Shown here piece after piece: positions 1 through 64,000 of a DNA stretch of 64,000 bases (positions are counted from its first letter, which is position 1; each line of letters starts with the position of its first letter). This DNA is from a phage. The position numbers and the translations under genes were made by a program. The notes beneath the pieces are model-generated. The model made no database searches and was not told the DNA's origin. It saw nothing but the letters and a program-made list of their open reading frames with translations. Location of the stretch: sequence record PZ402305.1; one strand, given 5' to 3'.

Positions 1-1310
1 TCGGTGTAGCTGGTAAAGGACCATATGGTTACGGAATCCCTGATGATCAATATTGCAAGAATATTACAATTCGTAACGTTTTTGCAAAACGTTGTCGTCA
101 GATTGTCCACGTAGAAGTTGGTCGTAATATCTCTATCGAAAACATTCATGGCGATCCAGACCAGACCGTATCTGTTGGGACAGGTTTGGCAACTGGCGCA
201 GTTGTAATGTATGGAAGTAAAGATTTTACGATTGACGGTGTTTACGGAGAGCCTAAAACAGACGGTAGCACACTTGCAAGTAATATCCGTATGATTTATT
301 TGGAGTGGGGAACTAACGCAGTTCTGGACGAAGAGGGTAATCCGGTAGTTCCGGCACAGGGTAGACCTTCAAACCCATGCTTTAACTATTCTGTTCGTAA
401 CATTCACACCAAAACTGGGCGTGTTTTTGCGGGAGTTTCCGCTGGGCCAGGTTATGAAAACAGAGTTAGCTTTGAAAATATTCGTTGCGCTGCATTGCAG
501 TTGTTCGGTATAGCTTCTTGGCTTTCAATGTCTAACATCACCTGTAATATCTTCGATTGTGTTGGTCAACCTGAATCTGGTCCAGGGACATTTTATGATG
601 GATTCTTCCGTAGAGAAAAATCTGTTCTTGAAATGGTTAACGTAAACTGTTACCCAGATGGCAAGACGATGGTTACTGGTCGTCCACAGTGGAGCCGTTG
701 CCGTTACTCGGATATTCATCGTGTCAACTGTAATGTTGAAGCTAATATGTATACCAATATCGCAGGTGGTATTGGAGCTATTGTAGGGACAACGGGCAAA
801 GTTTATTACTTAGAGCCTAATCCTAGTCGAAACATTGATGGAATGCATTTCCCAACAGGGAAAGAGTTTGACAAAGGTGATATGATAGTCAAGGCGGATA
901 ATACGTTCTTCCTTGTAACAACAAGTGGGGCATATATTCCAGATATCCCAGCTTTCGGTATTCGAGCTACACAGGCAGGAGATACCTTCCTGACACAGAA
1001 CTTGACTCCTAACGGGACAGCAACAAATGCTTCTTGGTTGTATCATTACCCTCTGTCAGCAGGGACACGTATTCGTATTCCTGGTGCTGGCGTAGGTGGA
1101 GCAGATTTGGACACAGTTATTACTCGTGCACCTTATCAAGATAATGATACGTGGACTAACCCAGTTAAAATAGACATTGCAGATCCAATTGTAACGCCTA
1201 CAAGTGCTGGAGTTAGAATTAAAACCATACCTAATGATTCCAGTAATGTTTCTGTAGGTAATACTGCGGTTATTCGCCCAACGCCAGTAGTAGATGTGCC
1301 AACAACCTAA
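1..1310 (+). CDS. tail spike/fibre-like structural protein, 5' end truncated by window edge
   Basis: Reading frame is open from position 3 with no upstream stop (ORF track reports only 186..1310); repetitive short beta-strand-like rungs (NITIRNV, ISIENIH) suggest a beta-helix fold; hairpin terminator follows. Confidence 0.5.
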   Translation, partial: GVAGKGPYGYGIPDDQYCKNITIRNVFAKRCRQIVHVEVGRNISIENIHGDPDQTVSVGTGLATGAVVMYGSKDFTIDGVYGEPKTDGSTLASNIRMIYLEWGTNAVLDEEGNPVVPAQGRPSNPCFNYSVRNIHTKTGRVFAGVSAGPGYENRVSFENIRCAALQLFGIASWLSMSNITCNIFDCVGQPESGPGTFYDGFFRREKSVLEMVNVNCYPDGKTMVTGRPQWSRCRYSDIHRVNCNVEANMYTNIAGGIGAIVGTTGKVYYLEPNPSRNIDGMHFPTGKEFDKGDMIVKADNTFFLVTTSGAYIPDIPAFGIRATQAGDTFLTQNLTPNGTATNASWLYHYPLSAGTRIRIPGAGVGGADLDTVITRAPYQDNDTWTNPVKIDIADPIVTPTSAGVRIKTIPNDSSNVSVGNTAVIRPTPVVDVPTT

Positions 1311-1317
1311 TGGAATA

Positions 1318-1336
1318 GAGGGGGAATCCCCCTCTT
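1318..1336 (+). terminator. hairpin after tail spike gene
   Basis: agagggggaatccccctct perfect inverted repeat directly after stop codon. Confidence 0.5.
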
Positions 1337-1371
1337 CTTCCAATAGAATGGTCTAATGATAGGAGAGATAA

Positions 1372-3396
1372 ATGAATTTAACAAGACCTAATAGTGCGAT
1401 AGCCGATCTGGTAGAAGCTACTTATCGAAAACGTCGCAGCTTTGAGGCAGGTTTTACATTACGTAATTCCCGTGAAGTTTTGCTGTTAGCAGCAGAAGGG
1501 AATTATTACCAATGGAAAGGAACTTTTCCTAAAGTAGTTCCAGCAAACTCTACGCCAGCCACCACAGGTGGTATTTCTTCCCTTGCATGGCAAAGTGTTG
1601 GGACCGCTGATGATATAGCAATTATCAATGCCAAGTTTACGGCAATGCAGCAACAAATTGATGATCTGTCGGAAACAATACCTGAAGCTGGTAAATCGGC
1701 TTATCAGATCGCACTTGATAATGGTTTTGTTGGAACAGAAGCACAATGGCTTGCCTCTTTGAAAGGGGATACTGGTGCTCAACTCAATATTAAAGGATCA
1801 TTAGCAAGCACTAGTGAACTACCATCCACAGGTAACGTTGCAGGGGATGGTTATATCGTAGGCGATGTAATCTACGCTTGGGATGGTTCTGTTTGGAAAC
1901 TTATTTCTTCTCTTGGACCAGAAGGTAAATCAGCTTACGAGGTATGGTTGGCAGATGGTAATACAGGATCTGTTTATGATTTTCTTACCTCTATAAAAGG
2001 TGATAAAGGCGATGTTGGTCCTACAGGGCCACAGGGAGCACCTGGTGTTAACGCCAACGGTTTTGATTATCGTGGAGATTTGCCTTCTACAAGTAACTTA
2101 CCACAACCTAACTCTGAAAACGTAAGCCAAGCTTATTCTATCAGTGGTAATCTTTATGTCTCTAATGGGACAGCTTGGGTCAACATGGGTAATATTGTTG
2201 GTCCTCAAGGTCCACAAGGTGAGGCAGGTAAAGACGGTCTAGATGGAACAGATGGAGATGAAGGGAAATCTGCATATCAAAGTTGGCTGGATGCTGGTAA
2301 TGAAGGGACAGAAGTAGATTTTATTGCCTCGCTTAAAGGTCCAAAAGGAGACAAGGGTGATCAAGGAGAGCGAGGTCCACAAGGCGAATTAGGTCCACAA
2401 GGACCAGTAGGCGCAACAGGATCAGGCTTAGAGATTATCGGGGTTCTGAACAGCGAAGCTGAACTTCCTCCGACTGGAGAAGTAGGTGATGCATATAAAA
2501 TTAATAATGATTTGTATGTTTGGGTCCAAGATGCTACGGAATGGATGAATGTTGGCAGTCTCGGAGGAACATCAATTACAGCTAAAGGTCATGTTCCGAA
2601 CAGTGAAGCTCTCCCTGTTTACAATAACTATGGTGATGCTTACTTAACTGAAGACACTAGTAATCTTTACATCTATACCTACGATCAAGACACCAATTCC
2701 GCATCTTTTGTTGACATGGGAAGTATTAAAGGCGACAAAGGTGAAAAAGGGGATAAAGGAGATAAGGGTGATCCTGGAACAAACGGAACCAACGGTACTG
2801 ATGGGACCAACGGTAAGGACGGCGCACAGTGGTTTGTAGCAACAACTAATCCAGTCGCAGGAGACGGTGTTATCAATGATTACGCCTTCAATACTACCAC
2901 TGGAGCAGTGTTTAAGAAAACAGATTCTTCTACGTGGACACTTATAGGAACTCTTCCTAGTATACCAGAAGCCCCTCAAGACGGCTTGACGTATGGTCGT
3001 TCTGATGGAAACTGGATCGAAATATCAGGATCAGATCCTACGGAAGCTATAACACCAACTAGAGTTACAGCAGGTTTCATGGAACTTGAAACAACTACTG
3101 CCAACTCTGGAGCATCTTGGACTCCTTCTGGAACTTCCAATATGTATGTTGTTACAGTAACTGACGCTCTGACAGTTGGAGCATGGCCTGGTGTCACTGG
3201 CTCTACAAAACCTAAAGCGTTTTCAGCAATGATTTATTTGATTCAAGATACAACGGGACACACGGTTACACTAGATGCGTCTTATGGAGCACTAAATGAT
3301 ACAGAAATAGCAACTACTGCTAACGCAGTAACAATTTTGCAATTAACGTATCCTGGTGTGGGTGATATCGTGGACATGGTTGTTGTAACACGATAA
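1372..3396 (+). CDS. collagen-like repeat tail fibre protein
   Basis: Several G-X-Y collagen-like runs (GPQGPQGEAGKDGLDGTDG; KGDKGEKGDKGDKGDPGTNGTNGTDGTNGKDG) and three copies of a GKSAYxxWLxxGNxG..DF..S(L/I)KG phage-fibre repeat; RBS aggagag upstream; strong terminator downstream. Confidence 0.75.
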   Translation: MNLTRPNSAIADLVEATYRKRRSFEAGFTLRNSREVLLLAAEGNYYQWKGTFPKVVPANSTPATTGGISSLAWQSVGTADDIAIINAKFTAMQQQIDDLSETIPEAGKSAYQIALDNGFVGTEAQWLASLKGDTGAQLNIKGSLASTSELPSTGNVAGDGYIVGDVIYAWDGSVWKLISSLGPEGKSAYEVWLADGNTGSVYDFLTSIKGDKGDVGPTGPQGAPGVNANGFDYRGDLPSTSNLPQPNSENVSQAYSISGNLYVSNGTAWVNMGNIVGPQGPQGEAGKDGLDGTDGDEGKSAYQSWLDAGNEGTEVDFIASLKGPKGDKGDQGERGPQGELGPQGPVGATGSGLEIIGVLNSEAELPPTGEVGDAYKINNDLYVWVQDATEWMNVGSLGGTSITAKGHVPNSEALPVYNNYGDAYLTEDTSNLYIYTYDQDTNSASFVDMGSIKGDKGEKGDKGDKGDPGTNGTNGTDGTNGKDGAQWFVATTNPVAGDGVINDYAFNTTTGAVFKKTDSSTWTLIGTLPSIPEAPQDGLTYGRSDGNWIEISGSDPTEAITPTRVTAGFMELETTTANSGASWTPSGTSNMYVVTVTDALTVGAWPGVTGSTKPKAFSAMIYLIQDTTGHTVTLDASYGALNDTEIATTANAVTILQLTYPGVGDIVDMVVVTR

Positions 3397-3399
3397 CAG

Positions 3400-3424
3400 A
3401 AGCCCCGAAAGGGGCTTTCTTTTT
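3400..3424 (+). terminator. rho-independent terminator
   Basis: agccccGAAAggggct stem with GAAA loop followed by ttctttttat. Confidence 0.75.
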
Positions 3425-3437
3425 ATGGAGGGTTTAA

Positions 3438-6113
3438 ATGTTTCCAATTCCAATATTTACTATTATGACCAGCACTGGTGTTGTTCCTCTGCCAGCAGGT
3501 ATTGTTAAAAAAGTAATCACTTTAGATTACCCAGATAATGCTGGTAATTCTAACAGCAGTTTAGCAATTTTGCTTAATGATGGTAGATTGTTTACTCAAG
3601 GCGCAAACCTTTTTGGTGAGATTGCAGATGGAACTCGTAGTGCACGATTCAATAATTTCCATTTAGCTTCTACTGTAGTAGCGGATGTGTTTACCGCAGA
3701 TCGTTGTTTTGTTATTAAAACTAACAGTGGGGGATGGCAATATTCAGGATTGACAGCAGGGTTGGTAGGATCTATAGCAGCAGGTGGTACGGACGCATGT
3801 GTAACTACTTGGACCAGCTTTCCATCTGTAATAACAGGGACTATCTCTTTAGCTAATCTTAAAGAGGTTAAGGGAGGATATAACAACACTCTCTGGTTAA
3901 TGAATAGTGGTGTTCTTTATGGATCAGGTCAAAACACAGTAGGCAGTTTAGGTGCAAGTACTACTAACGAAGTTTCTACTCCTCGTCAGATAACAAGTGC
4001 AGCAGTTGCTTTTGATGCAGGTTACAACCAATGCTCTTATGTCAACAATGTGGGAACCTTGCGTGTTTGTGGAGCTAGTAAAGGTTTAGCAGGTAATAAT
4101 AACACAACAACAGCTTTTGTCAATGCTAAGATATCCGCTACTGAAACAGTGTATGTCAAAGATTACATCAATACAGTTTCCCAGACAATAGTTGTAGGAG
4201 ATACCTCCGGTGGCACGGGTACAGTAAACTACTTATATGTTAGGTCTAATACAGAAACAACCTACACTAAACTGGATACCTTTGCAGCAGGTTTCTCAAC
4301 ATGGAAGTTTCCACCAAGCCGCCACTCTTTTTTCGTTGGGATCAATAATTCCTTGTGGGCTATTGGTAAGAACTACACTGCAAACTTAGGTTTGGGGTAT
4401 GATTCTGCGAGCGGAGATCCACTCCAAGTGGGAAAACCAGTTAAACCTGAAGGAGTGGGTTCTTGGGATATAAACAAGCTCACAAGCGTTCATACGCTGA
4501 ATATGGATGTTACTAACCAATTAGGTTATCAAGGAACCTTTTTCGTTTATAATGGAGATATGTATTATTCCGGTATTTGGAAAGATGGGAAAGCCTCGTA
4601 TCTGTTCAATAGCGGTCTAAACTATAATAAATTCACACCAATAGCAAGCTCCGTGATTACGGGTGATATTCTGGCAACTGGCTTAACTACAGATTCTTTA
4701 GGAATTTGTATTGTAGGTGGAACTAAACAGTTGACACATTCTGTTAGCCCAGAAGGAGGTAAACTTTTCAATATTAAATACACTTCTTCTGCCCCTGCAA
4801 ACATGACAATATCATCTACTGGTTTAATGACTTTCCATGCAGAAGGTGGTTTTGATGCAGGTATGACAGCCTTAAACGCCGAAGGAACAACTTTATCAGA
4901 TACCTCTGGAGGATATGCTTCAACATTGAGTGTTTACACCCCTAGCTTATCTGCGATGGATGTAGGAACAACACAAACAATGGTAGCAGAAATAACGCCA
5001 ACAGGAGCAGCAAGCTTACCTGGTATGGTTGTTGAGTATTTCTCTAATGACCCTACGGTAGCAACAGTTGACCCTGTTACAGGCGTTATTACAGCGGTTG
5101 CTGATGGAGGTTGTCGTATCGGTTGTAGAGCAACTTATCAAGGTGTGGTAACTGCCGAAGATAGTTCTTATCTCACAGTGAATGCTGTGGTGATTGTGAT
5201 GGATTATGATTTGACGCAAGAAACTATTCCGGCGGATGTAAAGGTCAACAGGAGTAACCGTTATGCCAGGGCTTCTGGAGATATCCTTGTACCTACAGAG
5301 AGTTCTGCTCCCGTAGCACCTTTAGAATATGTTGGTACAACTCCACAAGGTAGACGTGTTGTAGCAGCCAACCGTACACATATCTTTATCAACAATAACT
5401 TGACAACAGCTTCCCCGTGGTTGAAGACGAACTTGACAGTCACAGCATCAACAATCAACTCTCCGGTTGGAACTACGGCTAACACTTACAAGTTAACACC
5501 TTCTACAACTTCAGGACAACATATTTTATCAGCAGTGAATACAGCTTCTGATATTACAGCAGGTAAGCACTGGGCGGCATCCGTATTCTTGAAGCCAGAT
5601 GGGATCACTAAAGTGAAACTCAAATTGACTTCAGGAGATGAGATTAACGAAGGGACTTATGATCTTGTAGCTGGAACATTTACAGGTGCAGATGCAAACA
5701 TAATCGATATGGGGAATGGTTGGTATCGTGTAATTCTACACAAAGTGACAGTTGCCAAACAAGCATCTATAACCTATGAGATTATAGCTTTGAATGCAAG
5801 TGGATCAGACACTTTCGCAGGAGATGGTACGGCAGGTCTTATTGCTTGGGTTCCACAGCTTGAGATGGGTGATATGACAAATCCAGTTTGGGCGGGGACA
5901 CCATTTGTTTGTTCTTATGCACGAGACACTACCAGTGCTGTTACCTTCACTATTCCTAAGAATGGACATACTGGCGTGGACATTTACCACACTGATGGTA
6001 CTGTGCAACGAGAGGTCTTCACTGGTACAGCTACAACTTGGATGTTGACGTTCACCGCCGCAAGTGCGGATTGGGGATCGAAGTTCATTACAGGTTTGAA
6101 ATATTACGACTAA
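3438..6113 (+). CDS. large tail/fibre-associated structural protein with bacterial Ig-like segment
   Basis: 891 aa Thr/Ser/Gly-rich protein; segment VAEITPTGAAS...VATVDPVTGVITAVADGG resembles Big_2 Ig-like domains; RBS ggaggg; bidirectional terminator downstream. Confidence 0.55.
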   Translation: MFPIPIFTIMTSTGVVPLPAGIVKKVITLDYPDNAGNSNSSLAILLNDGRLFTQGANLFGEIADGTRSARFNNFHLASTVVADVFTADRCFVIKTNSGGWQYSGLTAGLVGSIAAGGTDACVTTWTSFPSVITGTISLANLKEVKGGYNNTLWLMNSGVLYGSGQNTVGSLGASTTNEVSTPRQITSAAVAFDAGYNQCSYVNNVGTLRVCGASKGLAGNNNTTTAFVNAKISATETVYVKDYINTVSQTIVVGDTSGGTGTVNYLYVRSNTETTYTKLDTFAAGFSTWKFPPSRHSFFVGINNSLWAIGKNYTANLGLGYDSASGDPLQVGKPVKPEGVGSWDINKLTSVHTLNMDVTNQLGYQGTFFVYNGDMYYSGIWKDGKASYLFNSGLNYNKFTPIASSVITGDILATGLTTDSLGICIVGGTKQLTHSVSPEGGKLFNIKYTSSAPANMTISSTGLMTFHAEGGFDAGMTALNAEGTTLSDTSGGYASTLSVYTPSLSAMDVGTTQTMVAEITPTGAASLPGMVVEYFSNDPTVATVDPVTGVITAVADGGCRIGCRATYQGVVTAEDSSYLTVNAVVIVMDYDLTQETIPADVKVNRSNRYARASGDILVPTESSAPVAPLEYVGTTPQGRRVVAANRTHIFINNNLTTASPWLKTNLTVTASTINSPVGTTANTYKLTPSTTSGQHILSAVNTASDITAGKHWAASVFLKPDGITKVKLKLTSGDEINEGTYDLVAGTFTGADANIIDMGNGWYRVILHKVTVAKQASITYEIIALNASGSDTFAGDGTAGLIAWVPQLEMGDMTNPVWAGTPFVCSYARDTTSAVTFTIPKNGHTGVDIYHTDGTVQREVFTGTATTWMLTFTAASADWGSKFITGLKYYD

Positions 6114-6139
6114 TAAAAAAGGGAACCCGCAAAGGTTCC
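6111..6139. terminator. bidirectional terminator between convergent blocks
   Basis: gggaacccgcaaaggttccc hairpin flanked by A-run upstream and T-run downstream; sits between + gene ending 6113 and - gene ending 6177. Confidence 0.7.
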
Positions 6140-6176
6140 CTTTTCTTTTATAAAAACTCTTTATAAATCAATAAGA

Positions 6177-7064
6177 TCAGAATGGAATATCATCGTCGAA
6201 GTCCATTGGAGGTTCTTCTTGATTACTTGGAGTTGGTTCTGGTTGTGGTTCAGGTTTCTTAACTTCTTTCTTCTCTTCTTTCTTAGGCTGTTCTGCGGAA
6301 CCACGAATGGCAGCAGCAACTTTATCAGACAGAGCCAGAACTTTACGAGCAGAATCAATCAGATCTTCTACAGAGACAGTCTTAATGGTATGGTCTTTAC
6401 AAGCATTGAGAATAGCGTGACCAACAGATGCCCCAAGATCATAATCATTAATATCAACGCCACGAGATTCAGCAATTTCAGATTTCAGCGTGACAGTTGC
6501 AGATTGAACAACCCCAGCGATATCGAAAGCATCGCCTTTAACACCATTACGAATCAGTTCCAGTGCACCATTTACTGCGTGACCAGTTTCCAGACCTACA
6601 GTATCACGTTTTTTATAGGACTGCTTAGGAGCAGCATCGTTGGAACCTTTATTGCCAGAAGATTTGTTAGACTTCTGAACACCATCGGTAGACAATACTG
6701 TAATACGAGATTTTTTAGTATTGTAGTAAGTTTTACCGCCTTTATTGTCAACGCGATCAATATCAATACTTACTTCTACACCTTTTTCAATAGTGATCCA
6801 ATTATCACCTTCTTTGACTTGCAGGTTTTCATAACCTTCTTTCAGTTCAATGTCACCAAGAGAAATCCAAACACCTTTCTCATCTGGTTTAGCACCTTTC
6901 TCTTTCAGAACAAGAGAAGCTCGGTGAGTTGAAACAATCGTTTTTCCTTCCCAATGGAAAGTTTTAGGTTCAGCGAATTTATCCAGTTTAACGTAGTCTA
7001 CGATACCAGTTGCATAAGTTACGGTTTTGCCTTTACGATCAGTTTCAGTATTAATTACGGACAT
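6177..7064 (-). CDS. ssb: single-stranded DNA-binding protein
   Basis: C-terminus ...PPMDFDDDIPF matches the canonical SSB acidic tail (DDDIPF); Lys/Glu/Pro-rich linker before tail; RBS gaggag. Confidence 0.65.
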   Translation of the reverse strand: MSVINTETDRKGKTVTYATGIVDYVKLDKFAEPKTFHWEGKTIVSTHRASLVLKEKGAKPDEKGVWISLGDIELKEGYENLQVKEGDNWITIEKGVEVSIDIDRVDNKGGKTYYNTKKSRITVLSTDGVQKSNKSSGNKGSNDAAPKQSYKKRDTVGLETGHAVNGALELIRNGVKGDAFDIAGVVQSATVTLKSEIAESRGVDINDYDLGASVGHAILNACKDHTIKTVSVEDLIDSARKVLALSDKVAAAIRGSAEQPKKEEKKEVKKPEPQPEPTPSNQEEPPMDFDDDIPF

Positions 7065-7080
7065 TATTATCTCCTCTACA

Positions 7081-7473
7081 TTACATTAATTTTGCACAGA
7101 AAGAGCGGAGTCTTTCCATATCATCTTGCTCTAACAGGTATTTACCTTTACCTATTCCAACTCCAATTTCACCATTAGGAAAATGAACTATTTGCACTGG
7201 GAAACCTCCGAGTTTAATTGTGGCAGCTTTGCCTTCTTCGTCTATAACGTTTCGGATTGTATCTTGTAGTGAAATGAATTCTTTGTTTGTAACAGTGGTT
7301 TCAATTATTTCAGATGTTTCGACACGAGCAGTTAGCTTCTTGTTTCCACCTTGAATAACCAAAATTTGAAAATAAAAAGAGTTGTCAAGACCTACAACAT
7401 TTTTCTCAACTAGTGTCAAACTGGTATAGTTTCCATAAACAGTTTCAACAGCTATCTTAGAACGTTCAGTCAT
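7081..7473 (-). CDS. hypothetical protein
   Basis: 130 aa ORF co-oriented in replication block. Confidence 0.5.
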   Translation of the reverse strand: MTERSKIAVETVYGNYTSLTLVEKNVVGLDNSFYFQILVIQGGNKKLTARVETSEIIETTVTNKEFISLQDTIRNVIDEEGKAATIKLGGFPVQIVHFPNGEIGVGIGKGKYLLEQDDMERLRSFCAKLM

Positions 7474-7518
7474 TGAATGCTATCCTATCATAAAATGTTT
7501 AATATTGTCAAGCTTTAA

Positions 7519-8112
7519 TTACCAAGGAATATCATCTTCTTCCAATCTGGTATCTACTTGAGGTGGACGTGGAACCTTAACCTCTTTCACAAAACGAAGA
7601 TATGGGAAACGTGTAGCAATTTTAATAACATGTTTGGCATCTTCTCTAACATCTTTGTGCAAGAAGCAGATCCCTGTTTCCAAGGTTGTTTCAAAATCTT
7701 TAGAATAATAACAGTCCTTCCCATCAAATGCAGCCTGGCAGATGGACAGATCGAACTCATTTAGAAAGGTTGTCATTACGCTTGGTTCCATAATCATAAG
7801 GTTGCAAAGCTGACCATCACGTTCAAACTCAAAAACGTGTTTAAGACCAGTAACACCTTCATAATTGTCAGAAGCCTCTTTGTTTCCTAGTTTACGAATA
7901 TTGGTTCCCATTAAAGCAGATGCAATTAATCCTTGTATTTGTTCTTCAGTCCGATGTGCAGGAAGGGATGTATAGAAATCCAGATCACGTCCAGCAATAT
8001 CAAGAATACGCCAATCACGAACAGCACCGCCAGCCAAGACAGAATTAGGATCAGCGATCTTTAGTATGGTAAGAATTTCTTTGGCAATATTGATTTGTTT
8101 TGATTTAGTCAT
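7519..8112 (-). CDS. Pol-beta-superfamily nucleotidyltransferase-like protein (CCA-adding/poly(A) polymerase head-domain motif) with SSB-like acidic tail
   Basis: GGAVRDWRILDIAGRDLDF matches the GGxVRD...DxD motif of class II tRNA nucleotidyltransferase/PAP head domains; C-terminus ...LEEDDIPW resembles SSB tail. Confidence 0.5.
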   Translation of the reverse strand: MTKSKQINIAKEILTILKIADPNSVLAGGAVRDWRILDIAGRDLDFYTSLPAHRTEEQIQGLIASALMGTNIRKLGNKEASDNYEGVTGLKHVFEFERDGQLCNLMIMEPSVMTTFLNEFDLSICQAAFDGKDCYYSKDFETTLETGICFLHKDVREDAKHVIKIATRFPYLRFVKEVKVPRPPQVDTRLEEDDIPW

Positions 8113-8323
8113 TGATACGCTCCACAGTTACTTTTACAACATCGTCCATATTAATCTCATCCCCCAAGACCTCAATAACACCTTCCTCATAAAGTCGAGC
8201 GCATTCTTCCCACACTTCAGCTTCCGTCATTCCACCTGCAATCTTATTTGCAAGACCTTTAATAACATCTTCATTTTGTTCATCAACAAGAATTGAAACA
8301 TTAAAGCTCACTAATTTACGCAT
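8105..8323 (-). CDS. hypothetical protein
   Basis: 72 aa acidic ORF, start overlaps upstream gene end. Confidence 0.45.
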   Translation of the reverse strand: MRKLVSFNVSILVDEQNEDVIKGLANKIAGGMTEAEVWEECARLYEEGVIEVLGDEINMDDVVKVTVERIND

Positions 8324-8500
8324 TGTTTTCTCCTTATACTTCTAAACGGAAAGTTTCTTTAGATACAAAATCGTATCCACCTTTTTCAAGCCAGTCATTG
8401 TAAACCTCATCGGCTTGAGACTCTATCATAAAATACCGAGTGGTAACTTCGTCTCCGACAATACGCACAATTTTATAGCAAATCATGATACCATTTCCCA

Positions 8501-8692
8501 TTAATCTTCCTCCAGATCAATTTCATTATAACAATGTATGCAGAAACCATCATTGTGCATATGTTGTTCATAAGACATATCTTTACCACAAGACCAACAA
8601 CGGATATCCCCATCGTCCCATTCACGTTCTTCTTCACCTTCAAATTCATCTGGTAGGTAAGGCATACCAAGACAATCTAAATCGTAACTCAT
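8501..8692 (-). CDS. hypothetical small Cys-rich (zinc-ribbon-like) protein
   Basis: ORF track 8501..8797 overlaps DNA polymerase; internal ATG at 8692 has RBS aggagaag and avoids overlap; CWSCG...CIHC motifs. Confidence 0.45.
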   Translation of the reverse strand: MSYDLDCLGMPYLPDEFEGEEEREWDDGDIRCWSCGKDMSYEQHMHNDGFCIHCYNEIDLEED

Positions 8693-8741
8693 ATCTTCTC
8701 CTATAAAGGGGCAGAAGCCCCTTATAAAACAATACGTTAGA

Positions 8742-11339
8742 TCAGTGACAACTGGCCCAGGAATTCCCCACATCATATCCAGCAGTAAGCTGAACATTAA
8801 GATTGTAAAATTCTCCAGCCTTAGTAACAGCTAAGGCAGCAAGTTCACCTGCCCGACTATAGGCTGTAAACCATCCACCTTTGGGAGATTCATGAATGTT
8901 AGCCCAAATTTGTCCCGTCTCTTTTTCCTTATTATGCTTCCATTCTTCAACTTTAGCAAGGCATTCTTTATCAATTTTCTTTTGTTCTTCAGGATCGTCT
9001 ACTTTCTTCCAACCTAATGATTCAGGTGAAAACCATTTAAATTCTACAAGGTTACGAGAAACTTCAAGCTGGGCTTCATCGTGATATGCAATCATTTGTT
9101 GCACGAAGTCTTTATTCTTCCAGTCATCTTTAAAGAAGTCAACACTTAGTCCTTCTTCTTCGATCATGTCGTCATAAATAACCATTGCACGTTTAGCACA
9201 GATAACCCCACCACTTTGGAACAGAGAGTTAAGAATCGCGTGAGCAGAACGAGTAGGAACCTTACGACCGTCAATACCCAAAACATATTGTTTACCAGTC
9301 TTAACCCAGAAATCGTTTAAACGTTCTTTAAGACGCGCCAATGGGAATGCAGCTTCCCAGAAAGCATCAAACACTAATTGACCTGTAAACTTATCGCTAC
9401 CAATTGTTTTAGCAACCTTGTCGGCTTGTGCACCATAGGTAATACCATACTTAACAGCTTTAGCAGGACTACGTTCAAATTTACGTCCAATAGTTTCAGT
9501 GATACGTTTTGCCATCATTGTGTGAACATCGTTAGGTTTCTCTAACAACAGAGCGTTACAATATTCGTGTGGCTCCGGCTCGTACCGCCAACAGTAGTGT
9601 GATTCAATTTTTGCTTCCAAAGAGTCGAAGTCGTAGCCGATCTGGAAGTATTTAGGAACCTCTACACCAAACAAGTTACGCATCTCCCATCCAAACAAAG
9701 ATGTGACACGAGGAATATTAGCTACAGATCTATGCTTCATACGAGAGGTTGCAGCATCACATGTAGCGGCTGGGGTAGGAATACGCCCATCCGCCCTTAC
9801 TGCGGCTAAGAAACCTTTATCGTATTCTTGATCTTCTTCATCTTCTTCCCAATCAGCACCGCCACCTAAAATAGAGTTCCTACGATGCTTATACGTTAAG
9901 TATTCTACAATCTGTGTAGCATAAGGAAACTTCTCACCCAAAGCTTGCAGGTTAGGACAAATTTCTTTTTCCTGACCTTTGGTAAAACATGGGTTAGTCA
10001 ATACTTTAAGACCGCGACCTTTACCTTTTGCTATACGCTCTTGAATCTTCCTTTCCAGGGTTTCCGGTGTGCACTCCAGATGATCACAACGATCCTGACA
10101 AAAATTAGAAGATAGAGTTTGCTCAACGTAAGCTCGAATACCTTTCTGAAGTTCTTCCTCGCTCTTTTTAATCTTGGTGCCAGATTTAAGAGTCAAGTCT
10201 TTATCTTTATATTCAGACGGTACCCAACCTAATCCTACAAGCCAGTTTTTAATATGGGTTGTATCGTTCAATGTTGCAGGAATGTTAGGATCACATAGAG
10301 GTTCATCTGCTGCAACTGGCAGTTTCCACTCTTTCCCCAACATAACTAACCACCAATCGCCATCCCTCTCTTCCAAATGACCATCATGTTTCTTAGCAAA
10401 ATTGATCATATGGTTAGTTGGCTCTAAGTTCTTTTTAATTTGCAACTTAGGTGGAATAAAAGCCTTAAGATAACCTTTTGTTGCTGGTTTAGGTGGCAAA
10501 ATAGGCTCAACGAGTAAACGAAGACGCTCCATTTCTGCATCCAAAAAAGCAAGGTTCTCTTCTGCTTGTTTCATGTTAAAAGCAAACCCACGGTGCTCCT
10601 GGCGTGTAATAATGTCTGCTACACGTTGTTCAAGTTCAAATGGACCTTCCCATTTATCATAATCACCCCATTCTTCCATAAGGTAATTATATACGCTCGT
10701 ATTGGCTTTGTTGTCATAGATACAGTAATAAAGCATATCAGCAGCAAAAGTCTTAAATCGATCTTCTTCTGGAATCTCTTTACGGAAATCTATTTTTACA
10801 TCACCACCTGCCTTTCGAGAAAGTGCTGCCAAACTATGTCCTGATTTGCCCTCAATCTTTCGATCTGGGTTTAACACTTTACTCAAAATCAAGGAGTCAA
10901 TAAGTTTTACCTTATTTTTGCCCCACGTATTATATTTAACACTGTAATCTAATCCATAAAACAGTTTTGTAGCCAACCAGTCGTAGTTGATACCGTTGTG
11001 AGCCACAGCCATTTCAACCAGATATTCAGGCTTGTCTTTAAAATAACCTTCATGATTAATAAAATCTGGGAAATCTTTTAGTTGAAAATGTGTGTAATCT
11101 TGCGCCACATACTCTTTAAGAACATATGTGTATTTACCATCTGACTCTTCATAAGGACGCCCATCAAAGATGTATTTAGGGCCATCGTGGAAAGCTACTA
11201 TTTCTCCTGTTTCATGGTTCTCTAAGACAATACAGTGCATTTGAAATGTGTCTTTGAGACGATAAGGACTAGCTAAATAATCAATAGTGTCATTATTCAA
11301 CAATCCGTTTGCTTCAATATCCCATGTAAACTTACTCAC
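8742..11339 (-). CDS. DNA polymerase, family A (Pol I / T7 gp5-like) with 3'-5' exonuclease domain
   Basis: Exo I motif DIEANGL near N-terminus; motif A DFDSLEAKIESH; motif B RSPAKAVKYGITYG (R..AK...YG..YG). Confidence 0.9.
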   Translation of the reverse strand: MSKFTWDIEANGLLNNDTIDYLASPYRLKDTFQMHCIVLENHETGEIVAFHDGPKYIFDGRPYEESDGKYTYVLKEYVAQDYTHFQLKDFPDFINHEGYFKDKPEYLVEMAVAHNGINYDWLATKLFYGLDYSVKYNTWGKNKVKLIDSLILSKVLNPDRKIEGKSGHSLAALSRKAGGDVKIDFRKEIPEEDRFKTFAADMLYYCIYDNKANTSVYNYLMEEWGDYDKWEGPFELEQRVADIITRQEHRGFAFNMKQAEENLAFLDAEMERLRLLVEPILPPKPATKGYLKAFIPPKLQIKKNLEPTNHMINFAKKHDGHLEERDGDWWLVMLGKEWKLPVAADEPLCDPNIPATLNDTTHIKNWLVGLGWVPSEYKDKDLTLKSGTKIKKSEEELQKGIRAYVEQTLSSNFCQDRCDHLECTPETLERKIQERIAKGKGRGLKVLTNPCFTKGQEKEICPNLQALGEKFPYATQIVEYLTYKHRRNSILGGGADWEEDEEDQEYDKGFLAAVRADGRIPTPAATCDAATSRMKHRSVANIPRVTSLFGWEMRNLFGVEVPKYFQIGYDFDSLEAKIESHYCWRYEPEPHEYCNALLLEKPNDVHTMMAKRITETIGRKFERSPAKAVKYGITYGAQADKVAKTIGSDKFTGQLVFDAFWEAAFPLARLKERLNDFWVKTGKQYVLGIDGRKVPTRSAHAILNSLFQSGGVICAKRAMVIYDDMIEEEGLSVDFFKDDWKNKDFVQQMIAYHDEAQLEVSRNLVEFKWFSPESLGWKKVDDPEEQKKIDKECLAKVEEWKHNKEKETGQIWANIHESPKGGWFTAYSRAGELAALAVTKAGEFYNLNVQLTAGYDVGNSWASCH

Positions 11340-12133
11340 TATTCCTCCTTTCTAATGTTCTCCAGAACCCACTGAAGTTCTTTTAAACTTAAACTTCTTA
11401 CTCCCGCAGTTTTACTAGCTTCAGCTTTAAGTAACGGGTAAGCCTCAATGATACGTGTTTTAAGATCAGAAGTCAAGGCTTTTAAAAAGTAGGTAGAGGC
11501 TTCAGATAAAGAATCCTCTTCTGATAACACTTTACCTGCACTTGCTCCCGCTCTCCTAACGGCTATGTCGTAGTCTTTACTGTTGCCTAATACGAATAGT
11601 CGATTTTCTCCTAAAACAACGGGAGAACGCTTCTCGTTGCGTTTAATCCATATCTGGAATACACAAGGAACATCCCAAGGTTCTCCATGAAGAATAAAAG
11701 ATCCTTTTGGACATTCTTCTTCGTAAAGAAGATGCATGTGGGGATTTAGTTTGTGTGCAAAAAAGATTTTTTGAAATGTGCGAGGCAAGATAAAACAAAT
11801 ACCACCTTCGTTATCCAGCATTTCAGCACAATGGTTAAAGAATTTAATGGCAAGACTAGCATTTTTTCCAAACGGAGGATTACCGACAAAAGCAGTTACA
11901 CTGCCAACAGACTCAACAGATTGAGCTAAAAAATCTGCCTCAATACAATCTTCAAACTTAGGGTCAATATCAAAAGAAGTTATGTTTTTAAAACAAGAAG
12001 AGAAAGCTCCTTCTCCCGCAGATGGTTCTACGTAGTTAGCTTCCTCTCCAAAAATTTCTTTGATCTTATCACATAAGAACCCCGCATAAGCGGGGTTAGT
12101 GTAATATTGATCAAGTGTGTTCAACTTGCTCAA
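11339..12133 (-). CDS. DNA N6-adenine (or N4-cytosine) methyltransferase
   Basis: Motif I EPSAGEGAF followed by motif IV VGNPPFGK (NPPF); 264 aa. Confidence 0.65.
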   Translation of the reverse strand: MSKLNTLDQYYTNPAYAGFLCDKIKEIFGEEANYVEPSAGEGAFSSCFKNITSFDIDPKFEDCIEADFLAQSVESVGSVTAFVGNPPFGKNASLAIKFFNHCAEMLDNEGGICFILPRTFQKIFFAHKLNPHMHLLYEEECPKGSFILHGEPWDVPCVFQIWIKRNEKRSPVVLGENRLFVLGNSKDYDIAVRRAGASAGKVLSEEDSLSEASTYFLKALTSDLKTRIIEAYPLLKAEASKTAGVRSLSLKELQWVLENIRKEE

Positions 12134-12142
12134 TAGTCCTCC

Positions 12143-12574
12143 TTAGTTGTTAGCGAACTCAATAGTGAGGTCAACTTTACCATCGTCAGAAATAACCATG
12201 TTTTTGGTATTTTTAAAGATGATATCTACTTTACCTTCACTTACACGACAGAATGCAACACCATCTGCAACTTTATCGATATAATATTTGTAAGAAAGAA
12301 TACCCACTTTACTACGACCAGCACCTTTTGTGAAAGAAGGGCTTACATCGAAACGGAAACCTTTAGAAGAAACAACACGGTAAGAACGTCCAGTTGGAAG
12401 ATGTTCAATAACAGAGACATTGTTCTCAACAACTTTTACAGCAAACTCTTCAGGATGATCCTCAACAATCATATGTGGGATGGCAAATGCCAACGCTTGT
12501 TTGTGTTTAATAACACCAGCACCCAGAGCACCAGCAGCTTTAACTTTTGCATTCAGATCGATTGTCATACGCAT
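12143..12574 (-). CDS. hypothetical protein
   Basis: 143 aa ORF with own sigma70-like promoter (rc TTGACA-17-TATACT at 12608-12636) and RBS gaggag. Confidence 0.55.
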   Translation of the reverse strand: MRMTIDLNAKVKAAGALGAGVIKHKQALAFAIPHMIVEDHPEEFAVKVVENNVSVIEHLPTGRSYRVVSSKGFRFDVSPSFTKGAGRSKVGILSYKYYIDKVADGVAFCRVSEGKVDIIFKNTKNMVISDDGKVDLTIEFANN

Positions 12575-12607
12575 TTTTACTTCTCCTCTTGTTTGGTTGA
12601 TGAGACA

Positions 12608-12636
12608 AGTATAAGTCCCTTCCGTAAAGTTGTCAA
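12608..12636 (-). promoter_or_regulatory. sigma70-like promoter for 12143..12574
   Basis: Minus strand reads TTGACA-17 nt-TATACT; preceded by cUUCGg hairpin terminator (12655-12666) after primase-helicase stop. Confidence 0.55.
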
Positions 12637-12666
12637 CAGGTATTTTTAATAAAAGGGCCGAAGCCC

Positions 12667-14445
12667 TTAATAGTTGCTATCCGTAGGCAAATTAGCAGGA
12701 TTGTTGAAATACTGCTCTTTGTCATGCAGAGTTGCAGTTCTAATGTCATAGTAAAACTGCCCTGCCGGACCAGTTTCCGAGAACTCACGGTTTTTTAGGA
12801 TAAAGCAATGAGTCGTATTGCGTTCTACAGGGTCTTCAGCGGCTTTATCTCGTTCCAAAGCCAAGGTAATACCAGCACCTTTAGCCAAGAAACTACTACC
12901 CATTGCATCGTCCTCTGTTAAGTGTTCATTGCCACCATTAGCCGACTTCTTAACGTGTGAGATGACGATAATGGTTATAGCATACTCTTTCATGATGCGC
13001 TTCAACCATGTTGCTAACTCTTCCTGGGCTTGAACATCCATACCAGAAAGCAAATCAGAATAAGGGTCGATAACAAGAATTGTTACTCCAAAATAGATGA
13101 TCATCTCCAAAACTTTTTCTTTGATAGACTCCACATCTGCTCCACGATCATCACACACATAAAAACGTGGTGATCCATCTTCTCTTTCGTAAAAATCTAG
13201 GATTTTTTCTTTATTCTCTTCCAAGATTTGAAATTTCTCTTCCGGTGTTTTCCTGTGTAGAGGAATATGCAGGAACGAGGACAACAGGTTACGAGAATAT
13301 TTCTTATAAGTTGCTTCCAAGGACAGAATACCTAGGGTATGTTCTGGGTGTGCAACAATAATATGTTTGGTGATCTCATTCACCATCAAAGTTTTACCGA
13401 TACTGGTCTTTGCCAGGATGACTGTAATCTCTTCCTCTACTAAACCACCACCCAGCATATTTGCAGCAACACGCATAAAAGGAGGCAAGGTAATCATCTT
13501 GGATTCCAAGCATTCTAATGCAGCTTCATACAAGACATTAGAAGCATAAACACCTGCTGGGGTGTATAGACGAGCACTCCAAAAAGCTTTTACGAAATCT
13601 TTTGCACGACCTTCTTCCAGATACTGATTGGCATCCTTAAGATCCATCTGCATACGGTAGACTTTGTTACGAGGCAGCACCTTAACAATATTTTCAAATG
13701 CCTCATTACCTGCTTTGTCATTATCCATGCAAACAATAATCTTCTTAAATTTTTCAAAGAAAGGATATTGTGCCTGAACTTGTTTATACATACTGGTTTC
13801 ACCAGTTGTGCCACTAACTACTGCTGGAAGTTCATATTTGTTGTCCAAGTTTTCAGACAGCATTTGATAAGCTGCCAGAGCATCGTGTTCACCACCTGTA
13901 ATTACCACAGTATGAGAACGGTCTGCAAAACGAATTTGTCCAAAAAGATCTACATCTTTACCTACTTGACCAATAGGTTTGCTGAAATCTTTAGGATGAA
14001 TACGACGCTTAAAACCAACCAACTCTTTACCGATAGTAGTTGGATATAAACAACTTTCTACTACCATCTGATCCCCTTCCTGACGGTATTCATAACGAAC
14101 ACCATAGAAAGATGAAACTTTTTCTTTAATGCCTCGATAACCACGTGGGTTGGTTGATGTTTCTTGAACAATTTTACGATGAATCTGTTTATTAAATTCC
14201 GAACCCACAATCTCCTCCTCTTCTTCTAAAACTTCACCATTTTCTCGTAACCATTCTACGCTAGGAATAGTGTATTCACACGCAAAGCACTTAGCACCCT
14301 TATGCTCTCCATTAGAATCTAATCCATAAACCATCAGGTTATTACGAGAGCGATCCTTGCCATTTTTCATGCAGCGCGGACAACCTGTATGCCCTTCCTT
14401 GCTAAGATCAACATCAAATCCATATTTAGTTATAATGTGCGACAC
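12667..14445 (-). CDS. bifunctional DNA primase/helicase (T7 gp4-like)
   Basis: N-terminal CxxC...CxxC zinc-binding segment (CPRCMKNG...CFACEY); C-terminal Walker A AKTSIGKT and Walker B-like VLVIDPYSDL. Confidence 0.75.
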   Translation of the reverse strand: MSHIITKYGFDVDLSKEGHTGCPRCMKNGKDRSRNNLMVYGLDSNGEHKGAKCFACEYTIPSVEWLRENGEVLEEEEEIVGSEFNKQIHRKIVQETSTNPRGYRGIKEKVSSFYGVRYEYRQEGDQMVVESCLYPTTIGKELVGFKRRIHPKDFSKPIGQVGKDVDLFGQIRFADRSHTVVITGGEHDALAAYQMLSENLDNKYELPAVVSGTTGETSMYKQVQAQYPFFEKFKKIIVCMDNDKAGNEAFENIVKVLPRNKVYRMQMDLKDANQYLEEGRAKDFVKAFWSARLYTPAGVYASNVLYEAALECLESKMITLPPFMRVAANMLGGGLVEEEITVILAKTSIGKTLMVNEITKHIIVAHPEHTLGILSLEATYKKYSRNLLSSFLHIPLHRKTPEEKFQILEENKEKILDFYEREDGSPRFYVCDDRGADVESIKEKVLEMIIYFGVTILVIDPYSDLLSGMDVQAQEELATWLKRIMKEYAITIIVISHVKKSANGGNEHLTEDDAMGSSFLAKGAGITLALERDKAAEDPVERNTTHCFILKNREFSETGPAGQFYYDIRTATLHDKEQYFNNPANLPTDSNY

Positions 14446-14457
14446 TTTGTTCTCCTG

Positions 14458-14736
14458 TTAAAATGGTTCGTTAGTCTCCATCATATATTCTGCTTCTAGT
14501 TCTTCCATGTGCTTTCTAAATTGGAAAGCAATTTCTGCTACAGTTACATTTAAATCTTTTTCAAAAACTTCTGTAGAGCCTTCATAAAAACGAATACCGT
14601 CAATTAAAAGCCCTCCGTGGTAATCCCAATCACTTTCACGAGAAAGCGGGTTAGGCTCTTCATAATAGTAATCCACCTCCACGACTAAGGCTTTCCCGTT
14701 ACGAGTGGTGTATTCAAAATCAAAAGTGTTAATCAT
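14458..14736 (-). CDS. hypothetical protein
   Basis: 92 aa ORF tightly packed between primase-helicase and glycosyltransferase. Confidence 0.45.
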   Translation of the reverse strand: MINTFDFEYTTRNGKALVVEVDYYYEEPNPLSRESDWDYHGGLLIDGIRFYEGSTEVFEKDLNVTVAEIAFQFRKHMEELEAEYMMETNEPF

Positions 14737-15680
14737 TATAGCTCCTCAAATAAAAGTCTACGACGCTCATTCAACACATCAATGTGATAATGAGTCCTGA
14801 CATACTTAGCTAATGCTAATCCTTTCTCCATGCAAACATCGGGAGCACTTAATAAGTATTCCGTAATATCTTTCCACTCGGAAGGTGTTTCAGCAAAGAA
14901 TAACAAATCTTTAAACTCTTGTGTATGATAATTCTCACGAGGAGAACAGATCAAAGGTAAACCCTTAGCACCTGCCTCAAGAATTTTAAGATTGCTTTTT
15001 GCATTATTAAACACGTTATCAAGCAATGGCGCAAGACTGATTTGATGACCATCGTAAGATTCCATGTAGTTGGCATATGGTCTTACACCTTCATAAACAC
15101 AAGTTGGTGCTACATTTTCTCTGATCACAGACCATTCACGACTACTTAAAACTTCAGAATCCCTACGAAAACCACATATTGTAAGATCTTTACCAAAATC
15201 GGGCAAGATAGCCAAATCTTGTTTATGTGTTTCACTTCCAGCCCAGACTAATGGAGTTTTGGAGTAGCGATCACGGGTCAACACAAATTGACCTTCATCG
15301 TAAGGAAGACCATTAGGGATTATGTGCACATTATCATTGTATTGTGAAAGTTCAACTTGCAAAGCAGGTGTCGTAGTTGTAACAAGATCGCTGTGCTCTA
15401 AAAACCATTTTAAATGTTCACGAATACCTGATTCAAAAATACCTTCTAACATGTGTCCTTTTGGAATAACTAAAGAGTCATCCAAATCCATAACCATTTT
15501 AAAGCCTAGGTTTTTAAGGGCTAAAAAGCCCTCTTTACCTTTTGTTGGCACTCCGTTAAAAACGAAAACGTTGTGTTTAGGTTGTGAAGAGAACTGCCTT
15601 GAGTAAGGCAGCACTACCCTATGGAAATCGCAGACACTATAATTGATTCCGTTACGATTGTCAAGAATTATTTGTCCCAT
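14736..15680 (-). CDS. glycosyltransferase (GT-B fold, GT4-like), paralog 1
   Basis: C-terminal KILEAGAKGLPLICS resembles GT1/GT4 nucleotide-sugar binding motif; paralogous to 15688..16635 (shared CD(F/Y)HR(V/I)V(L/I)P and KSNLKILEAGAKG). Confidence 0.5.
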   Translation of the reverse strand: MGQIILDNRNGINYSVCDFHRVVLPYSRQFSSQPKHNVFVFNGVPTKGKEGFLALKNLGFKMVMDLDDSLVIPKGHMLEGIFESGIREHLKWFLEHSDLVTTTTPALQVELSQYNDNVHIIPNGLPYDEGQFVLTRDRYSKTPLVWAGSETHKQDLAILPDFGKDLTICGFRRDSEVLSSREWSVIRENVAPTCVYEGVRPYANYMESYDGHQISLAPLLDNVFNNAKSNLKILEAGAKGLPLICSPRENYHTQEFKDLLFFAETPSEWKDITEYLLSAPDVCMEKGLALAKYVRTHYHIDVLNERRRLLFEEL

Positions 15681-15687
15681 ACTTCAC

Positions 15688-16635
15688 CTACAAACTTTCA
15701 ATAACCTGGCGTCGCAACTCGTTTGCATCTGCCAGATTATAATGTGTTCGAACATGTTCAGCCAAGAACAAGCCACGATCTTCCCGATAGTTTGGATTGC
15801 GAAGAAGCTTAACAATTTCGTAATGCCATTCTGCTTTATTCTCTGCGTAAGCAACAGCGCGAGCATCTACAGGGTTAAAATAAGGTAATACCTTAGAACA
15901 AACAATTGGAATACCTTTTGCTCCAGCTTCCAGGATTTTGAGATTACTTTTACAATTATTAAAATCATTATCTACCAAAGGAGCTATAGCAATAGCATGA
16001 CTTTCGTAAACACTCATGTAATTATCTAAATCTTTTACAGCGGCTTTATATTTGGCATTTGGTAAATTTCTGCGAATCTTAATCCACTCTTGTCCCGTGA
16101 TGCTTTGTGATGCTTCATATCCCGCAATAGTAAGAAGTTCATCATCGAAAGTATTAGAGACTAGTCGTAAGTCTGGTTCGTGACTAGCACCGCCAGCCCA
16201 TACAACAGGGGTACCGGATGAACGATCATTTGACAAAGTGAATTGTCCGCTATCAAAAGGAAGTGCATTTCGGATCACAACAACATTCCTATTTAAGTGA
16301 CGGATCTTATATGCCAAATATTCCGTAGTCACAATAACCACATCAGCAAGCTTAACCATAGCTACAATAGCATGAGTGTTTGACTCGTATAGACTTGCTA
16401 AATAATGTTCTGGATTAAGTTGGTAAAAATCATCTAAGTCTACAACAACCTTAACACCTTGACGTTTCAAAGATAAAACGTATTCTGCACCTTTAGAGTG
16501 GATACGGTTAAACACAACAACATCTTTCTTAGGTTGAATATTATTGTTGTTAAATGGTATAACAATACGATGATAGTCACAACCGCTGTGAGGTTTTGCA
16601 TCAATTTTTAGTTTAGACCATTTTTTATTTGACAT
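15688..16635 (-). CDS. glycosyltransferase (GT-B fold, GT4-like), paralog 2
   Basis: KILEAGAKGIPIVCS motif; tandem paralog of 14736..15680. Confidence 0.5.
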   Translation of the reverse strand: MSNKKWSKLKIDAKPHSGCDYHRIVIPFNNNNIQPKKDVVVFNRIHSKGAEYVLSLKRQGVKVVVDLDDFYQLNPEHYLASLYESNTHAIVAMVKLADVVIVTTEYLAYKIRHLNRNVVVIRNALPFDSGQFTLSNDRSSGTPVVWAGGASHEPDLRLVSNTFDDELLTIAGYEASQSITGQEWIKIRRNLPNAKYKAAVKDLDNYMSVYESHAIAIAPLVDNDFNNCKSNLKILEAGAKGIPIVCSKVLPYFNPVDARAVAYAENKAEWHYEIVKLLRNPNYREDRGLFLAEHVRTHYNLADANELRRQVIESL

Positions 16636-17308
16636 GTGCTAGTGCCTCCTCATAGGAAATTCGGATTTTCCCATTTTTAATATCCTCTAAAGATGCTTTA
16701 TATTCTTCCCAGTTAATCCCAATAGCAGCCTCTTTCTCTTCTTTTGTCAGGTTAGCAAAAGGCATAGGATTGTTTCCAAAAACATCGTCTGGGTGGATAT
16801 AAGCCATGATACGAAGTGGACAAGGTGTTGCCTGAATACCATGATTCAAACCAGCAGCTTGCAAACGGTGTCCCCATTCAGCATCTTCAAAACCATAACC
16901 GTGAGTGTAAGGACGGAAATAACCCATCTTCTCAACAACGGCACGAGAATACATTGCAAATTGACACATTGCAAGTTCCCAGAGAATAACTTCTCCTTTG
17001 CTTCCAACAACTTTATCTTTGAAATACTCCGGCATACCAAAGAAATCCCATCCTCCAGAGACAGCTTGATCTACAAAGTATGTTTCCCATCCCTCCATGA
17101 CTGGGTAGCAATCATCGTCAAAAATAAACCAATAATCATAACCTTCTTCATAAAACTGGTGCATAAGTTCATTCCTGGCATAAGCTACACCTTTACGATC
17201 TGGATCGTTGAATACTCGAAAATCTGCACGTGGATCTGTTACAAGGTAGTCTTTAAGTGGACGGACACCTACAGTGATAACACCCACTCCGATTTTAATA
17301 TTTTCCAT
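16625..17308 (-). CDS. glycosyltransferase, GT-A fold (DxD)
   Basis: FIFDDDCYP DxD-type motif and YGFEDAEW segment typical of GT2-like enzymes. Confidence 0.45.
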   Translation of the reverse strand: MENIKIGVGVITVGVRPLKDYLVTDPRADFRVFNDPDRKGVAYARNELMHQFYEEGYDYWFIFDDDCYPVMEGWETYFVDQAVSGGWDFFGMPEYFKDKVVGSKGEVILWELAMCQFAMYSRAVVEKMGYFRPYTHGYGFEDAEWGHRLQAAGLNHGIQATPCPLRIMAYIHPDDVFGNNPMPFANLTKEEKEAAIGINWEEYKASLEDIKNGKIRISYEEALAHVK

Positions 17309-17316
17309 TTTCTCTC

Positions 17317-17880
17317 CTAAATAGTTTTACTGTGATCATGACAGTGTAATAAATGATGTATAGACCGTTGAGGATTTGTTTGACCTAATCTGTAAATGTG
17401 AAACAGATACATTCCCCGCATCAATCCTAACCTCTTTCCTTTTTCATGTAAAGTGCGAGAGAAAATTAAGTCGAATTGGATAGATTTTTCTTCGAAAGGA
17501 ATTTCATTCCACAATGATTTTCTAAAAAGCAAAAAGAAACCTGCCAGAGGTGTTCCGAAAGGAACTTCTTCAACACTTACTTTATGATATTCTCTTGCAA
17601 TCTTAGCATATTCTATATGGTTTAGAATATCGGGATCATCGTTAATTTGGTTAGAGAAAAGCTGATAACCACTACCTAACCTGTTACAAGTTGCACCTAT
17701 TACATCAAAAGGCGGGTTTGACATAACAAGCTCTTCAAGCATAGAGGGTTGATCAGGTAGGAGGAACATTGTATCGGTATCTCTTAAACACACCCAACTA
17801 TCATCTGGAAGAACGGCAATGGCTTCATTGATAGCCTTGCCGATATTTCCTGTCAGATAGGGAGTAATATAATAAATCAT
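17317..17880 (-). CDS. putative GT-A-like glycosyltransferase
   Basis: N-terminal YITPY...NEAIAVLPDDSWVCLRDTDTMF resembles GT-A Rossmann start with DxD (DTD). Confidence 0.35.
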   Translation of the reverse strand: MIYYITPYLTGNIGKAINEAIAVLPDDSWVCLRDTDTMFLLPDQPSMLEELVMSNPPFDVIGATCNRLGSGYQLFSNQINDDPDILNHIEYAKIAREYHKVSVEEVPFGTPLAGFFLLFRKSLWNEIPFEEKSIQFDLIFSRTLHEKGKRLGLMRGMYLFHIYRLGQTNPQRSIHHLLHCHDHSKTI

Positions 17881-17896
17881 TCTCCCCTCCGTTATA

Positions 17897-18088
17897 TTAA
17901 CTGTCAGCTACAATCCCACGTTTAATCATTTCTTGTTGGATCTGAATCACACGATCTCGTGCTTCCATATATTCTTTAAAAGATTCTTGGAGATGGTCAC
18001 GGGCTACGTCCCGTAGTTTAATCAGTTTGTCGTTTGTCACTTCTTGAAGACAGATCTCGCCAGTTTCATTGGTCCCAAGCGTTTTCAT
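17897..18088 (-). CDS. hypothetical protein
   Basis: 63 aa ORF in operon context. Confidence 0.4.
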   Translation of the reverse strand: MKTLGTNETGEICLQEVTNDKLIKLRDVARDHLQESFKEYMEARDRVIQIQQEMIKRGIVADS

Positions 18089-18344
18089 TTACAACCTCCT
18101 TAATAGCTACTGCACAGTTCTTACAAATACATTGACCTTTGTTCTTAGAAATTTCAATGTAAGGTTCATTTTCGTTTTCTCCGCGTCGTGAGTCATATAT
18201 TACTGTATTGAAGCAGACAACGCAAATGTTTTTAATAACGACATATTTTTGCACTTTCTGTTTAGTGCGAAAATTGACTTCAATGACTTCTCCCATCAAT
18301 GAATCTCCCCTAAAATGTTGTTTTGAGACATTACTGCGGAGCAT
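18066..18344 (-). CDS. hypothetical protein
   Basis: 92 aa ORF, Cys pairs (CVVCF...CICKNC). Confidence 0.4.
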   Translation of the reverse strand: MLRSNVSKQHFRGDSLMGEVIEVNFRTKQKVQKYVVIKNICVVCFNTVIYDSRRGENENEPYIEISKNKGQCICKNCAVAIKEVVNENAWDQ

Positions 18345-18580
18345 TCTACAGCATCATGAGTCCTTGCAAAACGCTCCCACAACACAGCATCTACTTTAAG
18401 AACCATACAAGGATAAATACTGTCGTTGATCATGTCAATGCTATATTTATCTACATCCTTTTCATCTTCCATAAACAAAGTAGCGTATGCTTCTAAATGC
18501 TTACGGGTGTAGTATACATCCTCTTCAGTAAGACCGACAACCAGGTAACTTGCTACAACAACAGTATTATCTTCTTGCAT
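18296..18580 (-). CDS. hypothetical protein
   Basis: ORF track 18296..18643; internal ATG at 18580 has RBS aaagggga and avoids overlap with upstream gene. Confidence 0.4.
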   Translation of the reverse strand: MQEDNTVVVASYLVVGLTEEDVYYTRKHLEAYATLFMEDEKDVDKYSIDMINDSIYPCMVLKVDAVLWERFARTHDAVECSAVMSQNNILGEIH

Positions 18581-18581
18581 T

Positions 18582-19103
18582 TTAACTCCCCTTTGGTAGA
18601 TAGAAACCATGCACTTTATCTCGATAAACAAGACGCATATCACGTTCCCAGTGTGTCCTTATATTCCGTTTCTTGAAGTATAGAGCACCTTTAGTAACAT
18701 CTAAAACAGACCGCAATTCAGGAAAATGTTTCTCTAAATAAAGTAAACGCTCCGCTATTGCTTTTGCTTCCTGCCACTTATCTTTCTCTGTTACGTTAAA
18801 AGTTTTCGCATATGAGAATTGCCCTTTCTGGAACAAGACTTCTCTGACTGTGTTAGGGAAGTAGGTATCATTTCTTCTGTTGATTACCACATTCCCAACG
18901 GCATTCATTCCTTTTTTACCCAGACCGCGACCTTCTGCGTAAATTGCACAAGCTAATAGAATTTTATCATTATATTGCTTTGTACATTTGTGAACTACTT
19001 TAGCGGTTTTTACGTTTGCAGCTTCGGCTTTCGCCACAACAGGTGTAAATGTAAAAGCAGTTAAGGATAGTAACGCAACTGTTACAAAGTTTTTTATCAG
19101 CAA
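18582..19103 (-). CDS. secreted cell wall hydrolase, SleB/CwlJ-like
   Basis: N-terminal signal peptide (LLSLTAFTFTPVVAKA); AIYAEGRG...VINRR...F.KGQFSY pattern of SleB-type hydrolases; RBS aaggagg; own promoter. Confidence 0.6.
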   Translation of the reverse strand: MLIKNFVTVALLSLTAFTFTPVVAKAEAANVKTAKVVHKCTKQYNDKILLACAIYAEGRGLGKKGMNAVGNVVINRRNDTYFPNTVREVLFQKGQFSYAKTFNVTEKDKWQEAKAIAERLLYLEKHFPELRSVLDVTKGALYFKKRNIRTHWERDMRLVYRDKVHGFYLPKGS

Positions 19104-19135
19104 ATTTTGCCTCCTTTTTAAGTTAACGAATTTCT

Positions 19136-19164
19136 AGTATAACACGATAGAGGCTTTATTGCAA
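19136..19164 (-). promoter_or_regulatory. sigma70-like promoter for SleB-like gene
   Basis: Minus strand TTGCAA-17 nt-TATACT. Confidence 0.5.
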
Positions 19165-19184
19165 GAGGGGGATTTCTCCCCCTC
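19165..19184 (-). terminator. hairpin after terD
   Basis: gagggggatttctccccctc perfect stem directly downstream (minus sense) of terD stop; no clear T-run. Confidence 0.4.
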
Positions 19185-19202
19185 AAAATCATTTGTTAAT
19201 TA

Positions 19203-19805
19203 TTATGGACATTCATACCATTCTTTTTTACCACCGAAGGCCATCACCACATCACAAATATCCAGACCAGCTTTGCCTACACCATATGCTTTCAGCTTCC
19301 ATTCCCCATCTTCACGAACCAAGGAAGCCACGTGGCAGATTGTGTTGCCAGCTACTTCAGGAGCCAGGAAGTCAAAATCCAGAATTTCCACATTGCGCTC
19401 GGAGTCGAAGATTTTAAGCATACCTTCAGAAGCATGACCAAAACGTTTCAGACCTGTATCATCATCAATGGTCAGAACAAAGGCAATCTCTTGTGCATCA
19501 GGAGAGATTTTAGCCAGAGTAATATCAATCTGCTCCATGCTGCCAGTTCCATCACGAACATCGTCACCAGCGAAGGTAGAACGTTCAGGATCAAACTTGT
19601 TAGCATAGCAAACCAGATGACGTGCAGACAGCATTTCAGGATTGCCAGCGGCATTGTGACGACAAACCAGTGCACTTACATCCAGATCCAGTTTAGAATC
19701 AGATTTCCAAGAGAATTCCAGGCGCAGTTCTTTCAGAGCCGGAGCAACCTTCTTCAGGGAAATTTTTTCGCTAGAGCCTTTTTTCAGGGAAATTTTATCA
19801 GTCAT
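19203..19805 (-). CDS. terD: TerD-family protein
   Basis: N-terminal ISLKK...ISLKK start and C-terminal EDGEWKLKAYGVGKAGLDICDVVMAFGG resemble the TerD domain (compare E. coli TerD ...NGEWKFRAVGQGYAGGL...); ~200 aa. Confidence 0.8.
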   Translation of the reverse strand: MTDKISLKKGSSEKISLKKVAPALKELRLEFSWKSDSKLDLDVSALVCRHNAAGNPEMLSARHLVCYANKFDPERSTFAGDDVRDGTGSMEQIDITLAKISPDAQEIAFVLTIDDDTGLKRFGHASEGMLKIFDSERNVEILDFDFLAPEVAGNTICHVASLVREDGEWKLKAYGVGKAGLDICDVVMAFGGKKEWYECP

Positions 19806-19820
19806 CTTTTGTCTCCTCTA

Positions 19821-20090
19821 TTATTTAAGTGTAATACCAGTTACAGTCAATTCTACTTCCAAAAGCTTAGATGTGTTTTGGATTGATACTAATTGTGCAT
19901 GATGGTTTAGTTCTACAGCAGAATAATCATTTTCCCCATCATCTACTTTTAAATAAACAATAATTTCACTAAGGTCTAAACCATTTTCGTCAAATGCATT
20001 TTCATAGACGAAAGTATCTCCTACATCCAAATCTTTAATAGTAAGGCATCGTTTATTTACTTTTTGCTCATCAATTTCGAAGTTTAACAC
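19821..20090 (-). CDS. hypothetical protein, paralog of 21112..21390
   Basis: Shares DLDVG(D/A)TF...GLD...V(E/D)L(T/E)VT(G/N)ITLK with the ORF upstream of the vWA gene. Confidence 0.5.
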   Translation of the reverse strand: MLNFEIDEQKVNKRCLTIKDLDVGDTFVYENAFDENGLDLSEIIVYLKVDDGENDYSAVELNHHAQLVSIQNTSKLLEVELTVTGITLK

Positions 20091-20319
20091 TTCTTCCTCC
20101 TAATGTTATCTCCGGTTTGTATATACGAAGAATTATAGCATTTTCATTTTCTTTGTCAACCCATTCTTCATAATCAGGCCATACATGAATCTCTACTCTA
20201 CTTACAATATCTTCCATTCGCACAGTCCCAATGAAATACTCTTTGAGACTGCGCATAATGAAAGCTTCTCTCTCACGCCAATAATTTTCTATGACTTGAG
20301 AGGCAAGCTCGTCGATCAT
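20071..20319 (-). CDS. hypothetical protein
   Basis: 82 aa ORF, overlaps neighbours by few nt. Confidence 0.45.
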   Translation of the reverse strand: MIDELASQVIENYWREREAFIMRSLKEYFIGTVRMEDIVSRVEIHVWPDYEEWVDKENENAIILRIYKPEITLGGRSVKLRN

Positions 20320-21110
20320 TTTTTAGCACCTACTTTAACAACCCACTCTCCGAACTCTTCAGATAAGAGTTTGTCATAAAGCTCTGAATCTGTCAAGTCT
20401 AAATCTTTAATGCCAATAAAACCAACATTATCATAAGCATTTGCCAGTTCTTTCAGGAAGCCAAACTTCTCATTACCAACGCCAACCATGAACCAATAAA
20501 TAGGTTTATTCTTATTCTCTTCGATAAGACGACGAACAGCACTAGGATCACCATTCTCACCATCAGTCTGGAAGAATACAACACCAGGGGTAACGTCAGA
20601 ACCTGGTTCAGATACAGCTACAACTTTTTCACGCTCTACAGACACTGTTTCAGTTTTACCAAGCAGACGATTAAAGAAGCCTTTCTTTGGAGCCTCCTCT
20701 TGTACCACTTGTTTAGTGGTAATATATTTAGTAACAGTGCCAAAATACTCATCGTAGATATCCGCCATTACAGGGGCGTAATTTGTTCCACCTCCGATAC
20801 GAACATTACGCATACATTTACCAACATAGTCATCGTAAACATCTGCTGTTGCTGGAGTAAGCTCTTGGGAACTCGTATTGAAGGCCCACATATCAATTTG
20901 TTGATTATCGTCGAACAGCATACCAAAAGGAAGCAGTTTACCTACAAAATCACTCACTACCCCACTAGAATATAGACCATGCATACTACCAGAAATATCT
21001 AGAGCACATGCTACACGAAGAACAATCTTACCTTCATTCAGGTTCTTATTCTTTTTCAGAGAGAAAGCAAGGTTTTCTTGACGTTTTTTCAGGCTGATTT
21101 TCTCGGACAT
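20316..21110 (-). CDS. vWA-domain protein with TerD-like N-terminus (TerY/TerF-like)
   Basis: N-terminal EKISLKK like TerD start; MIDAS motif ALDISGSMHG (DxSxS); sits in Ter-like module. Confidence 0.65.
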   Translation of the reverse strand: MSEKISLKKRQENLAFSLKKNKNLNEGKIVLRVACALDISGSMHGLYSSGVVSDFVGKLLPFGMLFDDNQQIDMWAFNTSSQELTPATADVYDDYVGKCMRNVRIGGGTNYAPVMADIYDEYFGTVTKYITTKQVVQEEAPKKGFFNRLLGKTETVSVEREKVVAVSEPGSDVTPGVVFFQTDGENGDPSAVRRLIEENKNKPIYWFMVGVGNEKFGFLKELANAYDNVGFIGIKDLDLTDSELYDKLLSEEFGEWVVKVGAKK

Positions 21111-21111
21111 A

Positions 21112-21390
21112 TTATTTCTCCTTCTTAAGTGTAATATTGGTAACTTCTAAATCTACTTCCACCATATTTGTATCTGGTGGGATGCAATGAGTATAGCCTC
21201 GTTGTGCTAGTGATCCATTAATACAGATCGCACTGTTTGTGGAATTTTTAATGAACACCAAGTTACGGTAGGTATCCAACCCTGCGTCTTCATAGGCATC
21301 ATAATACATGAATGTGGCCCCTACGTCAAGATCTTCGAAAGCAATAGGTAAATCCTGACTTTTTTCTTCTTGAATATTGAATCTAAACAC
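21112..21390 (-). CDS. hypothetical protein, paralog of 19821..20090
   Basis: ORF track 21112..21456 overlaps upstream gene; GTG at 21388-21390 with AGGAGG RBS gives length matching paralog. Confidence 0.4.
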   Translation of the reverse strand: MFRFNIQEEKSQDLPIAFEDLDVGATFMYYDAYEDAGLDTYRNLVFIKNSTNSAICINGSLAQRGYTHCIPPDTNMVEVDLEVTNITLKKEK

Positions 21391-21946
21391 GCATACCTCC
21401 TCTACCAATTTTGAAGCCCAAATCGTAAGCTTCCTTAGTGATCTTTTGTAACTCACTTATAGGAAGTGTTACAAGAGGATCATCTTCTTCAATTTCCATC
21501 TTGTCATCTTCTGTTTCAATGAGAGTATTATGCACTTTGTGATAAGGGTTGTCAACACGTTTAAACTTATTCTTTTCTGTGCTGAAAAAACAATCTGGAT
21601 CTTCTTCACCATCACCCCAACCTTGGTTAGGATCTCCGTCAGATTGTTCTGTAGGGATTTCACCTGTAAAGTACTCTTCCAGCACCATAGCGATACCGTC
21701 CCTTGGATTTGAGGAATGCATCAAATCACAAACCTTACTCCAATCCATAGCCCATTCGAACCGTTCACGAACGCCGTTTTCATCCTCCTTTCCAGAGAAA
21801 ACACAACCATAACTATCATAGTTGCCATACATCTCTTCAATAACAACACCGTCCTTCAAAAGAAAGAGATAACAAGGCGATCCGTCGAAAGAAGTAGAAA
21901 GGGCAGCTTTGCCCGATTCTTTGCACAAAAAGCTAAAACAACCCAT
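21383..21946 (-). CDS. hypothetical acidic protein
   Basis: 187 aa ORF. Confidence 0.5.
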   Translation of the reverse strand: MGCFSFLCKESGKAALSTSFDGSPCYLFLLKDGVVIEEMYGNYDSYGCVFSGKEDENGVRERFEWAMDWSKVCDLMHSSNPRDGIAMVLEEYFTGEIPTEQSDGDPNQGWGDGEEDPDCFFSTEKNKFKRVDNPYHKVHNTLIETEDDKMEIEEDDPLVTLPISELQKITKEAYDLGFKIGRGGMRV

Positions 21947-22149
21947 TACAAACCCTCCTTCAGATTATCAAGAGCTACAGTGGTTTCACAAAAGTCTCCA
22001 TAAGTTTTATGATGTTCCAGAAAAGCTTCGGGTCCACCCCAGTCATTATCTTGTGTATTCCAGCCATCAATAAAAGCATCTTCAATGATTGTGATCAGTT
22101 CTTGTCGGGTTAACTGGATAATATTAGGATCGTTATCGTAGTTAAACAT
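21946..22149 (-). CDS. hypothetical protein
   Basis: 67 aa ORF. Confidence 0.4.
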   Translation of the reverse strand: MFNYDNDPNIIQLTRQELITIIEDAFIDGWNTQDNDWGGPEAFLEHHKTYGDFCETTVALDNLKEGL

Positions 22150-22314
22150 CCTCTTCCTCCTCTAAAATATGGAACCCGTAATTACAATAGTCCTGAAAGG
22201 TTTCGTGCGCAAGATCTTCTATATCCTCTTGAGACATATCATCTTCAATTTCGATATCCACAACCTCATTGCATCCACACCAAGCAGTTTCAATATTCAC
22301 TCGTAATATTTTCA

Positions 22315-22509
22315 TTACTCCTCCTCATTGAAGTCAATATCTGCAAGGAGTTCGAATTTACGGAAGTTACGACAACCTTCATAAATATAACAATCACGAC
22401 AAACTGCTAGAACACTTGGGGGATATATGCCTCCCATCGGTGCGAATCGTTTTTCGTCATCATAACGGACACCAATGTCTTCATCAATTATATAGATACG
22501 GATTCTCAT
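22315..22509 (-). CDS. hypothetical protein
   Basis: 64 aa ORF, stop overlaps TelA-like start. Confidence 0.4.
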   Translation of the reverse strand: MRIRIYIIDEDIGVRYDDEKRFAPMGGIYPPSVLAVCRDCYIYEGCRNFRKFELLADIDFNEEE

Positions 22510-23618
22510 TTACCAAGCCCTCGTTTCACAGCAGCTACCATCCCGTCTTCCAGAGATTGAACTTCATTAATATAATCAACACGAGCAGCACGGGCTTCCG
22601 TATTGATGCGGTTAGTTTCTTCCAGCATCTTAACCAAGTTTTCCTGATCGTGACGCAGAGTTTCAATATCCAACACTTGACGGTTAGCCAGTGCTGCTGC
22701 TTCGATCTGATTCTGTGTGGCAAGATCGCTACCCAGTTTAATTGCCAGGTTAAATTCATCAAGAACGTTATTCTGCGTCTCTGCTGCTTTCATTTGACGT
22801 AAGCTCTCGATATACATTGAGAAGTTAGCAGAGTAAGCAGGAATAACATTATTTACTATGTTACGCGCAGATCGCATTAAGCTTGCAGAAACTTTTTGCA
22901 TACCTTGTACACGCGGTCCCATTTGGACACACAGTAGGCGCAATGCTTTTAAATCTGCAATACGAATCTCCAGAAGATCCAAAGTATCTCGGATCACTTG
23001 TCGCTGTTCTACTGCATCTTCTGGAAGAGCAGCCAAAGCTTGTTCTTCTTTTTCATAGGTTGCTGTTAGAAGCTGCATATCTCGGTTCAAACTTGCAGCA
23101 TATTGTCCAATAGCTTGATGTAGCTTTTCAAGATATACCAAGGAATCTTCTTCTTTGCGAATATCCATTTGAAGGTTCTTTACCAACTCTTCAATACGGT
23201 TATTAACATTATCAAACTCCCCAAACAGGTCTTCTTTCATACCCATAACTTTTTTAATGAGTTTAGTAATACCCTTGCTTTGTTTAATAGAGTTTGGATC
23301 AAGTTGTTTTGCCTGTTTAATCAAAGCTGTGAGTCGTTCACTCATCTGATCGCCTTGATTACTACGTTGATGTTTTAATACCTCGGCATTCAAGGAACGC
23401 AAGGTTGTTCCTGCCTCTGCCCCAATCTCTTCGATCTCTTGTCGGGTCATAGAAGGCAAAACTGGAACTTCTTGCGGTGCCGCTGGTGCATAAACAGGAC
23501 TGGCATCTAACACGCTTGGAGCGAATACAGATTTACTTGCATCTGTTGTTGCAGCAAATACGCTCATTTCAGGCTTCTTCTGACCACCAGTAGCTGCTTT
23601 TAAAAATGGACTTGTCAT
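22506..23618 (-). CDS. telA: TelA-like (toxic anion resistance) protein
   Basis: 370 aa, long predicted coiled-coil/helical protein of TelA-like size in neighbourhood of terC and terD; assignment by context and composition, no diagnostic motif verified. Confidence 0.45.
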   Translation of the reverse strand: MTSPFLKAATGGQKKPEMSVFAATTDASKSVFAPSVLDASPVYAPAAPQEVPVLPSMTRQEIEEIGAEAGTTLRSLNAEVLKHQRSNQGDQMSERLTALIKQAKQLDPNSIKQSKGITKLIKKVMGMKEDLFGEFDNVNNRIEELVKNLQMDIRKEEDSLVYLEKLHQAIGQYAASLNRDMQLLTATYEKEEQALAALPEDAVEQRQVIRDTLDLLEIRIADLKALRLLCVQMGPRVQGMQKVSASLMRSARNIVNNVIPAYSANFSMYIESLRQMKAAETQNNVLDEFNLAIKLGSDLATQNQIEAAALANRQVLDIETLRHDQENLVKMLEETNRINTEARAARVDYINEVQSLEDGMVAAVKRGLGK

Positions 23619-24205
23619 TCTTCATTCTCCTCTTCTGCATCTCTTATATATGGTGAAACACCGTACTCTTTAGCTACTTTAACCCAATCGTCCCATTTAT
23701 ACAACCATAATTTTCCTTCGGTCCCTTCTTTATCTGATTTCAACCACATATTAGGTTGCTTACCTGGGTACATGCGATTAGGTTTACGATTATAACCTCT
23801 AACACATCTTGTCGCAAACCTATCTACCAGAACAAGAACATATTTATACTCGTGGTTCAACGGCTCTTTGGAAGTGGCTTTAGGATTAGCCCCTAATTCT
23901 GCTGCCAGTTTTTGCCAATGAGCACCGTGCCTACTAAACTTACCCATACAACCATCAATAGCATGAGCAATTTCGTGCTTCATTGTATCCACGATCATAT
24001 CTCTTGTGGAGTTCTTATGCAAGTGCCAATTTACAACAACAATTTTATCTCGGTAGTTGCACCAACCGAAAGAGTTATTCACTTTGTTTCTAACACAAGC
24101 TTTATATCCTGCTTCACGTAACATGTTGTAGTAAACAGGAAAATCTTCTTTTATTTCCTGCATCACTTCCCACCACAAGAGTTGCAAGTCTCTCTCGGTA
24201 TGCAT
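23615..24205 (-). CDS. SprT-like zinc metalloprotease
   Basis: HEIAHAID...HGAHW (HExxH plus downstream His) as in SprT/WLM metalloproteases. Confidence 0.5.
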   Translation of the reverse strand: MHTERDLQLLWWEVMQEIKEDFPVYYNMLREAGYKACVRNKVNNSFGWCNYRDKIVVVNWHLHKNSTRDMIVDTMKHEIAHAIDGCMGKFSRHGAHWQKLAAELGANPKATSKEPLNHEYKYVLVLVDRFATRCVRGYNRKPNRMYPGKQPNMWLKSDKEGTEGKLWLYKWDDWVKVAKEYGVSPYIRDAEEENEE

Positions 24206-24208
24206 AAC

Positions 24209-24802
24209 TTACACCTTAAAAGTGAAATGCGTGGTCGTGGCTTCAAAATCAGGACCAGATAAACGTGCACTGAAATCTGAAATATTTGTAATTAAAAAGC
24301 TTTTATGCATACCTAACACAGCCACGCTTTCAATATCTTCTACTAACATTTCAATCATGTTAGAAACATGGCTGAACGTAGAGTTTTGTTTTTTGATGGT
24401 GTAGAAAGAAAGATTCCCACCTGCTGTATAAGATACCTCTTCAAAATCTTTAATCGTATATTGTGTGCCATCAGTAAAGAAAATGGTAGCTTTATTCGTA
24501 GCACGTTTCTTGTTTTTTGGTCCTTTTTTACGTTTACTGCGAGTAGGCAAACCGTTTGGGAACACCATAGCTACAAATTCTTCAGCAGAAACCTCCTTAC
24601 CGAAATCATAACCATAAGAGACAGCATCTATAAACTCGTCATCTTCATTTTTAAAATAATGGAAATAGGGCCAATTTGAAAGATTATCAAGCATCTTATG
24701 CTCGTCCACAGCAGAGAATGTATCCCTCAAAGCGCGTGTGATTTGCAAAGCATTAGGCAACCTTTTAACACCTACGATGGAAGTACGAATAGAAATTGTC
24801 AT
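24209..24802 (-). CDS. hypothetical protein
   Basis: 197 aa ORF. Confidence 0.5.
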   Translation of the reverse strand: MTISIRTSIVGVKRLPNALQITRALRDTFSAVDEHKMLDNLSNWPYFHYFKNEDDEFIDAVSYGYDFGKEVSAEEFVAMVFPNGLPTRSKRKKGPKNKKRATNKATIFFTDGTQYTIKDFEEVSYTAGGNLSFYTIKKQNSTFSHVSNMIEMLVEDIESVAVLGMHKSFLITNISDFSARLSGPDFEATTTHFTFKV

Positions 24803-24816
24803 TGTTTTTCTCCTTA

Positions 24817-25254
24817 TTAACGTCGCTTGCTACGAGATGAACTCTTTTTACTTAAAGGGCTATTGTAAGATTTACGAGTTGTATAGCTACTATTTGTTTT
24901 AAAAGTTTGTCTCGGCTTTTCATAAGTTTTTATCTCTGGCTTAGGCTTACCATAAAAATTAGTTTTCGGTTTAGGTGTGTTATAATGTTTATTAATAATC
25001 GTTCTGTTATCGTTATAATCCCCGCTGCTACGATTACTACCGCCACTCATCATATGCCCTAACAACATACCTGTAGCAAACTCACCAACACCGCTACTAC
25101 TAGAACCGCCACCATTGTTGATAATAGTTGTATCTCCGTCAGATCCTTGTTGAGCGTATTGTTGAGGAGGTTGTTGGTATTGTGCAGGATTTGTTTCATC
25201 CTCGCAAGCTGTTAAAAAGATACAGCCAATTAAAATCAGGGCTAGTTTTTTCAT
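24817..25254 (-). CDS. lipoprotein with Gly/Ser-rich low-complexity region
   Basis: ORF track start 25329; internal ATG at 25254 gives MKKLALILIGCIFLTAC (signal peptide plus lipobox LTAC). Confidence 0.5.
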   Translation of the reverse strand: MKKLALILIGCIFLTACEDETNPAQYQQPPQQYAQQGSDGDTTIINNGGGSSSSGVGEFATGMLLGHMMSGGSNRSSGDYNDNRTIINKHYNTPKPKTNFYGKPKPEIKTYEKPRQTFKTNSSYTTRKSYNSPLSKKSSSRSKRR

Positions 25255-25437
25255 ATTTGCTTTCCTCATTTTGACTATTAATACATCTGTGTTTGAAATC
25301 TCCAGAGAAGCAATAAAGTTGCTCTCCATCTCGGTATAAACTCACTTTACTGCCGTTGATTACGCTTGTCAATACAAAAATTACAACAAACAACCCTATT
25401 GCAAAACAAATATTTTCAAACACAATCAACAAGTATT

Positions 25438-25788
25438 TCATTTTAAAAATACCTCATCATCAGTTTCATTATCCCAGAAGAACAAATCCCAACCATTCGG
25501 ATCATTCCATTTGGCTGCTGGAGAAGTCCATATTTGTTCGATATCAATATTCAAAACTTCACCGTTTCGTTTTGAAACAGCTTTAGTTAATTCCCAACGA
25601 GATACAGGCTCTACTTCCCCTGAACCACTCCCACAACAAGCTACCACGTTAGGAGGCAAATTAATTGGATCTTTGGTCACGATCATAACGCTTACCCCAG
25701 GGTAAACTTTTGAAAGATAATCTAAAACGTAATCCACATCACCAGATAAATCCCAAACAAGTTCTTGAATTTCATCAAAATTATTCAT
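25438..25788 (-). CDS. hypothetical protein
   Basis: 116 aa ORF; preceded (minus sense) by terC terminator hairpin 25807-25824 (cUUCGg loop). Confidence 0.45.
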   Translation of the reverse strand: MNNFDEIQELVWDLSGDVDYVLDYLSKVYPGVSVMIVTKDPINLPPNVVACCGSGSGEVEPVSRWELTKAVSKRNGEVLNIDIEQIWTSPAAKWNDPNGWDLFFWDNETDDEVFLK

Positions 25789-25830
25789 AAGTCTCTCCTA
25801 TAAAATAGCCTCCCGAAGGAGGCTCATCTA

Positions 25831-26805
25831 TTAAACAGCAGCTTCTTCTTTTTCAGGGAAGATAAAGCTTGCAATAACACCAAGAGCTAATGTGCCTAGA
25901 ACAATCATCAGACTTACGTTAGGGGAAATATCATGCGGGAGGAATGACCACTTGGCATGAAGTGTTTCACCGAACGGGTGATACATAAGTTTAGCACCGA
26001 CAAATACCAGAACCACAGCAACAGCTTTCTCTAAGTGAACCAGATATTTCACAGCCACACTTAACACAAAGAAAAGTGCACGTAAACCAAGAACAGCCAT
26101 CAGCATTGCAGAATAAACTAGCAGAGGTTCTTGTGTCACACCGATCACAGCCGGAACTGAATCAAAAGAGAAGACAATATCTGTAAGCTCAATAACAAAC
26201 ACACAAAGAAGAGCAGGAGTTGCATATTTAATACCATTCTTAATGGTGATGAACTTTTCACCATCCAGTGCATTGTGCACAGGCAGAACTTTACCTACTA
26301 AACGAACAGCCCAATGCTTAGAGTAATCAATATCCTCTTCTTCGTCACCACCTTTGATGATAGCCACGGCAGACCAAGCTACAATCAAACCGAACAACAC
26401 TTGGACCGACCAATGAAGGTTAAACAAAGCGGTCCCTGCTGCAACAAAAATACCTCGGAAGACAATGGCTCCTGCAATTCCCCAAAGTAAAATCTTATGT
26501 TGGAGATGTGTGCTCTTAATTCCAAAGCTTGCAAAAATTGCCATGAACACCATCAGGTTATCTACAGAAAGACTCTTTTCCAACACATAGCCACTTAGGA
26601 AAAGCGCGGCAAACTCTTTACCATGTTCTACCCAAATGAATGCGTAATATCCTAAAGCTAAAGCAATCCAAAAAACAGACCAAAGCAAAGCAGATTTAAT
26701 TCCAATTTCTTTATTCTCTTTATGACCAAAGAAATCAATACCAATAGACAATGCTAAAATACCAACTAAAACAACTACATCAATAATGGGGAAACCAAGT
26801 TGCAT
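25831..26805 (-). CDS. terC: TerC-family integral membrane protein
   Basis: 324 aa multi-pass membrane protein; YVLEKSLSVDNLMVF segment typical of TerC/Alx family. Confidence 0.75.
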   Translation of the reverse strand: MQLGFPIIDVVVLVGILALSIGIDFFGHKENKEIGIKSALLWSVFWIALALGYYAFIWVEHGKEFAALFLSGYVLEKSLSVDNLMVFMAIFASFGIKSTHLQHKILLWGIAGAIVFRGIFVAAGTALFNLHWSVQVLFGLIVAWSAVAIIKGGDEEEDIDYSKHWAVRLVGKVLPVHNALDGEKFITIKNGIKYATPALLCVFVIELTDIVFSFDSVPAVIGVTQEPLLVYSAMLMAVLGLRALFFVLSVAVKYLVHLEKAVAVVLVFVGAKLMYHPFGETLHAKWSFLPHDISPNVSLMIVLGTLALGVIASFIFPEKEEAAV

Positions 26806-26824
26806 TATTTTCTCCTTTCTCTTT

Positions 26825-26883
26825 GCGGGGAACCACTCCCCGCCTCATGTGATACATCTTACTCTATTCTAAAACTTTGTCAA
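26825..26883 (-). promoter_or_regulatory. early-type promoter with 5' stem-loop driving terC
   Basis: Minus strand reads TTGACA-16 nt-TAAGAT-gtatcacat-GAGGCGGGGAGTGGTTCCCCGC stem-loop, then RBS and terC ATG; same architecture as the 48.8-59.2 kb early promoters. Confidence 0.65.
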
Positions 26884-26886
26884 CAC

Positions 26887-27108
26887 TTATTTTGAAGAAC
26901 TTGAGGAAAAGATCCCACGTAGTACAGCCATGATAAATGCCACACACACCACAGTCCAGAAGGTGACAGGAACAGTGATATCTGTGTGACCCATCATTTC
27001 AACAACGTAGTTATAAGCCAGCAGCAGAAGCCATGCTGGAATCATACTAATCAGAAAAGCAATAACAAACACAATAATCACTGCAAGAATACCTGCTAAA
27101 ACGTCCAT
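26887..27108 (-). CDS. small membrane protein (2 TM)
   Basis: 73 aa, two hydrophobic helices. Confidence 0.45.
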   Translation of the reverse strand: MDVLAGILAVIIVFVIAFLISMIPAWLLLLAYNYVVEMMGHTDITVPVTFWTVVCVAFIMAVLRGIFSSSSSK

Positions 27109-27121
27109 AATATTTCTCCTC

Positions 27122-27595
27122 TTAAAGTTTATAAATAGTCACATCGTGACCTGTTTTTACTAAAGTTTCTTCAATCATCACTTCAATGATAGCCCAATTA
27201 CCTCCTGCCAACCCTGCTCCAATCATAGGTAAGCCGATCTTACATTTTTGGTCACGGAGAAGCAAATCGTTAGCCATAGCTATTAGTGCATCGTAAAGTG
27301 CATCATAGTCCAACTGACGACCTTTAGCATTGTATCCGTAACGGTATTGCCCGTATAGATTATATACCAAAGGGTCTGATTGTTCGTCTGGCACCCCTAA
27401 ACTAAAACAACCTAGTTTACTTTGATCACCAGCCATTGTGTCTAAGTCTGCTGCATATGCGTAAGGAAATGCTTGTTTGATTTGTGGGGCAATACCTGCC
27501 CCCATATTACACATACAGTTGCAACAATGAGCAATAACAGTTACTTCACCTGCTTTAGCGGCATCAATAAGATTACCTGTTTTCATTTTAAGCAT
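27122..27595 (-). CDS. macro-domain-like protein (ADP-ribose binding/processing)
   Basis: Start moved to ATG at 27595 (RBS taaggag, avoids overlap); GNLIDAAKAG.VTVIAHCCNC...GAGIA aligns with macro motif GDIT...VIVNAAN...GGGV.GAI; C-terminal IGLPMIGAGLAGGNW like macro P-loop. Confidence 0.5.
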   Translation of the reverse strand: MLKMKTGNLIDAAKAGEVTVIAHCCNCMCNMGAGIAPQIKQAFPYAYAADLDTMAGDQSKLGCFSLGVPDEQSDPLVYNLYGQYRYGYNAKGRQLDYDALYDALIAMANDLLLRDQKCKIGLPMIGAGLAGGNWAIIEVMIEETLVKTGHDVTIYKL

Positions 27596-27608
27596 TTTTA
27601 GCTCCTTA

Positions 27609-28436
27609 TTACAGAATGTGTTGTTTTGTGTAACGATCCAAGAATTCAAAGTTTTCAGCATACTTTGAAATTCGGTTGTAACCTTCTCCCAAGCATCCAA
27701 AGAAAAGTTGCTCTACATAGTAATGTGGCAATTGGCTAAGAATGATTTTGAAGTCTTCATGATTTTGGCCCATAAGATACTTAATAGGACGAACAAGACA
27801 CTGTGCATCACGTTCTTCATTAATCATTTTAACAAACGCTTCTGGTGTATTAATGTAGTTAAAATTCAGTTTAGCTTCGGTATCTGCTTGATTACCTTCA
27901 TATTTTGCAAAATACAGGAAGTAAACATCATTTTTAACTTGATTTTCATTAAGGATCTCAATCAGTTTGTCTTCATGCGTTCCAGTGATATTTACATCAT
28001 CAATGAATACAAGCTTCTTATCACCCCAGAATTCTTTGTTACAGTAGAATGTATCCCCATCAATAAGTTTCTTACGACTAGCTTTATCCAAGAAACCATA
28101 ATCGTTGATATAGCTAACTTTACGATGAATAATGTCCAGTTCTGCTGAACGACCTTGATCATATTGTGCTTGCAACATATTAAAGTAATTAATAAAATGA
28201 TCTGTCATCATTGTTGCAGCATTATGCACATGGTTGTAAGGAGAAGGAATGATAACAAATTGTTCCCCAATATGTTTCATTGCCACTTGAGCAAAAAACT
28301 GAAGTGCCAATTCTTTACCCATACGACGCGCAGCTTGGTTACTACCAAATTTCAATTTTGAATAATCTTGGATATCAAAAGTAGCAGTTTCCAGGTCATC
28401 AAATTTATTTGCAAAAATTTGAGTTTGATTACGCAT
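27609..28436 (-). CDS. phosphoribosyltransferase (type I PRTase fold)
   Basis: KLVFIDDVNITGTHE matches PRPP-binding motif (hhhhDD..TGGT). Confidence 0.55.
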   Translation of the reverse strand: MRNQTQIFANKFDDLETATFDIQDYSKLKFGSNQAARRMGKELALQFFAQVAMKHIGEQFVIIPSPYNHVHNAATMMTDHFINYFNMLQAQYDQGRSAELDIIHRKVSYINDYGFLDKASRKKLIDGDTFYCNKEFWGDKKLVFIDDVNITGTHEDKLIEILNENQVKNDVYFLYFAKYEGNQADTEAKLNFNYINTPEAFVKMINEERDAQCLVRPIKYLMGQNHEDFKIILSQLPHYYVEQLFFGCLGEGYNRISKYAENFEFLDRYTKQHIL

Positions 28437-29085
28437 TTACAATTTCTCCTCTTTTAAGTTTCTCTAGTAAGTCGTTAGGGTTCTTAATATGACAGAAGTT
28501 AAACCCTAAGTCAACACATTTTCCATCATATTCTTCACTATCGCCTACGTGCAACACTTCGTGCCCTAACAGAGGGATCGGAGAATACGTGAGCGTGCGA
28601 GCAAAGAATCGCGGATCTGGTTTACAAAGTAAAGCTTCATCCGAGAAATGGGTGAACTCAAAACAATTCCAACTATCAAACTTACAAGCACGACGCAGAA
28701 TATCCCCTGATATGAAGTTGGTATTGCTCTTAATACTCAAATCATAACGCCCAGAAAGATACAGCAAGTACATCGGCAGATCTACGGCTACGTGTGGTGG
28801 AAACTTAAGAAACCACTGTTCACACTCGAAACGAAGCTTTGCAGACTTCCAAGGCGTTATCCCAAGTTCAGAACCAAGTCTTTCCCAGGCGTATGCTGCA
28901 CACTCGGCTTTGCCTTGAAGTGCTGCATTATCCAGTTCCTTTTTGATCTTTTTATAAGCTGCTCTTGCTTCAACTTCCGTAATATCTCCATATTTTGCGA
29001 TAGTCCAGGCTCGCATGTCTGCGTAATTGGAGTTTGCTGTGATCAGTGTGTTCCATACATCAAAAGAGATATGTTTAATAGTCAT
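28429..29085 (-). CDS. HAD-superfamily-like hydrolase
   Basis: N-terminal ISFDVWNTL (HAD motif I-like, variant) and C-terminal VGDSEEYDG (motif IV-like). Confidence 0.4.
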   Translation of the reverse strand: MTIKHISFDVWNTLITANSNYADMRAWTIAKYGDITEVEARAAYKKIKKELDNAALQGKAECAAYAWERLGSELGITPWKSAKLRFECEQWFLKFPPHVAVDLPMYLLYLSGRYDLSIKSNTNFISGDILRRACKFDSWNCFEFTHFSDEALLCKPDPRFFARTLTYSPIPLLGHEVLHVGDSEEYDGKCVDLGFNFCHIKNPNDLLEKLKRGEIVNA

Positions 29086-29086
29086 A

Positions 29087-29692
29087 TTAAGCCCACCATG
29101 CGTCTAAGTTAAGATTACTGTCCACTACCACTTGTTCTATGTGGTAGCCTTTTATCTGTATCCCACTGTTCAAGAGCATATCATACGCTTCATTGAAACG
29201 CAACTTATCTTCTGCGGAATATAAGCGAGCATTATAAAATCGGTAATCAATTTCTTCAGCATTAGAAGAAATACGGAAGAAGTTTGTTTCTACTTCGGGA
29301 TCACTTGCTGAAGTCTTAATGTGAACTTCTCCATAATTTTCTTTACTTAGATCCATGAAAAGAACACAGGCAACATGTTTAAACATTCGTTCCAGTTTGT
29401 AACGAACAACATTGAAACCTGCATTCTCAAGTTTTTCTACACACTGCAACATTAAAGTAGTGTCGAGATCGCTTTGATACTTTGTTAACATACGATCACG
29501 TTGAGACTTTGTATCCCGATGTAAATCAATTGTTGTGCATTTGGCACCAATAATCTTAGCTGCTTTCATCAACTCTTCAGAACTAACGTTAGATAAAGTA
29601 AGATGAAAATGGGCTTTCCACACTTTTTTAGCAGGGACACCAAAAGATTTATCCCCACTATTCGGCATGTTGACTACTACACTATGTTGCAT
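29087..29692 (-). CDS. hypothetical protein
   Basis: 201 aa ORF adjacent to HAD/PRTase genes. Confidence 0.5.
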   Translation of the reverse strand: MQHSVVVNMPNSGDKSFGVPAKKVWKAHFHLTLSNVSSEELMKAAKIIGAKCTTIDLHRDTKSQRDRMLTKYQSDLDTTLMLQCVEKLENAGFNVVRYKLERMFKHVACVLFMDLSKENYGEVHIKTSASDPEVETNFFRISSNAEEIDYRFYNARLYSAEDKLRFNEAYDMLLNSGIQIKGYHIEQVVVDSNLNLDAWWA

Positions 29693-29707
29693 TACTTATC
29701 TCCTCAC

Positions 29708-29932
29708 TTAAAATGGAAGTCTTTGAAGTTCATCTCCTCCGATATCAAGTAATTTAGCAACATCTCGATCAGAAAGCAACTCTTTTCTTTGTAAAATATC
29801 CACAAGGGTTGCAAGAATGTCCTTAACGTCCCGATCACTGTTCTTCAAAAGTTCTCCTGCCGTCCCTACTCTATCTCCTACAGCAAAATATGTAACCATG
29901 AAACCTCCTAAGTTAATCTGATTGCCAACCAC
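29708..29932 (-). CDS. hypothetical protein
   Basis: 74 aa ORF. Confidence 0.4.
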   Translation of the reverse strand: MVGNQINLGGFMVTYFAVGDRVGTAGELLKNSDRDVKDILATLVDILQRKELLSDRDVAKLLDIGGDELQRLPF

Positions 29933-30383
29933 TTGCCGTTTTGGTCCATAATCTTTGATTATCTGACCCTCTGAAAGGTTTTGTAGTTGGATTGTTTATT
30001 TCATACTTTCCGTCTACAATAATGTCAACAAGATTTTTAATATACAAAGGCACTTCCTCAAAAGTATATCCTGTATACACCATTATATCTTTGCTTGACC
30101 CATAAACATCTCTAACCTTTTCTATAAGGTTTTTAACATTGTAAATATTCTGCGGATCTAATGGCTCTCCTCCTAAAATTGTTAAACCTTTTACAAACGG
30201 TCTTGACAAATCTTTTAAAACTTGCTCTACATTTTCGTGAGTAAACGGTTTCCCATAAGAATAAGACCAGGCTTTTTGGTTAAAACAGCCACGACAACCG
30301 TGGCTACAACCACTAACCCAGAGTGAGCACCTAACTCCCTCGCCATTAATAAGATCTACAGGTTCATATCCTGCAAAATTCAA
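29913..30383 (-). CDS. nrdG: anaerobic ribonucleotide reductase activating protein (radical SAM)
   Basis: CSHGCRGCFN (CxxxCxxC radical-SAM cluster motif) near N-terminus; 156 aa; directly downstream of nrdD. Confidence 0.8.
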   Translation of the reverse strand: MNFAGYEPVDLINGEGVRCSLWVSGCSHGCRGCFNQKAWSYSYGKPFTHENVEQVLKDLSRPFVKGLTILGGEPLDPQNIYNVKNLIEKVRDVYGSSKDIMVYTGYTFEEVPLYIKNLVDIIVDGKYEINNPTTKPFRGSDNQRLWTKTASGWQSD

Positions 30384-32194
30384 AGATGTTTCTCCCTTTG
30401 CAAAACTTCCTGCATTTTACCTTTGTTGTAAGGGCGTGAATTAGGGGCAGAAAGATACCCTGACACACGTCTAACTACAGAAATAGTTTCTTCTTCATGG
30501 TTGCCACAATCAGGACACTCAAACCCTTTAGCCGTTGCCTTAAATTCTCCATGAAAACCACACTTAAAGCATTGATCCACGGGCTGATTAATACCAAAAT
30601 AGTGAATATGTTCATAAGCGTAGTCTACTAAAGTCTCCAAAGCTTCTAAGTTATTCTTTAAGTTTGGTGTTTCGACATAACTTATGTTACCACCATTACT
30701 AATCTGTGCAAAACCTGCTTCATAATCCCATTTTTCAAAAGGATTTGTTACCAGCCATACAGGTTGATGAAAAGAGTTAGTAAGATAGTCTCTTTCTACC
30801 AAACCTGGGTATTTTTCATTTAAAGCTGTTGCAAACTTATAGCACAAGGATTCTGCTGGAGTTCCATAGAGACTAAACGCCAGCTTAGATCGTTCTTTAA
30901 ACACAGCACACACATCTTTCATATGTTGCAGAATGCTTTTACCAAGTTCCTTTTTATCTTTTTCTTCTGGATAAAGGATTTCCAAAGCTTCGGCAAGACC
31001 TACATAACCAATACTAATAGAAGCATAACCACCTTCAAACAAAACACCAATTTCATCATTGGCATTTAAACGCGCTAAAGCCCCTTCCATGAAAAGAATA
31101 GGGTTTTCAGATGCTTTGGTATGTCTGATACGGTTTACACGTAGCATGTGAGCATCATAGGCTATCTCCATATGTTTATTAAGAAGATCGGTGAAAGATT
31201 CTCCTTTACTTCTCGCTTCCGCAGCGATCAGAGGTAAGTTGATAGAAACTACTCCAAGGTTGAATCGTCCATCGTATTTTTCTCCTTGTTCGGTGGCATA
31301 GTACGACAAAAAGGAACGACAACCCATACTCGTAACAGTACCATCTGCTGATCCCGTAACTTCTTTGTTCAAAGGAACAGAAATAAAATCTGGATAAATA
31401 CGATCAGCACAACATGCCAAAGCTTGTTGCTTAAGATCATAGTTAGGATCACTAGGTTTCATGTTAACACCTTCTTGTAAAAAGAAAATAACTTTAGGGA
31501 ATACAGGCGTTACATGATCTTTGCCTAGACCGTTACTATGCACTTTAAGATAGTTGGCTGTGATCATTCTGCCAAAAACAGAGGTATCCAGACCCATACT
31601 GATTGTAATAAAAGGAGATTGTCCATTAACACTCATTAAAGTATTAACCTGATACAAGAGAGTTTGCATAGCATCGTATACATCTTGTTCGGTCATTTCT
31701 AGGGCTTCTTTCCTTGCATAACAACCGTAGCGACGTTTGGTTATCTCCATGTTTTTAAGGAAACTAGCTTCAACATAAGGACTAAGACCTTTATCAATGT
31801 GCGCACACGTCTGACCTCCATACTGACTGGAGGCAACAGCTTGGATGATTTGAGTTAGCACTGTGGTAGCTACTCCAATAGATTTTGGTTTTTCTATCTG
31901 TGCAGCACCGATCTTAAAACCATTTTCTAACATATCTTGATAATTAACAAGACAACAGTTTGTAAGAGGAGAGAGCAGATAATCCAAGTCGTGAATATGT
32001 CCAAAACCTTCTGTATGCCATTCTGACAAGCTTTTTGGCAGTATCTGTGTCATTGCCATGTGTTTGCTTAAAATCCCCGCCAAGAGATCCCTGTGCGTGT
32101 TAACGAGGTGGGAAGGTTTGTTTGCATTCTCTCTAGTGTATGTTTCTGAAGTGCGATCTAAAAAAGAAAAAACATCTTGGTACAAATCTTTCAT
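30380..32194 (-). CDS. nrdD: anaerobic ribonucleoside-triphosphate reductase (class III)
   Basis: 604 aa; C-terminal zinc ribbon CFKCG...CPDCG and glycyl-radical motif RRVSGYL. Confidence 0.85.
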   Translation of the reverse strand: MKDLYQDVFSFLDRTSETYTRENANKPSHLVNTHRDLLAGILSKHMAMTQILPKSLSEWHTEGFGHIHDLDYLLSPLTNCCLVNYQDMLENGFKIGAAQIEKPKSIGVATTVLTQIIQAVASSQYGGQTCAHIDKGLSPYVEASFLKNMEITKRRYGCYARKEALEMTEQDVYDAMQTLLYQVNTLMSVNGQSPFITISMGLDTSVFGRMITANYLKVHSNGLGKDHVTPVFPKVIFFLQEGVNMKPSDPNYDLKQQALACCADRIYPDFISVPLNKEVTGSADGTVTSMGCRSFLSYYATEQGEKYDGRFNLGVVSINLPLIAAEARSKGESFTDLLNKHMEIAYDAHMLRVNRIRHTKASENPILFMEGALARLNANDEIGVLFEGGYASISIGYVGLAEALEILYPEEKDKKELGKSILQHMKDVCAVFKERSKLAFSLYGTPAESLCYKFATALNEKYPGLVERDYLTNSFHQPVWLVTNPFEKWDYEAGFAQISNGGNISYVETPNLKNNLEALETLVDYAYEHIHYFGINQPVDQCFKCGFHGEFKATAKGFECPDCGNHEEETISVVRRVSGYLSAPNSRPYNKGKMQEVLQREKHL

Positions 32195-32294
32195 TATTAA
32201 TCCTTATTTTGTGAGTAGAACTATTATTCTACCTCTTCTAACCGAAAAAAGCTTTGAGGAAAATCAAAAAAGGCGCAAAGTGCGCCTTTAAGTT

Positions 32295-33683
32295 TTATCG
32301 TTTGGAGAGGAATTGTCTTCCCATGATCTTACCGTTCTTTACAGCGGTCCCATCGTGTCCATTATAATCCCAAGTTCCATCAATGTTACGCAAGAAGCTA
32401 TCACGAACAGTGTAGGCTTTACCGTTCTCTACTTTACTTTCTTCAACAATGATTGCCATAACAAGCTTATTTTCAATTTCGGTAGTAACCGATTCTTTAA
32501 TACCCTCTGTAACTTCACGATCATATTGGATATAAACTCGCTCCTCGGTCACTTGCACGTCTACCACATTTTTAAATGTGTATGTCTGCTGTGTAGTGTA
32601 AAGGACACGAACAACACTCTTCTTACCTACTGGCGGCTTCTTACGAGGCTTACGGTAACGTGGTTTAGGGTTGTTAGTTGGAAGCCAACCAACAATATCC
32701 CGATCATATCCAACATGACCCCAAGTGAAATGCGTAGCCGATCCACTATCCGTAGTTCCGTCACGAAAGAGAACTTCTACGTGACCACCACAAGGGCGGT
32801 GTCCACCATTATTATAGTTGTATTTTGCCGTGCGCGGGAGAATGAAGTATTCTTTAATCGCCCACTCTTCCAGATTGTCGATATTCCAAGTGAATACTGT
32901 TCCCTTAGCAACATCTGTTTGACCATTGTTGAAGCGAACCTGCACGAAATCTTCTGAAGGCATAACACCTGTGTTCGGCAGATATTCAAATGCAGTATCT
33001 TCCGCTACAAACTGTTCTTCCTCTTGCTCCTCAATACTTGGCACAGGCGCAGCTTCATCGTATTTCGCAGCAAACATATTTTTAAATTCTTGGGCCGTGA
33101 CTTCTACAAGGCCGCGATCACCAGTAGCAGCAGAGTGTGGGCGTGGTAAATCCCCAACTTCAATATGCATTGCATCTAAACCTGCTTGACGATCAAAGAA
33201 GATAACCTTGCGGAATTGTTTATCTTTATATTGTGGTAGTTCATACATACTTGGGTCGATTGTCTTTAAACGTTCAGCATCTTCTGGCTTCCAGAAGCTT
33301 TTACCTGTTGCAAATCTAAAGTCTACCAGTAGTTTAACAACATCTCCTAATGATAAACTATCTGCATCTACGAAAACGTCTTCGATTCCCAATAACCCTG
33401 ATTTCTTAAGAATCAGATCTAACATGTAACCTCCTGTGGTTTGTTCTGCGTCTGGATAACGATCAACACTGGTGCTGGTTACACCGTTTATTTCACCAGT
33501 GGAGGCATTGTAGGAAATATATGGGAAGGTCATATCGTTCATTGCAAAATCACCTGAACAGGTTGGATCATCTTCTCCCTCCCAGCCATACACCTTCACA
33601 ATACCTTCACACAATTTGTCATACACACCAGCGCGACGTGCTGCTTCAGCAACTTCCTGTTTACGGGCAAATTTATTAATCAT
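32295..33683 (-). CDS. hypothetical protein
   Basis: ORF track 32295..33713; ATG at 33683 has perfect AGGAGG RBS and overlaps upstream stop (ATGATTAA). Confidence 0.5.
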   Translation of the reverse strand: MINKFARKQEVAEAARRAGVYDKLCEGIVKVYGWEGEDDPTCSGDFAMNDMTFPYISYNASTGEINGVTSTSVDRYPDAEQTTGGYMLDLILKKSGLLGIEDVFVDADSLSLGDVVKLLVDFRFATGKSFWKPEDAERLKTIDPSMYELPQYKDKQFRKVIFFDRQAGLDAMHIEVGDLPRPHSAATGDRGLVEVTAQEFKNMFAAKYDEAAPVPSIEEQEEEQFVAEDTAFEYLPNTGVMPSEDFVQVRFNNGQTDVAKGTVFTWNIDNLEEWAIKEYFILPRTAKYNYNNGGHRPCGGHVEVLFRDGTTDSGSATHFTWGHVGYDRDIVGWLPTNNPKPRYRKPRKKPPVGKKSVVRVLYTTQQTYTFKNVVDVQVTEERVYIQYDREVTEGIKESVTTEIENKLVMAIIVEESKVENGKAYTVRDSFLRNIDGTWDYNGHDGTAVKNGKIMGRQFLSKR

Positions 33684-34233
33684 GATTCCTCCTGTTAATT
33701 GCCATAGATGCACGAGGTTCGGCTATGGCTGTTGCATAAATATATGGATGACCTTGTGGGGACAATCTTGTTCCGAATGACCCTAATTCTAAACCATTCA
33801 TGTCTTCCACGTCAAGCCCTATTTCTGTTTCTACAATTCTTGTTTGGACTTTGTAGTAGGTCCAGAAGAAGTATCGCATTTCTTCGGCATACTCTTTCAC
33901 TTCACCAAAGCTGGGATAGAACTCAATCAACTCCAGTTTCAAGAAGATGTTGAAGTGAGAATCATCCAACACTTCCTCTGTGCGGTAACATGGTGTCAGG
34001 GCCATGTAGGGATGACCAGCGATAAACTCGTAGCCATCCTTTTCCATTTGCAAGAATGATTGCTCGGCACTGGCAACATAAAACTTCCCATTAGGATGCC
34101 CCAAAGGAGCATCTTCTTTGCCAGGTGGCAGTGTGAATGCCAAAATATCTGCATCCACTAAATAAGGAACATCTAACATTTCAGCAAAGCGTCCATAACT
34201 CTGGATGGCTTCGGCAATCACACCTGTGTTCAT
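33676..34233 (-). CDS. hypothetical protein
   Basis: 185 aa ORF; no confident family. Confidence 0.5.
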   Translation of the reverse strand: MNTGVIAEAIQSYGRFAEMLDVPYLVDADILAFTLPPGKEDAPLGHPNGKFYVASAEQSFLQMEKDGYEFIAGHPYMALTPCYRTEEVLDDSHFNIFLKLELIEFYPSFGEVKEYAEEMRYFFWTYYKVQTRIVETEIGLDVEDMNGLELGSFGTRLSPQGHPYIYATAIAEPRASMAINRRNHD

Positions 34234-34481
34234 GACCTTCCTCCTGTGCGAAACGCACGTTTAGTAATGTTTGACATAATGATCAAATCTTGTAAAGTCA
34301 TATCTGGGAACTGTTGTTCTAAAACTCCCTCGACAGCACCTATAATATCTGACAATTCAACAAGTTGCATTATTTTGCAATCCTGCTCAACAGCATCAAA
34401 AAGTTCTTCTACTTCCTCTTTAATCTTTTCTATGCTGCCATAAGGTTGTTTCTTAATGTCTGTTATGTGATACCCCGCCAT
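34230..34481 (-). CDS. hypothetical protein
   Basis: 83 aa ORF. Confidence 0.4.
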   Translation of the reverse strand: MAGYHITDIKKQPYGSIEKIKEEVEELFDAVEQDCKIMQLVELSDIIGAVEGVLEQQFPDMTLQDLIIMSNITKRAFRTGGRS

Positions 34482-36074
34482 TTAACGATCCTCTCTGATT
34501 TGATTAATCTTACGAGCAAGGGCAGCTATAAGCTTATCTTCTTCGGATACAGGAGCCGTGCTCTTACCTAAACGATGCATGTCTAAAATCTCTTGAACAG
34601 TCCGGTTCCATTGCAGACATTTAATACAACGTGTATGTGCAACATACAGAAGATTTCGTTCTGATTCTTCAAGACCTACCCACTCACCCTTCTTATCATA
34701 ATTGGAAGGGAAGTCATTTGCAACAATAACCTGATCCCACTCCAAACCTTTTGATTTGTGGGCTGTAGTTAAAGTAACTTTAGCCGTTGGAGAGTTACGG
34801 TGCATACGTAAAGTATATGCAATATTATTAGCTTTACCAGAAACAACAATGTTTAAAAGTCGTTTTGCATCAGGATCTGATTCTGCACACTCTACAAATT
34901 CTTCCCAAGAAGTGTAAGGGAGAACTGTCTCATGCTTAACTTTGTCCAAATCACCTCTACGTAAAGCATTAACACTATCAACCATAGAAATGAAATCTTT
35001 GGTATCTACGTTAATAATAATCTCTTCTCCGTTAGCGATTCGGTCCATAGCTTCGAGCAACAGAGTCAAATTCTTACGGAAAATAATGGTGTAAGGTTTA
35101 CTATAATCTACCACATCAGAATGAAAACTTCCAGTGACAGTATCATAACCTTTGCCTACCAGCGGATGCTTCAGAGGTGAACGATCAGAAAGGATCGCAT
35201 TAGCAATTTCCGCAACTTTAGGACCAAAGCGAAAACAAGCTGTCAGAGGCAACTCAACCCCATATGTAGCCGTTTGCTTCATCATGTTCTGGCTTCCACG
35301 GAACTGATAAATACTCTGAAATTCATCACCCACAACAACAATACGTTTAGCCGATTTAGCATTGCGAAGGATAGACAGGAATGCAGGGTTAACATCCTGG
35401 AATTCATCTCCAAAAATAATATCGTATCCTAAGTCTTCTTTGCTCAATTCAAAGAGTTTCACATAGGTGTCATGAGTCATAATGGTTTCTGATTTAGGAT
35501 CAATACGCTCACGCCAAAGTTGCTTTGCATATTTAACAACTTCGTTAATAAGTTTTTGTTCGTTGATGTTCTTACGTTTAAGATCTGACATATGCACTTT
35601 AGGAAAATGTTTATGTCCAATATGTTCATCGTCAGAAAACTCGTATTTAGCTAGAGTTTGTTTTACCATTAACCCGATCATTGCACGAGTCAGTAGCACT
35701 TTACCATTCTTATCGATCAAGTTTTGAATCTTGAATTTCTTGGCAATCTCACTACCAGTTCCAGCTACGTTAACATATTGACCTTCTGGACGAGATAATT
35801 TGTGTCGAAGGTTTTGTGGAAGACGCTGGTAACAGATTGAATGTAGCGTTCGGCACATAACGTTAGGCGGCATTTTACGTCGAGCTTCCTCTGCCATACT
35901 TTTGTTAAATGCCAAATATAGAATACTATCATTTGTGCCATTAGCCAACATATACAGTGTTGACGTTTTACCTGATCCAGATTTAGCTTGAATTGTAACG
36001 AAACGATTTTCTTTATACCCGCTTTCAATAGCGTATTGTTCATCAGTAGGTGTAAAACTCAATTGTGTAGACAC
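34482..36074 (-). CDS. SF1 DNA helicase, UvrD/Rep-like
   Basis: Walker A AKSGSGKTS; motif VVVGDEFQSIYQFRGS (UvrD motif III GDxxQxIYxFRGA). Confidence 0.75.
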   Translation of the reverse strand: MSTQLSFTPTDEQYAIESGYKENRFVTIQAKSGSGKTSTLYMLANGTNDSILYLAFNKSMAEEARRKMPPNVMCRTLHSICYQRLPQNLRHKLSRPEGQYVNVAGTGSEIAKKFKIQNLIDKNGKVLLTRAMIGLMVKQTLAKYEFSDDEHIGHKHFPKVHMSDLKRKNINEQKLINEVVKYAKQLWRERIDPKSETIMTHDTYVKLFELSKEDLGYDIIFGDEFQDVNPAFLSILRNAKSAKRIVVVGDEFQSIYQFRGSQNMMKQTATYGVELPLTACFRFGPKVAEIANAILSDRSPLKHPLVGKGYDTVTGSFHSDVVDYSKPYTIIFRKNLTLLLEAMDRIANGEEIIINVDTKDFISMVDSVNALRRGDLDKVKHETVLPYTSWEEFVECAESDPDAKRLLNIVVSGKANNIAYTLRMHRNSPTAKVTLTTAHKSKGLEWDQVIVANDFPSNYDKKGEWVGLEESERNLLYVAHTRCIKCLQWNRTVQEILDMHRLGKSTAPVSEEDKLIAALARKINQIREDR

Positions 36075-36088
36075 GTATTTCTCCTCTC

Positions 36089-36604
36089 TTAATAAAAACT
36101 CTTGACAATCCTCATCATTTCCTTAGCTCTGCTGGCGTAAGGTTCTTTTAGATTAGGTGGCAAATGTGCATTAATGTACCCCATTTGTTTTTCCCATGTC
36201 CACTTATCTTTAAATCTTGGCATGGTGTCTCCTGCTAAACTGTTTTCTTTTCGTGTTTGAATAATCCAATTACATGGAAAATGCACACCACCTTTACGGA
36301 AGGGAATATAATGTCCCAATGTGAATGCCTTATTGTTCTTTAAACGTCCAGCTAAATTAAGATTAACAATAAGACTACGAAACACGTAGTATTGATAAAG
36401 ATTGTCAACAGTATATACAGAGTAGTATGCTCTAAGTGCATTATCTCGACTAAGATTACCAACATCCAAACTACACCAGTTTAAATTACTTGGATCATAG
36501 TTGTGATTATCAATCCATTCTTCTCTTTCCTCAAATTCTGCATTAACAGCAGATTGCCCTGCTGTAGATACAAAAAGAGAATTTGCATCAAAGAACATAC
36601 TCAC
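36089..36604 (-). CDS. hypothetical protein
   Basis: 171 aa ORF. Confidence 0.5.
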   Translation of the reverse strand: MSMFFDANSLFVSTAGQSAVNAEFEEREEWIDNHNYDPSNLNWCSLDVGNLSRDNALRAYYSVYTVDNLYQYYVFRSLIVNLNLAGRLKNNKAFTLGHYIPFRKGGVHFPCNWIIQTRKENSLAGDTMPRFKDKWTWEKQMGYINAHLPPNLKEPYASRAKEMMRIVKSFY

Positions 36605-36612
36605 TCCCTCCT

Positions 36613-36966
36613 TTAGTTTACATCGTTTAAAGCATTACCAATCTTTAAGATAATAACATCGTTAAGAGCTTCTTCTCCATTAAGGCCAGAGAAAGCAGGA
36701 GTAACGAAAGTTACCATGTAATAATGGTCTTCTTGTAGGATTGCGATAACGCCGTCTAGTTTAACATCTCCTGTGAAACGAAAAACTTTCAACTTTTGTT
36801 CTAAAGGAAGATCTCCTTCAACATTTAAAACCATATCTCCGACACCAAACTTTTCTGCCCCGATGTAGATGTAAGCTTGGTCCTCTTTTTTATGATAATA
36901 CAGTGTTGCTTGTTTGTCTTGTAGTGTTGTGATACCAAACACATCCACATCAATAATATTTTTCAA
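36613..36966 (-). CDS. hypothetical protein (probable TTG start)
   Basis: ORF track 36613..37023 overlaps upstream gene by 61 nt; TTG at 36966 preceded by GGGAGGAG RBS removes overlap. Confidence 0.35.
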   Translation of the reverse strand: MKNIIDVDVFGITTLQDKQATLYYHKKEDQAYIYIGAEKFGVGDMVLNVEGDLPLEQKLKVFRFTGDVKLDGVIAILQEDHYYMVTFVTPAFSGLNGEEALNDVIILKIGNALNDVN

Positions 36967-37331
36967 AAATTCTCCTCCCAAATCCAATAATTGTCTACAT
37001 AAGTAGGATGCCTTTTGTCCCACTCTTTTCTAGCCCAAGCTACGGCTGCTACCAATACATCTCCATGACAAGGTTGAGGTGAGCAGAAGCAAACTAAATC
37101 TTTCCCTTCTAACTCTAATAAATCTTCAAGAGTGATCTTACCACAACGAATTTGCTCCCACAACCACTCTTTATACCTTTGTATAGTTGATCCTCGTGGT
37201 TCATCATCTTTTAACTTAAAAGGGTTTGCAAACTTGGAGGCTTTTAGCCCCATGTGTGGCATTGCTCTACCAATATAAACAGCACCTTCTGGGATTGTTT
37301 TGCCTAAATGGTAAAAGTTTAATACCTTCAT
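36963..37331 (-). CDS. DUF4326-like protein
   Basis: 122 aa; CFCSPQPCHGDVL segment resembles DUF4326 family common in phages. Confidence 0.4.
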   Translation of the reverse strand: MKVLNFYHLGKTIPEGAVYIGRAMPHMGLKASKFANPFKLKDDEPRGSTIQRYKEWLWEQIRCGKITLEDLLELEGKDLVCFCSPQPCHGDVLVAAVAWARKEWDKRHPTYVDNYWIWEENF

Positions 37332-37332
37332 A

Positions 37333-37695
37333 TTAACCTAAACACATACGTGCGATCAGACCCTGGATGAGCTTATCTGCTTCTTCACGATCATAGTCGG
37401 TATCTTCTATACCACCATCTTCGTCACGATAAACTTTACCTTCCAGGTACCCAGCATCGATCAAACCAATAATCAAATCGAACTGCCAGCAAGAGTTACC
37501 GAAAGGGCGTTTTCCACTGAAACTATCTTCTTCTTCCCAAAGCGTAGAGAGCAGTCGTCTGAAATATTCACGTACAGTAACAGTGCCAAGATCATCGTCT
37601 TCAAAAACAACATCTAAAGCATCTGGTTCAGCTTTCTCTACAACAGGCACATAACGTTGACCATTAATAACAACATCTACGATTGTTTCTCTCAT
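37333..37695 (-). CDS. hypothetical protein
   Basis: 120 aa acidic ORF. Confidence 0.5.
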   Translation of the reverse strand: MRETIVDVVINGQRYVPVVEKAEPDALDVVFEDDDLGTVTVREYFRRLLSTLWEEEDSFSGKRPFGNSCWQFDLIIGLIDAGYLEGKVYRDEDGGIEDTDYDREEADKLIQGLIARMCLG

Positions 37696-38054
37696 TTTTC
37701 CTCCTTTTTGTATTCAATGAACATATCTGCATAGTAAGCTTTACGTTCTTCAAATTTAGCAGGGTTTACCACAATGAACAACACCTTTCTGTTGTCTTGT
37801 GGTTCTTTGACTGTAATATATAAATCTTTTGTGCAATAGAAACCTGTGGCTTTGTAAGCGTCACCCCAATTATCCACTCCACGATCTATACGATCAAACT
37901 TACAGTTATACTTTTTATCATCCACCTGGTAGACAGCTTCACCACCATACCAAGTGAAGAATTGGCTACCTTCCACCCCAATCTTGAAACCATCACGGGC
38001 GGCTGTAGCATTGGTGGCAATCATCAACATCAGGACACAAAGTAGCCTTTTCAT
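37692..38054 (-). CDS. secreted hypothetical protein
   Basis: Signal peptide MKRLLCVLMLMIATNATAA. Confidence 0.5.
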   Translation of the reverse strand: MKRLLCVLMLMIATNATAARDGFKIGVEGSQFFTWYGGEAVYQVDDKKYNCKFDRIDRGVDNWGDAYKATGFYCTKDLYITVKEPQDNRKVLFIVVNPAKFEERKAYYADMFIEYKKEEK

Positions 38055-38360
38055 TTAGAATTCCTCTTCAGTCTTCTGTCGGTTTTTGAAGAATACTACG
38101 TCATATACCTCTCCGTAACCATCATTTACACAGAACATAATAAAACGATCATCTTCTGCTGTTGGTGCGCGATGTTCAAGTTCAAAACTTTCAATAAAAC
38201 CGCGTGAATTTACGTAGTAGATTTCATCCTCACCAGAGAACATCCAATCCCTGTCTATCAGATGGAAAGCTAAACTCACAGGCGACAACTCATCCTTCAC
38301 AGAATCATTGTACAGCATGTGGGCTGCAACTGCCAAACTTAAAGTCGTATTGTGCCGCAT
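38055..38360 (-). CDS. hypothetical protein, tandem paralog A
   Basis: Shares LSLAV..H..Y...VKD...P...F....G......E.YF....G......Y..ELE(H/Y)RAP..EDD..IM(F/Y).VN(D/N)G.GE...VVF with 38360..38671. Confidence 0.5.
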   Translation of the reverse strand: MRHNTTLSLAVAAHMLYNDSVKDELSPVSLAFHLIDRDWMFSGEDEIYYVNSRGFIESFELEHRAPTAEDDRFIMFCVNDGYGEVYDVVFFKNRQKTEEEF

Positions 38361-38671
38361 TACATTTCCTCGTCGGACTTCAAGGCTTTAGAGAATACTA
38401 CATTAAACGTTTCACCGCAACCATTATTAACATAATACATGATGTAATTATCATCTTCGTCTACAGGCGCACGATACTCCAATTCATAACTATACAAATT
38501 AGAATTACTTGTGCAACCTTGTGGATACCAAAAGTAAAGTTCACCACAAGATTCTACCCACTTAAGACCGGTCCGATCTTCAAATACTAATGTAGATGGA
38601 TTTTCTGAATCTTTTACAGCTTCTTCGTAATACTGGTGCACCGTAACTGCTAATGATAATGTACTCATCAC
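38360..38671 (-). CDS. hypothetical protein, tandem paralog B
   Basis: Paralog of 38055..38360. Confidence 0.5.
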   Translation of the reverse strand: MMSTLSLAVTVHQYYEEAVKDSENPSTLVFEDRTGLKWVESCGELYFWYPQGCTSNSNLYSYELEYRAPVDEDDNYIMYYVNNGCGETFNVVFSKALKSDEEM

Positions 38672-38884
38672 GCCTCCAAATAGTGTTTACAAATGACAAA
38701 ACGCCATGTTTGTTTGTAATAGTCTCTTTTTTCAAGAGCCTCTTTGTAAGAGGGTATACGTTGCGACAGAAGCATCCATTCACAATCTGCACCCATTCTT
38801 CCATAAAGCGCGTAACGGATGTTACTTTGTTTATCTCCCATAAACGCCTCCTTAATCTTGTTTACAAGTATACCCTCTAATTAG

Positions 38885-39082
38885 TTACACTTTTTCCCAA
38901 GTACCAAAAGCACAGGAAGGGTAGATTCCAACTTGAGGGTTTCCGTTATCATCTTTGAAAGTAAAACTGTTGTTGTCTTTATCAAGAACTGTAGAATAAA
39001 TCTTACCAACAGTAACGCAGTTGGAAGCTTGACCCAGTTCAGTGAGAGTAAGACATTTCATTTTCTGTTTCTTTGTAGCCAT
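38885..39082 (-). CDS. hypothetical protein
   Basis: 65 aa ORF. Confidence 0.35.
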   Translation of the reverse strand: MATKKQKMKCLTLTELGQASNCVTVGKIYSTVLDKDNNSFTFKDDNGNPQVGIYPSCAFGTWEKV

Positions 39083-39164
39083 TTATAAAATCTCCTTAGT
39101 AAGTGAATCTTTATTCTACACAAAGAGCTTTGCACATGTCAAGTAACTCTTTGTCAGATTAGTC

Positions 39165-39434
39165 TTAATGATTAGTGATGTTGATGACAATCTTAGTTTC
39201 AACCTTAGCCCAACAGTAATCTGCTTCATTAAAACGACTAGTCACAATGTATTCTCCTGCACGAGAACCTGTTAAGCACACTGCACCTGTATCTGTAGCT
39301 AAGTAGTAGTCCCGTTCTTGTTCACTTACTTCTGAATCGTAGTAGTAGAAAACAGACATAGGTTCAATTTCAGATAAACGGTATAACTTTGGAACAGGGG
39401 ATTTCTCGATAAACTCAACAGAAGTTTTACTCAT
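39165..39434 (-). CDS. hypothetical protein
   Basis: 89 aa ORF. Confidence 0.45.
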   Translation of the reverse strand: MSKTSVEFIEKSPVPKLYRLSEIEPMSVFYYYDSEVSEQERDYYLATDTGAVCLTGSRAGEYIVTSRFNEADYCWAKVETKIVINITNH

Positions 39435-39667
39435 TTGTTTTCTCCTAGATCTAAACTAATTAAGAAGTCACGAAGGATGATCATTTGTTCTGTAGACAAT
39501 GATAATACACCTTCTCCATAAATATCACCAGACCATTCAGCAGTTAGATCTAGCGTACCAGTACCAGGAAACCAATCAATAGTGATCTGATTACCATTAG
39601 AGTCAGGTAGTATTTCACTGACTAACATAACACACTCTCCTATTATTGTTCTTGATCTTACGATCAT
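39431..39667 (-). CDS. hypothetical protein
   Basis: 78 aa ORF, 4-nt overlap with downstream gene. Confidence 0.45.
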   Translation of the reverse strand: MIVRSRTIIGECVMLVSEILPDSNGNQITIDWFPGTGTLDLTAEWSGDIYGEGVLSLSTEQMIILRDFLISLDLGENK

Positions 39668-39797
39668 CTACCGATAAGAACAAGTACTTAAATCTCTGTT
39701 CTTCGAACATCTAACGATAGAGATTAATCTATTACATAATCTATACTCGCTATCGCTCGACCCTTCGGGGTTAGGGTAGCATATTTTTTGAAAAAAG

Positions 39798-40121
39798 TCA
39801 ACACTTATTTTTGGTAAGTAGATAAATCAATTGTTCACCTGCCTCTGGTGCATATAGTGCTTTAGTATCGAAGTCAAAGAAGTGAGTGACCCCTGTTACT
39901 TTGGATGCCTGAATAGATAATCGTGCAAGCTTAAGCAGATTATCCATTTCCGCAATCTTTGCACGAAACACTGCACGTGTAGCGTCAAAAGCTGCATGTG
40001 GCATGTATTTACGATTTAGACTACTACGTTTAAATTTACGATAATCTGCAATGATCCTGTTACGTTCTTTGTTCAAGTGCTTTACCAGTGCAGTATATAC
40101 GTGTGGTTCTTTGTTAGCCAT
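39798..40121 (-). CDS. hypothetical basic protein
   Basis: ORF track start 40154; ATG at 40121 with RBS gaggag overlaps upstream stop as ATGGCTAA. Confidence 0.45.
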   Translation of the reverse strand: MANKEPHVYTALVKHLNKERNRIIADYRKFKRSSLNRKYMPHAAFDATRAVFRAKIAEMDNLLKLARLSIQASKVTGVTHFFDFDTKALYAPEAGEQLIYLLTKNKC

Positions 40122-40326
40122 TGTTAATCTCCTCTTCATATGTTGGTAGTGCATGGTATGCGATCACAGGTGCCAAGTCAAAATAAAAATGACCATTGAT
40201 AACAGCTATCGTGCCATTGCGTGTTTTGTTAACTTCACAGAATCCCTTCTTGCCGTTTGCCATGATTACAAGCCACTCTCCGATAGGAACATCCTCGGTA
40301 CCAGATACTTTAATCCATCCACTCAC
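40114..40326 (-). CDS. hypothetical protein
   Basis: 70 aa ORF. Confidence 0.4.
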   Translation of the reverse strand: MSGWIKVSGTEDVPIGEWLVIMANGKKGFCEVNKTRNGTIAVINGHFYFDLAPVIAYHALPTYEEEINNG

Positions 40327-40583
40327 TTTACTTCCCCTTTGTAATCGGACACTACACCAGGTCTTACTTTTGCCTTAAGATGTTTCAACTCTGCCATAGG
40401 AGTTGCCACTTGTATAAGGTTAATAATTTCAACCTCGTAGATAGTATACTCATAACCCGCATACTTCCCGATGGAATGCAGGTATTTGATAGCATGTTCA
40501 GGTGAATCTGCTTCAACATACCCCAAATCTTTTGTAGTGCGGCCTTCACAGTCGCCTTCTGTAGTTACGTGATAAAGTGTCAT
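40323..40583 (-). CDS. hypothetical protein
   Basis: 86 aa ORF. Confidence 0.45.
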   Translation of the reverse strand: MTLYHVTTEGDCEGRTTKDLGYVEADSPEHAIKYLHSIGKYAGYEYTIYEVEIINLIQVATPMAELKHLKAKVRPGVVSDYKGEVK

Positions 40584-40725
40584 AAAACCTCCTCATAGTA
40601 AGGTAAAGCCTTGATCAGTTGTTCTGAAGTGCCATTTTGCACCCACGTAACACCCTTGTCAAGAGAAACATACCCTTTCTTATTGATAAATTTACGGAGA
40701 CAACCAGTGAACTTGTTTTTGTAGA

Positions 40726-41169
40726 TCATTTCTTCTTTCCTTTCTTTAATTTGTTGTGACCTTTACCCTTATAAAGCTTGTGATTACGAGCAGACGGGTT
40801 ATTTAGGTTCTCCAGTCGGCTAACAGGTGTATTCCAAAGGTTTCCTGCTACAAAAGATGCTGCCACAAGTTCTTCCAGGTATACAAAATCCAAAGCAGGT
40901 ATCTTTGTTTCCCTCATCTCGCGTTCTACATTAGACAACACGCCTTCTTCCTTACTGTCTTCTTTTTCAATTACAGACCAACCCTCTTCCTGCCAAGCTT
41001 CCCCTCTGAACCAAGTTTCCATGTTATAACCTTGTTCGTCGAGAATAACACCATCTCGCATCTCAAACCATTCGCCACCACAAAAATGGCGGTGCTCAAC
41101 ACGTCTACCTTCCTTCATTGCTTCTTTAGCTTCGGGCCAAGTCAGTTTGATGTTTTGGATGTTTTGCAT
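40726..41169 (-). CDS. hypothetical protein
   Basis: 147 aa ORF, first gene of minus block after divergent region. Confidence 0.5.
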   Translation of the reverse strand: MQNIQNIKLTWPEAKEAMKEGRRVEHRHFCGGEWFEMRDGVILDEQGYNMETWFRGEAWQEEGWSVIEKEDSKEEGVLSNVEREMRETKIPALDFVYLEELVAASFVAGNLWNTPVSRLENLNNPSARNHKLYKGKGHNKLKKGKKK

Positions 41170-41283
41170 TTGTTTTCTCCTTTTGTTTGGTAGGAGTTGA
41201 TCTTAACAAGATTAAAAAGTATGTCAATACTTGATCTGAAATTATTTTCAGGTATCATGTATGAACATTAACAAGAGAGGTAG
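41170..41283. promoter_or_regulatory. divergent promoter region between minus and plus gene blocks
   Basis: AT-rich 114 bp intergenic with TTGATC and TTGAAA/TATCAT-like hexamers on both strands. Confidence 0.4.
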
Positions 41284-41577
41284 ATGATGAACATTACTTT
41301 AGCAACTAAGAATATTTCTGAAACAATTAACGGTTTTGGTGTGATTGTAGCCTTGCACGGTAACAATGAGAAATGGTTGGCTTCTTTTGAAGAGGATCGT
41401 CAGCACAACATCATTTTAGACGCTCCTATAAAAGTTATGCATATTGTTGGTGAAAGCAAAGTGCTCACTTCCTCCCGTTCAAAGGAACAAATTACAAACG
41501 AATTAGTAAAACTGCTTGACAATGTTCTTAACATGTTTGATAATGCACCCATCGACACAAAACGTGTCTTAATGTGA
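41284..41577 (+). CDS. hypothetical protein
   Basis: 97 aa ORF with RBS gagagg. Confidence 0.5.
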   Translation: MMNITLATKNISETINGFGVIVALHGNNEKWLASFEEDRQHNIILDAPIKVMHIVGESKVLTSSRSKEQITNELVKLLDNVLNMFDNAPIDTKRVLM

Positions 41578-41590
41578 AAGGAGAAATACA

Positions 41591-42082
41591 ATGGCTTACC
41601 CTGACTACATCGACGAACGTGCTACTGGCTTCTTCCGTAACTTCTTAGTCGGTCGTTCTCACGGAGATGATGGTTCCAGTTATAAAACAAGCTGGGATAG
41701 TCAATGTGGCGCTAAGGCTACCAAAACTTTGAAAATGCCGGGTCGTCCGTTGTGCGCGTATTGTGGTAATGAAGCCTTAGCTCTTCAACCTGGTATTGAA
41801 CATGGTGATTATACTATTAAAGGTTACACTTGTGTCTGCAAAGGTGCAATGGACGAGGCGGATTGGGTAAAAGAAAAAGCAGAGATGGAGGAACGTCATA
41901 AACGAGAAGTTTATGAAATGGAAAAACGTATGCCTGTTCCAGATTTGCAAGTTAAGAAAAATATTGTTGCGAAAATGATGGAAAAAGTCCAGAAAGCAGA
42001 GACGGAAGAAGACCTAAACCGTGCACTGGAAAACTTGCGTAATTTTAAAGAAGAAAAAGAGTTGCGCGAGATTATGTGGTAA
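41591..42082 (+). CDS. hypothetical protein
   Basis: 163 aa ORF, RBS aaggag. Confidence 0.5.
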   Translation: MAYPDYIDERATGFFRNFLVGRSHGDDGSSYKTSWDSQCGAKATKTLKMPGRPLCAYCGNEALALQPGIEHGDYTIKGYTCVCKGAMDEADWVKEKAEMEERHKREVYEMEKRMPVPDLQVKKNIVAKMMEKVQKAETEEDLNRALENLRNFKEEKELREIMW

Positions 42083-42119
42083 GGTATACTATTTCCATCA
42101 ATTAAGAGAGGAGAACCAA

Positions 42120-42407
42120 ATGTATTATTCACAAGATGAAGTAGCAAACATTAAACTGGCAGTGGGCGATCTTATTGTGTCACCTAACTACTATTGGGAT
42201 AACACAGATTTGGTTGAAGTAGTAACCTATGTTGGAGTTGAAGGTATTGTGCTCTACACACTAGGTGGAGGTGTTGTTGGGGAAATGGAACGTTATACGA
42301 CAACGAAGAAACTGGTAAGCTCTTATCACATGTTTTTACACCAAGGTTCGGAAGAGTATACAGCTTTCTTGTTGAAATTAGATGCAGATCGGGAGAAGGC
42401 ACGATGA
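42120..42407 (+). CDS. hypothetical protein
   Basis: ORF track start 42021; ATG at 42120 has RBS agagaggag. Confidence 0.45.
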   Translation: MYYSQDEVANIKLAVGDLIVSPNYYWDNTDLVEVVTYVGVEGIVLYTLGGGVVGEMERYTTTKKLVSSYHMFLHQGSEEYTAFLLKLDADREKAR

Positions 42408-42760
42408 AAATTGTACACGATGAAATTCAAATAGAAGAAAGTGACCTGATGGATTTGGATGCAGCTTTGGGGAAGGTAATCTATGCAGGAATTAAAGCCT
42501 TCCGTGAGAAGGCAAACAATAGCACGTTTGTCATGATCCCCACTAAACTGATGCGTGTTTTGTATCCAAATAGAAGTGCGCCGTATACAGATGAAGAAGA
42601 GGAGACAGGTAGAAGAGAGTGGTTAAATATTTTAGAAAAGATGGAGAATGCTTTTATTGATAGTGGTAATCCAGAAATCGTGTATGCTGAAGATCAAAGG
42701 AAGGCACGATTAGAGGGCCGTCTTTTATTCGCTAGTTATTTTGATAATCTTTGGAGCTAA
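42404..42760 (+). CDS. hypothetical protein
   Basis: 118 aa ORF. Confidence 0.5.
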   Translation: MKIVHDEIQIEESDLMDLDAALGKVIYAGIKAFREKANNSTFVMIPTKLMRVLYPNRSAPYTDEEEETGRREWLNILEKMENAFIDSGNPEIVYAEDQRKARLEGRLLFASYFDNLWS

Positions 42761-42939
42761 ATATGTCTGAATTCTTCACAATGGCTTTCTTAGGGATCTA
42801 TCTGATTATTAGTGCTGTTGGCTTAATCATGTCTCTAATAGAGGAAATGGGAATTAAGTGGAATTGTGTATTCGGTACAGCTCTTATGCTCACTCCAGTT
42901 TGGATTTACATTTGCAAATCGGTTGAACTAATTGGTTAA
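42751..42939 (+). CDS. small membrane protein
   Basis: 62 aa, two hydrophobic segments. Confidence 0.4.
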   Translation: MELNMSEFFTMAFLGIYLIISAVGLIMSLIEEMGIKWNCVFGTALMLTPVWIYICKSVELIG

Positions 42940-42949
42940 TGGAGGTAAT

Positions 42950-43288
42950 ATGTTTAGTAAAGAAATGAGAGAGGTAATCGCTACTCTGGTAGTTGATCAT
43001 GGTGTTGAAGTTGAGCGTCACGTTTGGAAAGATGAGCCTCCTTTCTTTGATTTGGCATCACGGGCTAAAAGTCACATGTATCTCCTTGAAGATGATAAGG
43101 ATTTTATTCTGCGTATGCGTTATGATCGAGAGTTTAGAATTCCTCTTGACACAGATCCTGATGATGTAGTATTGTGGTTGGCAGAGCATTTCGCATTTAA
43201 CGCTCTACATGGAAGAAGTTTTGGTAATGAACGTTGGGATACCATTTGTCGTAAACATAATATTGAACCAGAATACGGGAGTATGTAA
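42950..43288 (+). CDS. hypothetical protein
   Basis: ATG at 42950 with RBS ggagg. Confidence 0.5.
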   Translation: MFSKEMREVIATLVVDHGVEVERHVWKDEPPFFDLASRAKSHMYLLEDDKDFILRMRYDREFRIPLDTDPDDVVLWLAEHFAFNALHGRSFGNERWDTICRKHNIEPEYGSM

Positions 43289-43539
43289 TGTTAAGCGTTA
43301 AGCCTAAGATGATCAGTGAAGACCAGAAAGATTTCATTTACAAGTGTGGACGAATCTGGAGAGAGTATACCAAGGGTAACGAGGTCGTGGTGGTTACTGA
43401 ACACCAGATTGAAATCTCTGATCTTTTCGGTGATTATTTGCAAGTGATCAAATTAGGCATTGACAGAGGTTTGGTGCAGGTGTTAACATTATCCCAAGTT
43501 GAAGCAGAACACTTAGACAAAATCATTGTCGAATTCTAA
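43288..43539 (+). CDS. hypothetical protein
   Basis: 83 aa ORF. Confidence 0.45.
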   Translation: MLSVKPKMISEDQKDFIYKCGRIWREYTKGNEVVVVTEHQIEISDLFGDYLQVIKLGIDRGLVQVLTLSQVEAEHLDKIIVEF

Positions 43540-43552
43540 GAGGAGAAAGAAT

Positions 43553-43717
43553 ATGATCTCTTTAGAATCAATAGCTTTTAAGAAGGGGTATACCGCAGGG
43601 TTCAAGTTTGGTATGTTTAATAAAGTAAATCCATATTGTCCAAAGACACACAAAAAGGAATTCGAAGAATGGGAAGATGGATTTTCTAAAGGCTACCAGG
43701 CAAAGGGTTGGTTGTAA
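43553..43717 (+). CDS. hypothetical protein
   Basis: ATG at 43553 with RBS aagaggag. Confidence 0.4.
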   Translation: MISLESIAFKKGYTAGFKFGMFNKVNPYCPKTHKKEFEEWEDGFSKGYQAKGWL

Positions 43718-43726
43718 GGAGAGAAT

Positions 43727-43891
43727 ATGATTTTAAACTTCATCATCAACTTGTGTTTGACATTGGGACTACTTTGTGCAATAGTATCCCCTCTGGTTGG
43801 TGAATATTGTTCTGAACTGGCGATGTTTATAGTTCTTGGTGCGGCTATTGCTAATATGTTTGTCGCTGCGATTTGTATGTTGTGGGAATAG
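43727..43891 (+). CDS. small membrane protein (54 aa, below ORF-track cutoff)
   Basis: RBS taaggagag 6 nt before ATG; two hydrophobic helices (MILNFIINLCLTLGLLCAIVSPLV...FIVLGAAIANMFVAAICMLW). Confidence 0.4.
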   Translation: MILNFIINLCLTLGLLCAIVSPLVGEYCSELAMFIVLGAAIANMFVAAICMLWE

Positions 43892-43902
43892 GAGGGAAGT
43901 TT

Positions 43903-44259
43903 ATGAAAAAATTAATCTTAGCCACATTGCTGGCTACCGTAAGCTTCACCACTTACGCTCAAAAATTTGTAGCAGTTAAAACAGATATTGGTAAAGATGT
44001 TGTGATCACAGGCAACAAGTTTTACTATACACCTGGAAATGGTGTTCTAGAAGAGTGTAAAGATGTTGAGGCATATACAGGAAAAGAAGATAACACGGAA
44101 CGTCCTTTTTATTCGATTATAGCCACTTGCAAAAATGAAATAGTAGCTATTAAACAGTATAAAGATGCCCCTGGAGGAGAATACTTATTAGTCAAGAATA
44201 TTAAGAGTGAAAAAACTGCAAAGTTTACAGTAATTATTTTAAAAGGAGAAACGTTCTAA
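43903..44259 (+). CDS. secreted hypothetical protein
   Basis: ATG at 43903 after RBS taggaggg; signal peptide MKKLILATLLATVSFTTYAQ. Confidence 0.5.
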   Translation: MKKLILATLLATVSFTTYAQKFVAVKTDIGKDVVITGNKFYYTPGNGVLEECKDVEAYTGKEDNTERPFYSIIATCKNEIVAIKQYKDAPGGEYLLVKNIKSEKTAKFTVIILKGETF

Positions 44260-45398
44260 TGAAATACACTATTTTTGGAGATGTGGCTGTTGTAAATAAG
44301 GAATATGGTGTTGAAGCTAATAAACTTCCTGCTGGAGTTTGGGTTGTCAACTGCGATCCGCACGGTAACTACTCTTTAGTGCGTGGCGAAAGTTTCTCTC
44401 TTCCGAACACTCTTTATGGGGAAACTAAAGACCGCGCCGCACATGTTATTAAAACATTTGCTCGTCGTAGTAAAGAAGGTAAAAATACTGGGGTGTTACT
44501 GACAGGCACAAAAGGCAGTGGTAAGACGATGTTAGCTAAACTAATTAGCATGTCCCTAATGTCCACAGAAGGTTTAGGTATTCCAACCATTTTGGTTACA
44601 CAGCCTTACACAGATGCTGGCTTCTTAGAATTTATGAGTAAAATTACAGATCGTGCTGTTGTTTTATTTGACGAATTTGATAAAGTGTACGCTAAGAAAG
44701 AAGATCAGGAAGCACTGTTGACCTTGTTGGATGGAACAGGAAGTGGGAATAAACTTTACATCCTAACTAAAAATAGTGGTTATATCTCGGAATATTTTGT
44801 AAACCGTCCTAGTCGTATCTATTACAGTTTCAATTACGATAAACTGTCTAGTGAAACTATGTTAGATTACTTGGATAAGAACTTGGTAAATAAAAAACAC
44901 GTAGATAACTTCCAACGTTTATGGGATGTTAGCACAGAGTTGTCTTTCGATGTTATTCAAGGTATTGTAGAAGAATTGAATTTCTATCCAAAAATGACTT
45001 TTAAAGAATGTCTTGAAATGATGGGTATTTCTTTAGGCAACGATGCTAAATGGAATGTGGCTTCTATCGTAGCTAATGGCAAAACGCTGAAGGTGAATTG
45101 GATCAATAACTGGCACGACTTCACCCCTACTAAGTTTTTGTCGGGTGCTTGTTCCCTGAACATCTATCTACAAAGTTTGAAAGATGATGAAGTGGAAGCA
45201 ATGGAAACCAACAGTTATGTTATCCTGGATGAAGATGGTGATCCACATATTGATCTATGTGCAACGGCTGATGGTCTAACTTGTGATCTGATTGAAGGTG
45301 GTAAGATTCTGGTTATGAGCACTACACCAGGAAACACTCTGCGAGTGGTGCTGGAGCCTGTAACACAACGTTCCACTACCCTGGGTAGCGTATTCTGA
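44259..45398 (+). CDS. AAA-family ATPase
   Basis: Walker A GTKGSGKT and Walker B VVLFDEFD. Confidence 0.6.
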   Translation: MKYTIFGDVAVVNKEYGVEANKLPAGVWVVNCDPHGNYSLVRGESFSLPNTLYGETKDRAAHVIKTFARRSKEGKNTGVLLTGTKGSGKTMLAKLISMSLMSTEGLGIPTILVTQPYTDAGFLEFMSKITDRAVVLFDEFDKVYAKKEDQEALLTLLDGTGSGNKLYILTKNSGYISEYFVNRPSRIYYSFNYDKLSSETMLDYLDKNLVNKKHVDNFQRLWDVSTELSFDVIQGIVEELNFYPKMTFKECLEMMGISLGNDAKWNVASIVANGKTLKVNWINNWHDFTPTKFLSGACSLNIYLQSLKDDEVEAMETNSYVILDEDGDPHIDLCATADGLTCDLIEGGKILVMSTTPGNTLRVVLEPVTQRSTTLGSVF

Positions 45399-45414
45399 TA
45401 CAGTACAAATAGCT

Positions 45415-45438
45415 AAACCCGCTTCGGCGGGTTTTGTT
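45415..45438 (+). terminator. rho-independent terminator
   Basis: aaacccgcUUCGgcgggtttt stem-loop with T-run after ATPase gene. Confidence 0.7.
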
Positions 45439-45467
45439 ATATTGATTTCAGTTTAACAGGGAGATAA

Positions 45468-46466
45468 TTGTTAGATATGCCAGTAAAGAAGAGTATTGAA
45501 CAATATATTGAAGAGTGTCAACCTATTGCTGCTGCTAAAGGGATTGAGATTATTGGAATTGTTGAGCCGTTTACAGGACAACACACGAAAATGATCAATC
45601 GTTGTCAGTATGCTCATGAATGGAACACTACAACATTTAAAAACTTTAAAACTGGTCGTGCTGGTTGTCCTGTCTGTGCAATTGGGAAAGGATTTGGGAA
45701 AGGAGGTAAGACAGACGATCAGCACATAAAAGATTTCATTAACACAGGAAAGTTTAAACCTGGTACCATTTTCACCAATACAGGCAAACGTAAAGGGAGT
45801 CATATTCTCTGGATGGTTGAATGTCCTGTTTGTTCTCATGATGAATACGTACAAGCAGGAGTGTGTGATGGTAAATTTTACATTGCAGGGAACGATCTTA
45901 AAAAAGGGATTATCCCTTGTCGTTGTACTAGAGTTTACCGTTATACAAAAGATCAGATCACTTACAAGGTGAGAAAAGGTTTAGAAAGTAAAGGATATAT
46001 CTGGATAGAGTGGATTAGTAAACCTTCCTCAACAGGAGAGTTTAAATATGGATGTAAGGATCACGGGGAGCAAATAGGGAATGCTGACCACTTATTACAT
46101 AAGGGGCGTGGTTGTCCGAAGTGTAAAGGGCATACACAACAACAGGCATACATCAACTATATCTACGATGAACAAAATCTTCTCTGTGCTTTGAAGTTTG
46201 GTATTGCCAATAGTAGTGATCGCCGTATCAAAGAACAAAATAGTCATAATGTGTTTACTATGAAACAGAGCCAAGTGTGGCACTTCCCTACTGTGAAGCA
46301 ATGCAAAGATGCAGAAAAGCGTTGTAAGCGTGTCCTTCACACGGAAGCAGTGAGCAAATATTCTATGCCAGATGGCTACACAGAAACAGTAGAGTTATCT
46401 TGCATGGCCTCAATACAAAACATTTATAAACTTTATGGTGGAACATTACAGGAGGAAACATGTTAG
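45468..46466 (+). CDS. Cys-rich (multi zinc-ribbon) hypothetical protein
   Basis: Repeated CxxC pairs (CPVCA, CPVCS, CPKCKGH); start either TTG 45468 or ATG 45477. Confidence 0.5.
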   Translation: MLDMPVKKSIEQYIEECQPIAAAKGIEIIGIVEPFTGQHTKMINRCQYAHEWNTTTFKNFKTGRAGCPVCAIGKGFGKGGKTDDQHIKDFINTGKFKPGTIFTNTGKRKGSHILWMVECPVCSHDEYVQAGVCDGKFYIAGNDLKKGIIPCRCTRVYRYTKDQITYKVRKGLESKGYIWIEWISKPSSTGEFKYGCKDHGEQIGNADHLLHKGRGCPKCKGHTQQQAYINYIYDEQNLLCALKFGIANSSDRRIKEQNSHNVFTMKQSQVWHFPTVKQCKDAEKRCKRVLHTEAVSKYSMPDGYTETVELSCMASIQNIYKLYGGTLQEETC

Positions 46467-46825
46467 TTGACGTTCAAATTATGCGCAACGAAAGAATGGA
46501 CTTCTTTGAAGCAGTAGAGAAACATCTGATCAGATGGGACTATGAATTTGTTCCTGCTGGATGTGGACCAGTAGAGCATTTAGCGGAAGACGACGATGTA
46601 TACATGATCATTCGTCAAGTGTACCAGACAGACCAGTGTGAAGAAACTCCCGAACTAATTTTGTTTGAGTGCAAAGATCTTGCAAAATATTTTGACTATG
46701 GCGGAAAAGAGGGTCATAATCTCTCCAGATACAATAAACGCCTACTTATCTTAGACTACATGCGGAACAACAAACACAAACTAATCGACGCAGACGCAGT
46801 TTATGGCTACTGGTGGATGGATTAA
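46460..46825 (+). CDS. hypothetical protein
   Basis: 121 aa ORF. Confidence 0.45.
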   Translation: MLVDVQIMRNERMDFFEAVEKHLIRWDYEFVPAGCGPVEHLAEDDDVYMIIRQVYQTDQCEETPELILFECKDLAKYFDYGGKEGHNLSRYNKRLLILDYMRNNKHKLIDADAVYGYWWMD

Positions 46826-46838
46826 CAAAGGAGAAACT

Positions 46839-47018
46839 ATGGCACGTTTAGCAGATCATGAAATCTTTAAACCTATTCTGAACCACTATGATGAACTTAA
46901 AGCAGTGTTGGATTGTTATAAAGAGGATGAAGAACGCTTGGAAGTCAATCTTAAGATAGTTCTGATGAAAGCTTTTCAAGACGGGCAAGCTAAAGTCTTA
47001 GAAGGTATGAAAAAATGA
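46839..47018 (+). CDS. hypothetical protein
   Basis: ATG at 46839 after RBS aaaggagaa. Confidence 0.4.
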   Translation: MARLADHEIFKPILNHYDELKAVLDCYKEDEERLEVNLKIVLMKAFQDGQAKVLEGMKK

Positions 47019-47557
47019 GAATAACTGACGAATATGTATTCTTCTTTTCACATAAAGATGTTTTTAGTAATTGGTATATTGCACCCTTTACAGAAACCGA
47101 ACCAGGTTACAATCAGACATTTAATTGTGTCGAACAATACATGATGTGGCGTAAAGCTTTGCTTTTTAATGACCACAACACTGCACAGGCTATTCTGACT
47201 CATAGTTTGATACGGAAAGATGAGAAGATCCAAGCTTATTACAAACGTATGGGTAGGGCAGTGTCGGATTTTGATAACAACGTATGGGAAGAGAACCGTG
47301 AGCGTATTGTTATGCGAGGTTTATGCTTGAAATATGTACAGAATCCAGATTTGTATGCAGACTTACACCTTTACCAATACAAAACGTTTGTTGAAGCAAG
47401 CCCCTACGATAAGGTTTACGGAATTGGAATGGGGATGTATGAACCAGGGGTGCTAAACCCTGCCACCTGGAAAGGGCAGAATCTTTTAGGCAAATATCAT
47501 AACAAACTGATCGAAATACTTTTCCCAGACAAAATACCGCAAAGACGATATTTGTGA
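47015..47557 (+). CDS. NADAR-family protein (YbiA-like)
   Basis: FFFSHKDVFSNWY...FNCVEQYMMWRKA and C-terminal EASPYDKVYGIGMG align with E. coli YbiA pattern (FYS...FSNF...EHYFQAQKF ... E.T.ND.YWGDG). Confidence 0.65.
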   Translation: MRITDEYVFFFSHKDVFSNWYIAPFTETEPGYNQTFNCVEQYMMWRKALLFNDHNTAQAILTHSLIRKDEKIQAYYKRMGRAVSDFDNNVWEENRERIVMRGLCLKYVQNPDLYADLHLYQYKTFVEASPYDKVYGIGMGMYEPGVLNPATWKGQNLLGKYHNKLIEILFPDKIPQRRYL

Positions 47558-47613
47558 TATTTTAACTTTTTTCATTTTTAGAACAAAGGTGTCACTTTGT
47601 AGCACAGAAATAA

Positions 47614-47652
47614 GGCTCCTACAACACTGTAGAGAGCCTATTATTTTGTCCT
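47614..47652 (+). terminator. imperfect hairpin with T-rich tail after NADAR gene
   Basis: ggctcctacaacactgtagagagcc followed by tattattttgtc. Confidence 0.4.
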
Positions 47653-47800
47653 ATACAAACACTTATCTTTTTCAGTTTGCATCATTAGGATTCGATCTAG
47701 GTGGGTTCCTGAAGGTCTGCCAATAAGATTAAAGGTTATCTCAAATTACCCCTACTTGTTATCTCAAAAATTCCTCAAATTATTTAAACTTTTTAAGAAT

Positions 47801-47986
47801 TTACAAAAGTGAAAGTTGAAAACCAAAATTTAAAGTTTAGGAAAATTATCTTAAAATGTTAGATACAAAACAAAACTCAAAAGTCAAGGAAAATTTTAAA
47901 AATTTTGCGCGCCCACAGTATTTAAAGTTTTTTTGCTTTTACAAAAATGAAAGTACAAAAGCAAAATTTAAAGTTTACAAAAATTT
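47801..47986. repeat. two ~47 bp direct repeats (iteron-like) in AT-rich non-coding region
   Basis: ttacaaaagtgaaagttgaaaaccaaaatttaaagtttaggaaaatt (47801-47847) vs ttttacaaaaatgaaagtacaaaagcaaaatttaaagtttacaaaaattt (47939-47986). Confidence 0.6.
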
Positions 47987-48024
47987 ATGCAGATGGGAAT
48001 GAGAAGAGTTCTCATATGGAAATG

Positions 48025-48046
48025 CAAATGATAATGATTCGCATTT
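48025..48046. promoter_or_regulatory. Fur-box-like near-palindrome A
   Basis: caAATGATAATGATTCGCATTt; resembles GATAATGATAATCATTATC. Confidence 0.35.
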
Positions 48047-48083
48047 AGGTTTATAAATGAGATTGATTCTTATTCGATAAGGT

Positions 48084-48104
48084 AAATGATAATCATTCTC
48101 ATTT
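48084..48104. promoter_or_regulatory. Fur-box-like near-palindrome B
   Basis: AAATGATAATCATTCTCATTT; one mismatch to core TGATAATCATTATC; 21-bp quasi-palindrome. Confidence 0.4.
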
Positions 48105-48362
48105 AGAGAATGACGCGCAGGGGCGGTGTTTGTCTCGCGTTCCCGTGTCCCCTCGCCATGTAATAAGAATAACAGATCCAGCCAGGAAAGCAAGCGATTA
48201 TTTCATCTTTACATTTCTTTACAAATATATAGCGCCCAGCCTACCGGCGATCAACCTTCCAACCAGTGCCCCTGGTATGTTAGCCCCGCCTTTACGCCGT
48301 GGGGTGGCGCTTCCTCTTCTGTATGTAAAACAGTATAAGCCCGATCCCTGGGCTTGTCAAGA

Positions 48363-48629
48363 TTATTTTTTGTTTTCTTGCCAGGATAGGACACCTAACC
48401 AAAAATACATATCGCCCCGCGCCCCTGGCGGGATCTTGCTTTCCCCGCCGCCACTGCAAGCCCATAGATAACCATTTGCGAACGTATCAAAATGATCTAT
48501 CTCTTCCACCTTATGATCGCCCAGGTTGAGAACGGTTTCAACCTTTAAGCCCGTTGCGCTTGCTACCTGGTGCACCGTGCCGCCTTGCCAGCCCAATGAG
48601 TGCATAAGGTGTAATGTAGTAGTTGTCAT
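48363..48629 (-). CDS. hypothetical protein in GC-rich island
   Basis: 88 aa ORF with RBS-like aaagggcg upstream; distinct GC-rich codon usage; followed on minus strand by TTGACA-17-TATACT promoter at ~48318-48346. Confidence 0.3.
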   Translation of the reverse strand: MTTTTLHLMHSLGWQGGTVHQVASATGLKVETVLNLGDHKVEEIDHFDTFANGYLWACSGGGESKIPPGARGDMYFWLGVLSWQENKK

Positions 48630-48737
48630 GGTATCGCCCTTTCTTTGTTGTGCGCCCTGGTTGGCGCGGTAGAAAGATGATAGCCCTTTCCTTTATATAT
48701 AGCAAGCAAAAAGAAAATAAAAAGATTGAAAAAGTGG

Positions 48738-48797
48738 TTGACGTTCGCCAGGTGGCGGCATAATATTTACCACGTAGGGCGGCAATGGTGCCGCTCA
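48738..48797 (+). promoter_or_regulatory. early promoter P1 + 5' stem-loop
   Basis: TTGACG-17-TAATAT-ttac-CACGTAGGGCGGCAATGGTGCCGCTCA; stem GCGGCA/TGCCGC. Confidence 0.7.
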
Positions 48798-48815
48798 CTA
48801 TTTGGAGTTAAGATC

Positions 48816-49013
48816 ATGGCAACATTGCACATTGTGGCGAAAGCTGGACAAATCAACGTAATAGTAAACGGTTTTACTGAGTTCAGTCATCCCCAGGATG
48901 ATCATGAAACGGTTTTATCTTTCATTGATTCACTGTTAGAAATGGGAGTAATTACAGAAGATCAGCATACTGCAAAATGCAAGCGCGTTAAGCAGATTGC
49001 AGGAATAGAATAA
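48816..49013 (+). CDS. early small protein (65 aa)
   Basis: ORF track start 48726 lies upstream of promoter P1; ATG at 48816 follows RBS ggag. Confidence 0.55.
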   Translation: MATLHIVAKAGQINVIVNGFTEFSHPQDDHETVLSFIDSLLEMGVITEDQHTAKCKRVKQIAGIE

Positions 49014-49018
49014 AAGTC

Positions 49019-49076
49019 TTGACAACAAGCCACAACCTGATAAGATGTATCACATAGGGGCGACAAGCGCCCCGCC
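49019..49076 (+). promoter_or_regulatory. early promoter P2 + 5' stem-loop
   Basis: TTGACA-16-TAAGAT-gtat-CACATAGGGGCGACAAGCGCCCCGCC. Confidence 0.7.
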
Positions 49077-49097
49077 TAACAGAAGAGAGAAATCATC

Positions 49098-49370
49098 ATG
49101 GCATCATATAGCGCAACAATGATCGTAACTGGCACCACTGGTAAACCGATGAGCGGTGGCGGATCTTTCGCTAATATCAATATTGACGGGCGTTTATCCC
49201 TGGACGCAGCGATTGCCATTGCACGGGAAACATTTAAGAAAGAATGTAATTTCAACAAGCAAGATTATCTCGGTTTCGCTATTGAAAAAACCGCGCGCTT
49301 TGTTGATTATAAAAGCCCGAAAATGGTTGATACTACACTAAAAGCGCAAGATGTAGCGTTTTTGCTTTAA
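49098..49370 (+). CDS. early small protein (90 aa)
   Basis: RBS agaagagag; follows P2. Confidence 0.6.
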   Translation: MASYSATMIVTGTTGKPMSGGGSFANINIDGRLSLDAAIAIARETFKKECNFNKQDYLGFAIEKTARFVDYKSPKMVDTTLKAQDVAFLL

Positions 49371-49373
49371 GGC

Positions 49374-49429
49374 TTGACATTAACGAATAATTTGTTAATA
49401 TGTTACATAAAGCGGGAATAGTTCCCGCT
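49374..49429 (+). promoter_or_regulatory. early promoter P3 + 5' stem-loop
   Basis: TTGACA-17-TAATAT-gtt-ACATAAAGCGGGAATAGTTCCCGCT. Confidence 0.7.
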
Positions 49430-49446
49430 ATTTGTAAGGTGGTAGA

Positions 49447-49704
49447 ATGTTTTACATCAAATTAAAAGGTCACGTGATCGCGTTCAAAGATAACGCTTTT
49501 TACAGATTAGCAAAATATGCGTTAATACATCCCCACTATGTTTATATAAGGGGGCGTGACGAAATAAATATTTTTGATCAAACAACATGCGAAAACATCG
49601 AGATCCGCAAGGTTGGCGTACGTGATTATCGTACATCTTTCTACCCTTGCAAGGATTCAGCAAGTCTTTTTAAGGTATGTCAATTGTTGAAAAAAGGTGG
49701 TTAA
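49447..49704 (+). CDS. early small protein (85 aa)
   Basis: RBS aaggtgg; follows P3. Confidence 0.6.
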   Translation: MFYIKLKGHVIAFKDNAFYRLAKYALIHPHYVYIRGRDEINIFDQTTCENIEIRKVGVRDYRTSFYPCKDSASLFKVCQLLKKGG

Positions 49705-49705
49705 T

Positions 49706-50263
49706 ATGGGCCGCGAATATGTGATCCAGTCTTGGGTAAAACATGAAGCAGATGATCCGCGCATCATTCCCGATCATCTTATCGATGAATCCACGGGATA
49801 TAGCGGTGAGCAAATAGGTAGCAGATTAGCACGTAGTAACGGCAACGTAAAAGCGCGTTATGTGCGCCCTGGCTGGCTGGCAAATGGTAACGCTGATTTA
49901 TCCAGTGCGGAAGATGCGAGCGACGGCGCGAAAGATAATCCTTTGTACAAAGTTGATCCGGCTTTTCGTGTCCTGGATGAATACCCCAGCAAGATAGCGG
50001 CGCTCGATCAGGCCCTGGAAAGTAAGCGCATCACCTGGACCGCTTACAACATGGCAAAAAACGTACTTGATGGTAAATTGATTCAAGCTGAAAGAAAATT
50101 AGCCAAAATTGCAGCCATAGCCCAGGAGGAAGACGAGGAGACAACGGAAGAGGAAGAGTACGAAGAGATCCCGCCGTTGTTGTGCGTTGATGCTTTTCCT
50201 GATTATCAGCCGACAGAGGAAGAAAAAAGGATCGCACTAGAAAACTTTGAAAATAGTCTTTGA
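49706..50263 (+). CDS. early acidic protein (185 aa)
   Basis: ATG at 49706 after RBS aaaaggtgg (ORF track GTG 49697); C-terminal third strongly acidic (EEDEETTEEEEYEE). Confidence 0.55.
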   Translation: MGREYVIQSWVKHEADDPRIIPDHLIDESTGYSGEQIGSRLARSNGNVKARYVRPGWLANGNADLSSAEDASDGAKDNPLYKVDPAFRVLDEYPSKIAALDQALESKRITWTAYNMAKNVLDGKLIQAERKLAKIAAIAQEEDEETTEEEEYEEIPPLLCVDAFPDYQPTEEEKRIALENFENSL

Positions 50264-50319
50264 CATATCGCCGCCACTGGCATAATATTTACCACGTAGG
50301 GCGGCAATGGTGCCGCTCA
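50259..50319 (+). promoter_or_regulatory. early promoter P4 + 5' stem-loop
   Basis: TTGACA overlapping preceding stop; CATAAT -10; stem-loop identical to P1. Confidence 0.7.
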
Positions 50320-50345
50320 TAGTGAAATTATGCAAGAGGCTTACA

Positions 50346-50441
50346 ATGATTAATAAAGAAAATAGCTTGACGGTTGGAACGATTAACGCTATCATTTTCG
50401 CCGTTCCATTTTGGGTTGTATTAGCGGCTATTATTTTCTAA
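50346..50441 (+). CDS. early hydrophobic micro-protein (31 aa)
   Basis: Not in ORF track (<60 aa); ATG after agagg; MINKENSLTVGTINAIIFAVPFWVVLAAIIF is a single TM helix; sits between P4 and P5. Confidence 0.35.
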   Translation: MINKENSLTVGTINAIIFAVPFWVVLAAIIF

Positions 50442-50451
50442 AAAAATATTC

Positions 50452-50512
50452 TTGACAACGTTTTTTAATCTGATAAGATGTATCACATAGGGCGGCGGAA
50501 TACTTCCCCGCC
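50452..50512 (+). promoter_or_regulatory. early promoter P5 + 5' stem-loop
   Basis: TTGACA-16-TAAGAT-gtat-CACATAGGGCGGCGGAATACTTCCCCGCC. Confidence 0.7.
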
Positions 50513-50533
50513 AAAACAAAAAAGGGTAACACA

Positions 50534-50896
50534 ATGAGCAAGCAAATCAATACTATCATGTTTAATCTGGTATCTTTCCGCGATGATATGAAAAATTTAC
50601 CACGTGAAACGGTTGATATTCATGTTTCAGCTTATCGCGCCCTTATTGATATGTTACCGCTAAAACGTGATCAACATGCCGCTAATATGATGCTTAATGC
50701 TATGCTTAAAAAGATGATTCAAACGGATCTTACTCTGGCGTATGAGTATCAAGGGCGCTTATATGCTACTTACAACAAAGCGGTACCTGGTCTGGGAAGT
50801 ACCGAAGAGTTGCACGGCTTAAACCTGGATCAAAACACTTGGGATAGTATGCGCCGCGTTATGGTATGGGCCGAAAGCGGTAAAATTTACGAATAA
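50534..50896 (+). CDS. early small protein (120 aa)
   Basis: RBS aaaggg; follows P5. Confidence 0.6.
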   Translation: MSKQINTIMFNLVSFRDDMKNLPRETVDIHVSAYRALIDMLPLKRDQHAANMMLNAMLKKMIQTDLTLAYEYQGRLYATYNKAVPGLGSTEELHGLNLDQNTWDSMRRVMVWAESGKIYE

Positions 50897-50902
50897 AAAC
50901 GG

Positions 50903-50959
50903 TTGACACTGTTTAAAATTCTGGTATAGTTTATCACGTAGGGCGGCAATGGTGCCGCC
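50903..50959 (+). promoter_or_regulatory. early promoter P6 + 5' stem-loop
   Basis: TTGACA-17-TATAGT-ttat-CACGTAGGGCGGCAATGGTGCCGCC. Confidence 0.7.
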
Positions 50960-50979
50960 AATAATAAAAGGTTAACATC

Positions 50980-51159
50980 ATGGCTATCATTGCAAAAACT
51001 GAGATTATAGGTTTAGATTCGATCCTCCTGGCTTATGAGGAAACTTTAAAAATGTATGTAGTGACCTATGGTGATTATGTGCGTGAATACGAATACATTG
51101 ATCTTGCTTTCGAATGTTACATTCGCCAGGTCAATAAAGCCTATAACGATTATCGTTAA
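50980..51159 (+). CDS. early small protein (59 aa)
   Basis: Not in ORF track; RBS aaaagg; ATG at 50980 follows P6. Confidence 0.45.
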   Translation: MAIIAKTEIIGLDSILLAYEETLKMYVVTYGDYVREYEYIDLAFECYIRQVNKAYNDYR

Positions 51160-51178
51160 AAGTTTTAGTCTTATACTA

Positions 51179-51230
51179 TTGACAATGAGTGATAGTATAA
51201 GCATAATAACTTTTATCGGGAATACTTCCC
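51179..51230 (+). promoter_or_regulatory. early promoter P7 + 5' stem-loop
   Basis: TTGACA-...-CATAAT-...-CGGGAATACTTCCC. Confidence 0.6.
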
Positions 51231-51256
51231 ACTAACCAAAAAGAGAGAGTGACACC

Positions 51257-51622
51257 ATGGCTATTAATATCAATGTTTCCGTTTATGCTACCCTGGCTGA
51301 CACGGCTAAAATTGAATTATCCAGCATTGAGGCGGTGCATATTAGCGCCCGTCGCTGGTTTCAACAGTCCTACGGTAACACATATTTTTCTTTAATAGTT
51401 GACGTTGAGATCGGCGGTAAACTGATCGAGGTGGTTAACGTTCCGTTTCAATATGGCTATGGTGATCATTTTGATACCGTCGCCCTGGAAGAATTTAGCA
51501 AGGTTATCAACCTTGAGGGCAAGGAATTTTCACGCGGCGCGTATCTTTCCCGTTTTTGCCGTGACAATGGGATCACTGTATACAGTCATGCAAGCGATGT
51601 AAAACGTAAAAAAGATTTATAA
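51257..51622 (+). CDS. early small protein (121 aa)
   Basis: RBS aagagagag; follows P7. Confidence 0.6.
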   Translation: MAININVSVYATLADTAKIELSSIEAVHISARRWFQQSYGNTYFSLIVDVEIGGKLIEVVNVPFQYGYGDHFDTVALEEFSKVINLEGKEFSRGAYLSRFCRDNGITVYSHASDVKRKKDL

Positions 51623-51627
51623 AAGTA

Positions 51628-51690
51628 TTGACAGCACGAATAAAAAGAGTAAACTGTATTACATAGAGAGCGGGAACACTTCCCGCCTCA
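51628..51690 (+). promoter_or_regulatory. early promoter P8 + 5' stem-loop
   Basis: TTGACA-16-TAAACT-gtatt-ACATAGAGAGCGGGAACACTTCCCGCCTCA. Confidence 0.7.
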
Positions 51691-51710
51691 CTGAAAAAGA
51701 GAGAAAAATC

Positions 51711-51950
51711 ATGGCTAAATCTAAAATGTACAACGGTCACAAAAACAAAACTCATTGGAATGTAAGCCTTTGGATTAATAACGATGAATCATTATATCGG
51801 TTGGCGAAAGAATTTATCGCCGCTAATACTAATCGTAATGATGCTGCGCGGGATATGATGCTTTTTCTGGAACAAACTGGACAAGATAAAACGCCAGACG
51901 GTTTCAAATATAGCACTACTGCGATCCGCGCCGCGATGGTTGGAATGTAA
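51711..51950 (+). CDS. early small protein (79 aa)
   Basis: RBS aaagagag; follows P8. Confidence 0.6.
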   Translation: MAKSKMYNGHKNKTHWNVSLWINNDESLYRLAKEFIAANTNRNDAARDMMLFLEQTGQDKTPDGFKYSTTAIRAAMVGM

Positions 51951-51959
51951 TAAAAACAG

Positions 51960-52019
51960 TTGACAACGTTTAAAATTAGTGTAAGATGTATCACATAGGG
52001 CGGGAAGTGGTTTCCCGCC
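51960..52019 (+). promoter_or_regulatory. early promoter P9 + 5' stem-loop
   Basis: TTGACA-16-TAAGAT-gtat-CACATAGGGCGGGAAGTGGTTTCCCGCC. Confidence 0.7.
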
Positions 52020-52041
52020 AACAACAGAGAGATTAAAGATT

Positions 52042-52269
52042 ATGGCTATCAATATTGTTCGCGTATCCGGCACCGTTGGCACTTCCCAGGTTATTGCAGT
52101 TGTAACAAACAAAAAGATTAATGATGTATGTGAGATCTTGAATAAGTGGGCTATTGCTAATTTTGGGGAATATGCAAGCGTCGAGTACATCGAATCCTAC
52201 CAGGTGCCAACCATCAGCCTAACCGATCTCAACGTTGATCGCCTGTTATGCCTGGATGAATTAATCTGA
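52042..52269 (+). CDS. early small protein (75 aa)
   Basis: RBS agagag; follows P9. Confidence 0.6.
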   Translation: MAINIVRVSGTVGTSQVIAVVTNKKINDVCEILNKWAIANFGEYASVEYIESYQVPTISLTDLNVDRLLCLDELI

Positions 52270-52278
52270 AAAAGATTG

Positions 52279-52337
52279 TTGACACGGGAAAGAAAAAGAG
52301 TAAACTATATTACGTAGGGCGGCAATGGTGCCGCTCA
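52279..52337 (+). promoter_or_regulatory. early promoter P10 + 5' stem-loop
   Basis: TTGACA-16-TAAACT-atat-TACGTAGGGCGGCAATGGTGCCGCTCA. Confidence 0.7.
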
Positions 52338-52359
52338 CAACAGAAGAGAGATTATCACG

Positions 52360-52572
52360 ATGGCTAATATCCGCACACTGTTAAAAAATGCAAAACAAGT
52401 TTTATTTTCTGATCACAATCATTTTAATAAAGATATTACAGGCGTGAAGAATATCAAAGATGTAAAAAGTGTTATGGGTATATATTGCAATGTTAAACGT
52501 GTTGGAACGTTCGGTGACAAGGTATTGTATCAATCAGGTGATTACAATTTTACTTTGACGATTATTTCATAA
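52360..52572 (+). CDS. early small protein (70 aa)
   Basis: RBS agaagagag; follows P10. Confidence 0.6.
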   Translation: MANIRTLLKNAKQVLFSDHNHFNKDITGVKNIKDVKSVMGIYCNVKRVGTFGDKVLYQSGDYNFTLTIIS

Positions 52573-52577
52573 AACGC

Positions 52578-52638
52578 TTGCAATACTGCAAAAATAAAGT
52601 AAACTGTATTACATCAAGGCGGGGAATGGTCCACCGCC
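52578..52638 (+). promoter_or_regulatory. early promoter P11 + 5' stem-loop
   Basis: TTGCAA-...-TAAACT-gtatt-ACATCAAGGCGGGGAATGGTCCACCGCC. Confidence 0.65.
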
Positions 52639-52662
52639 TAACAAAGAGAAGAGGAAAACATC

Positions 52663-52830
52663 ATGATTACTTTTACTACCCGTGAAGCCGCTCGCAACGT
52701 TGCACGTAAAGTTAACGCCGCCAACCTGGGTGCTACGCTTAAAGCCCCTGTAAAAGATGAATCAGGCAAATGGATCTTCCCTGGTCTGCGTCATGCTGAC
52801 AAGTTAGGTACTTTAAGCCTTAAAAAATAA
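52663..52830 (+). CDS. early small basic protein (55 aa)
   Basis: Not in ORF track; RBS agaggaaaa; follows P11. Confidence 0.45.
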   Translation: MITFTTREAARNVARKVNAANLGATLKAPVKDESGKWIFPGLRHADKLGTLSLKK

Positions 52831-52833
52831 TCG

Positions 52834-52871
52834 TTGACTTTTCGTTATAGCGCCTTATAATGGGCGCTATA
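52834..52871 (+). promoter_or_regulatory. early promoter P12 with -10 embedded in palindrome
   Basis: TTGACT then TATAGCGCC-TTATAAT-GGGCGCTATA perfect inverted repeat enclosing the TATAAT hexamer. Confidence 0.55.
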
Positions 52872-52908
52872 GAGAAGAGAAACCAATCACCAGAAAGAGA
52901 GAAAGAAA

Positions 52909-53127
52909 ATGGCAATCCGTAAAATTAAAGTTGTTTGCATTGAATCAACTGGTGGCGCGTTTGTAGTTGGTCAGAAGTATAATGCGGTTTTAATGGGCGT
53001 GGATTGGAAGGTTAAAGGTCTTGACGGTTACGAATACGGCACTACTCGCGGCTTGCGTGGTCGAATCGGATACGTGAGCTTTGACAACAAAGAAAAATTT
53101 GTTTTCGATACTGTTATGAGTAAATAG
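52909..53127 (+). CDS. early small protein (72 aa)
   Basis: RBS agagagaaag; follows P12. Confidence 0.6.
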   Translation: MAIRKIKVVCIESTGGAFVVGQKYNAVLMGVDWKVKGLDGYEYGTTRGLRGRIGYVSFDNKEKFVFDTVMSK

Positions 53128-53200
53128 CACGAATTGCTAAAAACTAATCTGCGAATTGCTGTAATATCAACTAATCGAAACACATAAAGAGAAAAACATC

Positions 53201-53422
53201 ATGATCACTTTCGCTATTGTCACCGTTGTCGCTGGTCAAGTTTACGTAAATGAGACATTTACTACAGAAGACAAAGCAGCAGGAGATATAACCGCCGTTT
53301 ACAACGAGTGCAAGGCAGTAGAAAGGATGTTAGCGCCTTGTATGCTAATGAGTGAACGCCAGGACGGGATAACAGTGTTTAGCAACATTGAAACAGGGTA
53401 CCAAATGGTAGTAACAAAATAA
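53201..53422 (+). CDS. early small protein (73 aa)
   Basis: RBS aaagagaaa; upstream promoter less clear (TTGCTA / TGTAATAT), no stem-loop. Confidence 0.55.
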   Translation: MITFAIVTVVAGQVYVNETFTTEDKAAGDITAVYNECKAVERMLAPCMLMSERQDGITVFSNIETGYQMVVTK

Positions 53423-53425
53423 AAC

Positions 53426-53483
53426 TTGACACAGATTTAATTTTCAGTAAACTGTTACACATAGGGCGGGAATAGTTCCCGCT
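53426..53483 (+). promoter_or_regulatory. early promoter P13 + 5' stem-loop
   Basis: TTGACA-...-TAAACT-gtta-CACATAGGGCGGGAATAGTTCCCGCT. Confidence 0.7.
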
Positions 53484-53500
53484 AAAAAGAGAGAAAGACC

Positions 53501-53854
53501 ATGAAAGCACAAAATGCAATTAAAGAGTACATCCTTGCCGCTATCGATTTTAATGATTATGGTATTACAACCGAAAAAGAGAAGATCGCGGAATTGATGC
53601 GCCGTTTTAATTCCGAGTACTGGTACCCTGATAATCAATCACGTTTTAATTATAGTATTGTTAAAGCACTTGCATCATGGTTACAAGGTTTGCCATCAGA
53701 CATTAATATCGCTTTCGAATATTGGGAAATTGATCGTTTGTTAACATCCTGGGGATACATTAAAGAGAATAGCAGCGATGATAAAATCCAACGAGAAAGG
53801 GAAAATTATTGGCTTTATATTGCAGGCGTGATCCTTGCTTGCTCTTATGAATGA
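53501..53854 (+). CDS. early small protein (117 aa)
   Basis: RBS aagagagaaag; follows P13. Confidence 0.6.
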   Translation: MKAQNAIKEYILAAIDFNDYGITTEKEKIAELMRRFNSEYWYPDNQSRFNYSIVKALASWLQGLPSDINIAFEYWEIDRLLTSWGYIKENSSDDKIQRERENYWLYIAGVILACSYE

Positions 53855-53860
53855 TAAACC

Positions 53861-53917
53861 TTGACAATTTTACAAAACAGCTTAAATTAATAATATAGCG
53901 GCAATGGTGCCGCTCAT
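53861..53917 (+). promoter_or_regulatory. early promoter P14 + 5' stem-loop
   Basis: TTGACA-16-TTAAAT-taatat-AGCGGCAATGGTGCCGCTCA. Confidence 0.65.
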
Positions 53918-53933
53918 ATAAAGAGGAAACAAA

Positions 53934-54080
53934 ATGAATACATCTAATCGCGCAGAAAAAATTCAATCTCCCAAGATCCGCAAGGCCTGGAACGAGGAAG
54001 TGATCCGCAAAGGCGACAAGCGTAATAAAACAAAGCGCGGGAAGAGTGACAAATATAATTGGATGGATTTAGAGGATTAA
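53934..54080 (+). CDS. early small basic protein (48 aa)
   Basis: Not in ORF track; RBS aagaggaaa; Lys/Arg-rich; followed by strong terminator. Confidence 0.4.
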   Translation: MNTSNRAEKIQSPKIRKAWNEEVIRKGDKRNKTKRGKSDKYNWMDLED

Positions 54081-54086
54081 CATAAC

Positions 54087-54114
54087 AAGGGCGCACCAAG
54101 CGCCCTTTCTTTTT
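54087..54114 (+). terminator. rho-independent terminator (copy 1)
   Basis: aaGGGCGCaccaaGCGCCCtttcttttt; identical core to terminator at 59172-59200. Confidence 0.8.
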
Positions 54115-54135
54115 ACATGTAGAGGATAAACAAAA

Positions 54136-54321
54136 ATGACTTTAAACGAGCTTAAAACAGCCTACAACGCAACGTTAAAAATAGCCGTGCGTTACCGTGA
54201 CGAATACGGTTTTATTGCGCAGGGCGTGATCCTGGGCTTTTCTGACGATGGTTTGATTTATGTTGATGCACATCACAACAAGGTTAAACCGGAAAACGTT
54301 ATCAGTATAAAATATCTTTAA
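54136..54321 (+). CDS. early small protein (61 aa)
   Basis: RBS agaggataaa. Confidence 0.5.
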   Translation: MTLNELKTAYNATLKIAVRYRDEYGFIAQGVILGFSDDGLIYVDAHHNKVKPENVISIKYL

Positions 54322-54327
54322 AAGTGG

Positions 54328-54388
54328 TTGACACCATAACCGGACCTGTTAAACTGTATTACATCAGGCGGGGGAATAGTTCCCCACC
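54328..54388 (+). promoter_or_regulatory. early promoter P15 + 5' stem-loop
   Basis: TTGACA-...-TAAACT-gtatt-ACATCAGGCGGGGGAATAGTTCCCCACC. Confidence 0.65.
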
Positions 54389-54407
54389 ATACAAAAAGGT
54401 AAATATT

Positions 54408-54614
54408 ATGATCACCGCAAAACAAGAAAAAATCATTATCGACGTTGCAGCCGTTGCCGCTATTGCTATTATTGGATCTTATTATGATACCCGTTTCCCG
54501 TCGGCTATGCATGAGGTCGCCGCCGTTGCATCAGTTGGCGTACTGTTTTACGTTGGTAAACGCTATTTATCACCAATGATTAACAAGCTGACACCGTGGA
54601 AAAATAAAGGTTGA
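54408..54614 (+). CDS. early small membrane protein (68 aa)
   Basis: ORF track start 54324 is upstream of promoter; ATG at 54408 after aaaaagg; hydrophobic helix VAAVAAIAIIGSYY. Confidence 0.5.
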   Translation: MITAKQEKIIIDVAAVAAIAIIGSYYDTRFPSAMHEVAAVASVGVLFYVGKRYLSPMINKLTPWKNKG

Positions 54615-54668
54615 TCCTGTTTTATATTGTGTTATAGTTATCGTGTAGGGCGGCAATGGTGCCGCGCC
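54611..54668 (+). promoter_or_regulatory. early promoter P16 + 5' stem-loop
   Basis: TTGATC-...-TATAGT-tatc-GTGTAGGGCGGCAATGGTGCCGCGCC. Confidence 0.6.
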
Positions 54669-54685
54669 CCTTTGAGGATGCAATC

Positions 54686-54970
54686 ATGAGTAAAGCTAAC
54701 ACCGTGCTAATGTTTTCCCTGATTAATGATCCCGCTTACTTGTCCAACATGACGCAGGAGGGTAACACATTAACGGCAACATTCACCAATAAGCTTGACC
54801 GAGTGATCATCATCTCACTGAAAACAGTTAGTAAAGGCTTTTACTCGTTAGCTTATCATTGGATCACTGATACCGATGAGACAAGCCAGGACTATAGCGC
54901 CCCTTTCCCTGAATCAATGGCACGGGAGATCATCGCCGCCGTTGTAAATGATGGTTTGTTTACTGCATAA
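54686..54970 (+). CDS. early small protein (94 aa)
   Basis: ORF track start 54656 overlaps stem-loop; ATG at 54686 after gaggatg. Confidence 0.5.
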   Translation: MSKANTVLMFSLINDPAYLSNMTQEGNTLTATFTNKLDRVIIISLKTVSKGFYSLAYHWITDTDETSQDYSAPFPESMAREIIAAVVNDGLFTA

Positions 54971-54985
54971 AAATTTAGAAAAGGC

Positions 54986-55042
54986 TTGCAATAATTTTGA
55001 GATAGTGTATATTTAATTCATAGGGCGGCGGGAATAGTTCCC
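54986..55042 (+). promoter_or_regulatory. early promoter P17 + 5' stem-loop
   Basis: TTGCAA-...-TATATT-taat-TCATAGGGCGGCGGGAATAGTTCCC. Confidence 0.6.
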
Positions 55043-55065
55043 AAAGCAAACGAGAGGATTACACG

Positions 55066-55185
55066 ATGAGCAAGTACACAGTAGAATACACGGTAGAGAA
55101 TCCGGCAGTATCCGAAGGTAAAAAGATGACATTTGCCATCAGTATAATCGCTTTCGTTGTCACTATCTTATCAATCATCTTATAA
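55066..55185 (+). CDS. early hydrophobic micro-protein (39 aa)
   Basis: Not in ORF track; RBS gagagg; C-terminal TM helix FAISIIAFVVTILSIIL. Confidence 0.35.
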   Translation: MSKYTVEYTVENPAVSEGKKMTFAISIIAFVVTILSIIL

Positions 55186-55195
55186 GGTGCACACC

Positions 55196-55357
55196 ATGAA
55201 AATAACAGACATTATCAAAGAGATCGCCCTTGCCGCTGGCGTTGAAGTCGAGGAAGTGATCGCGCTCAATCTTACAGAAAACGATCTGCGCAACTATGAA
55301 GCGGAAAGCGTGAAAGCAAGCGGCGCGGTCCTGGTATATGATCCGGCTAACAAGTAA
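55196..55357 (+). CDS. early small protein (53 aa)
   Basis: ORF track start 55157; ATG at 55196 after taaggtg. Confidence 0.45.
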   Translation: MKITDIIKEIALAAGVEVEEVIALNLTENDLRNYEAESVKASGAVLVYDPANK

Positions 55358-55366
55358 GGGGATAAC

Positions 55367-55477
55367 ATGAATCCGAAAGATATGCAAGCATGGAAAGGGT
55401 ACGACGATCTAAGCGCCTTGCGCAATAAGTCAAGCCGTAACCTTAGACGGTTGGAAGCAAAGAAAAAGAAAAAATAG
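55367..55477 (+). CDS. early small basic protein (36 aa)
   Basis: Not in ORF track; RBS aagggga; ends in KKKKK. Confidence 0.3.
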   Translation: MNPKDMQAWKGYDDLSALRNKSSRNLRRLEAKKKKK

Positions 55478-55478
55478 T

Positions 55479-55537
55479 TTGACAAGTCCGCGTAGTCTGA
55501 TAATATGTATCTTGTAGGGCGGCAATGGTGCCGCTCA
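55479..55537 (+). promoter_or_regulatory. early promoter P18 + 5' stem-loop
   Basis: TTGACA-17-TAATAT-gtat-CTTGTAGGGCGGCAATGGTGCCGCTCA. Confidence 0.7.
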
Positions 55538-55555
55538 CAAGAAGAGAGAAAAATC

Positions 55556-55840
55556 ATGAAAATTACAAAAAGCCTAACTAATTATGCAGCACGTCGCGGA
55601 TTATGTTTAACCGTTGAAAACTTAGGGAAAGAAGACTTTTTGTGTTTTTGGGAGCTTGAAAATGATTGCGAGTGGATGTTTTCTTATTCTATCTGCGAAG
55701 ATCAAAACGGTTGTTTGTTAACCTGGCGCGGTAATATCTATTTACCGGAAGAAATCAAAGAGGAACTACCAGGCACGATCATGACTGAGAAACAGCTTAA
55801 GGAAGTGATCAATTTTGTAGGGCAAAACATTAAAAAATAA
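55556..55840 (+). CDS. early small protein (94 aa)
   Basis: ORF track start 55505 is inside promoter; ATG at 55556 after agaagagagaaaa. Confidence 0.55.
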   Translation: MKITKSLTNYAARRGLCLTVENLGKEDFLCFWELENDCEWMFSYSICEDQNGCLLTWRGNIYLPEEIKEELPGTIMTEKQLKEVINFVGQNIKK

Positions 55841-55841
55841 T

Positions 55842-55907
55842 TTGACAGTAGGCAAACAACGTAGTAAAGTTTATTACATAGAGCGGCGGAATGGTCCACC
55901 GCTCACA
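55842..55907 (+). promoter_or_regulatory. early promoter P19 + 5' stem-loop
   Basis: TTGACA-...-TAAAGT-ttatt-ACATAGAGCGGCGGAATGGTCCACCGCTCA. Confidence 0.65.
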
Positions 55908-55925
55908 ACAGAAGAGAAACAAATC

Positions 55926-56096
55926 ATGATCCCGACTATGTTTTATGTATCGCGCAAAGGTCACAATATTTTTTGGTCTGAAGATTTAAATGAAGCTATG
56001 ACGTTTGCCCGTAATCGTGTTGCTATCGGTGGCGTTAACATCACCGTAACCGATGAAAATGGCATTGAATACTATAACGGCGACGATGAAGAATAA
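55926..56096 (+). CDS. early small protein (56 aa)
   Basis: ORF track start 55842 overlaps promoter; ATG at 55926 after agaagagaaac. Confidence 0.5.
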   Translation: MIPTMFYVSRKGHNIFWSEDLNEAMTFARNRVAIGGVNITVTDENGIEYYNGDDEE

Positions 56097-56101
56097 TTAA
56101 T

Positions 56102-56128
56102 GAGGCGGGGGGAGTATTCCCCGCCGTC
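56102..56128 (+). promoter_or_regulatory. promoter-less GC stem-loop (terminator/processing-site candidate)
   Basis: GAGGCGGGGGGAGTATTCCCCGCCGTC hairpin of the same type as the 5' stem-loops but without upstream TTGACA. Confidence 0.4.
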
Positions 56129-56174
56129 AATATGGCGGGGCAATAAGGCAACGCCCATTAATGAGGGTAAAATC

Positions 56175-56279
56175 ATGTTAGAGAAAATTTTCACGGTTGC
56201 AGTGGTTGGCCTGGCGTTATCGGTTGGAGTGGTTGCAACTATGGCTAACATGATCCTATCTTCCCACGGTATCGGTTAA
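56175..56279 (+). CDS. early hydrophobic micro-protein (34 aa)
   Basis: Not in ORF track; RBS gagggtaaa; MLEKIFTVAVVGLALSVGVVATMANMIL is a TM helix. Confidence 0.35.
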   Translation: MLEKIFTVAVVGLALSVGVVATMANMILSSHGIG

Positions 56280-56289
56280 GGTGAAACAA

Positions 56290-56505
56290 ATGATCACGAA
56301 CAAAACAGGCAAAACGGAATTTTTACGCGGCTTACAAGTTGGTAAGCCTGAGATCTGGCATTGCACGAAGTCCGCGCATAATGAAATGAAAGATTTCACC
56401 GCTACTTTACAACGTGTTAAAATATCTATTACACAGAAAAAAGCCTTGTTAGTAGTAGAAAACGAGATCCCACAAACTATTATTATTGTCGAGCGTACAG
56501 CATGA
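56290..56505 (+). CDS. early small protein (71 aa)
   Basis: ATG at 56290 after taaggtg (ORF track GTG 56281). Confidence 0.5.
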   Translation: MITNKTGKTEFLRGLQVGKPEIWHCTKSAHNEMKDFTATLQRVKISITQKKALLVVENEIPQTIIIVERTA

Positions 56506-56888
56506 AAACAGAAATCATTATTGAAATCATCAACGGCTATAAAGAAGCTTTTATTTTTGCTGAATCAGCAAGGGATCATGAAGGTAATTTTATTGATAAC
56601 TTAGACGATTATGATTTTTCTCCTAGCGCGGACGAACGGATCGCCCAGGATGTAACAGCCTTTATTAATGCTAATCTTGCCGCTATCTCTGAGGCAATGA
56701 GCGACGGCGCAACAGCCAACCAGATCGGGAATGATTTACATTTTACCCGTAACAGTCACGGCGTAGGCTTTTGGGATCGCCCTGAAATATACACCACTAA
56801 CACGGCGAACCGCCTAACCAATGCAGCTAAGTTTATGCCGAACGTGTCGGCTTACATTGGTGAAGATAATTTGATTTATATTGAATAA
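56502..56888 (+). CDS. early protein (128 aa)
   Basis: 4-nt overlap with upstream gene. Confidence 0.55.
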   Translation: MKTEIIIEIINGYKEAFIFAESARDHEGNFIDNLDDYDFSPSADERIAQDVTAFINANLAAISEAMSDGATANQIGNDLHFTRNSHGVGFWDRPEIYTTNTANRLTNAAKFMPNVSAYIGEDNLIYIE

Positions 56889-56894
56889 AAAGTA

Positions 56895-56953
56895 TTGACA
56901 CAGATCGCCAGTGTGCTAATATTTACCACGTAGGGCGGCAATGGTGCCGCTCC
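56895..56953 (+). promoter_or_regulatory. early promoter P20 + 5' stem-loop
   Basis: TTGACA-17-TAATAT-ttac-CACGTAGGGCGGCAATGGTGCCGCTCC. Confidence 0.7.
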
Positions 56954-56971
56954 CCGAAAAAGGTAAACATT

Positions 56972-57163
56972 ATGGAAACCATCTCCTACCTGGAATCGAA
57001 TAACATGTTTTTTGCGCCCGTTGATGAAATCATCGAAGCATTAAACAACGAGGAAGGGATCAAAGGTTTATCTTATAGCCAACTTTTAGGAATGGTTGCA
57101 GCAAATGAAGAGCTTGCTTACTATGTTGAAAATTTTGATGAAGCTGTAATCTTTACAAAATAA
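56972..57163 (+). CDS. early small acidic protein (63 aa)
   Basis: RBS aaaaagg; follows P20. Confidence 0.55.
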   Translation: METISYLESNNMFFAPVDEIIEALNNEEGIKGLSYSQLLGMVAANEELAYYVENFDEAVIFTK

Positions 57164-57166
57164 TCC

Positions 57167-57223
57167 TTGATCTAATCTCTTAGATAACTTATATTTAATG
57201 CGTAGGGCGGCAATGGTGCCGCC
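57167..57223 (+). promoter_or_regulatory. early promoter P21 + 5' stem-loop
   Basis: TTGATC-...-TATATT-taa-TGCGTAGGGCGGCAATGGTGCCGCC. Confidence 0.6.
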
Positions 57224-57241
57224 GATAATGAGGAAAGTAAA

Positions 57242-57541
57242 ATGGAAACTATCGCTATTGTTACCGTAGAAAAACTGGTTGTTGGTGATGTATTCGCGTT
57301 AATGGTGCCTAACAGCAGCAAACTGGGCGCTTATGAAGTAATGGATCATAAAAATGAATCATTTGGCGACGGTTGCACAATGGCGGTAAAATCTTTAAAG
57401 GATGGAATCATCCGCCAGGCTAACTGGCACAAAGGGAATCAAGTCGGTTTAATATCAGCTAATTTCTTGCCAGAAGAGCAAACGTTAGACCAACTATCAG
57501 GCGGTAAGACGTTAGCCGAGCTACTGGAAACAGCGATCTAA
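57242..57541 (+). CDS. early small protein (99 aa)
   Basis: RBS gaggaaag; follows P21. Confidence 0.6.
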   Translation: METIAIVTVEKLVVGDVFALMVPNSSKLGAYEVMDHKNESFGDGCTMAVKSLKDGIIRQANWHKGNQVGLISANFLPEEQTLDQLSGGKTLAELLETAI

Positions 57542-57549
57542 TCAACAAA

Positions 57550-57565
57550 GGGGCGGCAACGCCCC
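57550..57565 (+). promoter_or_regulatory. promoter-less GC stem-loop
   Basis: GGGGCGgcaaCGCCCC perfect hairpin between genes, no T-run. Confidence 0.4.
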
Positions 57566-57585
57566 ACATCAGAAAGGAAAAGATT

Positions 57586-57822
57586 ATGAGTATTGCAACA
57601 GTATTAAACGCCGTTAAAACCGCTGAATCATCCGGCTTGCATGTTGAGCTTATAGATCAACCAGGTGGCGATCTCCTTGTCCAGGTTTACCCGCCGAAAG
57701 TAGGGGATGATCATTATTGGTGCTATTCTGATACGTTCGAACAAGTAGACACGAAAGCGATCACGGCTTTTATTTTAAAAGCTATTGAAGAAAATAACTT
57801 TCATTATAACATCAATCAATAA
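57586..57822 (+). CDS. early small protein (78 aa)
   Basis: RBS aaaggaaaag. Confidence 0.55.
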   Translation: MSIATVLNAVKTAESSGLHVELIDQPGGDLLVQVYPPKVGDDHYWCYSDTFEQVDTKAITAFILKAIEENNFHYNINQ

Positions 57823-57879
57823 ACTTTAAGCAGGGGGCGGTAACGCCCTATTAAACGCAATAGGAAGAGGATAGAAAGC

Positions 57880-58170
57880 ATGAAAAAGATGATCGCAGTA
57901 GTTGCCCTGGTTGTTGGTATTAACGCGCCTGTAATGGCTAATGATTTGCCTGAATCCATCGCGTTAACCGATATCAACGCGGTAAACCGGATCGGCGTTA
58001 ATTATCGCCTATGCCTTGCCGCTAAAACTTTCCAGGACGGCACGACAGAATACCACGGATTCGAGGGTGTCCGGTGCGGTGAGCTTGCACGCGACCTTAA
58101 GGAAGATCCAGACCTTGAGGCCATACCGATGACCGTAAACGGTAAAGCTTACGTAAACCGCCAACAATGA
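57880..58170 (+). CDS. early secreted small protein (96 aa)
   Basis: Signal peptide MKKMIAVVALVVGINAPVMA; RBS aggaagagg. Confidence 0.55.
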   Translation: MKKMIAVVALVVGINAPVMANDLPESIALTDINAVNRIGVNYRLCLAAKTFQDGTTEYHGFEGVRCGELARDLKEDPDLEAIPMTVNGKAYVNRQQ

Positions 58171-58181
58171 GAAAGGTAATC

Positions 58182-58409
58182 ATGACAATGGGGATCATAG
58201 TAGCAACGCTGGCGCTGATCCCCTTCCTGGTTGAATATGTGCTGATTAGTGTTGTCCTGGTAGTCAGTGACTTATTGGAAACGGTTGGCACCTGGGAGCA
58301 GGGGAAGATAATCACCGGACGACCCCGCTATATATTGATAGCTAACATCTATCAAACAACAAAACATCAAAGAGATAAACTATCAAATCTTTACAATCCT
58401 ACCTATTGA
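58182..58409 (+). CDS. early small membrane protein (75 aa)
   Basis: ATG at 58182 after gagaaagg (ORF track 58167); two hydrophobic helices. Confidence 0.45.
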   Translation: MTMGIIVATLALIPFLVEYVLISVVLVVSDLLETVGTWEQGKIITGRPRYILIANIYQTTKHQRDKLSNLYNPTY

Positions 58410-58464
58410 CACCGGATCACGCTTACATTATCATTTATCACGTAGGGCGGGAATGTTTCCCGCC
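58406..58464 (+). promoter_or_regulatory. early promoter P22 + 5' stem-loop
   Basis: TTGACA-...-CATTAT-...-CACGTAGGGCGGGAATGTTTCCCGCC. Confidence 0.65.
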
Positions 58465-58482
58465 TGATTTAGGAGTCATATC

Positions 58483-58716
58483 ATGATCGAACAAATTAAA
58501 AGCACTAAACCAAATGTTAACGGTAATGTTTCTCACTTTATCGGGGATAATGAAAGAGGTACACCGTACGCCGCCGTAACCGTTCAACCGAACGGGGATT
58601 ATTGGTTTACCGTGTACGGATCTTACTCTTTTGGACGTTCGGCACATGATAAGATCTTGCAAGTGGTTAAGCCTACTGGGAAGAATATCACAGCAGAAAA
58701 ATTTTATAAAAAATAA
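58483..58716 (+). CDS. early small protein (77 aa)
   Basis: RBS taggag; follows P22. Confidence 0.6.
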   Translation: MIEQIKSTKPNVNGNVSHFIGDNERGTPYAAVTVQPNGDYWFTVYGSYSFGRSAHDKILQVVKPTGKNITAEKFYKK

Positions 58717-58727
58717 CTTGCTTTATA

Positions 58728-58777
58728 GCTCCTGTTAACTTATAGTTATTGCGTAGGGCGAGCAATACAGCAAGCCC
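58728..58777 (+). promoter_or_regulatory. early promoter P23 + variant 5' stem-loop
   Basis: TTGCTT-...-TATAGT-tatt-GCGTAGGGCGAGCAATACAGCAAGCCC. Confidence 0.5.
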
Positions 58778-58794
58778 ACAAAGAGGAAAAGAAG

Positions 58795-59163
58795 ATGAGC
58801 AAATCAGCAATTAAAGCACTTGAAAAAGCACAAGAAGTGATCGCAACGTCAACCACTGGCGCAAAGGTTAATCTCGTTGGTTATCTGACAGATGAAACTA
58901 TCCGTAAAAATTGGCGTAATGCTGATTTACTGGCTTGCTTATTGATTAATAGTGTCGCTAATGCTTTCCAGTGTGAAACAGCCGAGAGCCTGGAGGAAAA
59001 CTTGTTTGATAATATGGATCAAGCCATTGAAACCTATATACAATCAAACATGGATAGCTGGAACAGTAAAACATGGCCCGACAATTTACGCGATACAACT
59101 GATCAACTGATCCGCCTTGCCTTGATGGTTGAACGCGATAACGTTCACAACCGCACAAAGTAA
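58795..59163 (+). CDS. early protein (122 aa)
   Basis: RBS aagaggaaaag; last gene of block. Confidence 0.6.
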   Translation: MSKSAIKALEKAQEVIATSTTGAKVNLVGYLTDETIRKNWRNADLLACLLINSVANAFQCETAESLEENLFDNMDQAIETYIQSNMDSWNSKTWPDNLRDTTDQLIRLALMVERDNVHNRTK

Positions 59164-59171
59164 GATTATAC

Positions 59172-59200
59172 AAGGGGCGCACCAAGCGCCCTTTCTTTTT
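59172..59200 (+). terminator. rho-independent terminator (copy 2)
   Basis: aaGGGGCGCaccaaGCGCCCtttcttttt; same core as 54087-54114. Confidence 0.8.
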
Positions 59201-60273
59201 GCCCGAATAATGTTGATAGATTCCGCCTATGGAAAACCGACACAGAACAAAACTGAATAAATAGCGGTATCGAGCTAATCAACCATTAAACGAATAACCA
59301 TACCTCCCAGGGTAACAGGCTGTTAGAGAGCCATTTAGAGCGGTTAAAATCGATCAACAACCAACAAAAAACCATCAAAAACACCCTTTTACCTCCTTTC
59401 TAGTGCAATGATAACCATTATCATCTATCCATGTTTATCTATGCAATATAAGTGCATAACTATAATGTTGATAATAGTTCGCAACAACTAACTAACCAAC
59501 AACCTAAAACAATAAGCAAACTAATCATAATCAAAGGAATAATAGCAAGATGATTGATAACGACAAACAATCAAACCATGATGAATACTAAGCAAGATAA
59601 CGATAACACGACAAAACAACCAACTAACGAACAATAACAAACGAAACCATTAAAATAATAACTATTAGCAAAATAGTGCCTGAATGAAATCATTACAAAA
59701 CGAATCATTCACAGGATCATCATTAGCACGCTATGCCGGACACATAGCGAGCTAATAATAAGCCAACTACACCCCAACAATCATAACCATCGGTGATGGT
59801 TATTTCTTGTTACTGCGTAGCTTGCAATAATTGCAAGCGTAATACGCTTACACTTATTGCGCTGGCTTATTATTAGCATTATATGTAATTACCAAGATCA
59901 TAACATTAGCGCAATAACAATAATCATTGTGGTAATTACAAGATGAAATAATCGCTATCGCTCAAAGATCATTAGCAAGATGAATAATTGCACGTAGCAA
60001 CATGAGCGAATAGCGACAGGTTGCATAGTGTGCACATAGATGTACACGTAGTGTATAAACATACAGGAAAATAAAGGCTAATCTTTTGGGGGCGAATACT
60101 ATCGCGTAGCGATATGTTGAGCACTAAGAGAAGAGATAAACCTTAATCATGGGGGCGTAAATATCCGCAGGATTGCCAACGGCGATCCGGTAGGATGTTG
60201 AGCATCTTCTCTTAAACGTAAATAAAATCAGAAAATTCTTGATTTATTTTAGTTTTTATGTTAATAAACGTTT

Positions 60274-60295
60274 AAATAATAATCATTCTCATATG
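60274..60295. promoter_or_regulatory. Fur-box-like near-palindrome C
   Basis: AAATAATAATCATTCTCATATG; shares ATAATCATTCTCAT core with box B at 48084. Confidence 0.35.
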
Positions 60296-60452
60296 AATAA
60301 TAGTCTGCTTGTCATGAGCGGGATCAGTTGACAATGTTCCGTCATATGATGAAGTTGCCAAACCATTGATAAATAAGTGTTTGTGTGATTTATAATCAAG
60401 TGGCCCACCTTGTCGCTATGTTGGCATGAGCCTTGCATAAGTCATTGAATAC

Positions 60453-60478
60453 GAATGATAATTATTCTCATTCGCATG
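60453..60478. promoter_or_regulatory. Fur-box-like near-palindrome D
   Basis: GAATGATAATTATTCTCATTCGCATG; shares GATAAT..ATTCGCAT with box A at 48025. Confidence 0.35.
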
Positions 60479-60813
60479 ATATTTGAGAATTGTCGCTGCG
60501 TGGACCTGACGGCCCGAAAATTCGCGTTAAGCACTTCTTACGTATGCGCCATGATTTTTGCCATATGATATTGATTCTATTAGATATTCTTGCCATGATT
60601 GCCATGAAACAGGGTGTCCCGAAATAATCTCTCCCCGTAGATATTTTGGGTTACTTTTTATACAAGAGTGGGGTGTCAAAAATAATCGGTATATATGGGA
60701 TAATTGATAGGAATCCCCTATGATAATTCGATTGTAATTCCCTGAGATTGATCGTATGATGTTGGTGATTGATGATTGCCATGAAAGATGGCTAACAATG
60801 AGAGGAGATTATC

Positions 60814-61158
60814 ATGCAAGAGAGTAAAAATGTTCCGTTGAGTAGTTTACGTCTAATGAAGTTTTACAAAGCTTGGCTTGCTGGTGAGGTAGAAGGTCAC
60901 ACAACGAGTGGTTTGTGCATATGTTTGATTAAGTATGTAGAGGGAACATATCCTGATGAACTGTTACCTCGTCTACAACAGGAGATGAAATCACAGTTTA
61001 TTGGTGCAGGACTGGATTACAATTTCCCGTTTAATGAAGGTGGTTATGAGGAATACACCTTCGAACATAAAAAACATATTTGCCATAAAAACAAACATCG
61101 TATACAATGGGTGCTAGATAGAATTCAAGATTACGAAGGAGAGAAAAATGACAAATAG
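60814..61158 (+). CDS. hypothetical protein, tandem paralog 1
   Basis: RBS gagaggag; shares (F/L)YKAW(L/I)A...TTSGLC.CL..YV......R....(M/K).QF..AGLDYN.PFN...........H.N..R(I/L)QWV.DRI(Q/E)D with next gene. Confidence 0.55.
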   Translation: MQESKNVPLSSLRLMKFYKAWLAGEVEGHTTSGLCICLIKYVEGTYPDELLPRLQQEMKSQFIGAGLDYNFPFNEGGYEEYTFEHKKHICHKNKHRIQWVLDRIQDYEGEKNDK

Positions 61159-61516
61159 TATTCCGTTGAGCAGTGCAACATTGCTTCGCTTCTATAAAGC
61201 ATGGATTGCCAACTATCCTGCAATGAATCGCACAACGAGTGGCTTATGTGGTTGTCTGGTAGATTATGTAAATGATTTTGTTGGTGAGACAACCAGAGAA
61301 GAAGATAGAAGATGGCGGGATAGTTTGTTGGACCGTTTGAAATATGAAATGAGGAAACAATTTACATGTGCAGGGCTGGACTACAATCTTCCGTTCAATA
61401 CAGATTGCATGGATTACCTTTCAGAGTGTATAAACTTGGCGTGTCATACCAACACGTTACGTCTTCAATGGGTGAAAGACAGAATTGAAGATGCAAATAA
61501 TGCTTGCATTGAATAA
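61148..61516 (+). CDS. hypothetical protein, tandem paralog 2
   Basis: Paralog of 60814..61158. Confidence 0.55.
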   Translation: MTNSIPLSSATLLRFYKAWIANYPAMNRTTSGLCGCLVDYVNDFVGETTREEDRRWRDSLLDRLKYEMRKQFTCAGLDYNLPFNTDCMDYLSECINLACHTNTLRLQWVKDRIEDANNACIE

Positions 61517-61566
61517 AGATGTTTGTATAATGGATGACATAACAGATAGCCAATGAGGAGATTGAA

Positions 61567-61776
61567 ATGTCAAATATGAAAACTGTATCCTTGTATTTAG
61601 CTAACACGGATCGTGTGCACACCCTTGCTAATGCAAGTCGTGTACTCGTGCAGTTCCGAAACTTTGCACCGTCCGTTGTGACAGGCAGTGAAACGTGTGT
61701 TATCGATTTCATTAACGAATACTTCCGAGGGAATCCGGTTGGTCGTTATTTCATTAAGGGTCTGAAGGATGCATAA
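61567..61776 (+). CDS. hypothetical protein
   Basis: 69 aa ORF, RBS gaggag. Confidence 0.5.
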   Translation: MSNMKTVSLYLANTDRVHTLANASRVLVQFRNFAPSVVTGSETCVIDFINEYFRGNPVGRYFIKGLKDA

Positions 61777-61777
61777 T

Positions 61778-61999
61778 ATGAAACGCATGAAAATTCGTAT
61801 TGAGAATGATGGTGGTTATAAAGGATTGGCACATGCAAAATTTCCACTTGTGCTGGAAGCTACGGTGGAATACAGTGGGCTTGCTCATGTGCGATTCTCG
61901 AAGATGATGGAAGTGCAGGAATGGTTTTGGGACGAGATAGATGCACGAGAAGGGGAAGATTATGTTTTCTTTCCTCACGAATATGAAATTGTTTATTAA
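61778..61999 (+). CDS. hypothetical protein
   Basis: ATG at 61778 just after upstream stop (ORF track 61769 overlaps). Confidence 0.45.
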   Translation: MKRMKIRIENDGGYKGLAHAKFPLVLEATVEYSGLAHVRFSKMMEVQEWFWDEIDAREGEDYVFFPHEYEIVY

Positions 62000-62002
62000 A
62001 GG

Positions 62003-62251
62003 TTGTGTGCAATGATCACACCACAACAGAATGAAGCAGCAATGGATCTTCTTGACAGTTTGTATTTCGATAATTGGTACTCTGAATGTGAATGGATGAA
62101 TATGCAAACTCTGAAAGAGAAGACAAAAGCGTTGATTACAGTAGATCAATTTCTTACAGAGACGGAAAGAATGAATTATGATATGGCATCTCGCGCACGA
62201 CGCGTTTCCATTTTCAATAAAATGTTAGCATTATGGGGAGGTAGAAAATGA
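62003..62251 (+). CDS. hypothetical protein
   Basis: 82 aa ORF. Confidence 0.45.
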   Translation: MCAMITPQQNEAAMDLLDSLYFDNWYSECEWMNMQTLKEKTKALITVDQFLTETERMNYDMASRARRVSIFNKMLALWGGRK

Positions 62252-62709
62252 GACAACCATCTATACTGGAAGCGCATGTGCAATGTGTTGTAGATTATGT
62301 CAAAGAACACTCAAGTTTGTTGAATGTAACCTGTGCAGTGCAAAACGATGTAGGTATTGTCTGTGTGCAACATATCTTATCTGAAACTCGTTATGAAGTA
62401 TTTCGTGCCACGTTGTTTGGATGTGATCGAGTGCATGTAAACTTCCTGGACTCCAATTATCGTTATGCTTTAGAAAATATTGATGATTATCTTCCTTGCT
62501 CTCCGACAGGATATGTAATGGTAACAGCAAACGAAGTAACACCGAGCAACAGTGAACAGGAAGCTTTGTTACGGAAGAAAATACGCCAACTGCAAGTGTT
62601 GAATGAACTGAAAGAAGAGATTGAAAAAGAACTAAAAGAAGATTTTGGTATGCTTCCAAAAGACGCTTTGAAATGGTATGATGAGTTAGGAGGAGAGAAC
62701 AATGTTTAA
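62248..62709 (+). CDS. hypothetical protein
   Basis: 153 aa ORF, 4-nt overlap with upstream gene, RBS ggggagg. Confidence 0.5.
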   Translation: MRQPSILEAHVQCVVDYVKEHSSLLNVTCAVQNDVGIVCVQHILSETRYEVFRATLFGCDRVHVNFLDSNYRYALENIDDYLPCSPTGYVMVTANEVTPSNSEQEALLRKKIRQLQVLNELKEEIEKELKEDFGMLPKDALKWYDELGGENNV

Positions 62710-63160
62710 AGAAGGTCATGTCTACCGTTTCCAGGATGAGGATTATATGCGATTATATTCTACCTTTGATAACAGTATTGCTGCTATCATTGGAGAGAAT
62801 TTTTTCGAGGTGTTGAGCACTGATGCAAATGGTAATATCTTGTCAATGGTTGTGATAGGTATGAGAGATGGTATTATCACTGCTAGTGATGGGGATCGTT
62901 ACATAATCAATTCTGCTCATATAGATTATTTTGTTGACGGTGGTATTCGTGGTGGTCGTGGAAAACCACAAGAAGAACCTGTTGATACAACAAAAGAAGA
63001 GTGGTATGTTGTAATGACTGATGACACCTGTATTTCTGGATTTGAAAGTTATGAAGAAGCTTTGAAAGAGGCAGCAGAGCATAAAATGTCTAATCCTACA
63101 GAAGAGGTTGAAGTTTATAAACGTTTGGTTGTTGCTACCATCGGCGTATCTTTTGTTTAA
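62702..63160 (+). CDS. hypothetical protein
   Basis: 152 aa ORF, RBS ggaggag. Confidence 0.5.
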   Translation: MFKEGHVYRFQDEDYMRLYSTFDNSIAAIIGENFFEVLSTDANGNILSMVVIGMRDGIITASDGDRYIINSAHIDYFVDGGIRGGRGKPQEEPVDTTKEEWYVVMTDDTCISGFESYEEALKEAAEHKMSNPTEEVEVYKRLVVATIGVSFV

Positions 63161-63173
63161 AAAGGGGAATGTT

Positions 63174-63611
63174 ATGTTTAAAGTTAATGCTGTTTATTGT
63201 TTCAAAAGTAAAGCTGCCTGTGAAGCTTTCTCTATGATCTCTGATGAAAATTTCAAAATGGCAGCTTTGATTGAAGGGTCTTGTTTCCGCGTCGAGGATG
63301 TTAGTGAATCAGGGTCTGTTTGCTCATTGACTTTATTGGACAGCGGGGATATTATTGAAGCTGGACAGTATCCGTTCAGGAGTTGGGAGATATTGTTAGC
63401 TCGCGGAGAGCGTAACTTTTTTATGTGCGTGTCTGCGGGGGAAGTTGTGAAAGAAACTAAGGATGTTTCTGTTTACAATTCTGAATTTATAAGTTATAGT
63501 GAGTATCAACATCTGGAAGGCATTGTTGGTCACTTGTTATCTCTGATTGACATTGAATGTGACCTGCCTGAATCATTGAAAGAAGAGTTGAAAGCATTAG
63601 ATCTGCTGTAA
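63174..63611 (+). CDS. hypothetical protein
   Basis: ORF track start 63108 overlaps upstream gene; ATG at 63174 after aaaggggaa. Confidence 0.5.
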   Translation: MFKVNAVYCFKSKAACEAFSMISDENFKMAALIEGSCFRVEDVSESGSVCSLTLLDSGDIIEAGQYPFRSWEILLARGERNFFMCVSAGEVVKETKDVSVYNSEFISYSEYQHLEGIVGHLLSLIDIECDLPESLKEELKALDLL

Positions 63612-63638
63612 TGTTTCGCACAACGAAAGGAGAATAAG

Positions 63639-63938
63639 ATGAATCTGACCGAACAGTTACGCCGTATTGCAAAAGAAGCTTCCTTCAACTTCCCTGTTGA
63701 AGAAGTGATCGAGACATGTTTTGCTGAAGCACGAGCGGGAAACTCTTCAAGAAATTTCACGCCATCTGATTTTGGTCTGAATAATTCTCCCACCCACCCA
63801 GAGCAGATCTACAATCAGGTGAAGTGGATGGATGAAGCAGTAGCAATTCTTCGTGAGCGTGGGCTTATTGTTTATAAAGAAATGGATCTGAACGGGGCAT
63901 ACGAGTGGATCACTATTGATTGGTCCGAGGTGAAATGA
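63639..63938 (+). CDS. hypothetical protein
   Basis: 99 aa ORF, RBS aaaggagaa. Confidence 0.5.
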   Translation: MNLTEQLRRIAKEASFNFPVEEVIETCFAEARAGNSSRNFTPSDFGLNNSPTHPEQIYNQVKWMDEAVAILRERGLIVYKEMDLNGAYEWITIDWSEVK

Positions 63939-64000
63939 TGAAAGGTAACAAGATGAAAGTTAATCAAGTGCCGAGCGCATACACTTTGTGGCTTGCGCGA
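63935..64000 (+). CDS. hypothetical protein, 3' end truncated by window edge
   Basis: ATG overlapping upstream stop (ATGA); frame open to window end. Confidence 0.3.
   Translation, partial: MMKGNKMKVNQVPSAYTLWLAR

What the first reader, a model, noticed from the sequence alone, without database searches (positions are those of the whole stretch)
48771..58777. The 5' stem-loop is conserved as structure, not sequence
Variants include GGGCGGCAATGGTGCCGCT, GGGCGGGAATAGTTCCCGCT, GGGCGGGAAGTGGTTTCCCGCC, GGCGGGGAATGGTCCACCGCC and GGGGCGACAAGCGCCCC. Stem positions change in pairs that preserve Watson-Crick pairing, while the upstream context YACRTAG and the loop region (A/G)T(G/A)GT are relatively fixed. 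That argues for selection on an RNA hairpin at the very 5' end of each mRNA. Established knowledge is that 5'-terminal hairpins protect E. coli mRNAs from RppH/RNase E 5'-end-dependent decay; the element could equally be a binding site for a phage or host protein or a processing site.
Basis: partly seen in the sequence, partly recalled or inferred. Interest (0 to 1): 0.8.

Follow-up and report, generated by a model that had tools for sequence, protein, structure and literature searches.

The report
Promoter-plus-hairpin cassettes before phage early genes
About 23 tiny early genes of this phAPEC8-like coliphage each sit behind the same compact cassette (strong host-type promoter, then a G+C hairpin a few bases into the transcript, then a ribosome site); the hairpin is kept as a structure while its sequence changes, and the cassettes are also the places where related phages swap genes.

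Summary
The window comes from a Phapecoctavirus, 96-97% identical to Escherichia phage tuntematon. Between 48.7 and 58.8 kb on the + strand, 23 intergenic gaps carry one cassette. It has an A-rich tract, a near-consensus sigma-70 promoter, 9-11 nt (often YACRTAG), a G+C hairpin of -11 to -15 kcal/mol, a purine-rich open leader with a Shine-Dalgarno, and ATG.

Hairpins this stable occur in only 1.4% of 30-nt windows. Stems covary well beyond shuffled and slid controls. The architecture recurs with unrelated stems and loops in phi92, FV3 (rV5-like), PVP-SE1 and SSBI34.

None of the hairpins has a U-tract, so they are not canonical terminators.

- Gene indels between relatives have crossovers inside the hairpin, and orthologous genes carry different hairpin alleles.
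- Promoterless hairpins are conserved at some junctions.
- One cassette has its hairpin over the -10 hexamer.

The closest known thing is therefore the PeSL (promoter-early stem-loop) cassette of T4-like phages, here with the hairpin moved into the transcribed leader.

A 5'-end mRNA-protecting role is plausible but unproven. The predicted start leaves 3-4 unpaired nucleotides, which is borderline. I rate it a new variant of a known kind, of moderate interest.

The parts
48738..48818 (+). Cassette 1: TTGACG-17-TAATAT, hairpin 48777-48796 (GGGCGGCAATGGTGCCGCTC), ATG 48816
   Evidence: dG -12.9, 10 nt after the -10 hexamer
49019..49100 (+). Cassette 2: TTGACA-16-TAAGAT, hairpin 49057-49073 (GGGGCGACAAGCGCCCC), ATG 49098
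   Evidence: The orthologous gene carries other hairpin alleles in phi92 and tuntematon.
49374..49449 (+). Cassette 3: hairpin 49411-49429 (AGCGGGAATAGTTCCCGCT), ATG 49447
50260..50348 (+). Cassette 4: hairpin 50299-50318 (type A). Likely start codon ATG 50346, for a 31-aa ORF.
   Evidence: The start codon is inferred from the SD AAGAGG and from the tuntematon annotation.
50452..50536 (+). Cassette 5: hairpin 50491-50512 (GGCGGCGGAATACTTCCCCGCC), ATG 50534
50903..50982 (+). Cassette 6: hairpin 50942-50959 (GGCGGCAATGGTGCCGCC), ATG 50980
51179..51259 (+). Cassette 7: TTGACA-17-CATAAT, weak hairpin 51218-51230 (GGGAATACTTCCC, -4.0), ATG 51257
   Evidence: This is a decayed copy.
51628..51713 (+). 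Cassette 8: hairpin 51666-51689 (GAGAGCGGGAACACTTCCCGCCTC), ATG 51711
   Evidence: Orthologues differ only in the loop, CAC versus TAG.
51960..52044 (+). Cassette 9: hairpin 51999-52019 (GGCGGGAAGTGGTTTCCCGCC), ATG 52042
52279..52362 (+). Cassette 10: hairpin 52317-52336 (type A), ATG 52360
52578..52665 (+). Cassette 11: TTGCAA-16-TAAACT, hairpin 52617-52639 with a bulged A, ATG 52663
   Evidence: The phi92 orthologue has a perfect 9-bp stem, AGGCGGTGG/CCACCGCCT.
52834..52911 (+). Cassette 12: TTGACT-16-TATAAT. The hairpin 52848-52869 (ATAGCGCC-TTATAATG-GGCGCTAT) has the -10 hexamer in its loop. ATG 52909.
   Evidence: This is the geometry reported for RB49 PeSLs. The hairpin cannot form in the cassette's own transcript.
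53426..53503 (+). Cassette 13: hairpin 53465-53483 (GGCGGGAATAGTTCCCGCT), ATG 53501
53861..53936 (+). Cassette 14: hairpin core 53898-53915 (AGCGGCAATGGTGCCGCT), ATG 53934
54328..54410 (+). Cassette 15: hairpin 54367-54388 (GGCGGGGGAATAGTTCCCCACC, with a C.A mismatch), ATG 54408
   Evidence: The tuntematon orthologue has lost one G and one C from opposite arms.
54611..54680 (+). Cassette 16: TTGATC-16-TATAGT, hairpin 54648-54667, ATG 54678
54986..55068 (+). Cassette 17: TTGCAA-16-TATATT, hairpin core 55030-55042 (GGGAATAGTTCCC), ATG 55066
   Evidence: The outer stem has been lost.
55479..55558 (+). Cassette 18: hairpin core 55517-55536 (type A), ATG 55556
   Evidence: Orthologues carry GAGCGGGGAAATGGTTTCCCCGCC.
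55842..55928 (+). Cassette 19: hairpin 55881-55904 (GAGCGGCGGAATGGTCCACCGCTC), ATG 55926
56104..56155 (+). Two hairpins without a promoter (56104-56125 and 56134-56155) ahead of ATG 56175
   Evidence: Tuntematon has an extra ORF and a promoter between the two hairpins, so this is a deletion bounded by them.
56895..56974 (+). Cassette 20: hairpin core 56933-56952 (type A), ATG 56972
   Evidence: This is the left partner of a cassette-bounded indel.
57167..57244 (+). Cassette 21: TTGATC-17-TATATT, hairpin 57206-57223, ATG 57242
   Evidence: This is the right partner of the indel. Tuntematon has a single chimeric cassette here.
57550..57565 (+). Promoterless hairpin GGGGCGGCAACGCCCC, between the stop codon at 57541 and ATG 57586
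   Evidence: The same gene has a promoter plus hairpin in phi92.
57834..57849 (+). Promoterless hairpin GGGGCGGTAACGCCCT ahead of ATG 57880
   Evidence: It is kept at the orthologous junction in tuntematon, PD211 and FV3.
58406..58485 (+). Cassette 22: hairpin 58445-58465 (GGGCGGGAATGTTTCCCGCCT), ATG 58483
58718..58797 (+). Cassette 23: TTGCTT-17-TATAGT, hairpin 58756-58777 (GGGCGAGCAATACAGCAAGCCC), ATG 58795
54087..54112 (+). True intrinsic terminator inside the array (GGGCGCACCAAGCGCCC followed by TTTCTTTTT)
   Evidence: It serves as a contrast with the U-less cassette hairpins.
59172..59200 (+). True intrinsic terminator closing the array
48627..48705 (-). Divergent cassette: TTGCTA-17-TATCAT, hairpin 48652-48667 (GCGCCAACCAGGGCGC), ATG 48629
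   Evidence: The same architecture with an unrelated stem, conserved in phi92 and WPEC1.
26803..26883 (-). Isolated cassette: TTGACA-16-TAAGAT, hairpin 26825-26843 (GCGGGGAGTGGTTCCCCGC). It drives a TerC-family gene.

Best explanation
The feature is a family of repeated early-gene expression cassettes in a phAPEC8-like coliphage.

Shown from sequence and comparison:
- Each cassette has an A-rich upstream tract and a near-consensus sigma-70 promoter.
- The promoter is followed by 9-11 nt, then a G+C stem-loop whose 5' arm is purine-rich.
- After the stem-loop comes an unstructured purine-rich leader with a Shine-Dalgarno, then the start codon of a small ORFan.
- The stem-loop is under structural constraint.
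- The cassettes are the crossover points for gene gain, loss and leader swapping among related phages.

Inferred:
- Host RNA polymerase starts at the R of CACRTAG. Every early mRNA then begins pppR-U-A(-G) followed at once by the hairpin.
- The hairpin acts in RNA as a 5'-proximal protective and insulating element. It leaves only a 3-4 nt single-stranded 5' end, with a pyrimidine at position 2, which RppH disfavours. This slows 5'-end-dependent attack by RppH and RNase E, and it keeps the leader and SD free of upstream pairing.
- On read-through transcripts the same hairpin would serve as a 3' barrier for the upstream cistron. That would explain why it persists where the promoter has been lost.

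In short, it works like a T4-type PeSL cassette whose stem-loop has been moved from the promoter into the transcribed leader.
For: - Cassette anatomy and fixed spacing. The 22 nt upstream of the -35 hexamer is 76% A+T, and the leader is 73% purine.
- Occupancy: essentially every strong promoter in 48.7-58.8 kb carries a hairpin of -11 to -15 kcal/mol. The background rate is 1.4%.
- Leader folds: a hairpin at nt 3/4 to about 25, with the SD and AUG left open. z-scores are -2.2 to -5.0.
- Covariation exceeds shuffled and slid controls.
- The same architecture, with unrelated stems and loops, occurs at the same offset in phi92, FV3, PVP-SE1 and SSBI34.
- Orientation and sense-strand bias: G-C 205 against C-G 60, A-U 66 against U-A 5, and G.U 13 against U.G 0. 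Sense folds are more stable than antisense in 34 of 44 hairpins, p=0.004.
- Point events between orthologues keep the stem: a paired G/C deletion, C-to-T changes giving G.U, G.U-to-G-C changes, and loop-only changes.
- Crossover inside the hairpin, and cassette-bounded indels.
- Background literature: a 5'-terminal stem-loop blocks RppH, and RppH disfavours a pyrimidine at position 2 (PMC8833179).
- The PeSL precedent (PMC2839356 and PMC4122927).
Against: - No transcription start site, half-life or termination data exist for this phage group. The 5' position rests on promoter geometry alone.
- With 3-4 unpaired nucleotides the hairpin is at or beyond the limit for blocking RppH and RNase E, which need two and prefer three or more.
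- An internal simple stem-loop gives negligible protection against RNase E scanning (PMC11194081).
- Promoterless hairpins are conserved, and one hairpin spans the -10 hexamer. The structure is therefore kept even where it cannot be 5'-terminal on a primary transcript.
- A recurrent C.A mismatch (GGCGG...CCACC) would be a G.U pair on the other strand.
- The covariation alignments were centred on each sequence's own predicted loop, and the hairpins were chosen by sense-strand energy. Both choices bias the tests towards the structure.
- Part of the stem diversity is allele swapping, not independent events.
Confidence: 0.5

Rival explanations
1. The hairpins are terminators or attenuators, or purely 3'-end barriers, for transcription coming from the upstream cassette. 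This is the role proposed for PeSL stem-loops. Their position just after the next promoter would then be only a matter of compaction.
For: - The PeSL stem-loop of RB49 reduced downstream lacZ about as much as rrnB T1.
- Hairpins persist at junctions that have lost the promoter, and at 57834 this holds across subfamilies.
- The hairpin of cassette 52834 spans the -10 hexamer, so it can only form in read-through RNA.
- Every intergenic gap longer than about 40 nt in the array has a hairpin.
Against: - None of the cassette hairpins is followed by a U-tract. The scan finds only 54087 and 59172 as terminators on the + strand.
- An efficient terminator at +4 to +25 would also abort the cassette's own transcript.
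- The offset from the -10 hexamer stays at 8-12 nt in distant phages while the sequence changes. A pure upstream-gene element would not need this.
Confidence: 0.2
2. The element is a protein-binding site. It could be an operator for a phage or host repressor that shuts off the early promoters. It could instead be a nut/boxB-like RNA site: a linear box (YACRTAG) plus a hairpin with a conserved loop that loads a regulator onto each early transcript.
For: - In this genome YACRTAG/RTAG and the loop AAT(G/A)GT recur in most copies.
- The position at +1 to +25 is where operators and nut or put sites lie. This last point is from established knowledge of lambda and HK022, not tested here.
Against: - Within one genome the arms differ in sequence and length, with total hairpin lengths of 17 to 24 nt. 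A dimeric DNA binder could not read them all.
- The arms are strongly asymmetric, purine on the 5' side and pyrimidine on the 3' side.
- The loops are not kept in FV3, PVP-SE1 or SSBI34.
- Similarity within the genome is explained by cassette exchange.
Confidence: 0.1
3. The hairpin has no function in RNA. On this view it is a DNA-level palindrome carried along in a repeat that spreads and homogenises by recombination. It is kept because the repeat promotes modular shuffling, or is simply selfish.
For: - The crossover in tuntematon maps inside CGTAGGGCGGCAATGGTGCCGC.
- Orthologous genes carry different hairpin alleles.
- Type A is present in about 10 near-identical copies.
Against: - Stems covary across alleles and across subfamilies.
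- G.U pairs and purine/pyrimidine arm asymmetry are strand-specific.
- A compensatory paired deletion and loop-only substitutions occur between orthologues.
- The architecture survives where sequence homology is gone, as in PVP-SE1.
Confidence: 0.15

Closest known systems
PeSL (promoter-early stem-loop) cassettes of T4-like phages RB49/phi1, PST/T4 and nt-1/KVP40 (Arbiol et al. 2010, PMC2839356; Comeau et al. 2014, PMC4122927)
   Same: - A repeated intergenic unit made of an AT-rich tract, a near-consensus sigma-70 early promoter, a stable stem-loop with a G-run arm and a C-run arm, an SD and a start codon.
- It flanks small ORFans in a hyperplastic early region.
- Indels and replacements between close relatives are bounded by the units, with the crossover inside the stem-loop.
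   Different: - A different phage lineage: Stephanstirmvirinae and Vequintavirinae, not T4-like.
- In PeSLs the stem-loop lies upstream of the promoter, between the -35 and -10 hexamers, or over the -10 hexamer, so it is not in the cassette's own transcript. Here 22 of 23 cassettes have it 9-11 nt downstream of the -10 hexamer, inside the transcribed leader. Only cassette 52834 has the RB49 geometry.
- Terminator activity and mini-circles have not been tested here.
5'-terminal stabilising stem-loops of E. coli mRNAs, such as ompA and papA (Emory, Bouvet and Belasco 1992; cited in PMC3997798)
   Same: - A sequence-independent hairpin close to the 5' end, followed by an open leader.
- The expected effect is reduced access for RppH and RNase E.
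   Different: - The predicted single-stranded 5' segment is 3-4 nt. That is at or above the length at which protection is lost.
- The start site is unmapped.
- The element is multiplied about 23 times in one genome and also occurs without a promoter.
Rho-independent (intrinsic) terminators
   Same: A G+C-rich hairpin of 6-9 bp in an intergenic space.
   Different: There is no U-tract. The two real terminators in the array, at 54087 and 59172, have a different stem and a T-run.
Lambda nut (boxA plus the boxB hairpin) and HK022 put sites
   Same: A short linear motif followed by a small hairpin, just downstream of early promoters.
   Different: - The loop and the linear motif are not conserved across relatives.
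- There are about 23 copies rather than 2.
- No antiterminator protein was sought or found, so this comparison rests on recollection only.

Membership tests
PeSL cassette | Repeated intergenic motif containing a near-consensus sigma-70 early promoter | tested here: met
   23 promoters match 9-11 of the 12 consensus positions, most with TTGACA.
PeSL cassette | [quoted passage not shown] | tested here: met
   The 22 nt upstream is 76% A+T (47% A), against 61% for the whole window.
PeSL cassette | Stable stem-loop with a G-rich arm followed by a C-rich arm | tested here: met
   dG is -11 to -15 kcal/mol. G-C pairs number 205 against 60 C-G.
PeSL cassette | Stem-loop placed upstream of the promoter, inside it, or over its -10 hexamer, so it is not in the cassette's own transcript | tested here: not met
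   22 of 23 hairpins start 9-11 nt downstream of the -10 hexamer. Only 52848-52869 spans the -10 hexamer (compare).
PeSL cassette | SD and start codon of a small ORFan at the 3' end, in a hyperplastic region | tested here: met
   The gap from hairpin to ATG is 10-27 nt and contains an SD. None of the 9 ORFs scanned from the early region (8 array ORFs plus the divergent 88-aa ORF) has a Pfam hit. Relatives annotate all of these genes as hypothetical.
PeSL cassette | Indels or replacements between close relatives are bounded by the motif, with the crossover in or next to the stem-loop | tested here: met
   ORF 56972-57163 lies between two cassettes here, whereas tuntematon has one chimeric cassette. 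Leader and hairpin alleles are swapped on orthologous genes.
PeSL cassette | The stem-loop terminates or attenuates transcription, and mini-circle formation occurs | not testable with these tools
   This needs reporter assays and inverse PCR.
PeSL cassette | The host genome is a T4-like myovirus | tested here: not met
   The window is 96-97% identical to Phapecoctavirus genomes of the Stephanstirmvirinae.
5'-terminal mRNA stabiliser hairpin (ompA type) | The hairpin begins within about 0-2 nt of the 5' end of the transcript | tested here: inconclusive
   The start site is unmapped. Promoter geometry predicts 3-4 unpaired nt. RppH and RNase E need two and prefer three or more.
5'-terminal mRNA stabiliser hairpin (ompA type) | Structure matters, not sequence | tested here: met
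   Covariation exceeds the controls. Unrelated stems sit at the same offset in other subfamilies.
5'-terminal mRNA stabiliser hairpin (ompA type) | Removing the hairpin shortens mRNA half-life in an RppH/RNase E-dependent way | not testable with these tools
   This is an experiment.
Intrinsic terminator | A G+C hairpin immediately followed by a U-tract | tested here: not met
   No cassette hairpin passes the scan on the + strand. Only 54087 and 59172 do.
Any Rfam family | A match at the gathering score | tested here: not met
   There are 0 matches in the 64-kb window.

The most novel reading that the evidence does not exclude
The hairpin, together with its fixed pppR-U-A 5' end, is a 'self' mark. 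It exempts the phage's early mRNAs from an RNase E-dependent host mRNA shut-off that the phage itself triggers. rV5-type phages encode an Srd-like protein. The link from Srd to RNase E in T4 is from my own knowledge. If this reading is right, the roughly 23-fold repeated structure would be a dedicated viral mRNA-immunity element rather than a generic stabiliser.
Probability: 0.1. Interest if true: 0.7.

Novelty: new variant of a known kind. Interest (0 to 1): 0.4.

Why it matters
- It extends the PeSL idea of mobile promoter/stem-loop cassettes that both express and shuffle ORFans. PeSLs were known from T4-like phages; this places them in two other large groups of enterobacterial myoviruses, the Stephanstirmvirinae and the Vequintavirinae.
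- The stem-loop can sit inside the transcript, which changes what it can be doing.
- One genome offers about 23 natural variants of a promoter-proximal hairpin. That is a ready-made series for testing how close and how strong a 5' hairpin must be to protect an E. coli mRNA.
- For annotators of these therapy-relevant phages, the cassette marks early transcription units and true start codons. It also explains mosaic breakpoints.

Tried and rejected
- Rfam at gathering thresholds gave no match.
- A plain MAFFT alignment of 32 leaders followed by RNAalifold gave zero predicted pairs. Stems differ in length, so the registers shift. This reflects the alignment, not absence of structure.
- Padding sequences with N to force a structural alignment failed, because MAFFT shifted rows. 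A hand-typed set with unequal lengths was also shifted. Centring equal-length slices on each loop worked.
- Covariance model R1, built from 9 type-A seeds, finds all + strand copies in the array. However, it treats the inner stems of other alleles as loop insertions. Its alignments were therefore not used for pair counts.
- Literature searches for this element in phAPEC8, rV5, PVP-SE1 and phi92 papers found nothing. The PVP-SE1 and phi92 J Virol papers are not held. Prior mention there cannot be excluded.
- The GenBank annotations of phi92, PVP-SE1, FV3 and tuntematon show promoters or ribosome-binding sites at most, never the hairpins.
- RNase III site: rejected. Stems of 6-9 bp are far shorter than the roughly 20 bp that the enzyme needs (established knowledge).
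- N4-type DNA hairpin promoter: rejected. Each hairpin follows a complete sigma-70 promoter.

Full report
**What the window is.** The region 48.7-56.7 kb is 96-97% identical over 99% of its length to Escherichia phage tuntematon, Mt1B1_P17 and other Phapecoctavirus genomes (Stephanstirmvirinae). In those records the region is a run of about 30 'hypothetical protein' genes. None of the nine ORFs I scanned from this region has a Pfam match.

**Checking the observation.** I defined promoters by their -35 and -10 hexamers only and then looked for the best single hairpin in the next 40-45 nt. On that basis, 22 promoters between 48738 and 58718 on the + strand carry a hairpin. Most are -11 to -15 kcal/mol, and two decayed copies are at -4 and -6. 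The core stem starts 9-11 nt after the -10 hexamer.
- A 23rd cassette (52834) has its hairpin across the -10 hexamer.
- Two further copies lie on the minus strand. One is divergent from the array (48705 to 48627). The other is isolated at 26883 to 26803, ahead of a TerC-family gene.
- Only 1.4% of 30-nt windows in the 64-kb sequence fold at or below -10 kcal/mol.
- Individual leaders, folded from the predicted start to the AUG, give z-scores of -2.2 to -5.0. Each shows the same picture: a hairpin at nt 3/4 to about 25, then an open SD and AUG.
- Exact YACRTAG is present in 12 cassettes. RTAG is the better-conserved core.

**Anatomy of the cassette.** Reading 5' to 3':
- The stop codon of the upstream ORF lies inside an A-rich tract (76% A+T).
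- The promoter is TTGACA, 16 or 17 nt, then TAnnnT, with an upstream TG in about nine copies.
- About 10 nt separate the -10 hexamer from the hairpin.
- The hairpin is followed by 10-27 nt of leader (52% A, 73% purine) that contains the SD.
- The unit ends at the ATG.

The scan for intrinsic terminators finds none of the cassette hairpins on the + strand. It does find two genuine terminators, at 54087 and 59172 (GGGCGCACCAAGCGCCC followed by a T-run).

**Structure, not sequence.** I collected 56 promoter-linked hairpins (44 unique). They came from the window, phi92, WPEC1, SSBI34, FV3 and PVP-SE1.
- In raw arms anchored on the loop, 82.8% of positions pair, against 57.9 +/- 1.7% after column shuffling (0/1000). 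There are 82 double-sided changes against 28.7 +/- 4.2.
- With the pair-counting tool on gapless slices centred on the loop, 27 odd-loop hairpins give 91.2% paired against 70.4 +/- 2.1%. They give 41 double-sided cells against 15.6 +/- 2.7, and a covariation score of 0.559 against 0.214. All are 0/500, and slid partners give 37-60%.
- Fifteen even-loop hairpins give 80% against 60.8 +/- 2.6%, and 19 against 7.2 +/- 2.0 double-sided cells.

Caveats:
- Each slice was centred on that sequence's own predicted loop.
- The hairpins were chosen by folding energy.
- The sequences are related to one another.

The stronger argument is occupancy and position. In FV3 and PVP-SE1 the stems and loops are unrelated. 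Examples are GGGGCAAACGTCTTGCCCC, GGGCCAAAAGGCCC, GCCGGGGACGCGCCCCGGC and GGCCGGGGATCGCCCCCGGTC. They still begin 8-11 nt after a sigma-70 -10 hexamer and are followed by an 'ACA...' purine leader and an SD.

**RNA or DNA?** The arms are strongly asymmetric: G-C 205 against C-G 60, A-U 66 against U-A 5, and G.U 13 against U.G 0. The sense strand folds better than the antisense in 34 of 44 unique hairpins (mean difference -0.85 kcal/mol, Wilcoxon p=0.004). That comparison is biased by selecting hairpins on sense-strand energy.

Between orthologues I see four kinds of change that keep the stem:
- loop-only changes (ATGG/ATAG, CAC/TAG);
- C-to-T changes that create G.U pairs;
- G.U-to-G-C changes;
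- one paired deletion of a G and a C from opposite arms (54367-54388 against tuntematon).

Against this, a recurrent C.A mismatch (GGCGG...CCACC) would be a G.U pair on the other strand. On balance the sense-strand RNA is the selected form. A symmetric DNA operator is unlikely, because arm sequence and hairpin length (17-24 nt in total) differ within one genome.

**The cassettes as recombination sites.** Collinear blocks against tuntematon break at the cassettes.
- ORF 56972-57163 is flanked here by cassettes 56895 and 57167. Tuntematon has no such ORF and carries a single chimeric cassette. Its promoter side matches 56895 and its post-hairpin leader matches 57167. The crossover therefore lies within the shared CGTAGGGCGGCAATGGTGCCGC.
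- At 56104-56155 the window has two hairpins back to back, where tuntematon has hairpin, ORF, promoter, hairpin.
- Against phi92, gene order differs and the block ends overlap on a cassette.
- Orthologous genes (91-98% identical coding sequence) carry different hairpin alleles in different phages. The gene starting at 49098 has GGGGCGACAAGCGCCCC here, GGGCGGCAATAGTGCCGCTC in phi92 and GGGCGGGAAGTGGTTTCCCGCTC in tuntematon.

This is the behaviour described for PeSLs in RB49/phi1, including a crossover localised within the stem-loop. Part of the 'paired variation' in the array is therefore exchange of pre-existing alleles, not local compensatory mutation.

**Facts that do not fit a purely 5'-terminal role.**
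- Hairpins without any promoter sit between a stop codon and the next SD at 57550 and 57834. They are kept at the orthologous junctions. The 57834 hairpin is kept even in FV3, in a shifted register, while the gene after 57550 has a promoter plus hairpin in phi92.
- Cassette 52834 has the -10 hexamer in the loop of its hairpin. That hairpin can form only in read-through RNA or in DNA, which is the RB49 PeSL geometry.

**Mechanism.** *Shown:* the architecture, the structural constraint, the sense bias and the recombination role.

*Inferred:* the start site. The Y(-1)R(+1) rule and the usual 7-8 nt distance from the -10 hexamer put +1 at the R of CACRTAG. The 5' end would then be pppR-U-A(-G) ahead of the stem.

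E. coli RppH and RNase E need at least two unpaired 5' nucleotides and prefer three or more. A 5'-terminal stem-loop blocks RppH, and RppH favours a purine at position 2 (PMC8833179). The predicted 3-4 nt tail is therefore borderline for protection, although its invariant U at position 2 is the disfavoured kind. A simple hairpin placed internally gives negligible protection against RNase E scanning (PMC11194081).

My best reading, at about 50% confidence, is as follows:
- The hairpin is a 5'-proximal protective and insulating element of each early mRNA.
- It doubles as a 3' barrier on read-through transcripts.
- The homology of the whole cassette drives modular shuffling.

Rivals:
- an attenuator or 3' element for upstream transcription only (0.2);
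- a protein-binding site (0.1);
- a non-functional recombination repeat (0.15).

**Comparison with what is known.** The element passes every sequence-level PeSL feature I could test except two. The stem-loop is downstream of the -10 hexamer rather than upstream of or inside the promoter, and the phage is not T4-like.
- It is not an intrinsic terminator and matches no Rfam family.
- I found no description of it in the searchable literature or in the GenBank annotations of phi92, PVP-SE1, FV3 or tuntematon.
- The PVP-SE1 and phi92 genome papers are not held, so an earlier mention cannot be excluded.

**Verdict.** This is a new variant of a known kind: a PeSL-like cassette with a transcribed hairpin, shared by the Stephanstirmvirinae and the Vequintavirinae. 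Interest is moderate (0.4). It is unlikely to overturn anything. It does offer a clean natural system for testing rules of 5'-hairpin protection, and a practical marker for early transcription units and mosaic breakpoints in these phages.

Noticed in passing
window 48027-48103 (three copies), 59407-59425, 60275-60293, 60454-60472: A 19-bp palindromic, Fur-box-like repeat (AATGATAATNATTCTCATT) brackets the early-gene array on both sides. At up to 3 mismatches it gives 11 strand-matches, against 0.21 expected. The best match to the E. coli Fur-box consensus is 48082-48100, with 3 mismatches. Tuntematon annotates it only as 'repeat_region'.
   Followed up: partly
window 59200-60810: About 1.6 kb with no ORF longer than about 50 aa. 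It is A-rich and lies between the array's terminator and the next + strand gene block. It contains several CACRTAG words and two of the Fur-box-like repeats. The rV5 paper also mentions a 'non-coding' box in its map.
   Followed up: no
window 25831-26883 (-): A lone copy of the promoter-hairpin cassette lies outside the array. It drives a 324-aa TerC-family integral membrane protein (Pfam PF03741, E=3e-40).
   Followed up: partly
window 52848-52869: One cassette has its hairpin (ATAGCGCC-TTATAATG-GGCGCTAT) wrapped around the -10 hexamer. This is the geometry reported for RB49 PeSLs and differs from the other 22.
   Followed up: partly
window 56131-56290 versus L006 (FV3, Vequintavirus): FV3 carries a cassette plus the start of a gene that is 95% identical to this Phapecoctavirus segment. 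The rest of the two genomes is far more divergent. This suggests a recent exchange between subfamilies.
   Followed up: partly
L008 (MG065645 'Campylobacter phage A145'); hits H12 and H18: Records named as Campylobacter, Acinetobacter and Klebsiella phages are 79-97% identical to these coliphages and are classified in the Stephanstirmvirinae. The host labels are probably wrong, or the host range is unusually broad.
   Followed up: no
window 57880-58170 (+): This 96-aa ORF begins MKKMIAVVALVVGINAPVMA, which is typical of a signal peptide. A nearby phi92 gene, gp239, is annotated with a predicted signal peptide, although I did not establish that it is the orthologue. It may be a small exported early protein.
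   Followed up: no

What the first reader, a model, noticed from the sequence alone, without database searches (positions are those of the whole stretch)
59200..60810. 1.6 kb ORF-free region with strand skew, perfect palindromes and repeats
No ORF of 60 aa or more lies on either strand. The first ~600 bp are visibly A- and C-rich on the plus strand with many (C)AAC/ATAAC units. Two perfect 15-bp palindromes sit side by side (ttgcaataattgcaa, aagcgtaatacgctt). Short direct repeats (gattgccatgaaa twice, gggtgtc..aaataatc twice) and GATAAT motifs cluster before the next gene block. The cgtag/catag motif of the early leaders also recurs. Candidate functions are a replication origin, a packaging or terminal-repeat boundary, or a long non-coding RNA locus.
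Basis: seen in the sequence. Interest (0 to 1): 0.6.

Follow-up and report, generated by a model that had tools for sequence, protein, structure and literature searches.

The report
Phage genome ends with folded element
This gene-free stretch is where the two physical ends of a phAPEC8-like phage chromosome meet in the assembled sequence: a 329-base terminal repeat, the first early promoters, and about 1 kb of end-associated signals that include a conserved, apparently undescribed folded element and sites resembling host iron-regulator (Fur) boxes.

Summary
Positions 59186-60813 are the longest stretch of the window without an ORF of 60 aa or more (1628 bp). It holds the window's most A+C-rich segment, the two adjacent 15-bp palindromes and the quoted repeats.

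The window is a Phapecoctavirus (phAPEC8-like myovirus). Positions 60201-60529 are 95-99% identical to the direct terminal repeat (DTR) of relatives. Schickermooser carries an exact 329-bp copy at both record ends. More than 10 other records start or stop exactly at these two boundaries. phi92 annotates a 343-bp DTR at the homologous place. So the region is the collapsed junction of the right and left genome ends.

- **Cut sites:** both share GTTR|AGCA.
- **Right of the repeat:** the first early promoters.
- **Left of the repeat:** a terminator, Fur-box-like palindromes, a G-poor spacer, and a 159-nt multi-hairpin element (59721-59879).

The two palindromes belong to that element. It shows strong covariation, is absent from Rfam, and has an analogue in Certrevirus phages.

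The origin option is not. The ncRNA option remains open. The DTR is already known for this subfamily. I found no description of the folded element or the Fur-like boxes in Rfam or the paper library.

The parts
59172..59204 (+). Intrinsic terminator closing the rightmost operon (stem AAGGGGCGC/GCGCCCTTT plus a T-run).
   Evidence: Terminator scan. Annotated as a terminator at the homologous place in phAPEC8, ASO2A, Schickermooser and Paula. 94-100% conserved in the genus.
59205..59400 (.). Moderately conserved non-coding block containing the invariant GCGGTATCGAGCTAATCAA (59264-59282). Function unknown.
   Evidence: Multi-lineage alignment. 89-92% identical within close relatives and 48-61% in other lineages. 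Its small ORFs are not conserved.
59404..59484 (.). Module of two Fur-box-like palindromes: 59404-59424 (TGCAATGATAACCATTATC, 15/19 to the Fur consensus) and 59466-59484. They flank the inverted repeat ATGCA..TGCAT.
   Evidence: Both boxes are present at the same place in the window, Wec-type, muut/phi92, Tr1 and KP2025 lineages.
59340..59720 (+). G-poor, A/C-rich, AT-rich spacer (A 47%, C 21%, G 10%, T 22%; C/G 2.0). The composition is conserved across lineages but the sequence is not. It carries ATCATT/TAATCATT repeats near its right end.
   Evidence: G is 6-12% and C/G is 1.7-2.8 in six lineages. Only 49-58% identical in other genera.
59721..59879 (.). Conserved folded element. Hairpin A is 59729-59749 (loop CCGGACA). 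Long-range stem P1 is 59751-59765 paired with 59863-59877. P2 (59767-59771 with 59816-59820) encloses hairpin B (59783-59803). Stem D is 59838-59844 with 59855-59861, overlapping the second palindrome.
   Evidence: RNAalifold. Covariance model R1 finds 25 instances, 20 of them distinct. 98.5% of cells are paired and 12 of 46 pairs show double changes. Covariation score is 0.205 against 0.064 shuffled and at most 0.039 slid. MFE z-scores are -7.9 (+ strand) and -9.75 (- strand). It is the best-conserved segment across genera. It occurs once in the window.
59880..60087 (.). Hypervariable pre-repeat segment. It contains inverted repeat 59884-59901/59923-59940 and a CGTAG/CATAG cluster at 59993-60055.
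   Evidence: Only 28-54% aligned identity, even to close relatives.
60088..60123 (+). Upstream copy of the module [GGGGGCGAA - hairpin TATCGC/GCGATA - TGTTGAGCA], a pseudo cut site (G60119|A60120).
   Evidence: Two tandem TGTTGAGC modules are also present in Tr1, KP2025 and muut.
60151..60204 (+). Module [GGGGGCG - hairpin 60170-60188 - TGTTG|AGCA] containing the left DTR boundary (cut between 60200 and 60201).
   Evidence: Schickermooser, BI-EHEC, WPEC4/6, 3A1/10C3/118_SA_NWU and Ro121lw records all begin at the base homologous to 60201. TGTTGAGC is invariant in 8 lineages.
60201..60529 (.). Single collapsed copy of the 329-bp direct terminal repeat. Inside it are the invariant TCTTGATTT (-35-like / IHF-like inverted repeat, 60224-60244) and Fur-box-like palindromes at 60272-60292 and 60451-60475.
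   Evidence: There is an exact 329-bp repeat at both ends of MK373788, mapping to 60201-60529 at 96.7% identity. 65 records are 95-99% identical. phi92 annotates DTR-L and DTR-R of 343 bp at the homologous place. The literature reports 328 bp (PMC6563267) and 342 bp by PhageTerm (PMC12210895). Fur-like boxes.
60515..60545 (+). Right DTR boundary: CCCGAAAATTCGCGTTA|AGCACTTCTT (cut between 60529 and 60530).
   Evidence: Schickermooser, Mt1B1_P17, WPEC1/2, phi92, BME3 and phi1_175008 records end at the homologous base. GCGTTAAGCAC is invariant in 8 lineages.
60595..60813 (+). Left-end promoter and leader region of the first early operon. It holds promoter-like sites 60599-60628 (TTGCCA-18-AATAAT, followed by GTAG at 60637), 60657-60686 and 60732-60760. 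It also holds the repeated GGGTGTC..AAATAATC units, 24-bp repeats at 60699-60743, a ribosome-binding site and the ATG at 60814.
   Evidence: Promoter scan. Repeats. The layout '-10, 7-8 nt, GTAG' matches annotated early promoters of phAPEC8. Positions 60638-60846 are about 95% identical even in Justusliebigvirus muut.

Best explanation
The region is the place where the right and left ends of the linear virion chromosome of a phAPEC8-like (Phapecoctavirus, Stephanstirmvirinae) phage are joined in a circularly closed or permuted assembly. This corresponds to the concatemer junction.

Shown:
- Positions 60201-60529 are the single collapsed copy of a 329-bp direct terminal repeat.
- The two boundaries carry the same oriented core, GTTG|AGCA on the left and GTTA|AGCA on the right.

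Inferred:
- The phage terminase or nuclease cuts concatemers sequence-specifically at these two sites. The repeat is duplicated during processing, as in T7-type DTR phages, so that every virion gets a copy at both ends.
- Just right of the repeat lie the tandem promoters of the first early operon, the first genes on the left end.
- The last ~1 kb of the right end is deliberately non-coding. In order it holds a strong terminator, Fur-box-like operators, a G-poor unstructured AT-rich spacer, a 159-nt conserved multi-hairpin element, and one or two [hairpin + TGTTGAGCA] modules ending at the left cut site.
- My best guess for the folded element is a cis-acting signal for recognising or processing the junction (pac-like recognition or hairpin-assisted repeat duplication), folding as single-stranded nucleic acid.
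- My best guess for the G-poor spacer is an insulator (Rho loading on read-through RNA) or an easily melted flank.
- My best guess for the Fur-like boxes is binding of host Fur.
For: Identity of the phage: 74 phage records match at 82-99%.

DTR:
- Exact 329-bp repeat at both ends of Schickermooser, mapping to 60201-60529.
- In one search, Mt1B1_P17, BI-EHEC, WPEC1/2/4/6, Schickermooser, three SA_NWU phages and Ro121lw begin at query base 1 or end at base 329.
- phi92 DTR-L/DTR-R annotation, with its right end falling exactly at CGCGTTA|.
- Published DTRs of 328 bp (PMC6563267) and 342 bp by PhageTerm (PMC12210895). [quoted passage not shown]

Boundary motifs are invariant in 8 lineages while the repeat interior diverges to 51-65%.

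Promoter layout right of the repeat.

The non-coding gap is syntenic in Phapecoctavirus, Justusliebigvirus, Tr1, Klebsiella relatives and even Certrevirus.

The folded element always sits on the right-end side of the repeat and is the best-conserved segment. An analogous element exists in Certrevirus.

The T7 precedent that repeats must be duplicated, with a hairpin intermediate, is summarised in PMC4281155.
Against: - No sequencing reads of this phage were available. That its own virion DNA ends at 60201 and 60529 is inferred from 95-99% identical relatives.
- Cutting at GTTR|AGCA is inferred from record ends, not from biochemistry.
- The role of the folded element in packaging is a guess. 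Long-range pairing across ~100 nt with a variable inserted hairpin is more typical of RNA or ssDNA than of duplex DNA.
- The distance from the element to the repeat varies (about 200-320 bp).
- The hairpin in front of the left cut site is absent in Justusliebigvirus.
- The promoter-like sites are no more numerous than in shuffles (13 against 11.5).
Confidence: 0.8

Rival explanations
1. The core of the region is a non-coding RNA gene. A ~160-nt highly structured RNA (59721-59879) would be made either with the G-poor unstructured stretch as its 5' leader (+ strand) or from the opposite strand. It would act in trans, for example as a packaging RNA, an anti-defence decoy or a regulator. The terminal repeat would merely lie next to it.
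For: - 46-pair structure with 98.5% pairing, 12 pairs with compensatory double changes, and a covariation score far above the shuffled and slid controls.
- Long-range P1 stem, with lineage-specific hairpin insertions in a loop, as in RNA families.
- Invariant loop sequences.
- MFE z-scores of -7.9 and -9.75.
- Analogous architecture in Certrevirus.
- Not coding.
Against: - No Rfam family matches, even at E <= 10.
- No conserved sigma-70 promoter or intrinsic terminator brackets it.
- Almost no G.U pairs. The few non-Watson-Crick cells favour the minus strand in Stephanstirmvirinae (14 A.C against 3 U.G on the + strand) but the plus strand in Certrevirus. No consistent transcribed strand therefore emerges, as would be expected if both DNA strands matter.
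- No transcriptome study of these phages was found.
Confidence: 0.3
2. The region is a replication origin. Protein-binding boxes (Fur-like / TAATCATT repeats) plus an AT-rich, strand-asymmetric unwinding element and a structured priming signal would start DNA synthesis near the right end.
For: - The spacer is 66-76% A+T with extreme strand asymmetry.
- TAATCATT is 6-9 times over-represented in the gap in five lineages.
- Multi-hairpin single-strand structures are used as priming signals in some ssDNA phages and plasmids (own knowledge).
Against: - No DnaA-box cluster: 1 match in the region and 18 in the window against 20.8 expected.
- Only short, weak tandem repeats.
- Cumulative GC skew keeps rising on both sides, with only a local dip, and genes are co-oriented.
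- A second non-coding region at ~47.6-48.7 kb, with direct repeats and the same boxes, is at least as origin-like.
Confidence: 0.12
3. The GATAAT-type palindromes are operators for the host iron regulator Fur. Fur-Fe2+ bound at 59404-59484, 60272-60292 and 60451-60475 would either gate transcription entering or leaving the repeat according to iron status, serve as an architectural factor at the junction (as IHF does at lambda cos), or be titrated away from the host regulon by replicating phage DNA. This is compatible with the best explanation and concerns one layer of it.
For: - The Fur consensus GATAATGATAATCATTATC is confirmed in PMC4506495.
- 31 matches of at least 14/19 in the window, against 5.3 +/- 3.1 in local-composition shuffles. 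They cluster in the two non-coding regions.
- Site density is 1.5-3.1 per kb in the gap against 0-0.5 per kb outside it, in six lineages. Best sites reach 17/19 (muut, Wec181) and 18/19 (DU_PP_IV, GATAATGAGAATCATTATC).
- The boxes are positionally conserved while the surrounding sequence is not.
Against: - Similarity to a consensus is not binding.
- The phage copies share a consistent deviation (ATTCTCA instead of ATTATCA), which could equally mark a phage-encoded regulator.
- AT-rich palindromes are easier to hit in AT-rich DNA, although the shuffles kept local composition.
- No literature on Fur sites in these phages was found.
Confidence: 0.4
4. The stretch is decayed coding sequence or selectively neutral filler between two gene blocks.
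For: Parts of it (59880-60087) are hypervariable and indel-rich. Relatives differ by the presence of one extra small gene just upstream.
Against: - A gap of 1.5-1.8 kb is kept at the same place in at least five lineages and two subfamilies.
- It contains invariant motifs, a covarying structure and exact genome ends.
- No small ORF is conserved.
Confidence: 0.03

Closest known systems
Direct terminal repeats of Stephanstirmvirinae: phi92 DTR-L/DTR-R (343 bp), Schickermooser (328/329 bp), BME3 (342 bp)
   Same: Homologous sequence (95-99% within the genus). Same two boundaries to the base. Same position, between the small-gene block ending in a terminator and the first early operon.
   Different: In this window the repeat is internal and present once, because the source assembly is permuted. 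The window also carries a duplicated pre-cut module (60088-60123) and lacks the phAPEC8_0017-like gene that many relatives have just upstream.
Concatemer junction of T7-group phages: short exact terminal repeat, right-end non-coding region with repeat arrays, a gene-less promoter and a palindrome/hairpin implicated in repeat duplication
   Same: Short exact DTR. Early promoters immediately inside the left end. A non-coding, repeat- and palindrome-rich region on the right-end side of the repeat. The need to duplicate the repeat from a single junction copy (PMC4281155; the rest from own knowledge of T7).
   Different: No sequence similarity. A myovirus of ~150 kb that presumably uses host RNA polymerase. 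The element here is a 159-nt multi-branched fold rather than a simple palindrome. No evidence that transcription pausing recruits terminase.
Lambda cos (cosN/cosB with IHF site) and other terminase recognition regions that use a host DNA-bending protein
   Same: The idea that a host DNA-binding protein (here possibly Fur, and an IHF-like site at 60224-60244) sits inside the terminase recognition region.
   Different: Lambda makes cohesive ends, not repeats. Fur has no known architectural role in packaging. This is untested here.
phi29 pRNA (a ~170-nt structured packaging RNA encoded next to a genome end)
   Same: Size, multi-helix fold and location a few hundred bp from a chromosome end (own knowledge).
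   Different: No sequence or model similarity (Rfam negative). An unrelated phage type with a different packaging motor. No evidence of transcription.
T5 injection-stop-signal region (a long non-coding stretch with repeats and palindromes near the terminal repeat)
   Same: A long ORF-free, repeat- and palindrome-rich region associated with a terminal repeat (own knowledge).
   Different: T5's repeat is ~10 kb and encodes genes. Two-step injection is not known for this group. No sequence similarity was tested.

Membership tests
Stephanstirmvirinae direct terminal repeat (genome ends) | Sequence homologous to the DTR of characterised relatives | tested here: met
   60201-60529 is 96.7% identical to the Schickermooser DTR and 95-99% identical to 65 records.
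Stephanstirmvirinae direct terminal repeat (genome ends) | Boundaries coincide with physical or record ends in independent genomes | tested here: met
   More than 10 records from several laboratories start at the base homologous to 60201 or end at 60529. phi92, BME3 and phi1_175008 end at the homologous CGCGTTA|.
Stephanstirmvirinae direct terminal repeat (genome ends) | The same sequence is present at both ends of this phage's own virion DNA (sharp read termini, ~2x coverage) | not testable with these tools
   No reads are available. The window holds a single internal copy, as expected for a collapsed or permuted assembly.
T7-type site-specific concatemer junction | Conserved recognition or cut motif at the repeat boundaries | tested here: met
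   GTTG|AGCA and GTTA|AGCA. TGTTGAGC and GCGTTAAGCAC are invariant in 8 lineages while the repeat interior diverges.
T7-type site-specific concatemer junction | Palindrome or hairpin on the right-end side that takes part in repeat duplication | tested here: inconclusive
   A conserved folded element lies 200-320 bp left of the repeat. Its participation in processing is untested.
Any described RNA family (Rfam 15) | Covariance-model match | tested here: not met
   No hit at gathering thresholds in the whole window. Only 4 chance-level hits (12-19 bits, far below thresholds) at E <= 10 in 59000-61000. No tRNA or tmRNA.
Structured nucleic-acid element (generic) | Base pairs maintained by compensatory changes above controls | tested here: met
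   98.5% paired. 66 cells with double changes, against 18.3 in shuffles. Covariation 0.205, against 0.064 shuffled and at most 0.039 slid. Independent prediction by RNAalifold.
Structured RNA (as opposed to DNA) | Consistent G.U tolerance on one strand, with flanking promoter and terminator | tested here: inconclusive
   14 A.C against 3 U.G on the + strand in Stephanstirmvirinae, but G.U on the + strand in Certrevirus. No conserved promoter or terminator.
Fur box (host ferric uptake regulator operator) | Match to the 19-bp consensus GATAATGATAATCATTATC, enriched over background | tested here: met
   15/19 at 59404 and at 60451-60475. 17-18/19 in relatives. 31 hits against 5.3 expected. 5-12 times denser in the gap in six lineages. 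Consensus from PMC4506495.
Fur box (host ferric uptake regulator operator) | Binding by Fur and iron-dependent effect | not testable with these tools
   Needs EMSA, ChIP or a Fur-titration assay, and fur-mutant infections.
Replication origin | Initiator boxes or iterons, AT-rich unwinding element, and a skew or transcription polarity switch | tested here: not met
   DnaA boxes are not enriched. No iteron array. No polarity switch. Only the AT-rich criterion is met.
Rho-dependent terminator (rut site) | At least 80 nt of unstructured RNA with C>G, downstream of a transcription unit | tested here: inconclusive
   C/G is 2.0 over 380 nt in the window and 1.7-2.8 in relatives, directly after the last operon. 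Termination itself is not testable here.
Protein-coding gene(s) | Open reading frame kept open across relatives | tested here: not met
   No ORF of 60 aa or more. Small ORFs acquire stops or vanish in distant lineages.

The most novel reading that the evidence does not exclude
The 159-nt multi-hairpin element (59721-59879), with its Certrevirus analogue, is a new class of end-associated folded nucleic acid that rV5-like myoviruses need for genome maturation. It could be a trans-acting packaging or processing RNA comparable in role to phi29 pRNA, or a single-stranded DNA fold that primes duplication of the terminal repeat. The clustered Fur-consensus sites would make this step, or early transcription, responsive to host iron status.
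Probability: 0.2. Interest if true: 0.75.

Novelty: new variant of a known kind. Interest (0 to 1): 0.45.

Why it matters
Practical value: the result tells annotators of the many permuted Phapecoctavirus records where the true chromosome ends are (60201 and 60529 in this window). It also shows that the 1.5-kb 'empty' gap should not be filled with spurious small ORFs, as several GenBank records do.

Scientific value: how myoviruses with short exact terminal repeats recognise, cut and duplicate the junction is poorly understood outside the T7 group. This region offers a compact set of conserved candidate signals that are directly testable by mutagenesis. They are two cut sites with a shared core, a pre-cut hairpin module, and a covarying 159-nt fold that is better conserved than the repeat itself.

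The Fur-consensus sites are conserved at the genome ends of phages from two subfamilies. If real, they would be an unexpected link between host iron sensing and a strictly lytic phage.

Tried and rejected
- Rfam at gathering thresholds and at E <= 10, and ARAGORN, found nothing.
- Protein-based locus search in IMG/VR with the downstream gene gave only one locus.
- Pattern scans with the invariant palindrome gave 4 IMG/VR loci, 47 metagenome loci of which about 9 were true, and 24 bacterial-genome loci of which none was true. The element therefore appears phage-restricted.
- Small-ORF conservation test: rejected coding.
- DnaA boxes and tandem repeats/iterons give no origin signature.
- The sigma-70 promoter scan is not above shuffles. 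I could not define a conserved promoter for the folded element on either strand by eye. A putative TTGATT-17-TAnnnn promoter inside the repeat lacks the conserved -7 T, so I left it as a note.
- The strand-of-folding test by G.U against A.C gave opposite answers in the two subfamilies, so I dropped an initial lean towards a minus-strand RNA.
- The similarity of TGTTGAG after the Certrevirus element to the left cut motif is not conserved among Certrevirus relatives, so I did not use it.
- No Certrevirus record ends in this gap, so the position of their termini could not be tied to the element.
- Literature searches for non-coding features, transcriptomes or Fur sites of these phages found nothing relevant.
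- A short-query search for the Fur-like box in E. coli genomes was judged infeasible and was not run.
Full report
**What is there**

The window is a phAPEC8-like myovirus (genus Phapecoctavirus, subfamily Stephanstirmvirinae). The 1.8 kb around the finding matches 74 phage records at 82-99% identity. In annotated relatives (phAPEC8, ASO2A, Schickermooser) the same ~1.5 kb is left unannotated. It lies between a block of small genes that ends in a terminator and the next block of small genes on the same strand.

- Positions 59186-60813 are the longest stretch of the window without an ORF of 60 aa or more (1628 bp; the next longest is 417 bp).
- The stretch contains the window's maximum of A+C (0.717, five standard deviations above the mean) and of AT skew.
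- The two perfect 7-1-7 palindromes sit at 59822-59836 and 59835-59849.
- The quoted direct repeats are all present.
- No small ORF inside is kept open in distant relatives.
- No tRNA and no Rfam family matches.

**The central result: the physical genome ends lie here**

Korf et al. reported a 328-bp terminal repeat for the relative Schickermooser (PMC6563267). Its GenBank record carries an exact 329-bp repeat at both ends, and that repeat maps to window 60201-60529 at 96.7% identity.

I searched with exactly this 329-bp segment:
- 65 records are 95-99% identical over the full length.
- Many independent records begin at query base 1 or end at base 329. These are Mt1B1_P17, BI-EHEC, WPEC1/2/4/6, three SA_NWU phages and Ro121lw. 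Several have a second copy at the other record end.

In the sister genus, phi92 annotates DTR-L (1-343) and DTR-R at the homologous place. Its right end, and those of BME3 and phi1_175008, fall exactly at the homologous CGCGTTA|. BME3's 342-bp repeat was called with PhageTerm (PMC12210895). A recent paper states that Stephanstirmvirinae genomes end in direct terminal repeats (PMC12695924).

The window contains the repeat once, internally. The source assembly is therefore permuted, and 59200-60810 is the collapsed right-end/left-end junction. That this particular phage has the same ends is an inference from near-identity, because reads were not available.

**Anatomy, from a multi-lineage comparison**

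I aligned the gap of the window with Schickermooser, phiWec181, an IMG/VR contig, muut and phi92 (Justusliebigvirus), Citrobacter phage Tr1 and Klebsiella phage KP2025.

*The boundaries.* The repeat interior diverges (65% to the Wec group, 51-58% to other genera), but the boundaries are invariant. They read ..TGTTG|AGC.. on the left and ..GAAAAT(T)CGCGTTA|AGCAC.. on the right. Both share the oriented core GTTR|AGCA.

*The pre-cut module.* In most lineages the left site is preceded by GGGGCGAA and a hairpin. The hairpin's sequence varies but its pairing is kept. In the window this module is duplicated, at 60088-60123 and 60151-60204.

*Right of the repeat.* Three promoter-like sites lie at 60599-60628, 60657-60686 and 60732-60760. 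The first site is followed by GTAG 8 nt after the -10 box. This is the same layout as in annotated early promoters of phAPEC8, where GTAG starts a conserved 5' hairpin (GTAGGGCGGCAATGGTGCCGCC). The promoter scan as such is not above chance, so these assignments rest on layout and conservation.

*Left of the repeat, in order:*
- a strong terminator (59172-59204);
- a moderately conserved block;
- two palindromes resembling Fur boxes that flank an inverted repeat (59404-59484);
- a G-poor spacer;
- a folded element (59721-59879);
- a hypervariable stretch.

**The folded element**

RNAalifold, run on ten diverse sequences, independently predicts the following:
- a 7-bp hairpin A with loop CCGGACA;
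- a 15-bp long-range stem P1 (GCTAATAATAAGCCA / TGGCTTATTATTAGC, 97 nt apart);
- enclosed by P1: P2 plus hairpin B, the invariant hairpin C, and stem D.

A covariance model built from this alignment finds one copy in the window. It finds 24 more in relatives, IMG/VR and metagenome contigs, 20 distinct sequences in all.

On that alignment:
- 98.5% of cells are paired.
- 12 of 46 pairs carry compensatory double changes (66 cells, against 18 in shuffles).
- The covariation score is 0.205, against 0.064 for shuffles and at most 0.039 for slid partners.

Some lineages carry an extra hairpin inserted in the loop of stem D. The element is the best-conserved segment of the whole gap across genera (72-78%). 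It was not found in bacterial genomes.

A more GC-rich but architecturally analogous element occurs in the syntenic gap of Certrevirus phages (Vequintavirinae), again with compensatory changes. It consists of a 5' hairpin around GCCGGA, an 18-bp long-range stem and inner hairpins.

Whether it folds as RNA or as single-stranded DNA is open:
- Both strands fold far better than shuffles (z -7.9 and -9.75).
- Non-Watson-Crick cells favour the minus strand in Stephanstirmvirinae but the plus strand in Certrevirus.
- G.U pairs are almost absent.
- I found no conserved promoter or terminator around it.

**The skewed stretch**

The A/C-rich impression reflects G depletion of the plus strand. G is 10% and C/G is 2.0 over 59340-59720. 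In five other lineages G is 6-12% and C/G is 1.7-2.8, while the sequence itself is only about 50% conserved between genera.

What is conserved is composition, not sequence. That points to a physical property: unstructured plus-strand RNA or DNA, and easy melting. Directly downstream of the last operon, C>G unstructured RNA is what Rho loads on. I therefore propose a fail-safe insulator that keeps read-through transcription out of the junction. An unwinding flank is the alternative. Both are inferences.

**Fur-box-like sites**

The GATAAT motifs are parts of palindromes of the form AATGATAATCATTCTCATT. They match the 19-bp Fur consensus GATAATGATAATCATTATC (PMC4506495) at 14-15 of 19 positions in the window. 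In relatives they reach 17-18 of 19.

- Matches of at least 14/19 number 31 in the window, against 5.3 +/- 3.1 in shuffles that keep local composition. They cluster in this gap and in a second non-coding region near 48 kb.
- In six lineages, including Certrevirus, site density is 1.5-3.1 per kb in the gap against 0-0.5 per kb outside.
- The box core TAATCATT is the most over-represented k-mer of the gap in five lineages.
- Two boxes lie inside the repeat and two lie 700-800 bp to its left, at conserved positions.

Binding by Fur is a hypothesis. A phage regulator with a similar operator is the alternative.

**Rivals and verdict**

- An origin is not supported. There is no DnaA-box or iteron cluster and no polarity switch.
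- Neutral filler is excluded by positional, motif and structural conservation.
- An ncRNA gene remains a live possibility for the folded element. It is not exclusive with the terminal-repeat explanation.
- The closest known system in logic is the T7-group concatemer junction. It also has a short exact repeat, early promoters just inside the left end, a non-coding repeat- and palindrome-rich right end, and a need to duplicate the repeat, with a hairpin intermediate proposed (PMC4281155, and own knowledge). There is no sequence relationship.

The terminal repeat itself is already known for this subfamily. I found no description of the shared cut-site core, the covarying 159-nt element, its Certrevirus analogue or the Fur-like boxes in Rfam or in the paper library.

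I rate the finding as largely explained by ordinary phage biology, with a moderately interesting unexplained component.

Noticed in passing
window 47558-48700: A second conserved non-coding region. It holds two strong Fur-box-like palindromes (48024-48048, and 48082-48106 at 16/19), ~45-bp direct repeats (47805-47850 and 47940-47990) and a GC-rich stretch (48110-48350). It is conserved in 144 records of both genera, and parts are repeated 2-4 times per genome. It is at least as origin- or regulator-like as the finding.
   Followed up: partly
L001 (phAPEC8) 556-575, 937-956, 1787-1806, 3202-3221: The motifs annotated as 'PHIRE promoters' (GTAGGGCGGCAATGGTGCCGCC) lie just downstream of sigma-70-like -10 boxes and form a stable hairpin. 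They look like conserved 5' leader stem-loops of early transcripts rather than promoters.
   Followed up: partly
window 59163-59195, compared with L004 2519-2972 and L001 5059-5512: Many relatives carry an extra 420-nt gene (phAPEC8_0017 / ESCO5_00013 homologue) with its own terminator between the 122-aa ORF and the gap. The window lacks it. The terminator sequence is duplicated around the insertion point, suggesting gain or loss by recombination between terminators.
   Followed up: no
window 60088-60123 and 60151-60204: There is a tandem duplication of the pre-cut module GGGGCGAA - hairpin - TGTTGAGCA. Only the second copy is followed by the repeat. Schickermooser has one copy. Tr1, KP2025 and muut have two.
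   Followed up: partly
L092 (Pectobacterium phage DU_PP_IV) 4927-6611, and L093-L097: Certrevirus phages have a syntenic ~1.7-kb gap with at least 7 Fur-like boxes by eye (3 reach 14/19 or more in the scan) and an analogous folded element. A 21-nt motif ACGTTCCCACGGATCAAGGGA is repeated upstream of, and inside, the long stem. phiTE has a 35-nt insertion in a loop.
   Followed up: partly
L009 (muut) 2502-2563: Four tandem 16-nt units (TAATCATTTCATACAG), annotated as repeat_region, lie directly upstream of the folded element. The window has three ATCATT copies at 15-17-nt spacing at the same place (59689-59724).
   Followed up: no
window 58795-59163 (122-aa ORF): This is the last gene before the gap. 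It has 42-55% identical homologues in unrelated phage groups (Kuravirus such as SU10, Webervirus-like Klebsiella phages). In several Kuravirus records it lies within ~1 kb of a record end.
   Followed up: no
Records: Near-identical phapecoctaviruses and justusliebigviruses are deposited as Campylobacter, Pseudomonas, Acinetobacter and 'Dompiswa' phages. Several records (for example PsgM04F, FKP3, EP57, ETEC-TG) fill this non-coding gap with up to 11 tiny 'hypothetical protein' CDSs.
   Followed up: no
window 60224-60244: The inverted repeat AAATCAGAAAATTCTTGATTT lies inside the terminal repeat, with TCTTGATTT invariant in 8 lineages. It matches the IHF consensus WATCAANNNNTTR at 12/13 on the minus strand. 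It is also a -35-like TTGATT followed at 17 nt by a TAnnnn hexamer in five lineages.
   Followed up: partly
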